Shown one piece after another: positions 1 to 45,559 of a stretch of DNA of 45,559 nt (within the stretch, counting starts at the first letter, position 1; each line of letters opens with the position of its first letter). A program made the position numbers and the translations under genes. The stretch comes from Patescibacteria group bacterium (GTDB lineage Bacteria; Patescibacteriota; Minisyncoccia; Minisyncoccales; JANBVM01). The stretch lies in the NCBI GenBank assembly GCA_024239015.1, contig JANBVM010000002.1, positions 8,204 through 53,762 on the forward strand, in the 5' to 3' direction. Under the pieces are notes generated by a model that had not been told where the DNA came from, did no database searches, and saw nothing but the letters and a program-made list of their open reading frames with translations.

Positions 1-1
1 T

Positions 2-184
2 TACCCATTGAGAGTATGGAACAAAAACATCTATAATGCATGGCAACTATATGGTCATTCTCATGGAACCCTCAATCCTCTAAGACACCAATATGATGTA
101 GGGATTGATAACAATAATTTTTACCCCATATCTTGTCAAGAACTTATTACAATTATGAATGTTATGAATAATGATACTATGTAA
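2..184 (+). CDS. 3' fragment of a calcineurin-like metallophosphoesterase (COG4186-like); N-terminus is outside the window
   Basis: My translation of frame 2 is YPLRVWNKNIYNAWQLYGHSHGTLNPLRHQYDVGIDNNNFYPISCQELITIMNVMNNDTM*. It has the terminal GH(S/T)H metal-binding motif followed by a DVGID..F.PIS tail typical of this family. The frame is open to the window edge, with TAA at 182-184. Confidence 0.5.
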   Translation, partial: YPLRVWNKNIYNAWQLYGHSHGTLNPLRHQYDVGIDNNNFYPISCQELITIMNVMNNDTM

Positions 185-294
185 GATAATCTTGAGAATT
201 TTTTTTTCTGAATAAATTAATAGAGGTTAAAAGGATATGGAAAAAAAAGTGAACTTAAAAAGAAATTTTTATGCATTTATACTAGTGGGGCTTC

Positions 295-345
295 TCGGGG
301 AAATCCTCGACTCGCAGCATATAGATTCGTTTTGGTAAATGCTGC
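295..345 (-). other. Two adjacent stem-loops downstream of tnpB/RHH (candidate IS end or guide-RNA scaffold piece)
   Basis: The stems are tcgggg-aaat-cctcga (295-310, 6 bp with one G:U) and gcagcat-N18-atgctgc (314-345, 7 bp perfect). They sit in an otherwise AT-rich spacer. Confidence 0.3.
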
Positions 346-402
346 AAAATTAATTCATCAAAATAGTTTTTTTGCTGGAAGAGCTATTAAATAATGAGTA
401 GA

Positions 403-630
403 CTATTTTTCTAAACCCTTTTGGAAAATATCTCGAAGAATCTCTACGAAATCGACATTTCCTTCAGTTTTCATCTTATGTAGTTTTTGGTAGATGTTAT
501 TATTAAGAAATACTTCTAAAATTTCACTTATTATTCCTGAAGTCGTTTTTCCTTCTTCATCCTCCAAATTAAGTAATTTTCTATATAACTCTTTGCTTAA
601 AGACATAGAGAAACCTGGTAATTTAACCAC
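403..630 (-). CDS. Ribbon-helix-helix (CopG/Arc-like) DNA-binding protein
   Basis: The N-terminal pattern is FSMSLSKELYRKLLNLEDEEGKTTSGIISEILEVFL, which reads as beta-strand, helix, G-x-[ST] turn, helix as in RHH proteins. The stop is TAG. Confidence 0.6.
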   Translation of the reverse strand: MVKLPGFSMSLSKELYRKLLNLEDEEGKTTSGIISEILEVFLNNNIYQKLHKMKTEGNVDFVEILRDIFQKGLEK

Positions 631-688
631 TTTTTCCTTATTTTTTACTTGGATATTATTTAATATTACCTCAGACTATTAAAATGAG

Positions 689-1918
689 TTAAATTATACC
701 CATTTTGTTGAAAATAATATTATCAGTAATATTTTGCTGAATTATTTTTGGCATTAGTCCGAATGCCTCTATCCCATCCCCCGAAACGGCATTTGGGAAT
801 GCTTTTTTCATGATATTATATGCTCCATTTATATCGGCATTAACTATCTTCCCTTTAGAAGTTTCAAACAACCCCCTTGAAATTCTTTTTCCTACATACT
901 TTTTATGTTTTTTGATAGATTCGTTATCCAAGAAAGAACATTTAGAAGTGTAAGATTCTTTAACACGATGAACTTGAATTCCTTTTAATAATGCTTTATA
1001 TTCGATCTTTTTTACCAATTTTAAGAAAGGGACTTGCACAAAGTTCTGATTATTCATTTTACCAATATTAATTTTCTGCTTCCAACCATGATTATACCCT
1101 ATTACAATTGTTCCAATATTATTATGAATACAATAATCAATGACATTCTTGGAGATTCGATGAAATAACGTATTTATCTTATTGTTTCGGATTAAGTGTA
1201 ACCTTTGGATTCGCTTAGTGTCAGTAAAATTACCTTTCTTATTTTCAATACTCCTATAATATGCTACCTGCTTGTTATAATATTGATTTATAGATTTTAT
1301 CATCCCACCTTTAATAATAAATGGCCTACATCCATTATTATTTACTGCAGTTATGAGATTATTTAATCCTAAATCAATTGCTAAAACATGATTTTGGTTT
1401 AATCCTAAGTCCTTTTCTTCTTTTTCATATACAATTTCAACTTTATATTTTATCCCTAATGGGATAATCCTTACTTCTTTTAGCCTTTCTGTAATTCTTG
1501 TTTTAATTGGGTTAATATTTACTCTATTTGGAAAGTGTAAATATCCTTGTTTTATCTTGCATTGCTGATTGGTGAAAATTACTACAGATTCGCCGTTTTT
1601 CCTTTTATATCCCGGGATTCTGGGATTTTTCTTAAATTTTTTTCTATTTTGTTTATATTCTTTAAGAGCTTTAAAATAAGATTTCCAATTTCTATTGACG
1701 TATTTGAGGATTTGCTGTGCAGTTTGAGAAGGAAGGTTCTGATATGCTTGTTTATGTTTCAGAATGAAATCTAAATCATAATAGGTTAAAATATTATTAA
1801 GATTAAAGAGATCCTGTCTTATATACCAATTAGCTAAATTGTAAAGGTTTTTAGCTAAATGACATACTTTTGACATTTCTATTGAAGGTTTTACGCAGAT
1901 AACTTCAGTTAATCTCAA
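689..1918 (-). CDS. tnpB: TnpB (IS200/IS605 OrfB) RNA-guided nuclease-type transposon protein
   Basis: 409 aa. RuvC-I is LAIDLGLNNLITAV. The segment GTIVIGYNHGWKQKINIGKMNNQNF...VKESYTSKCSFLD carries the RuvC-II glutamate within the YTSK motif. RuvC-III is IVNADINGAYNIMKK. Confidence 0.9.
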   Translation of the reverse strand: MRLTEVICVKPSIEMSKVCHLAKNLYNLANWYIRQDLFNLNNILTYYDLDFILKHKQAYQNLPSQTAQQILKYVNRNWKSYFKALKEYKQNRKKFKKNPRIPGYKRKNGESVVIFTNQQCKIKQGYLHFPNRVNINPIKTRITERLKEVRIIPLGIKYKVEIVYEKEEKDLGLNQNHVLAIDLGLNNLITAVNNNGCRPFIIKGGMIKSINQYYNKQVAYYRSIENKKGNFTDTKRIQRLHLIRNNKINTLFHRISKNVIDYCIHNNIGTIVIGYNHGWKQKINIGKMNNQNFVQVPFLKLVKKIEYKALLKGIQVHRVKESYTSKCSFLDNESIKKHKKYVGKRISRGLFETSKGKIVNADINGAYNIMKKAFPNAVSGDGIEAFGLMPKIIQQNITDNIIFNKMGII

Positions 1919-2114
1919 ATCTTCTCATTTCTTTAATTTTTGCTTAAATATTCTTTCAAACCTACCTATTTAAATAAAAAGTTAAATTTAGAGGGTGAAA
2001 TAAATTATGATTTTTCAGATCTAACCAATAATTTAATTCCCGGATAAAATGATCTATTTGAAGAGATTAATTAAAAATATTTTGTTCACTAAAGATTAAG
2101 AATATAGTTTCCTA

Positions 2115-2405
2115 TTATGATATTTTTTCAATATCAACATTGAAGACATCCCCAACATTTATATCCAATACTTCCAAGCGTTTTTTCTTTATTGTTACTG
2201 CTAATGAATTTCCTGATTTTATTAATTGGCCATAAAAAATCAATTGGCTTTTAATCTGCTTTAAATCTTCGCTTCCTTTAATTATTTCTAATATTGTTAA
2301 TTTTACTTGATCTTTGTGATCAAGGTCCAACTGATCTAAAATAACAGGATCGAATCTTATACCAACGGATCTTCCTATTTTTTCAATTGTTATTGTTTCT
2401 TTCAT
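2115..2405 (-). CDS. Tandem AbrB/SpoVT/MazE-type (swapped-hairpin) domain protein, single-chain
   Basis: Two AbrB-like units are present: GRSVGIRFDPVILDQLDLDHKDQVKLTI and GNSLAVTIKKKRLEVLDINVGDVFNVDIEKI. It is a paralog of 29224-29532, with the same MK[ED]T[IV]T start and NIEKI/DIEKI end. Confidence 0.6.
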   Translation of the reverse strand: MKETITIEKIGRSVGIRFDPVILDQLDLDHKDQVKLTILEIIKGSEDLKQIKSQLIFYGQLIKSGNSLAVTIKKKRLEVLDINVGDVFNVDIEKIS

Positions 2406-3015
2406 TTTTTATTCATTTTTAAACACTTGTTTTATAATAGTCTTAATTTTTATTTAAATTTTAGAATAAATCTTATTATCATATTAATTAAAATCTTTTT
2501 CAAAATTAATTATTACTTTTACTAATAAAAACATATATTTTTTCATTTTTCATTAAATTTGCTATCACTTTATATTGAAGAGCATATATTTTTATATAAT
2601 ATTATATTATTATATTAATTGACATTAAAATTCTTATCAAATTTTTAAACAAAAAATAAAGATTCAAAATAATGATAAATCAAAAGACCATGTTAACGAG
2701 TAGAAAATCACATTATTTTTGCGAATTAAAGATCGATGAGAGAATGATCGATAAAAGAAAAACTGATAATTATGAAGTCTGGAATGATGAAATAACAGAA
2801 AAAATTTATGAAGTAAACAGGTTTAAGGAAATCAAAATAATAATCAGAACTTGTAATTCTTGAAAAGTAGACTATGAGGGAATAAGAAGACGCTGAAAAT
2901 TAAAAAAAGATATGCCCTCCATTTTAATAGAAATACGGTAAGAAAAATTCATTCATTTTGCGCTGTTTTTTACATAGAAATAAACGATTTTATTGTAAAA
3001 ACTGTTGGTTCCGAT

Positions 3016-3372
3016 TTGTTCGAGATAGAGGATGACATAGATGCGGAAAGGTATGAACTCTTTATAAACTACTTCAATTTATCGGAATTGAGTGGACTCC
3101 CAGGAGATAAAGTTATTCAAGAAGCCCAAGATAAAGAATGTATAATTACGGCAAAGTTTCCTCATTTAGTCTCATTAGCAATTGAAAATATATGCAAAGC
3201 AATTCATTGGAAGCCTGAAGCATTTATCGAGGGTATAGTATCTAAGATGATAAATAGTATAATAGATGACATTAAAAAATACAAGTATGGTTTTCTTGAT
3301 TTATATAAACATTCAGAATTTTCAAAAATAGTCAAAGCGGTCAATCTAATTTATAAAAAAAAATTGTTATAA
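3016..3372 (+). CDS. Hypothetical protein (TTG start)
   Basis: 118-aa ORF with an acidic N-terminus and no recognisable motif. Confidence 0.4.
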   Translation: MFEIEDDIDAERYELFINYFNLSELSGLPGDKVIQEAQDKECIITAKFPHLVSLAIENICKAIHWKPEAFIEGIVSKMINSIIDDIKKYKYGFLDLYKHSEFSKIVKAVNLIYKKKLL

Positions 3373-3479
3373 GAAATCTAGAAGGATAAAAATGAGAAAA
3401 ATTAATGATTTAGATTTTAAATTAGGATTAAAAAATCATCTAAAAAAATTAAGTCATTTAACTTAAAGGAAGGAAGTTT

Positions 3480-3962
3480 ATGAGTACAAGGTATACTGGT
3501 GAACAAAAATCTGACGGAAGTGTAATATCCGAAGTTAAAAAGTTATTTAGAAATATTTTTTTCAATGAGTATGAGGAATCTCGCACTTTTATTATTCTCT
3601 TATGGAATAAGGAAACGTTCTTGCGTGTATTGAAGGATAAGGAGTTCAGAAAACTTTTTGATAAAGTAAAAGATTCTTTCTATTCTAAACATAATGATTT
3701 TACATCTAATATTTCAGTTATTCCGAATACAGAATTAAAAATAATTAAAAGTGGAAAGAACTATTCTGAAACCCTTACAATTTTTGTTGATTTCATGAGG
3801 TTGAAGCTTATTACTAATCTTATTGGCGAATTACTTGAAAATATAAATCCAAAAGTATTAGAGCGCATAATTGAAAACCATTACCACAGATATCTGTCAG
3901 AATTCATTCATCTCCTAACTATTAAAATTTTATTTCTTTTGCTTATCTTAAAGGGTGAATAA
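3480..3962 (+). CDS. Hypothetical protein
   Basis: 160-aa ORF preceded by an aaggaaggaag SD-like sequence. No recognisable motif. Confidence 0.45.
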   Translation: MSTRYTGEQKSDGSVISEVKKLFRNIFFNEYEESRTFIILLWNKETFLRVLKDKEFRKLFDKVKDSFYSKHNDFTSNISVIPNTELKIIKSGKNYSETLTIFVDFMRLKLITNLIGELLENINPKVLERIIENHYHRYLSEFIHLLTIKILFLLLILKGE

Positions 3963-4172
3963 ATGGGGAAAACGGAAATAAAAAAACCGACAAGTTACCT
4001 TTATTCAGGCACGGGATTTTCCTTACCCTTAAAATAAATTTCGCTTTAAAATCCAAATAAGAGAAGTCTGTATTGGTGATCTCATATAAATTTCATAAAA
4101 GAAGAAGAAGTTGGCAACAAGAAATCACATGAATTTGACTCTAAAAAGTCAAAAATTTTATTTCTTAAGAAA

Positions 4173-5420
4173 ATGGATGCTTTTTTTGACCAAAATACAT
4201 ACAAGAAATCATCATGGAAATGGTCCATTATTAAGTTTGGGAAGAGTATCAATTGGAAGATTAATTTTTCTGAAATTGATATAATTAACGGATTTAACTC
4301 AATAGAATATCAAAATCTTAGTGAAAAAACTCAACCTAGTTATAGAAGCAAGGTTTATAGCTTTGCTAAATGGTTGGGAAAAGACATAGTTGCAACTAAG
4401 TATATGTGGCGTACCAAAAGAAGATTGACGAATTTGAATTCATTTAAAAAATACATTCAACACGTTTACGACATTCTTGAGGGACATTCAAAAAGCAAGG
4501 TAAAAAATAAAGTTCCCAGCTCTCTGATGTTATACGGCGAATTTGCTAAATGGGATTTAGCGTTTGATAAATCAAGAATTTTAACCTGGTTTGAATCTGA
4601 AGGATTCAGAAGACTAAAAACTAGTACCCGATATAATTATTTACTCCGTCTTAAAAGTTTTCTTAAATTGGGGGGTAAAGAATCTCATTATTTAAAGACC
4701 TTTATCAAAAGAAAGAAAAGTGAAACTGAGGTGAAAGTAAGCAAATTCATAGAAAAAATGTGTATTTTAAGTGATGGGAAACTGATGACTCAAAAAAGAT
4801 TATTAAATGCAATAAACATATATCTTATGGAAAATGGTTTATCTATTATCACCAAAATGAAATTAACAATTTACTTAAATAAACTTGGGGTCAGACCTAA
4901 TCGGTCAACGAAGCATAAGGGATTAAAGAGCTATTTTGGGATTGATTTATCCCTCAGAGGAGAAACATTGTATGGTAATCATGAATTAGCTACCCGGAAG
5001 AAAAAACTTAATACCCTTAAGCAGATGGGGAAAAAATTAACTACCAAGGATGCTTGTGTGTTAATGAATTATGATCCTGTAGTCCAGTTCCTAAAAAGGT
5101 TCATGAATCTAAAAGAAATTAAGAAAAACTTTAATGTCCTTCATGATCTGATAAAGGGGGTCTGTAAAAGTATGTCACTACGCAGTATTACGCGCCAAGA
5201 AAAAGTGGTATTGTCTTTTATTTTATATGTCGGTATTGACTCCTATTCGCAGGAAAAGGCCTGTAATTTAGTTGGAATCCATCCCGACGCAATCAGGCGT
5301 TTTATAAAAAAAATAATACCACTATCATTGAAAATAATACGGTTGACAAAATCCAAGAAAAAGGAAGTAAGAAAATATTTTTTAGCCTTAGCGGGAAAGA
5401 ATAATTCATTGAATACGTGA
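4173..5420 (+). CDS. Multi-domain DNA-binding protein (two integrase-SAM-like N-terminal modules plus C-terminal HTH); not a recognisable recombinase
   Basis: SYRSKVYSFAKWLGK and TRYNYLLRLKSFLKLGG resemble core-binding (SAM-like) helices. The C-terminal ITRQEKVVLSFILYVGIDSYSQEKACNLVGIHPDAIRRFIKKI looks like a LuxR/sigma-r4-type HTH. No R..HxxR..Y catalytic set is seen. Confidence 0.5.
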   Translation: MDAFFDQNTYKKSSWKWSIIKFGKSINWKINFSEIDIINGFNSIEYQNLSEKTQPSYRSKVYSFAKWLGKDIVATKYMWRTKRRLTNLNSFKKYIQHVYDILEGHSKSKVKNKVPSSLMLYGEFAKWDLAFDKSRILTWFESEGFRRLKTSTRYNYLLRLKSFLKLGGKESHYLKTFIKRKKSETEVKVSKFIEKMCILSDGKLMTQKRLLNAINIYLMENGLSIITKMKLTIYLNKLGVRPNRSTKHKGLKSYFGIDLSLRGETLYGNHELATRKKKLNTLKQMGKKLTTKDACVLMNYDPVVQFLKRFMNLKEIKKNFNVLHDLIKGVCKSMSLRSITRQEKVVLSFILYVGIDSYSQEKACNLVGIHPDAIRRFIKKIIPLSLKIIRLTKSKKKEVRKYFLALAGKNNSLNT

Positions 5421-5517
5421 ACCTATCCCGTTTATGTTTAAACTTAAAGAAACCCAGCTAAGGTAATTATCCTTTTCAAATTTATAGATTTTTTTTAAAA
5501 AGGAATTATAATCTCAA

Positions 5518-6174
5518 ATGAAAGCTCGCCATAAAGATAATCTTACTGCTATTTATGGAATAGGAAGCTTTTTCGATAGAAATCTCCCGTCAACATGGAT
5601 CAAAAACGATATTGACTTAATATTAGTCGTAAAATCAATTAAGAACATCCCTAAAAAAGTATGGGATAAGAGGTTTTACCCAGAAGAGATGAAGGGATCT
5701 TCGGTATTTTCTGGTTATAATAATCTAGAAATGTACAAGAGCAAAGAAAAATTTAAGGAGTCCTCAAGTGCAAATTATGAATGGGCTATACTTGAAATAA
5801 ACAGTCCCGAAAACTCGAAATTATTATATGGAAAGGATATTGGGGATCAGTTACCTGATATAGCATCCCTTACCTTTGATTATGACGATATCTTGGCAAG
5901 AGGACTGTATCATCTTGAGAAAAGTTTACGGGAAAAGGATAGTATTGCGCTGAATGAACTTTCAAAAGCAATCCTTAAGACTGCTTTCCATATGTGTGTC
6001 TATTTTTTGGATAATTTTCATTACACTTCTGTTATTGAAATTGGCGAAAGTCTTAAGAAAATAGTAAAAATAGTTAAACCCATTAAGTATATTGAAGTTT
6101 CGATAGAAATTAATGAGGAAAGCAAAATCTCTATCTCAACAATTTTTCCGATGAATTCTGGCCAATATCTTTGA
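5518..6174 (+). CDS. Pol-beta superfamily nucleotidyltransferase (MNT/KNTase-like) with helical C-terminal domain
   Basis: AIYGIGSFFDRNLPSTWIKNDIDLILVV gives the G[GS]S...DxD NTase signature. A helical tail follows (ARGLYHLEKSLRE...AILKTAFHMCVYFL). Confidence 0.65.
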   Translation: MKARHKDNLTAIYGIGSFFDRNLPSTWIKNDIDLILVVKSIKNIPKKVWDKRFYPEEMKGSSVFSGYNNLEMYKSKEKFKESSSANYEWAILEINSPENSKLLYGKDIGDQLPDIASLTFDYDDILARGLYHLEKSLREKDSIALNELSKAILKTAFHMCVYFLDNFHYTSVIEIGESLKKIVKIVKPIKYIEVSIEINEESKISISTIFPMNSGQYL

Positions 6175-6710
6175 ATTTTTGAGTTTCGCGAGAGGCAATA
6201 TGCCCTTATAATTAGTTTTTTTAAAAATATTAATCAGACAGGTTAAAGGGTTGGAAAAAGAGATATTCTTTGTTATTAATAAATATATTAACATAATTCT
6301 CTTGATAGGTCCAAATTAAATAATGTATATATCGGAGTATCTTTCGGACGAAAACACGAAATATTTGGTTTTAGAATTTCTATTTCTTTACAGTAATACC
6401 CATCTTCGTCTTTCACACTATAAATATATCTTTTACATAACTCCGGGACACCTATCAAATCATCTTGTGTTTAATTCCAATTGTACTTTCATTTTTTTAG
6501 ATTATTCAACTTTATTATTCCATTATGCGATAGTTCTTTAATTTTCTTAAAGCGACAAAAACAGTATTTACATTGAAAATTACAATAAGGTCAGAAATGA
6601 AAAATAACACTTTCTAATACCACAAGTCAATGATTAATTATGCCTTTAAAAATGAGTGTTTAATCGCTATTTTATAAATTATTGAATGACCGTTAAAGAA
6701 TAAAGTTATA

Positions 6711-6971
6711 ATGATGAAAATCATAATAAATTTGATGAGATTAAAATTAACAAGGGAAAATTTTTCAGAAAGACAAATACAGATTTTGAATATTTTATTT
6801 GAAAAGGAGTATCAACAAAAGGAGTTACAGGAACAATTGTGTACATCTGCGCCGAATTTACATTATCATTTGAATCGATTAGAGGAATTAGACATGATAA
6901 GGAAAAAAACGCTTTATAAAGTTGGAAATGTAAAAATTAATTCGATTTCTTTGAATCCCGCAACTCGTTAG
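6711..6971 (+). CDS. ArsR/MarR-type winged-helix regulator (as delimited by TAG at 6969-6971)
   Basis: SERQIQILNILFEKEYQQKELQEQLCTSAPNLHYHLNRLEELDMIRKK reads as a wHTH with its recognition helix. A beta-wing follows (TLYKVGNVKINSISL). Confidence 0.7.
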   Translation: MMKIIINLMRLKLTRENFSERQIQILNILFEKEYQQKELQEQLCTSAPNLHYHLNRLEELDMIRKKTLYKVGNVKINSISLNPATR

Positions 6972-7454
6972 CAAGTCAGAAATATCTTAGGAAAAGAGGT
7001 AAAGAATTACACATTAATAACCGGATTTGGGTCTTTAAAGACAGGATATCGCGTTCCAGATTTAGTATTAAACATTTTAAGGAAATATAAATTTCCGATT
7101 ACTCGAACAATATGCTTTACAACTCCCGATGGTAAAGCGAAAAGGGATGACCATATAACTGACGAAAATTTAATAAAGATTGATGAATTCGTTATTCTCC
7201 CTTATAGAGAATATCGGCATACTGAATCTGAATTTTTTCAACGAATTGAAGATATTTTAAGTAAAGAAATGAAAGAAGCAGATATTATTATAGACTTAAC
7301 ACCATTGAGCAAATTATTTTCGTTTAAACTTTTAGAACTTGCTAATAAATATCTTTTACCCTGTGTCTATTTAGGAATAGATAAAAATGAGGAAGATAAG
7401 TTATTTTGGATGGGAGAAATGAGAATAGAGGGGGAAATTCAACCCTTTGTTTAA
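6972..7454 (+). other. Stop-free, same-frame continuation of the wHTH gene encoding a Rossmann/CARF(Csa3)-like domain; read-through, recoding or recent nonsense mutation
   Basis: Translating by hand from 6972 gives QVRNILGKEVKNYTLITGFGSLKTGYRVPDLVLNILRKYKFPITRTICFTTPDGKAKRDDHITDENLIKIDEFVILPYREYRHTESEFFQRIEDILSKE. This runs straight into the listed ORF at 7269-7454 (MKEADIIIDLTPLSKLFSFKLLELANKYLLPCVY...). There is no ATG, GTG or TTG in frame between 6972 and 7268. Confidence 0.55.
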
Positions 7455-7479
7455 ACAAAAATATAATTATTGAATAAAG

Positions 7480-10400
7480 ATGAAACAAAAGGAAAGGAAT
7501 AAAAAAGAAATAAATACCATTAAAGAAAAATACGATCCTTATTTTCTTTTAGAACGTTTTATATTCAGGCAACGTGTTGAATTTATAAACCAAATAGAAA
7601 CAATTCCTAAAACTAATTATAAAGAAGTAGGAAGAGAATTACTTCTCCAAAATCTTTTTCTTAAAAAAATTAGACTTGATCCTGGGTTTCGGTTTAAAAT
7701 ATACGATGAATTAAATCAAAATAAGGGAATTTTAAGGAGAATAAAGAGAGAAATTATAAATTTTGTCCAAGAATCGGATTTATTTAAAAATTTCCAATCT
7801 CAGTCTAAAAAAATCGATAAGGATTTAGAGATTTATGAAATGAGATTTAGAATTCAAGACATCGGTGGCTATAATTATCCAAAAATTTTTACCTCGGCTC
7901 TCTTACCTACTAAAACTAAAAAAAGTTGGTTTCATCAAAAATGGAAAGCCTATATGGAAGCAGGGAAAAAACCAGAAGCTTATGCCGCTGAATCAATTCT
8001 TATGGAATTTATTACTGAATATCATCAGGGATATTATTTATTTTGGACAACAAATCCCTATGGTGAAAACCGAAACGCCTATCATTATTTATTAAACGCT
8101 ATAAGAGAAGTTGTTGAGAATATTAATCCATTCTTCTTGGATTATATAGATGCTCAAAGAAATAACATTTTATTATTTGAATCTATGCAAGATATCATTG
8201 ACAATTTAAATTTTCAGCTATTATTAAAGGATATTAATGAATATATTGAACACTTCCAAGATATTGTAAAAAGTGAAGCAGATTTATTAAATAAAGTAAA
8301 ATTAAGAAGATCTTTTTTTGTCATTGCAGGAATTCTTTATTTTAATTCCTTAAAAACCAAAATTAAGTTAAATTATTTAAATCGATTCTATGGTATTGAT
8401 TTTGTTATAGAATATTTTTTAAAAAATCCAGATTTTTATGATTATAATCAGTTTATAGGAGATTTACCAATTTGGTATAAATTTGGATTTCTTCCAGATT
8501 TTCAACCAATTCTAGAAATCAACTTAGAAAAATTTGAAAATGAAGTTAAGGTTAATTCAGCTAAAGGAAATATAAATGTACTACTTATTTTGACAAAATA
8601 TCTCTGTAAATCCTTAATTGAACAGAAGAAATATAATAAAGCATTACAAATATTGTTCGATAAATTTCCATTTCTTAATGATTGCAAAGAAGCATTTAAG
8701 AACTCTAAGGAAGTATTAATAAACCTAATAGATCCAAAATCCTGTGTTCAGATCGAAATTCTATTTTTATTGGCAAAAATGGGAGCAAAATCAAATAAGA
8801 ATGCAATTGTTAAATTTGTAATTAAAATTTACTATTTAATGCGGAATAGGGAGGACAATACCAATAATAAAATAAAATTTGAGATTTTAAGAAGTATTTT
8901 ATATCGATTAGTTAATGATTTCAATAATGAAAGAAAAATTATTAATAGCTTGAATGTTAACTTTAAGGAATTACTAAAAAACAAAGAAACTAATCCATTT
9001 GAAGTTGTTTTTTCATTATTTCCCCCTAATTTATTAACTTCAGAAGGCTTTCATTATGCAAAAAATAAACCTTTTATTCATGATTTTGAGTCCATCGAAA
9101 TATTTGAGAGAGAACCTTTGATACCTTTGAGTTTTGAAACGTATTTTATTTATGCTGATTATAGAAAAATAATTTTACAGAATAATGCAAATAACATTTT
9201 GGTATTTAATGAAAATTTCAGGGAGCTAAACAAATTATTAAATAGATGTCTTGAAGCACAGTCAATGGCAAGTTTTAACCAAGCAGTAAGATTAAGATCA
9301 GATATTGAAGAATCATCCTATCAAGAATATGAGAAGGAAAGATTGAAAATTATTTATGAAACACTTGCCTTTCCCTTTTTATATTTTAAAGAATATGGTT
9401 CTGCTATTTACTATCTAAATCTAGCACTAAAATTCAAGCCTGCTGATGCTTATTATAATAAATATTTAACAATTTTACATTTATTTCAAGAGGACTATGA
9501 GAAAGCTAGTAAAAATTTATTTAAGATATATCAAATTAGTGATCATTTTACTTATATGAGTGTTAATGCTAATATGAAGTCATTATTTCAGTATTTAATT
9601 ATTTGGTTTAAAAAAGATAAATTCAATAAATTAATTTTGAAAATGATTAGTGAACCTGAATATATTAAAAGCTTTGTAAAAAAACTTGATATTATTTATT
9701 GTGATGTTGGAGTATCTTTAGCAGATTTGGGTTATTTTGATGACGCTATTGAATATTTTAACAAGGCATTGGATATTACTCAGAATGATGATTTTAAGGC
9801 TTCTCTTTTGAATAACATTGGAACAGTTTATAGTGATACAATAAAACTTAATAATGCTATAGAAAAATTTGAATTGGCTCTTGAAATTAATCCCAATAAT
9901 CCAATATTTTGGAATAATTTAGCAAAAATGTACCAATTTAAATTGAATAATATAAAAGCAAAAGAGATTTTTCTAGAAGCAGAAAAACACTTCAAAGATA
10001 TAGATAAAAAAACTGCCGATATAATGTACGCTCATAGTTTAATAATGGATATGCATATAATGGGCATTATTAATTTAAATATCGTACATGAAAAAGACGC
10101 TTTATCACATTTTAAATTAGCTGGGCAACTTGTTAGAAATGTAAATAATTTAAATAACTTAACTGAAAATACAGGTATTATTTTTATAGAATTAACAAAT
10201 GGATTTGATTGTTGTTTTCACTCTACATTTTCTAAGAGTTTTTTAGATGTATTAATAAATGTGTATCCAAGTAAATCAAAAATTCCAGATGAGGACTGGA
10301 AAAAACTACCTTTAGGCTTAAGAGAACTATGGAAGGGAAATCATATGTCAATGGGTCATATATCTTTTTTAATTGATGAGCTATTAGATCCAAATTCAAA

Positions 10401-10620
10401 TAAACTTATTTTAGACTTAATAAATGCACTTCCAGGAAGTATTACTGAGAATGATCTCAGAACAATTCAAACATTTACATTGTTAACACGTCCAACGCGC
10501 AATCCTGGCAGTCATGGAGGAATACTAGATAAAACAATTTTTATTAATAATATTTCAAAAATAATAGAATCCATAAATAAAACTTTAATAGTTTTTGAGA
10601 AATTTTATTCTAATAAATAA
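7480..10620 (+). CDS. Large TPR-repeat protein with C-terminal HEPN-like (R-N-x3-H) putative RNase domain
   Basis: 1046 aa. Clear TPR units include YCDVGVSLADLGYFDDAIEYFNKALDITQND, LLNNIGTVYSDTIKLNNAIEKFELALEINPNNP and FWNNLAKMYQ. The C-terminus has LLTRPTRNPGSHGGILD, with R1007 to H1012 at nt 10498-10515. No Walker A is seen. Confidence 0.7.
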   Translation: MKQKERNKKEINTIKEKYDPYFLLERFIFRQRVEFINQIETIPKTNYKEVGRELLLQNLFLKKIRLDPGFRFKIYDELNQNKGILRRIKREIINFVQESDLFKNFQSQSKKIDKDLEIYEMRFRIQDIGGYNYPKIFTSALLPTKTKKSWFHQKWKAYMEAGKKPEAYAAESILMEFITEYHQGYYLFWTTNPYGENRNAYHYLLNAIREVVENINPFFLDYIDAQRNNILLFESMQDIIDNLNFQLLLKDINEYIEHFQDIVKSEADLLNKVKLRRSFFVIAGILYFNSLKTKIKLNYLNRFYGIDFVIEYFLKNPDFYDYNQFIGDLPIWYKFGFLPDFQPILEINLEKFENEVKVNSAKGNINVLLILTKYLCKSLIEQKKYNKALQILFDKFPFLNDCKEAFKNSKEVLINLIDPKSCVQIEILFLLAKMGAKSNKNAIVKFVIKIYYLMRNREDNTNNKIKFEILRSILYRLVNDFNNERKIINSLNVNFKELLKNKETNPFEVVFSLFPPNLLTSEGFHYAKNKPFIHDFESIEIFEREPLIPLSFETYFIYADYRKIILQNNANNILVFNENFRELNKLLNRCLEAQSMASFNQAVRLRSDIEESSYQEYEKERLKIIYETLAFPFLYFKEYGSAIYYLNLALKFKPADAYYNKYLTILHLFQEDYEKASKNLFKIYQISDHFTYMSVNANMKSLFQYLIIWFKKDKFNKLILKMISEPEYIKSFVKKLDIIYCDVGVSLADLGYFDDAIEYFNKALDITQNDDFKASLLNNIGTVYSDTIKLNNAIEKFELALEINPNNPIFWNNLAKMYQFKLNNIKAKEIFLEAEKHFKDIDKKTADIMYAHSLIMDMHIMGIINLNIVHEKDALSHFKLAGQLVRNVNNLNNLTENTGIIFIELTNGFDCCFHSTFSKSFLDVLINVYPSKSKIPDEDWKKLPLGLRELWKGNHMSMGHISFLIDELLDPNSNKLILDLINALPGSITENDLRTIQTFTLLTRPTRNPGSHGGILDKTIFINNISKIIESINKTLIVFEKFYSNK

Positions 10621-10912
10621 TTTAATTCGGTTAAATAGGACCACATAACGGCTAAAAATTATTTATATTTTTATCGATATCAATTTGTTTATCATTCATT
10701 ATTTCTATCTATGATTTTTGTTTTTATTCACGTAAAATTCATGTTTATTTTCAGAATTATCCTTTTTATTTAAAAATTTCATGTACTTATTAAGTATCCC
10801 AAAAGTAATTACTTGCTGCATTCATTTCTAGAACTATGGTTGCATGGTAATTGTAGTAAGATATTAATTTCTCAATTTCAGATTTTAGATTCATAAATAC
10901 ACTATTATAATT

Positions 10913-12013
10913 TTAAAGGATTAAATTTTTCAGGATATCGAGGCTTTCTAAATGATCAATAATTGCTTTATTTAGTTTAGTCGCTATCTTAAATTTTTCA
11001 TTTATAATGGCGCTTCTATCCGGGGCTATTTCGAAACCATATTTTGTTAAATAATGATGTTGAACCTTGAAAGAAATTAAAGTTAAATATTCCATTATAT
11101 TTCCTTCCGTTAAAGAATTGTTTTTGTTTGTAAACCAATCTTTATTTTCGTCTTTGCGATATACTTTAATTGGAGAATTAGGTTTTTTATAAAAAATCTT
11201 TCCATAATTTGAATCTCTACATATGAAAACTTGTTTATAATGATTTTCTGGACATAATTTTTGTATTTGTTCTTGGAAGATTGTGTTAAGAATGGGTTGA
11301 TAGATTTGGGTACATTCTTCATGATATTTAATTTCTATAACGGGATATTTTATATTTAATGTTCCAGGAACTACTACTTCAACATTTTGATCATATAATA
11401 AAAATCTTTTTCTTGGATAGGGTAATCCAAAACTCTTTGCTAAAAGAAAATCATCACATATGTTGAGAAACCCAAAATTATTTATAATTAAAAAGAAACT
11501 TAAAGGATAATGCATAAATGCTGGTAAACCTGTACCTCCAAAAAGTAAGTAATTTTTCCTTTTATTAATCTTATAAATCAAAAGCATTCTATCTTTAGTT
11601 TGTACACCCTGATTTATATAATATTTTGGTTGAATCCCAAGAAAATTATTACTATCATATAAGTTAGCTATATAAAGCCCAATTCTAATCTTATCAAACC
11701 AAGTCAATAATAAATTAAAATTTTTGTTTGATAGGGGTCTTTCACTTAAAATTCTTAATATAACATCCTTTGCATTACCCTCTAACTTAGAAAATTTGCT
11801 ATTACACATATTACAAGCAGGATATACAAAACTATCAAAAGTAAAGTCATTAAAATCAAGAATTAACTTATTACCTTTATCGAATTTATAATAAGGTCCA
11901 AAACGTAATATTTTGTTTTTTTGATTAGTAAGCTCAATTAACCATTCTGGTATAATGTGTTCTTTTGTTTTTTTTTTAGTAATCTTCCCACAGAATATAC
12001 ATATTTTTTTCAT
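10913..12013 (-). CDS. HNH-family nuclease-like protein with uncharacterised C-terminal domain
   Basis: The N-terminus is CIFCGKITKKKTKEHIIPEWL...YPACNMCNSKFSKLE, which gives CxxC...EH..P...CxxCN, an HNH/His-Me finger pattern. About 270 further residues have no recognisable motif. Confidence 0.6.
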   Translation of the reverse strand: MKKICIFCGKITKKKTKEHIIPEWLIELTNQKNKILRFGPYYKFDKGNKLILDFNDFTFDSFVYPACNMCNSKFSKLEGNAKDVILRILSERPLSNKNFNLLLTWFDKIRIGLYIANLYDSNNFLGIQPKYYINQGVQTKDRMLLIYKINKRKNYLLFGGTGLPAFMHYPLSFFLIINNFGFLNICDDFLLAKSFGLPYPRKRFLLYDQNVEVVVPGTLNIKYPVIEIKYHEECTQIYQPILNTIFQEQIQKLCPENHYKQVFICRDSNYGKIFYKKPNSPIKVYRKDENKDWFTNKNNSLTEGNIMEYLTLISFKVQHHYLTKYGFEIAPDRSAIINEKFKIATKLNKAIIDHLESLDILKNLIL

Positions 12014-12902
12014 TTCTATAAATATGAAATAAATTTGAATTTATTTAATTTATCTGTGAAAGGTAGTAGACTTTTTAATTAAACATATCCTCAAAGTTCA
12101 CTTTTTTATTTATTTATATTCTACAAATATAATGATAACTCTCAATGAAATATTAAATTTAGTGAATAAAATCGTAAAAAAATAAAAAACGTTATCTGAA
12201 GAAGTTATTAATAACTCTGTAATATCGTTAGCTCAATTCTTTTCAAATTATGCCAATCAATTTATGTAAAATTACAAAAATCAGGTGAATTGTTCCTAAC
12301 AACAATAGCTAGGTTAATAGAGGCTTAAGAAAGATTCATATTGAGAAAATACATGCCAAATTCTTAAAAGATTTAAATATAACATCTACTAAGTAGAAAA
12401 TCTCAAGATTAACCGGAAATTATGCTTATATTTTAAAAAGGGAGATAAAATTTAAATTGGATCTTCCTTAAATATATTCTTGAAATCAATGCTGCTTATC
12501 TCTCTTGATTGGTTTTGATAAAATAGTGATTAGAAGAAACAATGAAAACTAAATTTCATTTCTCTGAAACACCATTTAGATTAGGATATAGATTTTTTTA
12601 TTTATATATTCATTATCATTCTTTTCTTAACCCATAATAAACGCAACAGAAATATAACTTTTCCCCTATAATTATGAAATATCCCAAAGATTACTAATTA
12701 AATCAGGAAACGAATAGGTTAACCTTTTTTAAAATCAGTTATCATATATTTGTATCCTAATTAGCATATACTATGGGCGCCATTTGAATGAACAATAAAC
12801 ATGAGATTTATTAAGGTTAAAAGGCTCTCTTTATATTAAGTTTGTTTCAATATTATTATGATATACGGCTCTTAATTAGACTCAATTGGAAGTGATTTCG
12901 CT

Positions 12903-13103
12903 TTGGCAAAAAAAACGACAAATATGAAGAATGAACCTAGGAAATATGACTTAAAAATACCGTATGAGTTATTCAAGGTTATCAAAAATCACATCGAAAA
13001 TCATAAAGAATTAGGCTATTCTAATGTAAGTCAATATCTAAACGAACTAATCAGATTGGATATAAAAAGGATATTACAAGAAGAAAAAGAGCGAAAAGAT
13101 TAA
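12903..13103 (+). CDS. Ribbon-helix-helix protein (TTG start; alternative ATG at 12924)
   Basis: KYDLKIPYELFKVIKNHIENHKELGYSNVSQYLNELIRLDI matches the RHH strand-helix-helix layout. Confidence 0.55.
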   Translation: MAKKTTNMKNEPRKYDLKIPYELFKVIKNHIENHKELGYSNVSQYLNELIRLDIKRILQEEKERKD

Positions 13104-13335
13104 CTCATACCATATGGTATTTTTAGTATAATATTGCTCCAATTTTATGCCGATTCGAAGGCTTCTTGAGTTAGGTACATCTTTTTTTATATTCTTATAA
13201 TTGTTTTTACTATACCTATATAGCCCGGTGGGGGTAAGTAAAGGGATACACAACTAATAAAGAAAAAGACATATTATCTGTTATATTAGGAATTATTGAA
13301 TAAGAAAGAAAATACCCTTTTGAGGAAGTGACCTA

Positions 13336-13530
13336 ATGGATTATAACATAATAATCAAAGGTAATAAAGATAATGCCAAAGCCACAGAAGAGGACGTGGG
13401 CATCAAAGACTTAAAGTGGGATTCAATTGGTTTAGAAGAAATAGTTGAAGGCCTTGGAATAATGAGTGAGAAAGAAATAAAAGAAGCTACGGAATTTAAT
13501 ATTGACAGAGAATCCTGTATTACTGTTTAA
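13336..13530 (+). CDS. Small acidic hypothetical protein
   Basis: 64-aa ORF with a gaggaagtga SD-like sequence upstream. Confidence 0.35.
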   Translation: MDYNIIIKGNKDNAKATEEDVGIKDLKWDSIGLEEIVEGLGIMSEKEIKEATEFNIDRESCITV

Positions 13531-13575
13531 TAAAATATAAGATTTATGGCAAGAATACAGAAAAAGAAAAAAAAT

Positions 13576-15777
13576 TTAGGTCTCTATATTACAATCTCTT
13601 TTCCAGTCGCACCAAAATTTCTCTAACGCATCAAGCCCGTATTTACTAATAGACGAAAAATCATGAAAGAAATCAACTATGACTTTGTTTGGAATCTTGT
13701 CATATTTAGTAAAGACTTCAAATACTCGTTTATAGATATTAAGGAAACGCCAAAAGGTTTCTTCATCAAGTTTTTCGTGTTTCGTATGTTTTTGAACAGA
13801 TTTACATTCATATAGGTTATCCCCCTTAACCGAATCCCATTTTTCAGTAAAAGGGTCATAAATAAATAGCGAACCTATGGTATCGGCAGAAGTAATCTCG
13901 GCAATTTGAATTATCTTTCTCGCACTTGAATCAAAATCCTTTTTCATTAAGATTATCAAATCTAAATCATTAAAACAAGAGGGGTCGATTTTAAAGTGAT
14001 AGCGGAAACGATTTACTAACGATTCTATATTATCAGCATGAATAGTTTGAAAACCTCTCAACCCTGCTGATAAACAATGAAACAATGCTTCCGCTTCTTC
14101 TTTTTCTAATATTTCTCCTAGATAAATTGTGTCAGGAGACCGATGTAAAAGCTTTTTAATTTGATTACTTTTCGAATATTTAGGGTCTATATCGTCTTCT
14201 AAGGAATCAACCTTATATTTTAATTGATGTTTACCAAAATCTTCTTGATTTAACGATTCTATAGCATTTTCTATGTATATTTTTCTAAATTCTTTTGGCA
14301 ATAATAAGTCTAACGCATTGATTAAGGTAGTTTTTCCTGTATCAGTTTCTCCCGTTACAGTGATGTTATTCCTTCTTAAAATATTAAAATAAAGAAAGGA
14401 AGCGATTAAAGGATTCAATGTGTTATTCTGGAGTAAATCTTGAATGTTTAGAATGTTCTTGTTTAACTTTCGAATATCAAAAGAAAAACTTGAAGCGTGT
14501 ATTGGGGCAATATCTATCGTAAATCTACAAAAGAAATATTTATTTCTCATAGTAAATTTTATACTTGGATTAGCATAATCTAATCTCTCGCCGCTATAAA
14601 GCCTTATGAATGTTTTCAATCGCTCAATCTCATCAACTTTAAACTTAAGGTCTGTTCGACAACGACCATATGTTTGATGGTTAATGTAAATATAAGACTC
14701 TGAAGAATCTAAGAAAATTTCTTCAATCTTGTCATCAATTAAAAAGGGAAACAGTTTCGATAAGTTTATGGCTTCAAATGTAGCTAATAAACTAATTCTT
14801 TCTTGTTCACTCTTGGTGAGTTTGTATTTATCAGCAAGATAAGTTATCCCTTCATATAAGTATTTATCAATAAGTTCCTCAAATGTTAATATACTGTCTA
14901 ATTTGAAAGCCTCAATTAGAAATTCTCTAACATCCTTAGTAATCCCTCTAAAAAAACCCCTTTCCTCTTCTGTTTCATAGAGTAAGTTGACTTCGTACAG
15001 TTTTTCATAATCCCTCCCCATATCATACATGAGTATTTTGAATATATTATAATCTCCGATTTTATAGGAGTTAATCAACTTAGGTTTCTCTTTTTTAATC
15101 GCCGGTGTTTCTTTCTCCTCTGTCAATTTTGGAGTAGGGTCAGTTTTAATAGAATTGTTAAATAAAGCTTTGTAATACTCCAAGTATGTGTGAAAAACAT
15201 TATTTTTCTTACAAAAATTGCGATAATCTTTAATAATATTAAACTCGTTAATCATCACTAAGAATGCATTATATTCCTCTAACATCTCTTTTTTACAGTG
15301 AAAGCACCTAACATTGTTTATTTCATTTTTCTTGACAAGGTTATACCGCATCTGAACAATGTTGTAAAGCTCTATTGGGTTATTGTAATTAATCTTGGAA
15401 GGTCTAATCACCGAATAAAACTCGGAGAAAATGTCGCATTTCATACCATTTTTAATGCATTCCTGATTGAGTTCTAAATCAATAGGTTTGTAATAATTCT
15501 TGATATTCTTTATCTTCTTGAAATATTCCAAGAAAAAGTCATTTTTCTCTTTCCTCAAAGAATAAATGATATCAGTTTTTAATGAGAAAGAGTCAAATTT
15601 CTTTCGTTTAATCTTATATAACGAGTTTAAAAAGCATGATACACATCTCTTTGTTTTTAGAAAAGCTCCCGTATATTTCGGGCATTTCTTACAATCTATA
15701 AGAACTAAACGCTCCTTTTTACCATGAAAATTTTCCCTCTCTTGAAAAACAAGTAGATTATAATCTTTAACTGTCAT
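13576..15777 (-). CDS. VirB11/PilB/FlaI-family secretion ATPase with Cys-rich N-terminal extension
   Basis: Walker A is VTGETDTGKTTLINAL. The Asp-box-like segment is RKIYIENAIE. Walker B is PDTIYLGEILEKEEAEAL. The His box is GLRGFQTIHADN. The N-terminus carries CKKCPKYTGAFLKTKRCVSC. Confidence 0.85.
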   Translation of the reverse strand: MTVKDYNLLVFQERENFHGKKERLVLIDCKKCPKYTGAFLKTKRCVSCFLNSLYKIKRKKFDSFSLKTDIIYSLRKEKNDFFLEYFKKIKNIKNYYKPIDLELNQECIKNGMKCDIFSEFYSVIRPSKINYNNPIELYNIVQMRYNLVKKNEINNVRCFHCKKEMLEEYNAFLVMINEFNIIKDYRNFCKKNNVFHTYLEYYKALFNNSIKTDPTPKLTEEKETPAIKKEKPKLINSYKIGDYNIFKILMYDMGRDYEKLYEVNLLYETEEERGFFRGITKDVREFLIEAFKLDSILTFEELIDKYLYEGITYLADKYKLTKSEQERISLLATFEAINLSKLFPFLIDDKIEEIFLDSSESYIYINHQTYGRCRTDLKFKVDEIERLKTFIRLYSGERLDYANPSIKFTMRNKYFFCRFTIDIAPIHASSFSFDIRKLNKNILNIQDLLQNNTLNPLIASFLYFNILRRNNITVTGETDTGKTTLINALDLLLPKEFRKIYIENAIESLNQEDFGKHQLKYKVDSLEDDIDPKYSKSNQIKKLLHRSPDTIYLGEILEKEEAEALFHCLSAGLRGFQTIHADNIESLVNRFRYHFKIDPSCFNDLDLIILMKKDFDSSARKIIQIAEITSADTIGSLFIYDPFTEKWDSVKGDNLYECKSVQKHTKHEKLDEETFWRFLNIYKRVFEVFTKYDKIPNKVIVDFFHDFSSISKYGLDALEKFWCDWKRDCNIET

Positions 15778-15812
15778 CTCTAATATTTATTAACATAAAA
15801 ATTTAAAGTGCT

Positions 15813-16952
15813 CTAAGATTTGAACTCTCTTACATCAAATTGTAAAAAGGTATTATAATCGAGGATTCTTACATTTGGTAATTCTGTTAATTTCTTAACC
15901 TTAATCATTTCCGCATATTGAGAATCATCAATAATTAAGATATAGATGCTATATTTAGGATATATTTTGTCGAAAATCCTTGAAATTAGTTGGAAATCGA
16001 TTTCCTTAAAAATCATGAACATTAACTTGGATTCAATCAATATTGATTTTGGATTTAATCTATGAAACACAACTCCGTTCTCCTCTAAAGATTTTTCAAA
16101 TTCTATATTCACCTGATTAATGTCTATTTCCTTTTTTTTATATCGTGAAATTAATATTTCTTCCATATCTTTAAACAATAGGTAATGGTCGGAAATATCT
16201 AATCTCCACAAAACCTTATAAACATCATTTATTTCTAAGCTAAAAGGTTCTACTATATCATAATCAAAGAATCTATTAATTTCATATTCAAGATTAAATT
16301 CATCCTGAATGTCATGCTTTAATTCAATAAAGTATCCTGAAGTAACTATCAAATCTTCTGATTCCGACTTAAAATTAAAAACCAAATATCCTTCTATATT
16401 AAATTTTTTGATTAAATTGGTAAAATTGTATATAAAATTGTCTTTATTCTCTAATTCAGATAAATCTAAATTATAAATATCCAATAAACTAAAATCCCTC
16501 TCGTTTTCTATGATTATCGAATCAGTAGACTTTAACTTATGAACTTTTGAATCAAGAAAAGTAAACCCTATTTTAAAAAATTGATTTTCTAATTGCTTTT
16601 TTTCTAAAAATGAGAAAGGTAATAAATTCTTATTAGCCAAAATTTTTTTAAGGGAGTTAACCGTATCTAAAATTGTATTTATATCAAAATCAACCAAGCA
16701 TAGTATAAAATATTCCTCGATAGTTCTCGAAATTGAGATTTGAAATGTAAAATAACTAAGACTTCCCTTTTCTATTAATTCCTTCAGAACTGATAAAGTA
16801 TTAACTAAATCCGACACTTTAATTATAGAAAAGGCAACAACTTTCTTTACTTTATTGAGACTTGGGAAAAAAATTAGTTCTTTATCAACCGAATAAGATT
16901 TGAGCTTAAATTTTCCTTTTTTTACTGTAGCACACATATCAGTCACTCTCAT
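15813..16952 (-). CDS. Hypothetical protein (member of the ATPase/membrane cluster)
   Basis: 379-aa ORF tightly packed between the 98-aa membrane protein and the secretion ATPase. No recognisable motif. Confidence 0.6.
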   Translation of the reverse strand: MRVTDMCATVKKGKFKLKSYSVDKELIFFPSLNKVKKVVAFSIIKVSDLVNTLSVLKELIEKGSLSYFTFQISISRTIEEYFILCLVDFDINTILDTVNSLKKILANKNLLPFSFLEKKQLENQFFKIGFTFLDSKVHKLKSTDSIIIENERDFSLLDIYNLDLSELENKDNFIYNFTNLIKKFNIEGYLVFNFKSESEDLIVTSGYFIELKHDIQDEFNLEYEINRFFDYDIVEPFSLEINDVYKVLWRLDISDHYLLFKDMEEILISRYKKKEIDINQVNIEFEKSLEENGVVFHRLNPKSILIESKLMFMIFKEIDFQLISRIFDKIYPKYSIYILIIDDSQYAEMIKVKKLTELPNVRILDYNTFLQFDVREFKS

Positions 16953-16959
16953 TTAATAT

Positions 16960-17256
16960 TTAGGCAAAAAAACATAGATAAACCAACATAGTAAATAAAT
17001 ACATACCTACAAAGACATATATCATTGTAGAGAAGTAGAACAGAGAATTAAAGAATAATAAATTTTGTAGATTAAGAGAATATAATATTGTTTTTAACAA
17101 ATTCATTATATAAAGAAAAGGCAATAAGAATAAAAGATAAATCCCAAAAGAGTAGAAGACTATGATTAAATCTGTAGCTATAGCATTATACATAAATAAA
17201 ACCACAAACAAACCGAGTATTCCAAACATTTCAATGAGGTGTACTTGCAATCTCAT
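16960..17256 (-). CDS. Small integral membrane protein (about 3 TM helices)
   Basis: 98 aa, almost entirely hydrophobic (GILGLFVVLFMYNAIATDLIIVFYSFGIYLLFLLPFLYIM..., FYFSTMIYVFVGMYLFTMLVYLCFF). Its start overlaps the end of the upstream gene by 26 nt. Confidence 0.6.
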   Translation of the reverse strand: MRLQVHLIEMFGILGLFVVLFMYNAIATDLIIVFYSFGIYLLFLLPFLYIMNLLKTILYSLNLQNLLFFNSLFYFSTMIYVFVGMYLFTMLVYLCFFA

Positions 17257-17995
17257 ATAACCTTCTTATTATTTTAGATATAATTTCAAAAAGCATACAT
17301 GCCGATTCTCCTATTTTATGAGTCTTTACCCTCAAATGTCGCCTATATTCATCGAGCTCTTCATAAAACTGAAATCGAAGACCCCTTTCATGCACTTGTA
17401 GTAGAAAATCGTCGACCGAACTATAACCAATATTCAGATATTTGGCTAACCTTGATAAAAAATAATTGAAAAAATTATTACATTGAGTAATGACTTCCGA
17501 GTAATAACCTGAATTGTATGTATATTGAATTTCATCGTACCAATCAGCTAATTTATCTAACTCCATGTTTGGCTTTTGATTATTATTGGGTTGATATGTT
17601 AGTCTATTCTTTTGAGGTATCATTCTCACATTTGGGTTCTGGTTCTCAAGAACATTAGGGGGATAAGCATTCGGTAATTGTCTATTCTGAGCAATTTCCC
17701 CAAGTTGTTTCTGATGTTTGCCCCCCACATCAAAATTCTCAATATGCTCAATGTTTTTAATATTAATGTTATAATTATCAGGATGAGAATATTTTCTCTT
17801 TAATCGCTCTTTTCTGTGTTTTCTATATGATTTAACTGCCTTTTTAATACCCCTTTTTGTGTCCTTTTTTGCTCTTTTTACTATTGGTTTAAATGTGTGT
17901 TTGTACCAAGGGTCAAAACGATTATTCTTCCAATTAGAAAAATCCTCTTTTTTATCCCTTATCTTTTCCGATATTCTTTTCTTCTCATATTCCAT
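17231..17995 (-). CDS. Hypothetical protein: basic N-terminus, N/Q/P-rich linker, helical C-terminal domain
   Basis: 254 aa. The N-terminus is K/R-rich. The linker reads QNPNVRMIPQKNRLTYQPNNNQKPN. The C-terminal helical bundle (YYSEVITQCNNFFNYFLSRLAKYL ... EYRRHLRVKTHKIGES) is only speculatively HEPN/DUF4145-like. Confidence 0.55.
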   Translation of the reverse strand: MEYEKKRISEKIRDKKEDFSNWKNNRFDPWYKHTFKPIVKRAKKDTKRGIKKAVKSYRKHRKERLKRKYSHPDNYNINIKNIEHIENFDVGGKHQKQLGEIAQNRQLPNAYPPNVLENQNPNVRMIPQKNRLTYQPNNNQKPNMELDKLADWYDEIQYTYNSGYYSEVITQCNNFFNYFLSRLAKYLNIGYSSVDDFLLQVHERGLRFQFYEELDEYRRHLRVKTHKIGESACMLFEIISKIIRRLYEIASTPH

Positions 17996-18014
17996 GATAT
18001 TTACCTTTTTTAAT

Positions 18015-18413
18015 TTAATTTTCTACAATTATATCAAATTGACCGTAGAAAGCTTTAAAGAAATCTGACAATAAAGCTTGTGCGTTCTTTAAATCATTAT
18101 CTACTTTCTCTTTAAGGACATCGTTGACTAATATCAAGATTAATTCGAGGTTTCCAATTGTTAGGCAAGGGCTTTTATTAAACTCTTTTTTCTCTTTGAA
18201 AATCTTATACAGATAATGAATGAGTTTCAGAACCTCTTTCTCACAGCTCCTTTGGATTCTTTCATTGAGTAATCCCCAATAATTAATATAAATGAGTTCA
18301 AGAGCAATAACAAGATTTTGATAATCTCTTTCTTTGAATATCGGAATCTCAAATTTTTTTGAATTATCATATACTTTTGTCATATTGCACCACCTAACTC
18401 CGATAATACACAT
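18015..18413 (-). CDS. Hypothetical protein
   Basis: 132-aa ORF that overlaps the upstream gene by 20 nt, consistent with operon packing. Confidence 0.55.
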   Translation of the reverse strand: MCIIGVRWCNMTKVYDNSKKFEIPIFKERDYQNLVIALELIYINYWGLLNERIQRSCEKEVLKLIHYLYKIFKEKKEFNKSPCLTIGNLELILILVNDVLKEKVDNDLKNAQALLSDFFKAFYGQFDIIVEN

Positions 18414-19122
18414 CCTCTATATTTTTATGTCGCCTATATTTCTTATTCATTATTTCTCGTGCTAATTCCTCATCTGATTTCATTAGTATGTCTTTGTTAA
18501 GCAATTTCTTCTTAATTTCCTTAATATCTTTTTTAACACCCCTTAAGCCAGAAGATTTAGCAGATTTCCCTCTCCTTCCTTTTTTCCCGCGCTTTCCTCG
18601 TTTTCCTCTCTTTGGTTTATCATTTTTGTTCTCCTTGTTTTTCATTTTATCCCTTTTGGATTTCTTATCATCTTCCTCTTTTGGTTTTTCTTCTTCAATT
18701 TTTTCCCTTCTTTCTTCTATCTCACGGAAATTCTCTTTTTCTTTTAGAAGAATATTACTGTAATTCTCGTAATCGTTTTTTTCTTCGGCATCTGGTAAAT
18801 CACGATTTTCTTCTAATCCCGTATCTTCCAAGGAATCTTCTTTGTCATATGGCTCATAAGTATTTTCAGCTTCCAACATATCTAATGAATGTTTTTCGTC
18901 TAACGGCACATATTTTTCAGATTTTATATCGTTTTCATTGTCAGATTCTTTATCAAATAAAGAATCATCGGGATCCTCATCCTTATCATTATCTAACTCG
19001 AATGAATCATCGTCATTAATACTATCATCAAAATTTTCTTCCAAATCAGTCAAGTGATAATCCATCTTTTGGTTTAGTTTCTTTAAATTTTCTGATATAA
19101 ATAAAAGGTAACCCACATTCAA
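18394..19122 (-). CDS. Polyampholyte protein: highly acidic N-terminal half, lysine/arginine-rich C-terminal half
   Basis: D/E-rich stretches (DDSINDDDSFELDNDKDEDPDDSLFDKESDNEND) are followed by KPKRGKRGKRGKKGRRGKSAKSSG. Confidence 0.6.
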   Translation of the reverse strand: MNVGYLLFISENLKKLNQKMDYHLTDLEENFDDSINDDDSFELDNDKDEDPDDSLFDKESDNENDIKSEKYVPLDEKHSLDMLEAENTYEPYDKEDSLEDTGLEENRDLPDAEEKNDYENYSNILLKEKENFREIEERREKIEEEKPKEEDDKKSKRDKMKNKENKNDKPKRGKRGKRGKKGRRGKSAKSSGLRGVKKDIKEIKKKLLNKDILMKSDEELAREIMNKKYRRHKNIEDVYYRS

Positions 19123-19137
19123 GACATTTTGATTTTG

Positions 19138-21798
19138 TTATTCTATATCACCTCTTAATTTATTTGGTAACTGGTCTCGATTTTCTTGAAAAAAATCCTT
19201 AAAACTTAATTCTCTCTTAGGTATATTCTCAATCCTATAATCCTCAGTTCTAAAGAGATATGAATCTGAACCCCTTTTTAGCATACAAATTCGCTCATCT
19301 AACCGAGAGATTAATTCTTGTTCTTTCAAGTCATTAGTGAAGTGTTGAGCACTCTTTAAGGATTGGTTAAATAGGAAAAACAAGCATGGAATATTAATAG
19401 CGGAGTCATATAGTCCCTCAGCGGTCTGGTCTGCTAAAAATAAACAAGTTCCTTTAGAACGGAACTCCCTGATGAACACGGAAAAGATTTTTCGGAATGA
19501 ATCCATGGCGATAAAATCATCATCATCAGGATTAACATTTTCGGGTTTCGATGTTAATTGATGTGCTTCATCTAAAACGATAATTCTTTTTAAATTTTCT
19601 TCCTCTCTGTCTGGAATTAATGTTCTAAACATCTGCAATATCAATGTTGATAATAAACGCTTTTCTGGAGCACTACATCCAGATAAATCCAACATGACTT
19701 TCTTACCATTAAATAACACATCTTTCACCCATAGAGGAATTTTATCCCTTACTCTTAAACCACTTATTATATCCGAATTGGTGAAGAGCGTAGTGAATCT
19801 ATGTTTAATGGCTTGAACTATTCTCATTTGAAGTCTTGCATCATAAGGATTCTTTTCTAAATATCGCAAAAGCTCACTGAATAAATGGTTAATATGATCT
19901 GGTACTCGTAATTTATTAGTATAAAAAGTTGTTAAAGTATTATTTAAGGCATTAACAACGACATTTTTTAAACCAACCGAATAAACCAGACATTCTGAAA
20001 TTTCGTTTAAACACCGTTGAAAGTTATCATTAAAAACAGCATAAGGAACTTGGAGTCTTTTATCCCCCCATTTTAAGCAATAATCGGAAGGGTATAATTT
20101 CTTTTGGGCCCCTTTAGCAAGGTTAATAATCAATACTCCAATTTTGGGGCTATGTTTCTTAATATGTCTCAGAATGTTTGCTATTAAGTAAGTTTTCCCC
20201 ATTTCAGGTTTTCCAACAAGTAATAGTGAACTCCTTAATGATTTAATTGGGATAATTGCTTTTTTTTCAGAGATTACACCATCTAATAGATGGTTTCCAA
20301 TAATAATTTCTGAAGAATCTCCCTTGGGAATCCTTCTTAAGTTAAAACTCTGAGTTTCGTAAATAAATCTTTTTTGGACGGGTAATTCTTTAGCAAGGTC
20401 AAAATCAAGCAAATATGATGTTAAAAATTGCCCAGAAAAAAAGTTTGATTTATAAAAATCAACAATAACGCCTTTGCGAACTTTTTTCAATTTTGCGGGC
20501 TTTTTCTCATTTCTCCCGGCTATTGCAATATTATCGATTATTCCTTCAATCATATTTTTTCTTGCTTTTTCTATGTGATTTAACTTAAAACTAACGAAAA
20601 TTCTGACTCGAAATAAATCATCTTGCCACAATCTTGAGAGCTGTGATCTCTCTTCCTCATCCCTATACTCTAATATTTCAGCTTCTTCTTTTATCTTAAC
20701 CATCCTTTTTCGATAGACTTTCTTCCAAACAACATATAGGTTTATATCTTCTGCTGTAGTTTTGAAAGCACTAATAAAACTCTGAATTACTTTGATTTTA
20801 TCCAAGAACGGCGGTTTTGGAAGCTTAATTTCATAAAAATTATTATGTTTTACATCATAAAGCTCATTTCGAGTTATCGGTTTTATTTCAATATCAACAT
20901 CTAACCCTCGATATTGTGTTTGTAGCTGTGCTTTAAGAGTTTGCCCCTTTCTGATCGCTAATTTCTCAGAGGGAGACTTTAACACGAATGAAAACTTAAA
21001 GTCATTGTGACATCGAATCTCTATTCCATAAGTATCATTTGTTCCTAGTAAATCCTTTATCCAAGTACCGTAATAATCGTAGTTAAACCTTTTATTTTCA
21101 ACATTATGCTCTAACGCTAATTGAATGATTGTGAGTTTTGTTTGCCAAAAAAGGATTTTTCTTGAACGAATATCCTTCGGTAATACACCAAAAATACTTA
21201 ATTGAAGACTATGGACATAAGATACCAATAATCGATAACAATATTCATAGGAAACAAGGTTTAGGATCGACATTAAGATAATTGAACAGACTGCGAGAGT
21301 TAAGAAATCATAAAGATATGCAGAATAAAATAGAATTGCAGTAATGATAAAAGATATCAAAATCCTAATAAACAGTTCAATATTCGGGTTAAAAATAACA
21401 AGAAAAGATATAAATAGTAGTATCATGGTAATAGAATTTAAAAAAAGCTCTCCACTGATACCTAAAACAGTTATATGTGAGAGTAAAGTGATAACCATCA
21501 ATGAATTACTGCTCACATTTCTCTTTCTCTTATAATTTCTCAGGTAAAAATCGCTAATTAAGAGAATTAATATCAAAATCCCTTCTAAATAGAAAAACAA
21601 TTTTATTTCTGGGTTACTATAATCTGAGATACGGTTTCCCATGATTGTGAAAATTATAATGAGTGTAAAAAATATTATCAGCGAAAAAGGGTTCTTTTTG
21701 TTATCCCTTGCTAATAAAGAGTTAGAAATTACAATAGATAGGATAATTACCATAGCATACCCGATTGTATTTAAGGAAAAGAGCGACATATCAGTCAA
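19138..21798 (-). CDS. Membrane-anchored FtsK/HerA/VirB4-superfamily P-loop ATPase (about 7 N-terminal TM helices)
   Basis: Residues 1 to about 215 are polytopic hydrophobic. Walker A is LLLVGKPEMGKTYLIANIL. Walker B is RIIVLDEAHQL. The downstream GTCLFLADQTAEGLYDSAI is a typical motif of DUF87/VirB4/TraG-like ATPases. Confidence 0.85.
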   Translation of the reverse strand: MTDMSLFSLNTIGYAMVIILSIVISNSLLARDNKKNPFSLIIFFTLIIIFTIMGNRISDYSNPEIKLFFYLEGILILILLISDFYLRNYKRKRNVSSNSLMVITLLSHITVLGISGELFLNSITMILLFISFLVIFNPNIELFIRILISFIITAILFYSAYLYDFLTLAVCSIILMSILNLVSYEYCYRLLVSYVHSLQLSIFGVLPKDIRSRKILFWQTKLTIIQLALEHNVENKRFNYDYYGTWIKDLLGTNDTYGIEIRCHNDFKFSFVLKSPSEKLAIRKGQTLKAQLQTQYRGLDVDIEIKPITRNELYDVKHNNFYEIKLPKPPFLDKIKVIQSFISAFKTTAEDINLYVVWKKVYRKRMVKIKEEAEILEYRDEEERSQLSRLWQDDLFRVRIFVSFKLNHIEKARKNMIEGIIDNIAIAGRNEKKPAKLKKVRKGVIVDFYKSNFFSGQFLTSYLLDFDLAKELPVQKRFIYETQSFNLRRIPKGDSSEIIIGNHLLDGVISEKKAIIPIKSLRSSLLLVGKPEMGKTYLIANILRHIKKHSPKIGVLIINLAKGAQKKLYPSDYCLKWGDKRLQVPYAVFNDNFQRCLNEISECLVYSVGLKNVVVNALNNTLTTFYTNKLRVPDHINHLFSELLRYLEKNPYDARLQMRIVQAIKHRFTTLFTNSDIISGLRVRDKIPLWVKDVLFNGKKVMLDLSGCSAPEKRLLSTLILQMFRTLIPDREEENLKRIIVLDEAHQLTSKPENVNPDDDDFIAMDSFRKIFSVFIREFRSKGTCLFLADQTAEGLYDSAINIPCLFFLFNQSLKSAQHFTNDLKEQELISRLDERICMLKRGSDSYLFRTEDYRIENIPKRELSFKDFFQENRDQLPNKLRGDIE

Positions 21799-21857
21799 TC
21801 ATCATAATATTATATCATTTATTTATCATCTAATTATAAAAACGAGTCGGAAAAATG

Positions 21858-21876
21858 CCTTAAGAACGACTTAAGG
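21858..21876. promoter_or_regulatory. Perfect 7-bp stem / 5-nt loop hairpin in the leader/promoter region of the ATPase cluster
   Basis: ccttaag-aacga-cttaagg, located 60-78 bp upstream of the 21798 start. Confidence 0.25.
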
Positions 21877-22326
21877 TATCAATAAATCAATATTTTATAA
21901 TGTTAGCAAAATAAATAAGGTCCACCCCCATTAATACTATATAATTGTTCTTGAAATGTGCAAACAGCAACCCAGAAAAGACGCATTTGTTCTTTTACAT
22001 TCTCTATATACTTAATTTCTGATAATATCATGATTCAGCTGATAAAACAATTTTTTGATATCATTTTTTAAAGATAATTAATAGTAAAATTCAATTCCTT
22101 AGAGTTTAATCAACTTTTTATTGACATAAAATAGGAACTGATTATGTAGCAAACAACTTATTAATGACATTCTTATCAAAAACAATTATTTAATATCATT
22201 CTTTTCCATTTTTTAACAGCTGCAATTCCTCGAGTGAAAAAATATCTCGAGATAAAAATTAAATGAATTTATATTGTCAAATTTTCATTTTAAATTTAAC
22301 CTTGAATAAAAAACTATTTAATACTC

Positions 22327-23460
22327 ATGACAAATGAGGATTTAGATACATTTTTGGATTTTAATATCTATTCAAATCATATTAAATCAAACAGGAAGAA
22401 AAATCTATTACACTCCATAGCAGAACGAAATCTACAAATCATTTTAAAGGATGTTTGTCCAGAATATCATCCCGTGAATGAAAGCAATGTTAATGGAGGA
22501 AGAGTTGACTTAATCTACTATTTTGACTCAATCGGGCATTCAATTCACTTTGAAATCTTTACCTCTTATTCTACAGTAATAAAGGACTTGAGATTATTAG
22601 AGCAATCAGAGTTCGATATTCGAGTAGCAATTCTAATTGATGACGAGATAGATCCATCCATTTCCAAGAAGTATTTTAGAGAGAAGCCGATTAATCCTTT
22701 TCCATTCTTTAATTTGAACCAAATCTTTATGGATAATAAAATCGAAACTTTTAAGCGAGAAATTAGCAATTTAATCAAGACTTTTAAGCTCAGTATGAAA
22801 TCTGAAGTGGTAGGATCGGATTTAATGCCGACTAGATTGGTTAAAAGTTTTCGCGTGTTTAGCCCATCCAAAAAAGATTTATTAGATTTAGATGATATCA
22901 ATTATTCTATCGCTAAGTTAAATAAGGGTGCTGTCTCACCTAAAGCAGAAGAACGGATTTTAAAGGATATTTCTAATAATCTATCAGACATCGCCTATAT
23001 CGAAACATTGAAAGAAGATAGTAAAATAACCCTAAATAATCTTTTAGAATTTTTGTTAGATTATTTGCAAGGTAAGGGAGAAACTACATTAATCGGTGTT
23101 TTAGAAATTCTGACGTGGTTATGCAGATCTGAAATGTTAAACGAAGCCAAATCCATATATCATAATTTTATAAAAACCTTATTTGATGAGAATAAACGCT
23201 ATTATGAGTTATTAGAGATTTTATTTTGGTTTGGCCATTTTGAGGATCGAGTTCACTGGCTCTCAATGGCAATAGACGAAAAAGACCTTAATTTTATAAA
23301 TATCTTAACAGGGGATTTAGGGTCGCCAAACTTTCGTGAACAAAAATTAAAGATCAGGGATATGCTGTATGAAAGGTTAGATATTTATGAGCTTGATAGC
23401 GACAGTCTGGAGATTGTTCAAAAAATTAACTTTCTCCTTGAAGGGCTAAGGAATATTTAA
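22327..23460 (+). CDS. Hypothetical protein; possible degenerate PD-(D/E)xK-like N-terminal domain plus helical-repeat C-terminus
   Basis: IAERNLQIILKDV...GGRVDLIYYFDSIGHSIHFEIFTS resembles an E...D...ExK nuclease core, but the lysine is not evident. The C-terminal half is alpha-helical. Confidence 0.55.
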   Translation: MTNEDLDTFLDFNIYSNHIKSNRKKNLLHSIAERNLQIILKDVCPEYHPVNESNVNGGRVDLIYYFDSIGHSIHFEIFTSYSTVIKDLRLLEQSEFDIRVAILIDDEIDPSISKKYFREKPINPFPFFNLNQIFMDNKIETFKREISNLIKTFKLSMKSEVVGSDLMPTRLVKSFRVFSPSKKDLLDLDDINYSIAKLNKGAVSPKAEERILKDISNNLSDIAYIETLKEDSKITLNNLLEFLLDYLQGKGETTLIGVLEILTWLCRSEMLNEAKSIYHNFIKTLFDENKRYYELLEILFWFGHFEDRVHWLSMAIDEKDLNFINILTGDLGSPNFREQKLKIRDMLYERLDIYELDSDSLEIVQKINFLLEGLRNI

Positions 23461-23502
23461 AAAACTAAATGAAAAAACTAAAACAGAAAGGACACACGAT
23501 AG

Positions 23503-24909
23503 ATGAGTGAAGGAAATAACGAAACGATAGATCATGAGGAAATTAAGATTTTTCAGAAATTCATTCATTTTTCGCAATTGTTAGATCCAAAGATAGAAAC
23601 TATTTCTTTATCAGAAAGTAAATATATTGCTAAAATTTATTTCAAAGAATCTAGGAAACTCTGTTTCTCCTATGAATATGAGGGTAGAGAGGAAAAAAAA
23701 ATCTGGATTTATCGAAATATAAAAATTGAGGAAGAGAATGACACTCTTATGAGAAAACTTTACTTGCTTGAGCTCTTTTTTACAATTCCTTTGAGATTCG
23801 ATATTCGAACTATCAAAATACAAAATTTTCCAATTAATAAAAATGATATGATGGAATATTTGGATGAATATAATAAATCATATCAAAAAAGATTAGTCCC
23901 TCAAAAAGAAATATTTTCATCTGATAATAAGTCTCTCCAGTCGGGCGTTTATCAAATTACAATTGTCAGAAAAAATCATTATATACCTCAAGGATATTTA
24001 AGGAAGTTCGAATGTGAAAGTAAGCCTGGCTATATATATAATTTTAAATTAATTGAAGCAAAATTCGAAGAGTCTTCTGGAGTTGATCCCGTGAAAATTG
24101 AAAATATCTTACATATCAAACATTTCTATTCTTTAGGTATGGAATTAATACTAAAAAACATAGAGGATGCTTTTTACACTATTAGGAATAAAATTATATC
24201 GGATAATAGTCTTAAAAGGATTGTTTATGAAGAAAAAATATCCATTGTGAGATATATATTTGCACAATACCTTAGAACTCCTCTAGAAAGAAATAGATTT
24301 GTCAATCAAGCAAGAATTATGTTAGAAAGCCTCTATTCTAACCGAGTTAATCAAAAAATCAATAAAGATGAGATTTATATTGAATTTAATGACTTATATA
24401 TTCGGTTAATGCTTGAAGGTGGAATATATCAATTTTTATTTCCCTCACCAAAAGAGACACGACAAGTAGAACTAATTAACTTTTACTTAAAGAATAAATG
24501 GAAATTGATATCAGCTGGAAATATGAAGTTTAACACTTCTGATAATCCGATTATTATGCATAACGATTGTTATGAGCCGATTATTGATCAAGATTATATT
24601 GACACTCTAAAAACCCCCAATTCCAAAATCTTTGGAACAAAAAGACCACATGGTTTAATGGAACCCGGTATTCAGTTATATTTTCCAATCACACCCAAGC
24701 TCTGTATTCTCATTTATAATCCACAATTTGGCCAAAGATTATTAAAACCCGTTGAAATAAATGAGCAGGGTCTAATCCAATGTTATCAAAATATATTATC
24801 ATCCAATAATAAGATCAGAAACTTTTTGAAGAGAAAATTAAATCAAAAGAGAAAAAAAAGAGAAAAATTTGTTGAACTCCATTTAAATGTTAAAATTGAA
24901 GAATTTTAA
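23503..24909 (+). CDS. DUF4238-like protein with about 155-aa N-terminal extension
   Basis: KNHYIPQGYLRKFE matches the H-Y-[IV]-P-Q-x-Y-L-x-x-F opening motif as I recall it for DUF4238. Later FNTSDNPIIMH and LYFPITPKLCILIY are also reminiscent of that family. Confidence 0.55.
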   Translation: MSEGNNETIDHEEIKIFQKFIHFSQLLDPKIETISLSESKYIAKIYFKESRKLCFSYEYEGREEKKIWIYRNIKIEEENDTLMRKLYLLELFFTIPLRFDIRTIKIQNFPINKNDMMEYLDEYNKSYQKRLVPQKEIFSSDNKSLQSGVYQITIVRKNHYIPQGYLRKFECESKPGYIYNFKLIEAKFEESSGVDPVKIENILHIKHFYSLGMELILKNIEDAFYTIRNKIISDNSLKRIVYEEKISIVRYIFAQYLRTPLERNRFVNQARIMLESLYSNRVNQKINKDEIYIEFNDLYIRLMLEGGIYQFLFPSPKETRQVELINFYLKNKWKLISAGNMKFNTSDNPIIMHNDCYEPIIDQDYIDTLKTPNSKIFGTKRPHGLMEPGIQLYFPITPKLCILIYNPQFGQRLLKPVEINEQGLIQCYQNILSSNNKIRNFLKRKLNQKRKKREKFVELHLNVKIEEF

Positions 24910-24924
24910 ATATTTATAGAATTG

Positions 24925-24930
24925 TTTTTT
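24925..24930 (+). terminator. Oligo-T tract after the DUF4238-like gene
   Basis: T6 run 16 nt after the stop, the archaeal-type intrinsic termination signal. Confidence 0.3.
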
Positions 24931-24973
24931 GATTTCCTATTTATCTCTAAATTCATATTCTAGTAGAGAATTG

Positions 24974-25022
24974 AAAAAAAAATTCAAAGTTGCGAAAAAA
25001 AGTACAAAAAGTTGTAAAAAAA
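24974..25022 (-). terminator. Four consecutive oligo-T tracts (minus strand) downstream of tfb; phased A-tracts on the plus strand
   Basis: The runs are A9 (24974-24982), A7 (24995-25001), A5 (25006-25010) and A7 (25016-25022). Read on the minus strand they are T-runs beginning 31 nt after the tfb stop. Confidence 0.45.
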
Positions 25023-25052
25023 GTTCAGTAGCTACTTATTATCAGCTCCTCA

Positions 25053-26090
25053 CTACTCTTTATAAAAAATTGGTTTTAATAGATTAACATAATGGTCTCT
25101 AATCGAATATTCGGCAATTTTCGTGGCCTCAGATATGACGGATTGGGTTAGAACTGCTTTTGTTCCAAATTCTTTAGCTACTAATTTATCGGCTAAATAT
25201 ATTGTAGCACCCGCCAATATAAATGGATGCCTTCCCCCTCTTTGCCATTGTGTTAAATTTTTTAAAACAATTCTGCAAGTCTTAGTCAGTTTACATAAAT
25301 ATTCTTGTTTTGTCCAAAGGGATTTTTTCTTTTTCAGTCTCTCTTCTATGCACTTATGGTTGATTACCTCACTTAATAGTCTGGTAAGGTAATCTTCACT
25401 TTTATGATGGGCAGTTTCCTTATGTATAAGATGTCTATATCGCATTCCATCTCTAAGAATTAATCGAGGGTTGACTCTATGACCTAATTCCTGAAAAGTC
25501 TTTGAAAGCTCACGAATCGTGATCGGTGCGTTATGATATTCCTTCCTTATAGCATAAAAGATGCTAAAAGCAATTAGAGAAATATTATTTATAATTTTTT
25601 CTCCACTATTAATTATTTTTTGAAAATAATAAGCACTATTATTCCGGATATTACTATTTAGATTTAGAGCAAGAGCAACCTTATTGAGAATATTAAAAAC
25701 TCTGTATTCTGTTTCTCTCCCCTTTATTCTTGATAACTGGTCGTAATTTTTCTTTAATCTTCTAAAGAGTTTTTGCCCATTTGGGCGTAAAAGCTTCCCA
25801 CATTTATCTTTTATATATTTTGTGTTTTCATAGTCCATAAATGTACCTAATCCCCCCACGAAATCAGGCCGCTTACCTAATGCAACAAATTGCTTAGACA
25901 AACCATCTTTTATTTCTGAATTGTTGTGAATGAAGGAAGATTTTTTATATGTAGGGTTAATAACTAACCCACAATCCCTACAAATCAATTCAAACCCATT
26001 ATTCCATATTTTTCCTTTACATTCAGGGCATAAACCATCATCTTCTTTACCTTCAATTTCAATATTAATTACAGTTATGATTATTTTCAC
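25053..26090 (-). CDS. tfb: Transcription initiation factor B (TFB/TFIIB homolog), GTG start
   Basis: The N-terminal Zn-ribbon is CPECKGKIWNNGFELICRDCGLVI. Two cyclin-fold repeats follow (RVFNILNKVALALNL...SLIAFSIFYAIR; FILAGATIYLADKL...ISEATKIAEYSIRDHY). Confidence 0.9.
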   Translation of the reverse strand: MKIIITVINIEIEGKEDDGLCPECKGKIWNNGFELICRDCGLVINPTYKKSSFIHNNSEIKDGLSKQFVALGKRPDFVGGLGTFMDYENTKYIKDKCGKLLRPNGQKLFRRLKKNYDQLSRIKGRETEYRVFNILNKVALALNLNSNIRNNSAYYFQKIINSGEKIINNISLIAFSIFYAIRKEYHNAPITIRELSKTFQELGHRVNPRLILRDGMRYRHLIHKETAHHKSEDYLTRLLSEVINHKCIEERLKKKKSLWTKQEYLCKLTKTCRIVLKNLTQWQRGGRHPFILAGATIYLADKLVAKEFGTKAVLTQSVISEATKIAEYSIRDHYVNLLKPIFYKE

Positions 26091-26221
26091 CTATCTGAGA
26101 TATAATTATATGATGTTTGTATGATATTCATTATAGTATCATATTATAAAAAAAATATATAAAGATAACCAAATTAGAGAAGGAGAGACCTAATTAGAAG
26201 TAAAAAAAGGAAGAAATAAAA

Positions 26222-26383
26222 TTAGTGCGGGGCTTTATTCTTATTCACAGTTTCTTCTTTCAATTTCTCAATTGAATTTAAAATTTTTTTATAATATTGC
26301 TCATAGGTAGAATCATCAGGAAAAATTTCAATGAGTTTTTTATATCGGGATTTTAATAACTTCAAGTCTCCTAAAATATTCAT
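26222..26383 (-). CDS. Small hypothetical protein (53 aa, below the ORF-track cutoff)
   Basis: My translation is MNILGDLKLLKSRYKKLIEIFPDDSTYEQYYKKILNSIEKLKEETVNKNKAPH*. It shares an RY..L[IV]..FP[DN]D..Y[EQ]..Y motif with 34946-35221. Confidence 0.3.
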   Translation of the reverse strand: MNILGDLKLLKSRYKKLIEIFPDDSTYEQYYKKILNSIEKLKEETVNKNKAPH

Positions 26384-26711
26384 GATGTAGTTTACATCTC
26401 CCCAACATTAAATTTAGTGTAGGAGTACACCAAAAGATAAAAATCCAATGTGATTAAAGAATAATAAACTCCTGTATTGTTTATCAGGGGGTGATTATAA
26501 CAATGAAAAAGTATGAGAAATGTTCTCTTATTTCTCCTGTAATTTTGGGATTTGTGAAACACCATCAAATTTCTATTTTTCATATCTTTTTACCCCCATT
26601 CGGACACAATTTTTATGCTGATAATATGATATGTATATGAAAATCTCCCTCCTAATTTTCGTCTAATGTGCCTTCATTTTTAATATTGTTGTATTTAAAA
26701 TGAACCCCAAT

Positions 26712-26996
26712 TTATATTTCCAATTGTCTAAGCTTCCGACTCATTAATTTTCTATTTAATATTCTCTGAAATTCATTCTGAGAATGTTCTAATTTAGCAA
26801 AAAACTCATCAAGCTTATTAAAATTGTTAAAGAAATTTGTCTCCCCATTAACAGTTATGTCAACCCCCTTGGGGTCAAATTTAATCTTCGCATAAATCCC
26901 CCCATTATGTGGGTCGTGTCGGATAAAAGTGAGATAATCTGCTTTCTTTTTAGCCCAAAATTGTTTTTTTAACAAATAATTTCGATACATACTCAA
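26712..26996 (-). CDS. Hypothetical protein
   Basis: 94-aa ORF with no recognisable motif. Confidence 0.45.
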   Translation of the reverse strand: MSMYRNYLLKKQFWAKKKADYLTFIRHDPHNGGIYAKIKFDPKGVDITVNGETNFFNNFNKLDEFFAKLEHSQNEFQRILNRKLMSRKLRQLEI

Positions 26997-27231
26997 AATT
27001 TTTACCCTCTTTTTTTATTTACTTAAATTTTCTTTTTTAACTGGGTTTAATGTTGAAGGTTAAAAGTACTTCCCCCGAAACGCATATTGAAATACTATAA
27101 AAGCCAATAGCTTTGTTTATAGAATCCAAGTAAAAGAATTTGCTTTAAGAATTTATATACCATTTCAACAAACAATTCCTCAGCGAATTTCATGAAGCCA
27201 TTTAACATTCTTTATTAAATCTTTAATGATG

Positions 27232-27543
27232 TTAATAATCCGATATACTTTCGGATAAACTTTCCCAAATTCCTAAAAATTTTTTAAAACTTCGTGCTTT
27301 TAGATTTTCGATTTTGAAACGGTAAATCTTAATCCTTCCAAAAACCTTTAAGTGAATTAAATCCCTTTCTACTAAGAAATCTAAATGTTTTTTGGCATTC
27401 GTATAATTTAGTTTTAATAGTTCAATGACTTGAGAAATACTTAACTCCTCATTTATAGCCAAGAATTTTAGAATTTTGACTCTTGCTCTCGAACCAAATA
27501 CATCTTCAAATGGAGTTTTAACGATCGTTTGAGCTGTTGTCAT
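27232..27543 (-). CDS. ArsR-type winged-helix regulator, translationally coupled to orc1/cdc6
   Basis: RARVKILKFLAINEELSISQVIELLKLNYTNAKKHLDFLVERDLIHLKVFGRIKIYRF is a wHTH. Its ATG overlaps the orc1 TGA (ATGA at 27540-27543). Confidence 0.7.
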   Translation of the reverse strand: MTTAQTIVKTPFEDVFGSRARVKILKFLAINEELSISQVIELLKLNYTNAKKHLDFLVERDLIHLKVFGRIKIYRFKIENLKARSFKKFLGIWESLSESISDY

Positions 27544-28796
27544 ACAATTATACCCTTTGATTGTAGTGCTTTTGAAATATTTTGACTAAACTTCTTTAAA
27601 TTAATAATTTCAGGGAATTGTAAGAACGATTTTCTTCCCTTTAAGCCACCACCCTCCAATTTTGCATCAATAATTTCGTCTTTTTTCCATTCTTGAACAT
27701 AATTCCATAATTGTGAATAACTTCTGGGTGAAATCCCTGATGTTCGACAGATATTATTATACTCATTTACGACTTCATGCAGAGAAATTTCCGATTTGTC
27801 TACTTGATTCTTTAATTTGTCTACTATAGCAAATAAAAAGAGTAATTTGTGTTCTGTCATATGTTTAATCATTTCTCGTATTGAATAGGGAACTAATTCT
27901 TGGTAGGCTCGATGAACACATTTAAGAGTTACAATATTCAAGTTATTTTTTTCAGCTATTTTTGAAGAACTCCATAATAAATTCAATCCACATCTTATAT
28001 CACCGCTTTTAACCACAATACTCGCAATATAGTTTATAATCTCATCGCTAACGGTGTTCTGATTGAAACTAATAGAGACTCTATGCTTTAAAATGTCAAA
28101 AACTTGTTCTTGTGTATACGGCTTAAATATAATTGCATTTTGTTGAAAGTAATGCCTTATATCTCTAAAAAATTTACTTAAAAAAGAGATATTTCGTTCA
28201 AATTTTACATTGTAAGAAAGAATCCCAATAATGTTTAATCTTTTATGCACATTATTAGTATCATCATTAATCCGAACCAGTGAATAAAGTAATCCCGCTT
28301 CACCATCTAACAAGGAGTCAAATTCATCTAAGACCAACAGTAGATAAATATCCTCTTTTTCGAGAAATTCAGTAAGAAAATCCATTAAATCTTGTGGCGA
28401 ATAACCTCTTTTTGGAATACGAGGGCTAAGAGTTTGGTTGATTTTCACTAAAACTTTGTATTCGGTTCTCTCCTTTCGGCAGTTAATATGAACATACTTT
28501 AAGTTAATACCCCTTTTTAAAGCTGTTTTCTCTAGACTACGACTAAAGAATTTGGCTGTTGCTGTTTTCCCTACACCTCGGTCTCCCAATAATATTTGGT
28601 TTACCGCTCTTACACCTGTATTGGTAATGAGTGAGGAGTAATAAGTCATTAATTCTTCTATTTCATTATCCCGATGTAATATTCTTGTAGGAAAATCAAC
28701 ACTAAGAAATTTCTCTTCTTTAAGTAAAGGTTTTCTTTTTAGAACATTATGAAAAAGTTCTTCAAACACACACCCCTTATAGATATCCTTTCCCAA
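27540..28796 (-). CDS. orc1/cdc6: Orc1/Cdc6 replication initiator (AAA+ plus C-terminal wHTH), TTG start
   Basis: Walker A is LLGDRGVGKTATAKFF. Walker B is LLLVLDEFDSL. The sensor region is NIIGILS. Length, 418 aa, is typical. GAGGAG lies 7 nt upstream of the TTG. Confidence 0.9.
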   Translation of the reverse strand: MGKDIYKGCVFEELFHNVLKRKPLLKEEKFLSVDFPTRILHRDNEIEELMTYYSSLITNTGVRAVNQILLGDRGVGKTATAKFFSRSLEKTALKRGINLKYVHINCRKERTEYKVLVKINQTLSPRIPKRGYSPQDLMDFLTEFLEKEDIYLLLVLDEFDSLLDGEAGLLYSLVRINDDTNNVHKRLNIIGILSYNVKFERNISFLSKFFRDIRHYFQQNAIIFKPYTQEQVFDILKHRVSISFNQNTVSDEIINYIASIVVKSGDIRCGLNLLWSSSKIAEKNNLNIVTLKCVHRAYQELVPYSIREMIKHMTEHKLLFLFAIVDKLKNQVDKSEISLHEVVNEYNNICRTSGISPRSYSQLWNYVQEWKKDEIIDAKLEGGGLKGRKSFLQFPEIINLKKFSQNISKALQSKGIIV

Positions 28797-29078
28797 ATAA
28801 TTCTCCTCTGAAAATCAATAATTTAAAATTAAAAAATAATTTTACTTAACGATAATGTATATGAAGGGGCTAAAAACCCCCCCCATATTACCTTTGCTTG
28901 ACTCAGATGAACTATCTTGTTTCTCATTCTCACCAAAAACCAAAAACCGAGTACATTTATACATTTCAAAATAGCTACCCAAATCAACTTTTACAAGATC
29001 ATATAGTTAAGAAAACTTAATGAAAAATTTTATACAATAATATAGATATAAGAAAAAGTATATAAATATTTTGAAATC

Positions 29079-29127
29079 TTTTATCGTTTTTTATCGGGTA
29101 TTATCTAAATAATATGTATTTTTATCG
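29079..29127. promoter_or_regulatory. TTTTATCG iterons in the orc1-adjacent intergenic region (candidate replication origin elements)
   Basis: ttttatcg occurs at 29079-29086, 29089-29096 and 29120-29127, with a variant ttatct at 29101-29106. The surrounding 28797-29223 spacer is AT-rich and also holds ggggctaaaaacccccccc and ccaaaaaccaaaaacc. Confidence 0.35.
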
Positions 29128-29223
29128 TGAAAAACAGTGTTTTGGGATTAAAATTCATGAATAACTTATTAATAGGATATGGTATTTAATATATTAGTAA
29201 TGAAATATTGAGGAATCATATAG

Positions 29224-29532
29224 ATGAAGGATACAGTAACTCTAAAAACAACGGCAAAGGGAAAGTCGCTTAGATTTGTGATTTCTCCTGCTGTACGAGA
29301 GAGCCTAAATATTGAATTTGGAGAACCCTTAACTTTAAGTATCTACGGCATTTTTAAAGAAAGTAGTGAAATGGTTCCCGTTGACCCGCCAATTCCTATG
29401 CCGAGTAAAGTAAATAGGGCCGGAGGGAGTACTTCTGCTGGTATAACTGTGAGAAAAGATATCACGAAACTACTTAATTTAAAAGCAGGATATATGTTAG
29501 TTCTAAATATCGAAAAAATAGAAAAAGTTTAA
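29224..29532 (+). CDS. Tandem AbrB/SpoVT-type domain protein (paralog of 2115-2405)
   Basis: Two AbrB-like units are present: KGKSLRFVISPAVRESLNIEFGEPLTLSI and GGSTSAGITVRKDITKLLNLKAGYMLVLNIEKI. Confidence 0.6.
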   Translation: MKDTVTLKTTAKGKSLRFVISPAVRESLNIEFGEPLTLSIYGIFKESSEMVPVDPPIPMPSKVNRAGGSTSAGITVRKDITKLLNLKAGYMLVLNIEKIEKV

Positions 29533-30041
29533 TATTTTAAATTTCTCGTAAGTATTTCATTTATTTTATTATCTATTTTTTGTACTTTTAGAAATGTTTG
29601 ATATTTAATGGGCACTTTGTATTTTAACTTCCCATAATCCCTAATTGTTTTAGCGTATAATGAAGCCCTCTCTCTTTTACAAACTGAAATATTTAAAAAA
29701 TCAATAATCTCACCTTCATCCAGTAATAAGATTTCCAGAAAGATTTCTTTCAGCTTTTTACTATCTTTTTTAGAGAGTTCTTTTCCAGGAAATAATTTCC
29801 TTAAAGATTCATAAAGAACTTTGGCATCATTTTGTAAATTAGTTATTTCTCTTCCTGCAATTCCAAAAACTTCCTCAAGTTCAAGTAAAGCATAATCTCT
29901 TGCTACTTGTTCATCAAATACAGCTTTTTTAAAGTTAACCCATCCTTCATTTCTGGAAATTATACCTACTACTTTATTATAAAAAGCGTCTTTTTTAACG
30001 TTGAACTGTTTTAAATCAATTTCGTATAACTCATCATTCAT
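29529..30041 (-). CDS. Hypothetical protein
   Basis: 170-aa ORF, third gene of a stop/start-overlapping minus-strand trio. Confidence 0.5.
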   Translation of the reverse strand: MNDELYEIDLKQFNVKKDAFYNKVVGIISRNEGWVNFKKAVFDEQVARDYALLELEEVFGIAGREITNLQNDAKVLYESLRKLFPGKELSKKDSKKLKEIFLEILLLDEGEIIDFLNISVCKRERASLYAKTIRDYGKLKYKVPIKYQTFLKVQKIDNKINEILTRNLKY

Positions 30042-30246
30042 TTTTTTTTACCCCTTGTTTTTGTTTATCTCGTATTTTGTCAAAATCTAAAGCTTTCTTT
30101 TTTAGTTCATATAACTCCACTTCTAATTCCGATGCTATGGTTCTTCCGTGTTCCGATAATAGTTTTCCATCATCAGACATTAGACTTTGAAATAATCCTA
30201 TGATCTTATTTATTTTTTCCATAAATAAAGTTTCAAATCTAACCAT
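30034..30246 (-). CDS. Small coiled-coil hypothetical protein
   Basis: 70-aa ORF that overlaps both neighbours by 8 nt. Confidence 0.45.
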   Translation of the reverse strand: MVRFETLFMEKINKIIGLFQSLMSDDGKLLSEHGRTIASELEVELYELKKKALDFDKIRDKQKQGVKKNE

Positions 30247-30514
30247 TTATATCATTACTTTGTTCTTTATACTTCCAATAAACTAGTGGCCTCCCTCGAT
30301 TCCCGTCATTTCTGCTAAATTTCTCTACATATTTTTTCTTTTGAAGTTTTATGAGATTATCGTAGACCGTTGTTCGGGGAGCTCTTAAGTTTTTAACCAA
30401 CTGTCTTCGGGTTTGTGCTCCGTATTTTTTCAAAAACTTAAGAATATTATATTGAACAGGAGACATAAAATTAGATTCCCTTATAACAAATTCATGCAAT
30501 TCTTTAGTTGACAT
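30239..30514 (-). CDS. TrmB/MarR-like winged-helix regulator
   Basis: SPVQYNILKFLKKYGAQTRRQLVKNLRAPRTTVYDNLIKLQKKKYVEKF, followed by the wing GRPLVYWKY. Confidence 0.7.
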   Translation of the reverse strand: MSTKELHEFVIRESNFMSPVQYNILKFLKKYGAQTRRQLVKNLRAPRTTVYDNLIKLQKKKYVEKFSRNDGNRGRPLVYWKYKEQSNDING

Positions 30515-30799
30515 ATATTTATCATCTAAATCATATTTTAAAAACTACGATAAAAATATGCTTTTTGACATACGGAGAGGTGGTAAAAAGAGGTATGTTT
30601 TTATGTTTAATTTTAAGATTAATTTTATAAACTTAGTTATTAAAGAGTAGAGATTATCAAATTAAGTGGGTCTTGTGATTTTTAATAAAAAGGAGGATGA
30701 TTTGATTAGTTACATATCATCTTAAAAAGAGCGTATTTTTTAATGTCGGATGTAGAAACATAATAAAATAGTATTTTAAAAACTAAGAGTGAGTTTTTT

Positions 30800-32314
30800 T
30801 TGAAAGAACTTGAAGAATATGTGAAATTCTGTAATAGGTTTGATAAGTATAGACTACCTAAAGTAAGTTTTAAGGATATAAATGAGACTTATAGAATCCT
30901 ATATAGAGAACAAGGTGTCGGGAAATCGGCAATTGATAAAGCCACTTTTGTTATATTTGTAGTTTCATTGTTAGGTTCTTTATTAATCGCATTTCTTTTG
31001 TTAGGAAATGATATTTTCCTTATTCTTACCATTTCATTTTTGACTTCAGTTATGGTGGCCTATAGTTTTAATCTTTATCTTTACAAAAAGATTAATAGAG
31101 AAGAAGCATCGATAAACGCATCAATATATTTTATCAAAATTAACTTCTCTCTTTTACAAAAGGTTCTAACTCTAAAATCGGATTTATGTATAAGTTTCGT
31201 TAAGTTAATGAGTAATTTAGATTTGGTATTTTCGGGATTGTTTAGTAATATTCTGAGGAAGGTTCAGCAAGGAAAAAGCCCCGAAAAAGAGCTATTAAAG
31301 ATACTAACCCCTTCTTCTGATTTCAATATGTATTTACAAAAATTAATTGTGAGTAATTTCAATATGTCCAAAACTCAAGAATCAGTGAGGGATTATGTGT
31401 TAGAGAAACAATTTAAAACATATTTGAAAAGTTTAGAAGGGAAATTGGCCATTGTTTTCTTTGTAGGGTTATTTCTTCCACTTGGAGTGATATTCTTCTT
31501 TTTATTTTTACAAGTGAGTTTTCTTGCTCTGTTACTAATTATACCAATTTTTCTATTTTTACTTAGATATTTGTGCCGGAGATTCGTTAAAATAAATACT
31601 TTCTTTATTGGAATATTAGCGGGAACAAAAACAGAGAAGAGAGTATTCGACCAGTTCTTAACATTCTTAGAAGGTTTTGCGATAAAACTAAACTATAACG
31701 TTTCTCCCGAAAAAGCGTTTTTAACTCTTTATAGTGAAAAAAAAGAACAGCTTAAGTTATTAGATTATGCTATTGGTAATCAAGCCTCAAAATTGGCGAA
31801 ACTTACTTGCTCTTTTGATGATATGATTGAATCATTAAAAATACACCTGAAGAATTTACGATACATTTTAATTTTAGATACAATCAAAATAATGATTGAT
31901 GAAAGTGCTCTCTTATCTTCCGAAAAGATATTTGAAATTTTAAATCTCATAGATAGGCATCGAAAACTTGAAGATAAATTTGAGGCAGAAATAAAATCTC
32001 AGAGATTCAAGGTGTTTGCGTTTATTTTTCTTATGCCATTAATAATGGGAGGGATTTGTGGAATGATGCCCTTCTTTTCGTTTTTCTCTCTTGGAGATTT
32101 TATGAATGTAACTATGCCCGAATATCTCTCTGCAACAAACATCCTTAATGCCATTATAATGTTCATAACATTTGTATCGTGTAATTCTATTACATGTTAT
32201 TATTTCTTAAAAGTAATTAAGCTTAAATCATATCATATAATCCTTTTATTAAGCGATATAGCATTTTCCTTGGCATTCTTTATATCTTTTATGATGGTTT
32301 TAGGGATTGGATAA
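30800..32314 (+). CDS. Polytopic membrane protein with duplicated T2SSF-like architecture (FlaJ/TadB-TadC/PilC-type pilus platform candidate)
   Basis: The layout is TM pair, about 110-aa cytoplasmic helical domain (FSNILRKVQQGKSPEKELLKILTPSSDFNMYLQKLIVS), TM pair, a second helical domain (FLEGFAIKLNYNVSPEKAFLTLYSE...), then TM helices. This mirrors the internal duplication of platform proteins. TTG start. Confidence 0.5.
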   Translation: MKELEEYVKFCNRFDKYRLPKVSFKDINETYRILYREQGVGKSAIDKATFVIFVVSLLGSLLIAFLLLGNDIFLILTISFLTSVMVAYSFNLYLYKKINREEASINASIYFIKINFSLLQKVLTLKSDLCISFVKLMSNLDLVFSGLFSNILRKVQQGKSPEKELLKILTPSSDFNMYLQKLIVSNFNMSKTQESVRDYVLEKQFKTYLKSLEGKLAIVFFVGLFLPLGVIFFFLFLQVSFLALLLIIPIFLFLLRYLCRRFVKINTFFIGILAGTKTEKRVFDQFLTFLEGFAIKLNYNVSPEKAFLTLYSEKKEQLKLLDYAIGNQASKLAKLTCSFDDMIESLKIHLKNLRYILILDTIKIMIDESALLSSEKIFEILNLIDRHRKLEDKFEAEIKSQRFKVFAFIFLMPLIMGGICGMMPFFSFFSLGDFMNVTMPEYLSATNILNAIIMFITFVSCNSITCYYFLKVIKLKSYHIILLLSDIAFSLAFFISFMMVLGIG

Positions 32315-32436
32315 ATACACGTTGATTCTTTTTCATTTCTCTTCATTTCATTCTAAAAAGGTTTTAAATCTGTTTAGTTTAAATTAATTGCTGTTAACTG
32401 ATGTTAATGATTAATACGTTAATTGGTGATTTTTAA

Positions 32437-32604
32437 ATGGGTAGTCTTATTGAAAAAGGCTTGTTGATTGCTTTTGCGATATTTATCTTCTTTCTTGTTG
32501 TAAAAATTGTAACAAACATAATCGATATGGTTACAGGTGAAGTGTTCAATCTTAGTCAGTTTTTTCTGGGGACTAGCAGTTTAATCTTTCCAAGTTTATT
32601 TTAG
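32437..32604 (+). CDS. Mini membrane protein with class-III (prepilin-like) signal candidate (55 aa, below ORF-track cutoff)
   Basis: My translation is MGSLIEKGLLIAFAIFIFFLVVKIVTNIIDMVTGEVFNLSQFFLGTSSLIFPSLF*. It has a short polar leader ending K-G followed directly by a hydrophobic helix. GGTGA SD-like sequence lies upstream. Confidence 0.4.
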   Translation: MGSLIEKGLLIAFAIFIFFLVVKIVTNIIDMVTGEVFNLSQFFLGTSSLIFPSLF

Positions 32605-32639
32605 CGCAGAATAACTTATTTCATGGGGTGATTTCCTAA

Positions 32640-33263
32640 ATGCCGATATTGAGTGTACTTCCAGATATTTCCGTATGGTTTGAAGATATCCTTGTATTTT
32701 TCAACCAGTTATTAGGTTCTGTTCTTTCTCTTGGTAATTATTTGTTATTTGCTTGGTTTCTCTACCTTTTCTATTCACTATATAATGGTGCGAAACACAA
32801 AGAACAGGATGAGAGATATTTATCACACAGATTAAAGCAATCACGAAAACATGGGAGGGTAGGAATGATAGCTTGTGGGGTTATTGCCGTTCTCTTTTTA
32901 ACGAGAGTTTTGATAATAGTCCTTGTATCCTTGAGCTCTTTATTCCCTGAACCATTCATATATGATTTTATTTTCAGAATGGATGTGTATCTTCAAATTG
33001 TCAATCATGAAATAGTATCTGTATTGCTTGTTGAAAAATTCTTCGTCTTATTTCTCGGTTTTATTTCCTTGATATGTTTCTTTCTATTTACATATGGAAT
33101 ATTTTTACTCATATATAATGAAAAGATTTTGCATAAGAGATGGAAGCCATTTAAACTATTAATCATTGGATTAATCGGGCTTATTGTTATTGGGTTCACA
33201 CTTCCATTTTGTCTTATGGATGGAATAAGTTTTGATATCTATACTCTTGTGGGTTGGCATTAA
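32640..33263 (+). CDS. Polytopic membrane protein, unknown function
   Basis: 207 aa with about 5-6 hydrophobic helices. GGGGTGA SD-like sequence lies upstream. It is co-directional with the platform and pilin candidates. Confidence 0.6.
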   Translation: MPILSVLPDISVWFEDILVFFNQLLGSVLSLGNYLLFAWFLYLFYSLYNGAKHKEQDERYLSHRLKQSRKHGRVGMIACGVIAVLFLTRVLIIVLVSLSSLFPEPFIYDFIFRMDVYLQIVNHEIVSVLLVEKFFVLFLGFISLICFFLFTYGIFLLIYNEKILHKRWKPFKLLIIGLIGLIVIGFTLPFCLMDGISFDIYTLVGWH

Positions 33264-33381
33264 TTATATTTTCCCAAGCTTTTTCATTTCAAAATACCAA
33301 GGGAGGCATTTTGGTGAGCGAAGTTTACATTTTCTTAGCTTTTTTTCTGTTTTGAGCTTTTCAGAGTGAATTTTTTGTTTT

Positions 33382-33651
33382 CTAAACCATCTCACAATCC
33401 TCGCACTCATCGCAAACATCACAATCTTTAAAAATCTCAATTTTGGCAATAGCGTTATACACGGATCTGCAACTTTGGCATATATACATAATTTCGAGGG
33501 GGTAATCACCAGAGGTTGTTTCTGGAACGGTATATGTCTTACATTTAGGGCAGACAACAATCTTAGATTCGATGTTTATATATTCTGCCTTCTTATATTC
33601 TTTTCCCAATTTAATCCTCTCTTTCCTTTTGCTTTTCATATATTTCTCCAA
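33382..33651 (-). CDS. Zinc-ribbon protein
   Basis: The Cys pairs are CPKC...CQSC, plus a C-terminal CDVCDECEDC cluster. Confidence 0.5.
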   Translation of the reverse strand: MEKYMKSKRKERIKLGKEYKKAEYINIESKIVVCPKCKTYTVPETTSGDYPLEIMYICQSCRSVYNAIAKIEIFKDCDVCDECEDCEMV

Positions 33652-34075
33652 TTAAAGCTTCGAACTCCTCTGAACCGCTTTTTTTTCCCGTTTTTTCATT
33701 ACTAAAATCCATGGAATCACTTTTTTCATTTTTCCCAAATGAATGATTGAAACCAAAATCATCTTCTACTTCAGGTTTTTTGTAATAAGCTTTTTTAGAT
33801 TTCTTTTTAATTTCTTTATACTCTGATTGAACGATGTAAATGTAGAATATAGAAATTATTCCAATTGAGATTATGAAAAAATAATCTTGAACCACTTGTT
33901 TAATGGTTAAGAAAATCACTAAGCCAATTATCAAAACAGGGATAACAATTCTTAAAATATCAATGTTATTATCCCTCTTTTTATAATAATAAAATAGAAA
34001 ATCCAATAAGGTAATAACGAATATTAAGATAATGTCAATAAAAGCTAAACCCGAATCGAATATTGAAAATAACAT
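33611..34075 (-). CDS. Membrane protein (3-4 TM) with charged C-terminal tail
   Basis: Hydrophobic helices occupy residues 1 to about 95, followed by a K/E-rich tail. Confidence 0.55.
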   Translation of the reverse strand: MLFSIFDSGLAFIDIILIFVITLLDFLFYYYKKRDNNIDILRIVIPVLIIGLVIFLTIKQVVQDYFFIISIGIISIFYIYIVQSEYKEIKKKSKKAYYKKPEVEDDFGFNHSFGKNEKSDSMDFSNEKTGKKSGSEEFEALIGEIYEKQKERED

Positions 34076-34610
34076 ATCATTTCATCATAAGAAAAATATA
34101 AAAACTCCTTTATTTAGAGAGTTTATCATCATATATTATCACATGATCATACTTGAGGGGTAAATGATAATTATTATTGGCACATGGAAATTGTAACCAA
34201 AGCTATCTCTTTTCCCCGTATTACTACCATTCAACAGAGATTCTTTGAATTATATGATATTAAAAGGAAAAATTGAGACCCATACGCCGTACATATAAAG
34301 GAAAAAAATCCACAATTCCCTAACCCTCAACTTTGTTAAAATAATCTTTTCGTTCACTAAAATTCACCTGTATAAATATTAAAAAAATCCTAACTTAAGG
34401 TATGATAAAATGTCTCTCTGGTTAAATATTGTAAAAAGAAGATTAACCACATTACAAAAAAAAGTGATGTCGATGATTAGAACAGAACGTTTCGGAGTTT
34501 TTATGGATATTGCTCGAAATTATCGGTTATTAGAAATACAAATGGAGATAGAAGCGATTAGGAAAAACAATTCATATTCTTAACAATTTAAACAAGGTGA
34601 ATATAAACAA

Positions 34611-34871
34611 ATGAGTTCAAGCAAGGTAATAGAATCGGTAATAAACCCTCTTATGGCGAGTTATGTACATAAGATTAATGGGTGTTTTACTCTATTGAAA
34701 AGAAAAAGGTTTAAAAAACTAATGGTTGGTAAGAGTAAAGAAATAGTTATCAATAACCAACAGAAGATTCGAATGGTTGAACATATACTTGATAAAATGA
34801 TAGAAAGCTTTGATAATTTGGTTATAGCGGTTGCAGATATGAATAATACTATAGATAAATTCAAATTCTAA
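34611..34871 (+). CDS. Hypothetical protein
   Basis: 86-aa ORF with no recognisable motif. Confidence 0.4.
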   Translation: MSSSKVIESVINPLMASYVHKINGCFTLLKRKRFKKLMVGKSKEIVINNQQKIRMVEHILDKMIESFDNLVIAVADMNNTIDKFKF

Positions 34872-34945
34872 ATCCACCCCATTTTTTTTGATGGTTTAAA
34901 TATTTTAAAAGGAAATACAAAATTGTAGAAAAAAAATAAAATATT

Positions 34946-35221
34946 ATGGATGTGAAAGAATTGTCTAATTTGGAGAGTACAGTAAAACGGTATCAAGAAT
35001 TAGTTAGAAGATTCCCAAATGATAAAGAATATCAAAAAGATTATGAGAGATTGAGTCAAATTGTAGACTTATATAAAAAAAACGATTCTGAAAGTAATCA
35101 AAGCGAAAACAATAAAAATTATTTATATTGTGTTAATTGTGGTGCTAAAATCCATTTAGTTGAGGTTTCTAATTGTACAGATTGTAATTCGAGTAATCTT
35201 TTATTGATGTCATTTCATTAA
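34946..35221 (+). CDS. Small protein with TPR-like helix pair and C-terminal zinc ribbon
   Basis: The helix pair is RYQELVRRFPNDKEYQKDYERL. The zinc ribbon is CVNCGAKIHLVEVSNCTDCNSSN. Confidence 0.5.
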   Translation: MDVKELSNLESTVKRYQELVRRFPNDKEYQKDYERLSQIVDLYKKNDSESNQSENNKNYLYCVNCGAKIHLVEVSNCTDCNSSNLLLMSFH

Positions 35222-35234
35222 ACCTTCTAATTAT

Positions 35235-36755
35235 TTATAAAAAATTGGTATTTTCTATAAAATTCCAAAATTTATTCCAATCATCAATCTTCCCTGTGGA
35301 GGAAAGACTAGCCTTAAGGTTATCAGGCTGTACACCCGTCACCGGGTTCAAGACATGCTTCATTTGTAATACTTTTTTCATTACTTCGGAAGTCTTGAAG
35401 GAAGTTATCCCGCTATACTTGAAAAAATCGTGGAGTTTAGCCCAGTTATAGTAGGGACTGCTTGGTTTCAAACGGGGCTTTATAACGTCCCTGACTTGTG
35501 CAAGCAACCACTTATAATTGGCTGGAATCTCTTCTTTAAATCCCAAACTTTTTCGAGCAATCACGTAACTTGCTAATATGTGATTAGATAAATTACGTGA
35601 ACGTGAATATTTATATTTGCCGATGAGAGAAGTGTATGCCAGATGTACCTTTCTCACAGCAACACCTCTTTTAAGGCATTTTCTTTCTAATAAGTCTAAT
35701 GCGGTAGTTTTAAAATTACTCAATTTTCTGTTTCGTTTTTTCTCATAAGAAAATTCTTGGTTAAATGAGAGGTCTTCAATCACGAGTCCTTTCTTTTTAT
35801 TAATGCAGTAATTAACTACTTTATCTATTTTATGACTAATATAATCAGCTCGTTTATTTTTCCGATAGGAATGTAAGTTTCTAAACTTAACTTCATGATA
35901 ACTCTTGAAATTACCCTCTTTATCTGCAGTACAGAGAGAAACAAAATTATAGTTCATGTCAAGCCCAACCACTCCATTTTCAAACCCAAAAATGATTTCT
36001 TTTTCTGGAATTTCATAAGAGATATGGGCAAAATACCGCAATTATCCTTTAATAAATCGTCTTATTACTTCTACGGTGTATAACTCTAACTCAAGTATCT
36101 CCTCATACCATCGCTTTTGTTTATAATTAACCGTAAATGGAATAATCAGCCACTTTTTCCCCTTTTCTTTTGAAAACGTACGGACTTTTAGAGTCATACC
36201 GGGTAATACTTTTAAATTTAAATTAATACCTTGTTTCTTACCCACGCAATAAACCGAGGAGTCTCTTCTAATTTTAAATTCATCCTTGTTAATTTTGCCT
36301 AATATCCTCTCTCGAAATAACCTCTTCGTGCCAAACACAATTTGTTTAAATTGTAGAGTAAGAAATTTATTCTGAATGGATGATAATCGGGAATAAAGCC
36401 CCTTTAATCGCCTGTTTCTCTTATCTTTTTGTTTTATCTGTTCAATTTTCTTAGTAATTGTAGCAATTTGACGCTTCATATATTTCCTACACTTTTTATA
36501 CCACGTATTTTGTTGGGCTAACTTAGTCTCACAATCTATTAGGATACTATTTACATAAGGATTATTATGGCAAAGCCCCATTAACTGCGGTTGTATTGTT
36601 TTCCATTTTTCTTTTTGTGTATAATTTGTGTTTTTTAATCCAAAAAAGAGTTTATATCCTATACGCTTTACTCTGTTATAAATTGTAAAGATTTCATGCA
36701 ATCTCCTTTCCTGTGAATGTGTAAGATATAATCGGAATTTAATTGTCTGAATCAA
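35235..36755 (-). pseudogene. TnpB-like (IS200/IS605 OrfB-type) gene interrupted by one in-frame TAA; lacks Zn-ribbon and an obvious RuvC-III Asp
   Basis: The two listed ORFs (36042-36755 and 35235-36041) are contiguous in the same frame: ...RRFIKG-TAA(36042-36044)-(TTG)LRYFAHISYE... The N-terminus MIQTIKFRLYLTHSQERRL is the typical OrfB opening. RuvC-I is VVGLDMNYNF and RuvC-II is LVIEDLSF. The following AYTSLIGKYKYSRSRNLSNHILASYVIARK has no CxxC pairs. Confidence 0.75.
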
Positions 36756-36859
36756 TGCTCTAATATTTTATTTAATTATTTCTTAGACTTAATTTCTACT
36801 CTAAATATATAAACAAAAATTTAAATCCAAAGAGGGATAAGACTTTTAGTTTTTTATAG

Positions 36860-36883
36860 AATTTTATGGCGCTTTATAAAATT
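36860..36883. other. 8-bp stem hairpin upstream of the TnpB-like gene (candidate IS left-end structure)
   Basis: aattttat-ggcgcttt-ataaaatt, about 105 bp upstream of the 36755 start. Confidence 0.25.
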
Positions 36884-36962
36884 TCAACCAACTCTTGAAA
36901 CATTATTGGCAATCTTATGAAAAAACTCTAGGACTTTTTAAATTTAAAGTTTAAATAATAGG

Positions 36963-37172
36963 GTGATGAGTCTAAGTGATTTAAATTTAGAAAGTAGAGT
37001 AAGATACTGTTTTACTTGTCGTGAGCATCATATAGTAAATGTTAACGATTATAAAACCATTCAATCATTAAACTTTTTTGAGAAAGAACATCGAGGTCAT
37101 AGAACTCAAGTAATAGATTATAAAGAATTAAAAATAATATTAGCTACCCAGCAGAGTTCAAAAAAGTGGTAA
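36963..37172 (+). CDS. Small putative metal-binding protein
   Basis: CFTCREHH...EKEHRGH gives a CxxC plus His cluster. GTG/ATG start. Confidence 0.4.
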   Translation: MMSLSDLNLESRVRYCFTCREHHIVNVNDYKTIQSLNFFEKEHRGHRTQVIDYKELKIILATQQSSKKW

Positions 37173-37297
37173 AAATCTCTTATTTGAGCAAGTGAAATAT
37201 CGAGACAACTCAAGAATAACTGAGAGAGAGAAAATAACTCTTTAATCCTTGTCCACATCTCGCTTAATTAGAAATAACTCTTCAAAATTCACACTCA

Positions 37298-37729
37298 TTA
37301 TGTCACCTCATTAACTCCTTTTCCTAAAAATTTACTACTTAAATTTACTATAGTTTTTTTAGTGTCATTAGAAATTAACCATTCCTTTAGCAGTAAATCA
37401 TCGAATTGAAATTTGGGGTTCAGAAAATTGATTTCCATAGCCAAATCATAAACAGCATATAAAATATCTTCGTCTATAAGGGTTCCACATTTTTCCTTTA
37501 CTATATGCCCCACCATACGGATTATCAGATCATTAACATGGTTTTTCTCTTCCCCATAGTGACACCCAATAGTCATATTTACAAGAGTCAATTTAAGACT
37601 CTCATGAAAATAGATGAAATGGTTTTCTGGAAGGATTTCTCCAAATCTCACCTTTAAGACTTTCAGATAATCAAACTCTTTCTCAGAACAATTTAATAGA
37701 CCAATCAAGATTTCTTTTTCAACCATCAA
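37298..37729 (-). CDS. Hypothetical protein, paralog of the C-terminal part of 38197-38778
   Basis: LLNCSEKEFDYLKVLKVRFGEILPE...VNDLIIRMVGHI aligns with ILRCSEKDIDYLKILECRFKEILPE...VNDLIYYMLCHI. Confidence 0.6.
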   Translation of the reverse strand: MMVEKEILIGLLNCSEKEFDYLKVLKVRFGEILPENHFIYFHESLKLTLVNMTIGCHYGEEKNHVNDLIIRMVGHIVKEKCGTLIDEDILYAVYDLAMEINFLNPKFQFDDLLLKEWLISNDTKKTIVNLSSKFLGKGVNEVT

Positions 37730-37935
37730 TTTTTTTTACCTCTCTTAATTGTTGTTTTTTATTATATTTTTACTCGAATCGAGTAAATTTTTAGACTCAA
37801 ATGAAAGAGGGCGAAATCCAATGTTAGATGAGTTAGGTAAAAGAAAAAGGCTTGAACCCCTAATTAAACAACCCACCAGATTTAATACATAAAAAAGTAT
37901 GGTAACTTTCATTCGATTTGTCTACCTGTTATTTT

Positions 37936-38145
37936 CTATTTTTGGTTTAAGATATTTGAAATAGAGTTTTTACAATTAAGAGCGTAAGAATAGGGAATAT
38001 CTTTTGGGGGAGTTTCTACACAAGCCTTAATCTCTTCAGTAGTTAGTTGTTTTAAAGCATCAAAAATTTCTTTTGTTATTGGAGTGACTGACTTTAAAAC
38101 CTTCAAAAACTCTATCATTGGTTTACTTGGTGTATATTCTAACAT
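37936..38145 (-). CDS. Small hypothetical protein
   Basis: 69-aa ORF inside the co-directional operon. Confidence 0.45.
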   Translation of the reverse strand: MLEYTPSKPMIEFLKVLKSVTPITKEIFDALKQLTTEEIKACVETPPKDIPYSYALNCKNSISNILNQK

Positions 38146-38196
38146 ATGTTTGTCTTCTCAACCATTCTGGGAAATCCAGTAAAAAAATAAAAAAAA

Positions 38197-38778
38197 TTAA
38201 ATCTTTAAGAACTTATTCAACAGATTGACCATCTCTTCATGAATATTGGATGAGATTTCAAATTCTTTAAATAATATAATTTTAAATGAGAAATCTGGTG
38301 AATTCAAAGAATCCATATATTCAATTAGCTCATCACTCCAAGCATCTTCTTCATCGAAGTATTTTCCATACTTATTTTCCGTAATGTGACACAGCATATA
38401 GTAAATCAAGTCATTTACTTGATTCTTTTTTGGATTATAAGTTTCTAAAGCGAAATCTAAGTCTTCTTGTAAAAATTTAGACGCTTTTTCAGGTAAAATT
38501 TCTTTAAATCTACATTCAAGGATTTTAAGATAATCTATATCTTTTTCAGAGCACCTTAATATTGTTGTTAGCAAATGTTTCTCAAAATTTCCGATTTTAT
38601 TAATAAGAATCTCTTTGAGACACTCATTACAGAAATAATAAGTATAACCATAGCTTTGGGGATTGAAGAAAGACCCAACTGAAGCTCTTCCTTTTATTTT
38701 GCAAAACCAACATATATGTTCCTCATCTTTTATATCAAGATAATGAACCAATGGTGGTTGTTCATTTTTTTCGCACAT
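38197..38778 (-). CDS. Zn-ribbon protein fused to the domain shared with 37298-37729
   Basis: The N-terminus has CWFC...CNEC, followed by the shared CSEK[ED][FI]DYLK[VI]L domain. Confidence 0.6.
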   Translation of the reverse strand: MCEKNEQPPLVHYLDIKDEEHICWFCKIKGRASVGSFFNPQSYGYTYYFCNECLKEILINKIGNFEKHLLTTILRCSEKDIDYLKILECRFKEILPEKASKFLQEDLDFALETYNPKKNQVNDLIYYMLCHITENKYGKYFDEEDAWSDELIEYMDSLNSPDFSFKIILFKEFEISSNIHEEMVNLLNKFLKI

Positions 38779-39099
38779 TTTTATTTTAAACCTCTTTTTT
38801 TCTTTTATTTTTTATCAAGAATTATTTGGGGGAATAAAAAACCATCCCGCTTTAATCATTCGGATAATCTACAAATAGATTAATTATAAGTATCGACTCT
38901 AAAGCTAAGTTTGTTATTATTGGCATTTTTATTATCACTTCTTCAAATTTCTTTACTTATTTTGCTTTTTTCAACTCTCTTATTTCATTATCAAGGTCTT
39001 TAACTTTTGTTTCCAAATCCGATATTCTGCTTTCCAAATCACTAAATTGTCCCTCAAGATTTTCTATTTCGCTCATTTTCCTCATGTTTCTAATTTTAT

Positions 39100-39437
39100 T
39101 TATTTGTCATTGAAGGTGTTTTTTGTAGCTTTAATCCAATCCCTAATTTTTGGATTTTCTTTTACTTTTCGTATATGTCCTTTTTCTAAAAGAGTTATTT
39201 GACGGTCTATTTTATGTAAGACTATGTAATAATGCTTGAATAGATAATCTAAAGTGTTTATTCGGTATTCTAAACTACTGACTTTTTCTCTTCAAAGTTA
39301 TTAGTAGAGGTAAAATATTTCTCTAAAAGGTCTTCAAGTCTCGTGATTTCTTGTAAGAGATAAGTTTGACCCAGATATAAATGCTCTTTCTTAAACTCTC
39401 GTAGTTCATTAATCGTTAAAGATTTTACATTTACCAA
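39100..39437 (-). pseudogene. Coiled-coil protein gene needing a -1 frameshift at GAG-AAA-AAG (plus-strand T5 run 39283-39287)
   Basis: The first frame is TTG(39437)...VNVKSLTINELREFKKEHLYLGQTYLLQEITRLEDLLEKYFTSTNNFEEKKSVV-TAG(39270-39272). The -1 frame continues VSSLEYRINTLDYLFKHYYIVLHKIDRQITLLEKGHIRKVKENPKIRDWIKATKNTFNDK-TAA(39100-39102) and contains no start codon of its own. GAGGGT SD-like sequence lies upstream of the TTG. Confidence 0.35.
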
Positions 39438-39450
39438 TTTTGATTACCCT

Positions 39451-39780
39451 CTAATAGTAATTCTTTTTTATTTGATGTTGAGAAAGCCAATAAGCAATAG
39501 TATCAATATGGACATCTTGTTCTTTTGCGATTTCTCCCCTTTTTTTGTTTTTGACAATGTACTCTTCGTAGAGCCATTCCTTATTTCTATAATCCGTAGA
39601 TTTTGGTGTTCGTTTTTTAAGTGTGAAATTTGATGTCCACCTCCTAATTGTTCCTCTTGAAACCTTACATTCTTTTGCTATCTCCTTAATAGTCCGATTA
39701 TTTGTCATATATTCGTTTTTGAGCCACGACTTCATCCTGTATTTTGGTTTTGTGTATGCTATACTCATTTTTTTCAACAC
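39451..39780 (-). CDS. Double-HTH protein (two NKEWL...EIA...TI..W repeats)
   Basis: The two repeats are YRMKSWLKNEYMTNNRTIKEIAKECKVSRGTIRRW and YRNKEWLYEEYIVKNKKRGEIAKEQDVHIDTIAYWL. The stop is TAG. Confidence 0.65.
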   Translation of the reverse strand: MLKKMSIAYTKPKYRMKSWLKNEYMTNNRTIKEIAKECKVSRGTIRRWTSNFTLKKRTPKSTDYRNKEWLYEEYIVKNKKRGEIAKEQDVHIDTIAYWLSQHQIKKNYY

Positions 39781-39790
39781 CTCATTTTCC

Positions 39791-40093
39791 TTATTTCAAA
39801 TTTACATCGCCATCGCTCAATTGTTCTTTCAGAGACTCCTTGTTGGTCAGCAATCTGTTTTTTGTTTTTCTCATAAGTACATACTGATTACGAAGCCATT
39901 CTTTATTTTGATAATCAGTATGATAATTCTGAGGATGTTTAATAAGGTTAAATTTTATAGCCCACCCTTGGATTGTGGATTCAGATTTTCGACACTGTTC
40001 TGCTATATCTTTAAGTGTTCTTTTCTTTGAAATATATTCAACTCTAAGCCAAACCTTATTTCGATATGTTGATTCTGCTAATTGTAAGCTCAC
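39791..40093 (-). CDS. Double-HTH protein, paralog of 39451-39780 (GTG start)
   Basis: The two repeats are YRNKVWLRVEYISKKRTLKDIAEQCRKSESTIQGW and YQNKEWLRNQYVLMRKTK... Confidence 0.65.
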   Translation of the reverse strand: MSLQLAESTYRNKVWLRVEYISKKRTLKDIAEQCRKSESTIQGWAIKFNLIKHPQNYHTDYQNKEWLRNQYVLMRKTKNRLLTNKESLKEQLSDGDVNLK

Positions 40094-40242
40094 ATATCCT
40101 CACTCCCTTTCTTATTATTTTTATTTTCTTCTTCATCTTTTACTAAAGTCATAATGAAATCGTGCCATGTGAGTTTCCTCTTAACTTTTATTAACTTATC
40201 ATATTCATACTCCTCCAAATGAACTGCTACTGTTTTTACCAT
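40090..40242 (-). CDS. Small RHH-like protein (50 aa, below ORF-track cutoff)
   Basis: My translation is MVKTVAVHLEEYEYDKLIKVKRKLTWHDFIMTLVKDEEENKNNKKGSEDM*. GAGGTGA lies 8 nt upstream. Its TGA overlaps the GTG of the next gene. Confidence 0.45.
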   Translation of the reverse strand: MVKTVAVHLEEYEYDKLIKVKRKLTWHDFIMTLVKDEEENKNNKKGSEDM

Positions 40243-40260
40243 GCAATTTCTCACCTCTAA

Positions 40261-40560
40261 TTAATAACAAGAGCAAATGAATGGATTTTCCACATTTATA
40301 CCAAGAGAATTTGTCATTCGGATATATACTTTATTACAACATTCTTTCGAGCAATAATAATCACAATAAGCCCCCGCACTCCAAGTTGCTTTTTCATCAA
40401 TAGTTTTTCCGCATGACTCACACACCCGCGATAAACCTAATTCCTGATACCATTTTTTTTGATTCTTTATCTTAAATATCTTGATATTTTTTCTCAATTG
40501 AATTTTCCTCATTTTTGTTTTAATTCTAATTTTTAATAGATAGTAAGTTAGTATGTACAT
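40261..40560 (-). CDS. Cys-rich putative zinc-binding protein (likely true start at the internal ATG, 40512)
   Basis: The Cys clusters are CESCGKTIDEKATWSAGAYCDYYCSKECC. Confidence 0.5.
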   Translation of the reverse strand: MYILTYYLLKIRIKTKMRKIQLRKNIKIFKIKNQKKWYQELGLSRVCESCGKTIDEKATWSAGAYCDYYCSKECCNKVYIRMTNSLGINVENPFICSCY

Positions 40561-40572
40561 ATATATATAAAT

Positions 40573-40615
40573 ATATGCTGACTGTCAGATAAATATCATA
40601 TTACTATCAGCATAT
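40573..40615. promoter_or_regulatory. Inverted repeat in the divergent promoter region (candidate operator)
   Basis: atatgctga (40573-40581) pairs with tcagcatat (40607-40615). A nested palindrome ctgactgtcag lies at 40578-40588. Confidence 0.3.
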
Positions 40616-40890
40616 TACCAGTCTAAATATATGAGGAATGTATCAAATAATACCAGTTTAAATATTTTTATTATGATTGACTAATAAGTTGAGCGAAAAA
40701 AGTAAAGACCCTATTGTTAAAGTTCAGTGTAATAAGTACGGGATATTGATTCCAACAGACGAGTTCCCAGAAGAGGGTCTTTTTGTCTGTAGTAAGTGCT
40801 TAGGAAGAATAGAGATGATTTGGATACTTAAAAAAAGCTTGAAAGATTTCTGAAATGGGTTAGAGGAGATGGTCGAGAGGGGGAAAAGAA

Positions 40891-41166
40891 ATGATTAATA
40901 AACATGATTTTAAGGTTTTTAAAGGTTTGTTAACAGGGGAAGCATTAGAAATTGTCTTAGATAGAGAGAATTATAACAATTCTCAATTATGCCCAGTCTG
41001 TAATGAGTTTGAACCTCGTGGATTTTTTCAGCATTTTCATTTGTATACTGATGAAAAAAGAGAATACTTTATCACTCTTCATTCGAAATGCGTGTTTAGA
41101 GAGGGAATATATGAGAATTTAAATGAATTATTAGATGATATTGATTATATCACCTATTTTGACTGA
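40891..41166 (+). CDS. Small putative zinc-binding protein
   Basis: CPVCNEF...HFH...HSKC. GAGGGGG SD-like sequence lies upstream. Confidence 0.45.
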   Translation: MINKHDFKVFKGLLTGEALEIVLDRENYNNSQLCPVCNEFEPRGFFQHFHLYTDEKREYFITLHSKCVFREGIYENLNELLDDIDYITYFD

Positions 41167-41321
41167 TTTCTTATTTTCTCTTTTCGTTTACAAAATAAAA
41201 ACAATTTTACAGAATATTTTTCGTGTTAACGAAAACGATTCCTTCTACGAGGATTAGAAGCGTTAACGAAATAGAAAACAATTCTTCGGGGTTTTTTAAT
41301 GTTTATAATAATAAATGATTA

Positions 41322-41489
41322 ATGACTCGTCAAAAGAAATTTGATGAAGAGAGTGTAGTTCTTGGATTTAGAGTACCAAAGTCGAAAGAGGATATCTGTA
41401 GAGAAATAATTCAGAAATGGATAAATGGAAAGGGATGGGAAAGAGTCGAGGTTAAAAGACGAGTAAGAAATGCTAATGGAGGTAATTAA
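41322..41489 (+). CDS. Small basic protein, possibly RHH-like (55 aa, below ORF-track cutoff)
   Basis: My translation is MTRQKKFDEESVVLGFRVPKSKEDICREIIQKWINGKGWERVEVKRRVRNANGGN*. Confidence 0.3.
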   Translation: MTRQKKFDEESVVLGFRVPKSKEDICREIIQKWINGKGWERVEVKRRVRNANGGN

Positions 41490-41495
41490 TGAAAA

Positions 41496-41789
41496 ATGCT
41501 AGTTATTGAATATAGGATTAAGAAAAAAAAGCATGTTAAAATGGCTTCTATAGATAATATGTTTAGAAGGCAAGTACTTGTCCAATTTTTAAATAATACC
41601 TTTAAAGATGAAAATGCGGAGCTTTTAGATATTTATATGGAAGAAGACAGGAAAAAAGAAGACACGGAAATAAAGGCGGATGTCGTTGTTTATCAAAATA
41701 CTGGAAAGCCTTCGCTCCCAGATAATCTGAAAAATCGAGTTGATGATTTCAAATTGAGATTGAAAGACTATAATAGCTATAATCTTTAA
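41496..41789 (+). CDS. Hypothetical protein (start possibly the internal ATG at 41541)
   Basis: 97-aa ORF with no recognisable motif. Confidence 0.4.
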   Translation: MLVIEYRIKKKKHVKMASIDNMFRRQVLVQFLNNTFKDENAELLDIYMEEDRKKEDTEIKADVVVYQNTGKPSLPDNLKNRVDDFKLRLKDYNSYNL

Positions 41790-41977
41790 ATTTCTTCGGT
41801 ATATTTATCGATTTTGAATCGTGCTAAAATAATCTGATAATAGACATAATCACCATTGATATTTGGTCTTAGATACCCTTTATCGTTAAAGGAGCTTAAA
41901 GTTTTTAGAAAGGCTTTTTTCTTATGTTTATGTCCTGATTTGAAATTATAAAATTTATAGATATGTTCAGGTCGCAC
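41786..41977 (-). CDS. Small basic hypothetical protein (GTG start)
   Basis: 63-aa ORF, convergent with and overlapping the end of 41496-41789 by 4 nt. Confidence 0.3.
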   Translation of the reverse strand: MRPEHIYKFYNFKSGHKHKKKAFLKTLSSFNDKGYLRPNINGDYVYYQIILARFKIDKYTEEI

Positions 41978-42091
41978 TATTAAAATATTTGAATTTTTTA
42001 AATAATGTAAGAAATCTAATACATCCTTTCTAATTGCATTTGAACTTTGAGATTTACCCTTTATTGAAATACAGTCACACCATTATTTTTC

Positions 42092-42436
42092 TTAAGGGAT
42101 GAGATTCTTATGGCTTTTTTTGAGCCAATAGGTAATAGACTTATTAAGAAAATCGTTAAACACAACAAATTTTTCAAACTCTTGCCCAATTAGGAAGTTT
42201 TTGTCAACTGTCCAAGAATCTCGAATCTTACAATTAAAACCTCTCTCTAAAAGTGTGTTGATTAAGACCTCCATCTCTTTTTTAGGAAAAGTAAATTTAA
42301 TATCTTTACTACAAACTTTTGTAAAGTACATATCAAGTCCATCAAACCATATGTGAGTCTGTTGTCCAAACTTATCTGAAGTAAATCCTATTTCCTCTCC
42401 AAACATACTATCTAATTTTACTTGTGTTTTCTTCAT
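42092..42436 (-). CDS. Hypothetical protein
   Basis: 114-aa ORF located 2 nt after the upstream gene. Confidence 0.5.
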   Translation of the reverse strand: MKKTQVKLDSMFGEEIGFTSDKFGQQTHIWFDGLDMYFTKVCSKDIKFTFPKKEMEVLINTLLERGFNCKIRDSWTVDKNFLIGQEFEKFVVFNDFLNKSITYWLKKSHKNLIP

Positions 42437-42438
42437 AA

Positions 42439-42744
42439 TTAGTCAACTATAGTCTGTGGTATGGGATCTTTACAAAATTCACAATTAGAAACAGTTTTAA
42501 CTTCATCGGAATAATTAATGGGATGTTCATGTTCGATATTATGTTCGTCTCGTAGCTTTGGGATAAGGTTTTCATAACACCCGTAGCAGACAATAAGATT
42601 TGTCTCTCCGTCTTTACTAATAAGTTCATAACCAGTAACTTCAAAATCATGCATACTTATGTTTCTAAGAGAAATCTTATAAAATACGTGTAATTGCAGA
42701 TTTAGGTTGATAGAGATTTTGTCGTAAAATCGACAGAAAGGCAC
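42439..42744 (-). CDS. Zinc-ribbon-like protein (likely start at the internal ATG, 42654)
   Basis: CYGCYENL...CEFCKDP. Confidence 0.5.
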   Translation of the reverse strand: MPFCRFYDKISINLNLQLHVFYKISLRNISMHDFEVTGYELISKDGETNLIVCYGCYENLIPKLRDEHNIEHEHPINYSDEVKTVSNCEFCKDPIPQTIVD

Positions 42745-42831
42745 TAAACAAGGGGTTTAAATCATGGTTTATAGAAAAAAATATACCAAACTTTAAATAA
42801 AATTTAGAACCATTTAATTAGGGGAAGCCAT

Positions 42832-44061
42832 ATGCGAATAAGTAAAAAATCTGGTTTATTACTTTTTATTGTGGCTTTTTCTGTAGGATTTTGTTTTATA
42901 AGTTCCGTTGTAGCGTTTGAAAATGATTCCTATGAGTCTAATTATGCGGAATGGAGATTTTCAAATGGTCAGCCTTATCTTTATGTATCAGCAGATAGCT
43001 ATTATACACTTGGATATTTAGAAGGGCAAAATTTAGCATTTCAAACAGCTTGGATGAAATTAATGATTATGCTCCAAGCTGAACAAATAGGGTTCTCTTA
43101 TGATATCGCGGTATATTATGCTTTAGATTATCTCGATTACATTCCAGAGGAATACATACTTGAAATGAATGGAATCGCTGACGCTATTGATTATGTATTG
43201 ATTCCTTTTATGAGTGTTGTTTATAATATCACTATTGATTTCTTGGATGTCTTAGCTCAGAATACTTTCTGGGATATTTACTATGGTAAGATTGTGCCGA
43301 TGCTTTCTGGATACCCTCAACCCCCGTTAATAAGTGCTGGTTGTACTGCTATCGGTTCCAATACTGGGAAAAAAGCAATTTTAGGTCAGACAATCGACAT
43401 TTCACTTCTTATGCAACCTACTGCATCTTGGGTTTATACAAAAATTCAAGGAAAGAAAGTATTTTCTTTCAGAACGGGTAGTATGTTAGCAATGGGGGGA
43501 GTTAATAAGAGGGGCCTTGCTATTTCAGTCAACCTACTCGAAGTGCTTAATATTGGTAGTATAGGAAAACCTCTTTCCGTAATCTATAGAAGTGCATTAG
43601 AAAACGCTAAAAATGTTCGACAAGCTAAGAATATTATTCTTGATAACGATTTTACATTAGGTTGGAATTTCATCATTCGAGACAAAAGACATGTAGTAGC
43701 AATTGAAACTATTCCTAATTCTTATAGTTTTGAGAGGACTAGAAAAGGAAGTTATACATTTGACGCAAACATATATGAGAATCCTTATTTCAAGATGTTT
43801 ATGATATATCCTACGAAATATGTAGAACGATATAATCGAGTCTCAGAATTATGTCAAACCTATAGCCAAGACGGAAAATTAGACATCAACGATTTATTTG
43901 AAATTTATTCAGACACCCTGATATCACGAAGATATACTTCTCCAGACCCATTAAGTGTAGGCACTGCAGGGTCGTTCTTTGTTGACACTAAGAATAATGT
44001 ATATTTTTCTTTAGGAAATCCATTAGATTCAACATTAGGCGTAATTTCATCATTCAATTAA
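42832..44061 (+). CDS. Secreted/membrane-anchored Ntn-hydrolase (peptidase C45 / acyl-CoA:6-APA acyltransferase-like)
   Basis: The N-terminal signal/anchor is KKSGLLLFIVAFSVGFCFISSVVA. The candidate autoprocessing site and nucleophile is SAG-CTAIGS, followed by ILGQTIDI. GGVNKRGLAISVNL resembles the GxNexGL motif of this fold. Confidence 0.6.
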   Translation: MRISKKSGLLLFIVAFSVGFCFISSVVAFENDSYESNYAEWRFSNGQPYLYVSADSYYTLGYLEGQNLAFQTAWMKLMIMLQAEQIGFSYDIAVYYALDYLDYIPEEYILEMNGIADAIDYVLIPFMSVVYNITIDFLDVLAQNTFWDIYYGKIVPMLSGYPQPPLISAGCTAIGSNTGKKAILGQTIDISLLMQPTASWVYTKIQGKKVFSFRTGSMLAMGGVNKRGLAISVNLLEVLNIGSIGKPLSVIYRSALENAKNVRQAKNIILDNDFTLGWNFIIRDKRHVVAIETIPNSYSFERTRKGSYTFDANIYENPYFKMFMIYPTKYVERYNRVSELCQTYSQDGKLDINDLFEIYSDTLISRRYTSPDPLSVGTAGSFFVDTKNNVYFSLGNPLDSTLGVISSFN

Positions 44062-44228
44062 AAAACAAAATGTTTTAGAAAAAGTTTACAAACCAAAATC
44101 CTTTTTTTTTATTCTTTCTTTCAGGAGAAAAATAGAGATTTTTAAATCGTAATTATAATCATAAGTTTCAATTTTACTATTATTGTTAATACTCACAATT
44201 TTCAATTAATTCTTGCTCCATTAAAATA

Positions 44229-44702
44229 TCAATCCATTATATCATCTTCATTATCCAAATCTATCTTTAGAAAAAGACCCAATTCATAATTTAAAGGTTC
44301 TGTTGTAAATGCTATAAGTTTATTTCTATCAACGGTTTCAGAACTAGAGCTCGAGGATTTCTTAACTTCAATGACCAAAATATTTTTTCCATGTGGTCCT
44401 CGTTCATGTATATTAATATCAGGAATAACAGGACTTAACTTAGTATCATCCCAATTATTATTATCCGTTGGAAGTTCCAGTCTCTTAACAATATCCTCAA
44501 TATCTCTCCTTTTAAAACGATTATATTCACAATCAACATTGAATTCAGGAATATGTTGTTGCAAATATTCTGCTAATTTATGTGTAATAGTTCTCTCATT
44601 AACTTCTTCATCAAGTAAATACCTATCCAGTCTTCTTAATTTTTGTAAACAGCAATTAATTATATTTTCTAATTCGGCTTTTGTGAAGGTTCCATTATAC
44701 AT
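44229..44702 (-). CDS. PD-(D/E)xK nuclease-like protein
   Basis: ERTITHKLAEYL...VDCEYNR...PDINIHERG...NILVIEVKK gives a helix-E, D, ExK arrangement. Confidence 0.5.
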   Translation of the reverse strand: MYNGTFTKAELENIINCCLQKLRRLDRYLLDEEVNERTITHKLAEYLQQHIPEFNVDCEYNRFKRRDIEDIVKRLELPTDNNNWDDTKLSPVIPDINIHERGPHGKNILVIEVKKSSSSSSETVDRNKLIAFTTEPLNYELGLFLKIDLDNEDDIMD

Positions 44703-44887
44703 AATGATCTATTTAATTTTTTTAATTAATTTTTGTCTTCCCCTAGAATATGCTCAACAAAAATATATCTTTTTAATCAAAAGTTTCACTTTTTATATAT
44801 ATTAAAACCTAATTAATATTGACGAAAATAAAGGATCGATATCACATACAACGAAATAGAAGGTTAATTTTGAAATCTAAAATTAAT

Positions 44888-44907
44888 GATAAAAAGAAAA
44901 CGAATTA
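44888..44907. repeat. 20-bp perfect direct repeat, copy 1
   Basis: gataaaaagaaaacgaatta, identical to 45228-45247. Confidence 0.7.
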
Positions 44908-44909
44908 TT

Positions 44910-45188
44910 TCAAAAATTAAAAAGCTCTTTATATCCATTTGCATATTCATTGACTTCGACACTCCCAATACGACATTCTAAATCTTCAATAATTTTGACA
45001 ATAGGATTTACATTAGCAATTTTACACAACTCAACATATTTATTGAATATCTCCGCCGGGATGTCAACCTTCATTGTCTCAACAGAAGTCAAACAATCAC
45101 CTCCTTTATAAATTTTAATAATATTCTTAACTCGGTCAATAAGCGTTGTAAACCTAATTTTATAAGCTTCATCGGGTAACTGAATCAT
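44910..45188 (-). CDS. Hypothetical protein
   Basis: 92-aa ORF bracketed by the 20-bp direct repeat. Confidence 0.45.
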   Translation of the reverse strand: MIQLPDEAYKIRFTTLIDRVKNIIKIYKGGDCLTSVETMKVDIPAEIFNKYVELCKIANVNPIVKIIEDLECRIGSVEVNEYANGYKELFNF

Positions 45189-45227
45189 ATCAATTTTGTC
45201 GGAATTATATTAAAATTAAAAAAGAAG

Positions 45228-45247
45228 GATAAAAAGAAAACGAATTA
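45228..45247. repeat. 20-bp perfect direct repeat, copy 2
   Basis: gataaaaagaaaacgaatta, identical to 44888-44907. Confidence 0.7.
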
Positions 45248-45559
45248 AAAAAAAATTAAGAATTAATTATATTATCTATTTCTTTACGGAAATATCCATA
45301 TGACATTTCGTCATAATAATAGGCTCTCTTAATCATACAATAATAGCCAATTGTTATAGTTTTGCCTTCTTTTAATGTTTTATCAGCGAATAATACAAGC
45401 TAAAATTACGGATATTTATGATTCAAGACTTAATTCCATAGGTCTGAATCCCTCAATATTCCGTAGATTCTTAAGAAAATGGCGTAAAAAACATTTTAAC
45501 CACAAAAATGAATAGTTAGATTTCTTGTATTTTAAATATTACGGTTAAGATTAGTAATA

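Follow-up and report, generated by a model that had tools for sequence, protein, structure and literature searches.

[quoted passage not shown] In crenarchaea, the Ced and Ted systems (CedA, CedA1, CedA2 and CedB) import DNA alongside Ups pili. Archaeal type IV filaments are represented by the archaellum (FlaI/ArlI and FlaJ), the Ups and Aap pili (PilB and PilC) and the GspE2 ATPase (2OAP). In the pT26-2 plasmid family of Thermococcales and Methanococcales, a HerA/VirB4/B204-like ATPase and many transmembrane (TM) proteins without assigned function make up a conserved module, for which a role as a device for DNA transfer or secretion has been proposed (PMC6972569). For Asgard archaea, a survey published in 2024 stated that no plasmids or ICEs had been described before it (PMC11529989).

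We analyzed a stretch of 45,559 nt (the window) containing a cluster of seven co-directional genes, which lies within an island of ~45-47 kb in an Asgard (Promethearchaeota, Loki-type) chromosome. All seven are on the minus strand. The first, g1 (19138-21798), encodes an 886-aa protein with ~7 TM helices and a HerA-clade P-loop ATPase. It is followed by g2 (18394-19122; 242 aa), with a bipartite acidic/basic product, g3 (18015-18413; 132 aa), without assigned function, and g4 (17231-17995; 254 aa), whose product has a basic, Trp-rich N-terminus. The remaining genes are g5 (16960-17256; 98 aa), for a small membrane protein, g6 (15813-16952; 379 aa), without a recognized fold, and g7 (13576-15777; 733 aa), for a FlaI/PilB/GspE-class ATPase. 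The close packing described in the initial annotation was confirmed, with gaps of 15, 19, 7 and 35 nt and overlaps of 20 and 26 nt. All seven genes are kept in the same order in two other independent elements, represented by the three further contigs L001, L002 and L004 (36-62% amino acid identity), and six of the seven are conserved in L003 (35-53%). Given this conserved order, and frames of 733-886 codons that stay open within DNA of 29% GC, these are real genes and not chance ORFs.

The cluster is composite, consisting of a module A (g1-g4) and a module B (g5-g7). The HerA and filament modules are linked in only one sub-branch of the islands; L035 and L044 carry an island-type g7 and no HerA module. 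Because the linkage is limited to one sub-branch, functional coupling of A and B is not required. Our main reading, to which we give a probability of roughly 55%, is that two separately evolving membrane-associated ATPase modules have been joined in one cluster on an Asgard island. Module A would be a HerA-clade ATPase whose ~7 TM helices hold it in the membrane, accompanied by the bipartite acidic/(KRG)n protein and two further small partners, and module B would be a paralogous copy of pan-Asgard type-IV-filament-like assembly genes.

The assignment of module B depends largely on g7. This protein matched Pfam T2SSE (PF00437) above the cut-off (3.7e-15), with the domain at ~340-660 and the Walker A, Walker B and His-box motifs intact. 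Against the PDB it aligned over ~350 residues with Archaeoglobus fulgidus GspE2 (2oap, 7e-27) and with FlaI (4ii7, 2e-21), and much more weakly with VirB11 (1e-5); in NCBIfam it matched FlaI at 2e-29. Of the earlier description of g7 as a Cys-rich protein of VirB11/FlaI type, the cysteines and the FlaI likeness held and the VirB11 likeness did not: as judged by sequence comparison, g7 is a FlaI/PilB/GspE-class ATPase. Like its class it would be hexameric. It differs from the ATPases of known archaeal type IV filaments by an N-terminal extension of ~300 aa, in which eight Cys are invariant in 20 relatives, two Zn-binding modules are predicted and a precomputed Pfam match to PF27713 lies. Nor does g7 appear to be a VirB11-class ATPase added to a transfer system, as had been suggested. 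It belongs to a ~720-aa FlaI/PilB-like family found across Asgard classes (more than 418 proteins of ~715-733 aa), and its cognate genes lie partly outside the cluster. In a neighbor-joining tree the island g7 proteins were monophyletic, with 42-49% identity to the core types, which share 50-69% with one another.

The core types come from a pan-Asgard chromosomal locus that we saw in six independent contigs. Its order is a g6-like gene, L23-L4-L3, the T2SSE ATPase, a prepilin-like gene (140 aa), a membrane-protein gene (506-520 aa) and a g5-like gene (99 aa), with HTH_5 and Cdc6 a few genes further on; in three contigs (L030, L032 and L036) an A24 peptidase gene stands ahead of the HTH_5/Cdc6 pair. 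The grouping of an ATPase with a prepilin-like gene, a polytopic membrane protein and an A24 peptidase resembles archaeal type IV filament loci. The product of g5 is almost wholly hydrophobic, as first described, with ~3 predicted TM segments, and g5 is paralogous to the 99-aa gene located just after the one for the 506-aa membrane protein. The g6 family, which had no Pfam or PDB relatives, is consistently linked to the FlaI/PilB-like ATPase, adjacent to it in the islands and across L23-L4-L3 from it in the core locus. On these sequence relationships, g5, g6 and g7 are diverged paralogues of the core locus. A by-product of the analysis is thus the locus itself, a pan-Asgard FlaI/PilB-like gene set beside Cdc6 with a membrane partner that is not recognizably T2SSF.

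Further candidate parts of the filament set are encoded 15-17 kb away from g7, which presumably works with a membrane protein of 504 aa and with a prepilin-like subunit truncated to 55 aa. The polytopic 504-aa protein (30800-32314, plus strand), the putative membrane partner or "platform" of g7, is the product of the island's most conserved gene, and its core-locus homologue lies two genes downstream of the ATPase. Its helices form TM hairpins with two soluble bundles in between. It gave no match to Pfam T2SSF at E <= 10 and no Foldseek match in the PDB (model pLDDT 68), and hhalign comparison with Haloferax PilC-like or Salipiger TadB/TadC proteins yielded no signal either. The 55-aa ORF (32437-32604, plus strand) has the prepilin-like N-terminus MGSLIEKG/LLIAFAIFIFF, a class III signal in which the slash marks the putative cleavage site, and resembles a truncated homologue of the 137-145-aa pilin-like proteins of the core locus. 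It shares with them the motif M-x-x-L-[IL]-E-K-[GS]/L-[LI]-x-x-F-[GA]-I-F followed by a hydrophobic helix; no match to solved pilins was found. Next to it, a 207-aa membrane protein with 4-5 TM segments is encoded at 32640-33263 (plus strand). We considered this protein as an A24 peptidase and rejected it, since it has no GxGD motif and no Pfam match. A tblastn search of the window with the core-locus peptidase found no A24 prepilin peptidase, and prepilin processing on the island would have to rely on that of the host. The island set therefore departs from described archaeal type IV filaments in having a membrane partner without detectable T2SSF similarity, a pilin-like ORF of only 55 aa and no peptidase of its own, and in that g7 stands apart from its partner genes, in an operon with the HerA module.

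We also compared g1 with known ATPases. The membrane helices and ATPase motifs originally reported were all present, in a protein that comprises ~7 predicted hydrophobic helices at the N-terminus (TM region ~1-200), a conserved alpha/beta region (~204-500) and then a P-loop ATPase with GKPEMGKT (529-536, Walker A), VLDEAH (741-746, Walker B) and FLADQT (787-792), to which R780 and ADQ (789-791) can be added. In the g1 family (187 representatives), G529, G534, K535, D743 and E744 are invariant and R780 is near-invariant; at least three N-terminal TM helices were found in 13 of 60 full-length representatives. The family profile matched HerA (8xau, 5e-8) and the STIV B204 packaging ATPase (1e-6) in the PDB, with alignments to HerA chains that span both motif regions, and no VirB4 or TrwK chain was among the 60 PDB matches listed, which include every match at E <= 0.23. 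With Pfam, DUF87 was matched by 24 of 59 family members, g1 itself excepted, and FtsK_SpoIIIE by one of the 59; none matched a VirB4/TraC family. By these comparisons g1 is a member of the HerA clade of the FtsK-HerA superfamily and not VirB4, so that the proposed VirB4/HerA/FtsK type is right for the superfamily and wrong for VirB4.

The Walker A motif, the DEAH-type Walker B motif, an "FRSKG" arginine region and "ADQ" align between g1 and HerA. The differences are the N-terminal ~7-TM domain and a family-specific central domain, and a setting without NurA, Sir2 or a nuclease (no such domains in g2-g6 or adjacent genes), in which the partners are acidic/(KRG)n, basic Trp-rich and 207-aa membrane proteins. 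A polytopic N-terminal anchor followed by a C-terminal motor of the FtsK-HerA superfamily is also the plan of the FtsK/SpoIIIE/TraB pumps; g1 differs from FtsK/SpoIIIE in belonging to the HerA clade and in having no gamma-domain.

The initial annotation had placed the cluster with T4SS, Ced or Ted machines, as a conjugative or DNA-import apparatus in which g1 would be VirB4/CedB joined to a CedA/VirB6-like domain, g5 a VirB2/CedA1-like pilin and g7 VirB11. The FtsK-HerA superfamily does include VirB4 and CedB, the cluster has a polytopic membrane domain as well as a tiny hydrophobic protein, and there were weak matches of the g1 profile to the P-loop of the coupling protein IcmO/DotL (E 0.009) and of g7 to VirB11. 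Nevertheless, we regard this explanation as very unlikely, because g1 matches HerA and B204 and DUF87 instead of VirB4 or TraC families, and g7 is far closer to FlaI and GspE2 than to VirB11 and has its core Asgard paralogue beside a prepilin-like gene and an A24 peptidase. Two of the grounds that the annotation itself named for refutation apply in part: g1 groups with HerA and packaging enzymes, and g5-g7 have counterparts in a core chromosomal setting. The tests available gave no sign of a VirB2/CedA1-type pilin in g5: its family profile matched no PDB chain at E <= 10 and no solved pilin, although sequence methods are weak for such a protein, and neither CedA1 or TedC chains, presumed present in the PDB, nor VirB2 were matched. 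Pfam had no match for g5 or for the TM domain of g1. Finally, no relaxase or T4CP (VirD4) domain was found in window ORFs of at least 90 aa. The noted absence of a relaxase therefore holds, and that of a recombinase holds for the cluster, although the window has TnpB (689-1918). The likeness to Ced and Ups is one of functional logic, a HerA/VirB4-superfamily ATPase with polytopic and tiny membrane proteins and a type IV pilus; for g1, g5 and the TM domain there was no sequence evidence of kinship with CedB, CedA1 or CedA, and in the island a single gene encodes both ATPase and membrane domain, in an operon with a pilus-type ATPase.

The g1 family is essentially restricted to Asgard archaea, and g1 itself has two close relatives only among 5.8 billion proteins. 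Soluble paralogues of ~650 aa occur in core chromosomal context beside a thermosome gene. The membrane-fused form (TM-HerA) recurs in other Asgard variable regions, with g2-like, g4-like and 207-aa-like genes and without a nearby T2SSE gene (L009, L005 and L006). We have thus delineated a HerA-like ATPase family with soluble core forms, membrane-fused island forms and conserved, unusual partners. The g2 gene always stands directly downstream of the TM-HerA gene. Its product is the acidic/basic polyampholyte noted earlier; [FY]xP[LY]D motifs occur in its acidic N-terminal half, and it further contains a (KRG)n tract of basic character, "KRGKRGKRGKKGRRGK", and, at the C-terminus, a conserved helix. 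Orthologues were found in L001 and L003, a 228-aa protein in L009 has the architecture and position of g2 with a marginal sequence match, and L005 has an analogous acidic protein. The g3 gene is conserved in L001 (36%) and in L035 (55%), there directly upstream of g7; g4 co-occurs with TM-HerA in L001, L003 and L009, and 207-aa-like genes recur near TM-HerA genes in L001, L006, L009 and L028.

The other TM-HerA loci lie among Shedu-like, LAGLIDADG, PD-(D/E)XK and HNH nucleases, and with such neighbors a role in defense or conflict fits as well as one in transfer. We therefore considered whether g1-g4 form a HerA-based system for defense or conflict between elements, comparable to Sir2-HerA, DUF4297-HerA or MADS-type systems, that merely sits beside unrelated, spare pilus-type genes. 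The best solved relatives of g1 include anti-phage HerA proteins (8xau, 8wiv, 8j4u and 9c1m), and PADLOC reported mad8 (1e-12) and weak HerA matches, but these are confined to the generic P-loop region. DUF4238 occurs on the island, its relatives have a HEPN/GmrSD or a ResIII-caspase fusion, and L035 and L044 show that islands exist without the HerA module. We consider this explanation unlikely, however, since a nuclease, Sir2 or protease effector is missing from g1-g4, a process at the membrane is suggested by the 7-TM anchor and by the 207-aa membrane protein that accompanies it, the gaps and overlaps with g5-g7 are tight, and three diverged elements share the gene order.

Returning to two joined modules, the analysis shows the gene identities, the paralogy with the core locus, the modular make-up and the island setting. 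The modules may further cooperate, a surface filament or pseudopilus acting with a membrane nucleic-acid translocase to move element DNA between cells. We hold this only as a tentative possibility, by analogy with the Ups pili and Ced of Sulfolobus and with the bacterial competence pseudopilus and its translocase (ComG with ComEC/ComFA), in which a pseudopilus ATPase is likewise paired with a membrane translocase; a ComEC-like channel, however, was not found on the island. If the modules do cooperate in DNA transfer, genes would flow by a new route among the archaea closest to eukaryotes; if they do not, the cluster remains a helpful example of how host genes for surface machinery can be duplicated onto an island. 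A bolder and unlikely extension is that the island family is a self-transmissible Asgard element that combines the captured filament paralogue (g5-g7, the 504-aa membrane protein and a mini-pilin) with g1 as a membrane HerA DNA pump and g2 as a DNA-binding or DNA-mimicking adaptor. [quoted passage not shown]

We next considered the island as a whole. Both window flanks consist of host genes (Arf/Ras/RagA GTPases, Roadblock, MFS, and a histidine kinase with response regulator), and the ~45 kb between them are almost without recognizable housekeeping genes. A Cdc6/Orc1 replication initiator of the island lineage (27540-28796, minus strand) overlaps an HTH_5 winged-helix gene (27232-27543, minus strand), with which it is paired. 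This Cdc6 is 53-60% identical to those of other islands versus 41-44% to core-locus Cdc6. A TFIIB/TFB-like gene (25053-26090, minus strand) is 65-67% identical to the core-locus copies. The island thus has its own lineage of Cdc6/Orc1 with a winged-helix partner, a TFB-like gene and small regulators. With the filament genes, this outlines a chromosomal island family of Asgard archaea that has an Orc1/Cdc6 lineage and a pilus-type assembly set to itself, which agrees with the general idea, put forward at the outset, of an island-borne membrane/ATPase apparatus.

An island that lies between host genes and has its own Cdc6 lineage is plausibly mobile. Against mobility, we found no integrase, att site, relaxase or origin repeats, and island and flanks have the same GC content. 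Specifically, the window has no integrase or recombinase beyond TnpB and a sub-threshold SAM-like integrase match at 4173-5420 that could not be substantiated, and no flanking direct repeats longer than 18 nt, shorter ones being AT-rich. Like pT26-2, the island is an archaeal element, integrated or episomal, with a HerA-like ATPase and TM proteins; the two have no sequence relationship, and pT26-2 has an integrase, lacks a FlaI-type ATPase and Cdc6, and lives in Euryarchaeota.

The equal GC content and the missing integrase and att sites would also suit a non-mobile stretch of chromosome that was duplicated or rearranged in this lineage and is perhaps a secondary replication-origin region, with an ordinary adhesive filament and a housekeeping membrane HerA. 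For eight genes of the island, g5-g7 among them, a counterpart exists in the origin-proximal core locus; the MAG LW40_45 has a TM-HerA module on the contig that carries its core locus, only ~26 kb away; and the soluble g1 paralogues have their core context beside the thermosome gene. This explanation nonetheless appears quite improbable to us in view of the near absence of housekeeping genes, the patchy distribution and scarcity of close g1 relatives, the presence of TnpB, the island-specific clades of Cdc6 and g7 that cut across host labels, and the differences between relatives, which vary in cargo and have one module inverted.

Of the two cluster ATPases, g1 groups with packaging enzymes as well as HerA, and its match to STIV B204 raises a further alternative: a provirus of a new type, in which g1 would be a packaging or extrusion ATPase (STIV B204/PRD1 P9-like), g7 an extrusion ATPase, and g5 and the 55-aa protein hydrophobic capsid or coat proteins of the kind known from spindle-shaped or filamentous viruses. 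Spindle-virus capsid proteins are small and hydrophobic, as in wyrdviruses (10.1101/2021.07.29.453957), which the two- and three-helix hydrophobic proteins of the island resemble, and archaeal viruses and enigmatic Asgard mobile elements also carry Cdc6 and TFB genes. We nevertheless judge a provirus extremely improbable: no capsid, portal or terminase domains were found in the window, PHROGs gave only generic P-loop matches, for g7, and IMG/VR held no relatives of g1, g7 or the 504-aa protein, while host core genes include paralogues of g5, g6 and g7 and of the genes for the membrane partner and the pilin-like protein. The island relatives also share a short backbone: three genes at 29224-30514, for proteins of 102 aa (plus strand), 170 aa (minus strand) and 91 aa (TrmB/MarR-like, minus strand), are common to L001, L035 and L044.

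All seven co-directional ORFs proposed in the initial annotation were recovered on the minus strand: g1 (19138-21798, 886 aa), g2 (18394-19122, 242 aa), g3 (18015-18413, 132 aa), g4 (17231-17995, 254 aa), g5 (16960-17256, 98 aa), g6 (15813-16952, 379 aa) and g7 (13576-15777, 733 aa). Four of the junctions are gaps (15, 19, 7 and 35 nt), and at the other two the genes overlap (20 and 26 nt). The order of all seven is unchanged in the Logan/NCBI contigs L001, L002 and L004 (36-62% identity), and six of the seven are kept in the ENA contig L003 (35-53%). Because window GC is 25-32% along its whole length and ORFs this long in such AT-rich DNA keep a conserved order in relatives, we take g1-g7 to be genuine genes and rule out chance ORFs. 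No tRNA or Rfam features were found in the window, and a promoter and terminator scan using bacterial models, which are ill-suited to archaea, gave no enrichment.

Of the cluster's two ATPases, g7, previously called VirB11/FlaI-type, proved much closer to FlaI than to VirB11. It passed Pfam T2SSE (3.7e-15), and its closest solved structures were A. fulgidus GspE2 (2oap, 7e-27) and FlaI (2e-21), as against 1e-9 for CpaF and just 1e-5 for VirB11; the top-ranked NCBIfam model was archaellum FlaI. At E<1e-30 its family numbers more than 418 proteins, each about 715-733 aa and aligning end to end, which submitters annotated as T2SS/T4P/TadA-type ATPases in Loki-, Thor-, Odin-, Hod- and Hermodarchaeota. 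Across 20 sequences from islands and from the core locus, a pan-Asgard chromosomal pilus-assembly-like gene set, eight cysteines in the N-terminal 160 residues were invariant, as were the Walker A, Walker B and His boxes. Island ATPases formed their own clade in a crude NJ tree, with 42-49% island-to-core identity compared with 50-69% among core copies. We therefore classify g7, by sequence, as a FlaI/PilB-class ATPase.

The core locus was identified through a gene outside the cluster, a 504-aa polytopic membrane protein (30800-32314) that is the best-conserved gene of the element (70% identity to the L001 copy, 65% to that of L003). Its distant homologues (37-43%) lie on six independent contigs in one shared, clearly chromosomal neighbourhood, in the order ABCE1, LysRS, GHMP kinase, a g6-like 367-389-aa gene, L23-L4-L3, a T2SSE ATPase of ~720-730 aa, a 137-145-aa protein, a 506-520-aa membrane protein, a g5-like 99-aa membrane protein, three small genes, an A24 prepilin peptidase, HTH_5, Cdc6/Orc1, S17e and a TFB-like gene. 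The peptidase is annotated in three of the contigs (L030, L032 and L036), and the 137-145-aa protein is prepilin-like, starting MTNLLEKS/LITGFGIF. This pan-Asgard locus was seen in L030, L032, L033/L034, L036 and L045 (for example L036:6572-21703), and appears to have no description in the literature that we examined; its ~507-aa polytopic membrane protein shows no detectable T2SSF similarity.

Reciprocal searches between window and core-locus copies gave identities of 35-40% for g5, 31-35% for g6, 46-48% for g7, 39-43% for the 504-aa protein, 55-60% for HTH_5, 41-44% for Cdc6 and 65-66% for the TFB-like gene. Divergence this uneven (65% for the TFB-like gene, ~42% for Cdc6) argues for paralogy over uniformly deep orthology. 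A 55-aa ORF (32437-32604, starting MGSLIEKG/LLIAFAIF), which is kept in L001, aligns at its N-terminus with the core ~140-aa pilin-like protein. The hydrophobic g5 has ~3 TM segments within its 98 aa. On these comparisons g5-g7 are best described as a diverged duplicate of a type-IV-filament-like gene set of Asgard archaea, and therefore not as T4SS parts.

The 504-aa protein is a putative membrane partner of g7, and homology to T2SSF/PilC/FlaJ was not demonstrable from its sequence. It did not match Pfam T2SSF even at E 10, and hhalign of its family against genuine T2SSF proteins (plasmid-borne Haloferax PilC-like, Salipiger TadB/TadC) gave zero signal. An AlphaFold2 model (pLDDT 68) was suggestive, with a repeated unit of TM hairpin plus helical bundle, and a Foldseek search of the PDB with it returned nothing below E 0.7. 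Family profiles of g5, g6 and the pilin-like protein matched nothing meaningful in the PDB. No A24 peptidase was found within the window; a 207-aa protein considered as a prepilin peptidase was rejected, having no GxGD motif and zero Pfam matches.

The second ATPase, g1, carries the motifs reported for it, GKPEMGKT (529-536), VLDEAH (741-746) and FLADQT (787-792), as well as ~7 hydrophobic helices at the N-terminus. A word-indexed search found just two relatives; searching exhaustively with a profile raised this to 187 representatives, of which 65 scored E<1e-30. The profile of 59 members matched HerA chains in the PDB (8xau, 5e-8; 8wiv, 2e-7; 4d2i, 5e-6), the STIV B204 packaging ATPase (1e-6), YjgR and DptH, and IcmO/DotL at 0.009. 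VirB4, one of the classes named for g1 beforehand, was absent among the matches listed; the Pfam family DUF87 was detected in 24 of the 59 members and FtsK_SpoIIIE in one. Invariant and near-invariant residues are compatible with a HerA-type active site, and g1 is accordingly classed here as a membrane-anchored HerA-class ATPase. Its AlphaFold2 model, built on a 3-sequence alignment, was unusable (pLDDT 38).

Most full-length representatives of the g1 family are soluble proteins of ~650 aa (45 of 60), and 13 of 60 have at least three N-terminal TM helices (TM-HerA). A contig search with an 11-sequence alignment confirmed 26 genomic loci: 17 labelled Promethearchaeota or Promethearchaeia, 8 labelled "uncultured archaeon" and one weak match in a Bacteroidales MAG. 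The soluble form has a conserved core context, with neighbours named by sequence reading, in which TruD-like, Pth2-like and thermosome genes and a repetitive GIY-YIG-like protein (~600-690 aa) precede the HerA-like gene; 170-aa and 306-aa proteins also occur there. Examples are L007:9923-11938 and contigs L008, L014, L015, L018, L022 and L023, and no NurA was evident beside these paralogues.

The TM-HerA genes of L005, L006 and L009 lie in variable regions rich in nucleases, with no T2SSE ATPase within 10 kb. The gene directly downstream of TM-HerA encodes a g2-type protein, one half of which is acidic; it also carries a KRGKRGKRG tract and, at its C-terminus, a conserved helix. The tract is a conserved Lys/Arg-Gly repeat, KRGKRGKRGRRGK, following a poly-acidic stretch of 100-150 residues that contains [FY]xP[LY]D motifs; this unusual bipartite protein (window 18394-19122, L001:12526-13221, L003:3063-3707, L009:12510-13196) always follows the membrane-fused HerA gene. 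Repeat companions are a g4-like basic, Trp-rich protein and a ~205-aa 4-TM homologue of window 32640-33263. ORFs of ~505-518 aa upstream of other TM-HerA genes were ruled out as homologues of the 504-aa protein, being unrelated (FAD-oxidase-like, TPR and others). Beside the L009 module, in MAG LW40_45, is a 508-aa fusion protein (L009:16116-17642, minus strand) in which a complete TFIIB (Zn ribbon and two cyclin repeats, 3e-36) is followed, at the C-terminus, by a small GTPase domain of the Arf family (3e-9).

Islands L035 and L044 share Cdc6, HTH_5, 102-aa, 170-aa and TrmB-like genes with the window (47-69% identity). Both carry g7, to which L044 adds g6-like and 504-aa-like genes; the HerA module is absent from both. 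Since TM-HerA loci occur without T2SSE and these islands have g7 without HerA, gene content indicates that g1-g4 and g5-g7 are separate modules, joined only in the branch of the window, MAG YT1_007 and L003. A single 84-kb contig of LW40_45 carries the TM-HerA module of L009 and the core filament/Cdc6 locus of L036 ~26 kb apart. A serious alternative, which we consider unlikely, is a defence or conflict module built on HerA that just happens to sit beside spare pilus genes; the nuclease-rich settings and the islands without the HerA module speak for it, and the conserved gene order in relatives speaks against it. The whole replication/platform block (window 25053-34075, L001:1654-9509), with the TFB-like gene at one end and the 154-aa gene at the other, has opposite orientations with respect to g1-g7 in the window and in its 61% identical relative L001.

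The window spans positions ~17,636-63,194 of a 98.9-kb scaffold. On both sides lie genes characteristic of Asgard hosts (GTPases of Arf/Ras/Roc and RagA-like types, Roadblock/LC7, MFS, PAS, and a histidine kinase with response regulator), and the ~45-47 kb between hold hardly any recognisable housekeeping gene. The YT1_007 relative is located mid-contig on 197 kb. This island setting, the paralogy to the core locus and the conserved partners are established. Evidence against mobility came from several searches: a 415-aa integrase candidate in the window was not substantiated, the reconstructed 59.9-kb segment had only AT-rich matches of up to 18 nt as att repeats, GC did not differ between island and flanks, no convincing ORB/origin repeats were seen near Cdc6, and IMG/VR and JGI metagenome scans yielded no independent or viral contigs with island genes. 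These results fit a further serious alternative, a non-mobile duplicated region, which we judge improbable.

The single likeliest function, at a probability of roughly 0.3 and argued by analogy, would be a filament-plus-translocase device moving the element's DNA, comparable to Ups with Ced or to a competence pseudopilus with its translocase. In such a device g5, g6 and g7, together with the 504-aa protein and the mini-pilin, might build a short filament or pseudopilus, its subunits processed by the host's peptidase, while g1 would form a hexameric motor at the membrane; the bipartite charge pattern of g2 suggests nucleic-acid binding or mimicry. The T4SS/Ced label itself should be dropped, given a FlaI/PilB-class g7, a HerA-class g1 and core-locus paralogues in g5-g7. 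Among known systems the nearest are archaeal T4P/archaellum ATPase systems, HerA-clade ATPases, Ced/Ted and the pT26-2 core module (PMC6972569). The census of archaeal T4P published in 2016 is earlier than the Asgard genomes, and neither the island family nor the TM-HerA module is described in the Asgard MGE literature examined.

The island carries further cargo. An intact TnpB (689-1918, minus strand; OrfB_IS605 and Cas12f-like TNB) is accompanied by a second TnpB-like gene (35235-36755, minus strand) split into ORFs of 268 and 237 aa (HTH_OrfB_IS605), probably by a frameshift; TnpA was not seen. Two islands that have otherwise diverged (window 23503-24909, plus strand; L044:17338-18522) both encode a DUF4238 protein, placed between their ATPase cluster and Cdc6 block. 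Other conflict-type cargo of relatives, in island-type contigs, includes HEPN and GmrSD in L035 and a 909-aa ResIII-DEAD-Peptidase_C14 (caspase-like) fusion in L044. An isolated G/C-rich palindrome, GGGGCTAAAAACCCCCCCC (28866-28885), with no ORB-like repeats beside it, sits upstream of Cdc6 in a 427-bp intergenic region that is otherwise very AT-rich. Several TFB-like copies are present per island (L037:18289-19097, L035:7385-8714, window 25053-26090), and some look split or pseudogenised, still with 59-73% identity to core-locus copies. Because they are far less diverged than the adjoining Cdc6 and ATPase genes, their sequences suggest recent exchange with the host copy. The window also encodes a 1046-aa TPR protein (7480-10620, plus strand), a 366-aa protein with a weak HNH-like Cys motif at its N-terminus (10913-12013, minus strand) and a 409-aa secreted or membrane-anchored protein of the peptidase-C45/AAT family (42832-44061, plus strand).
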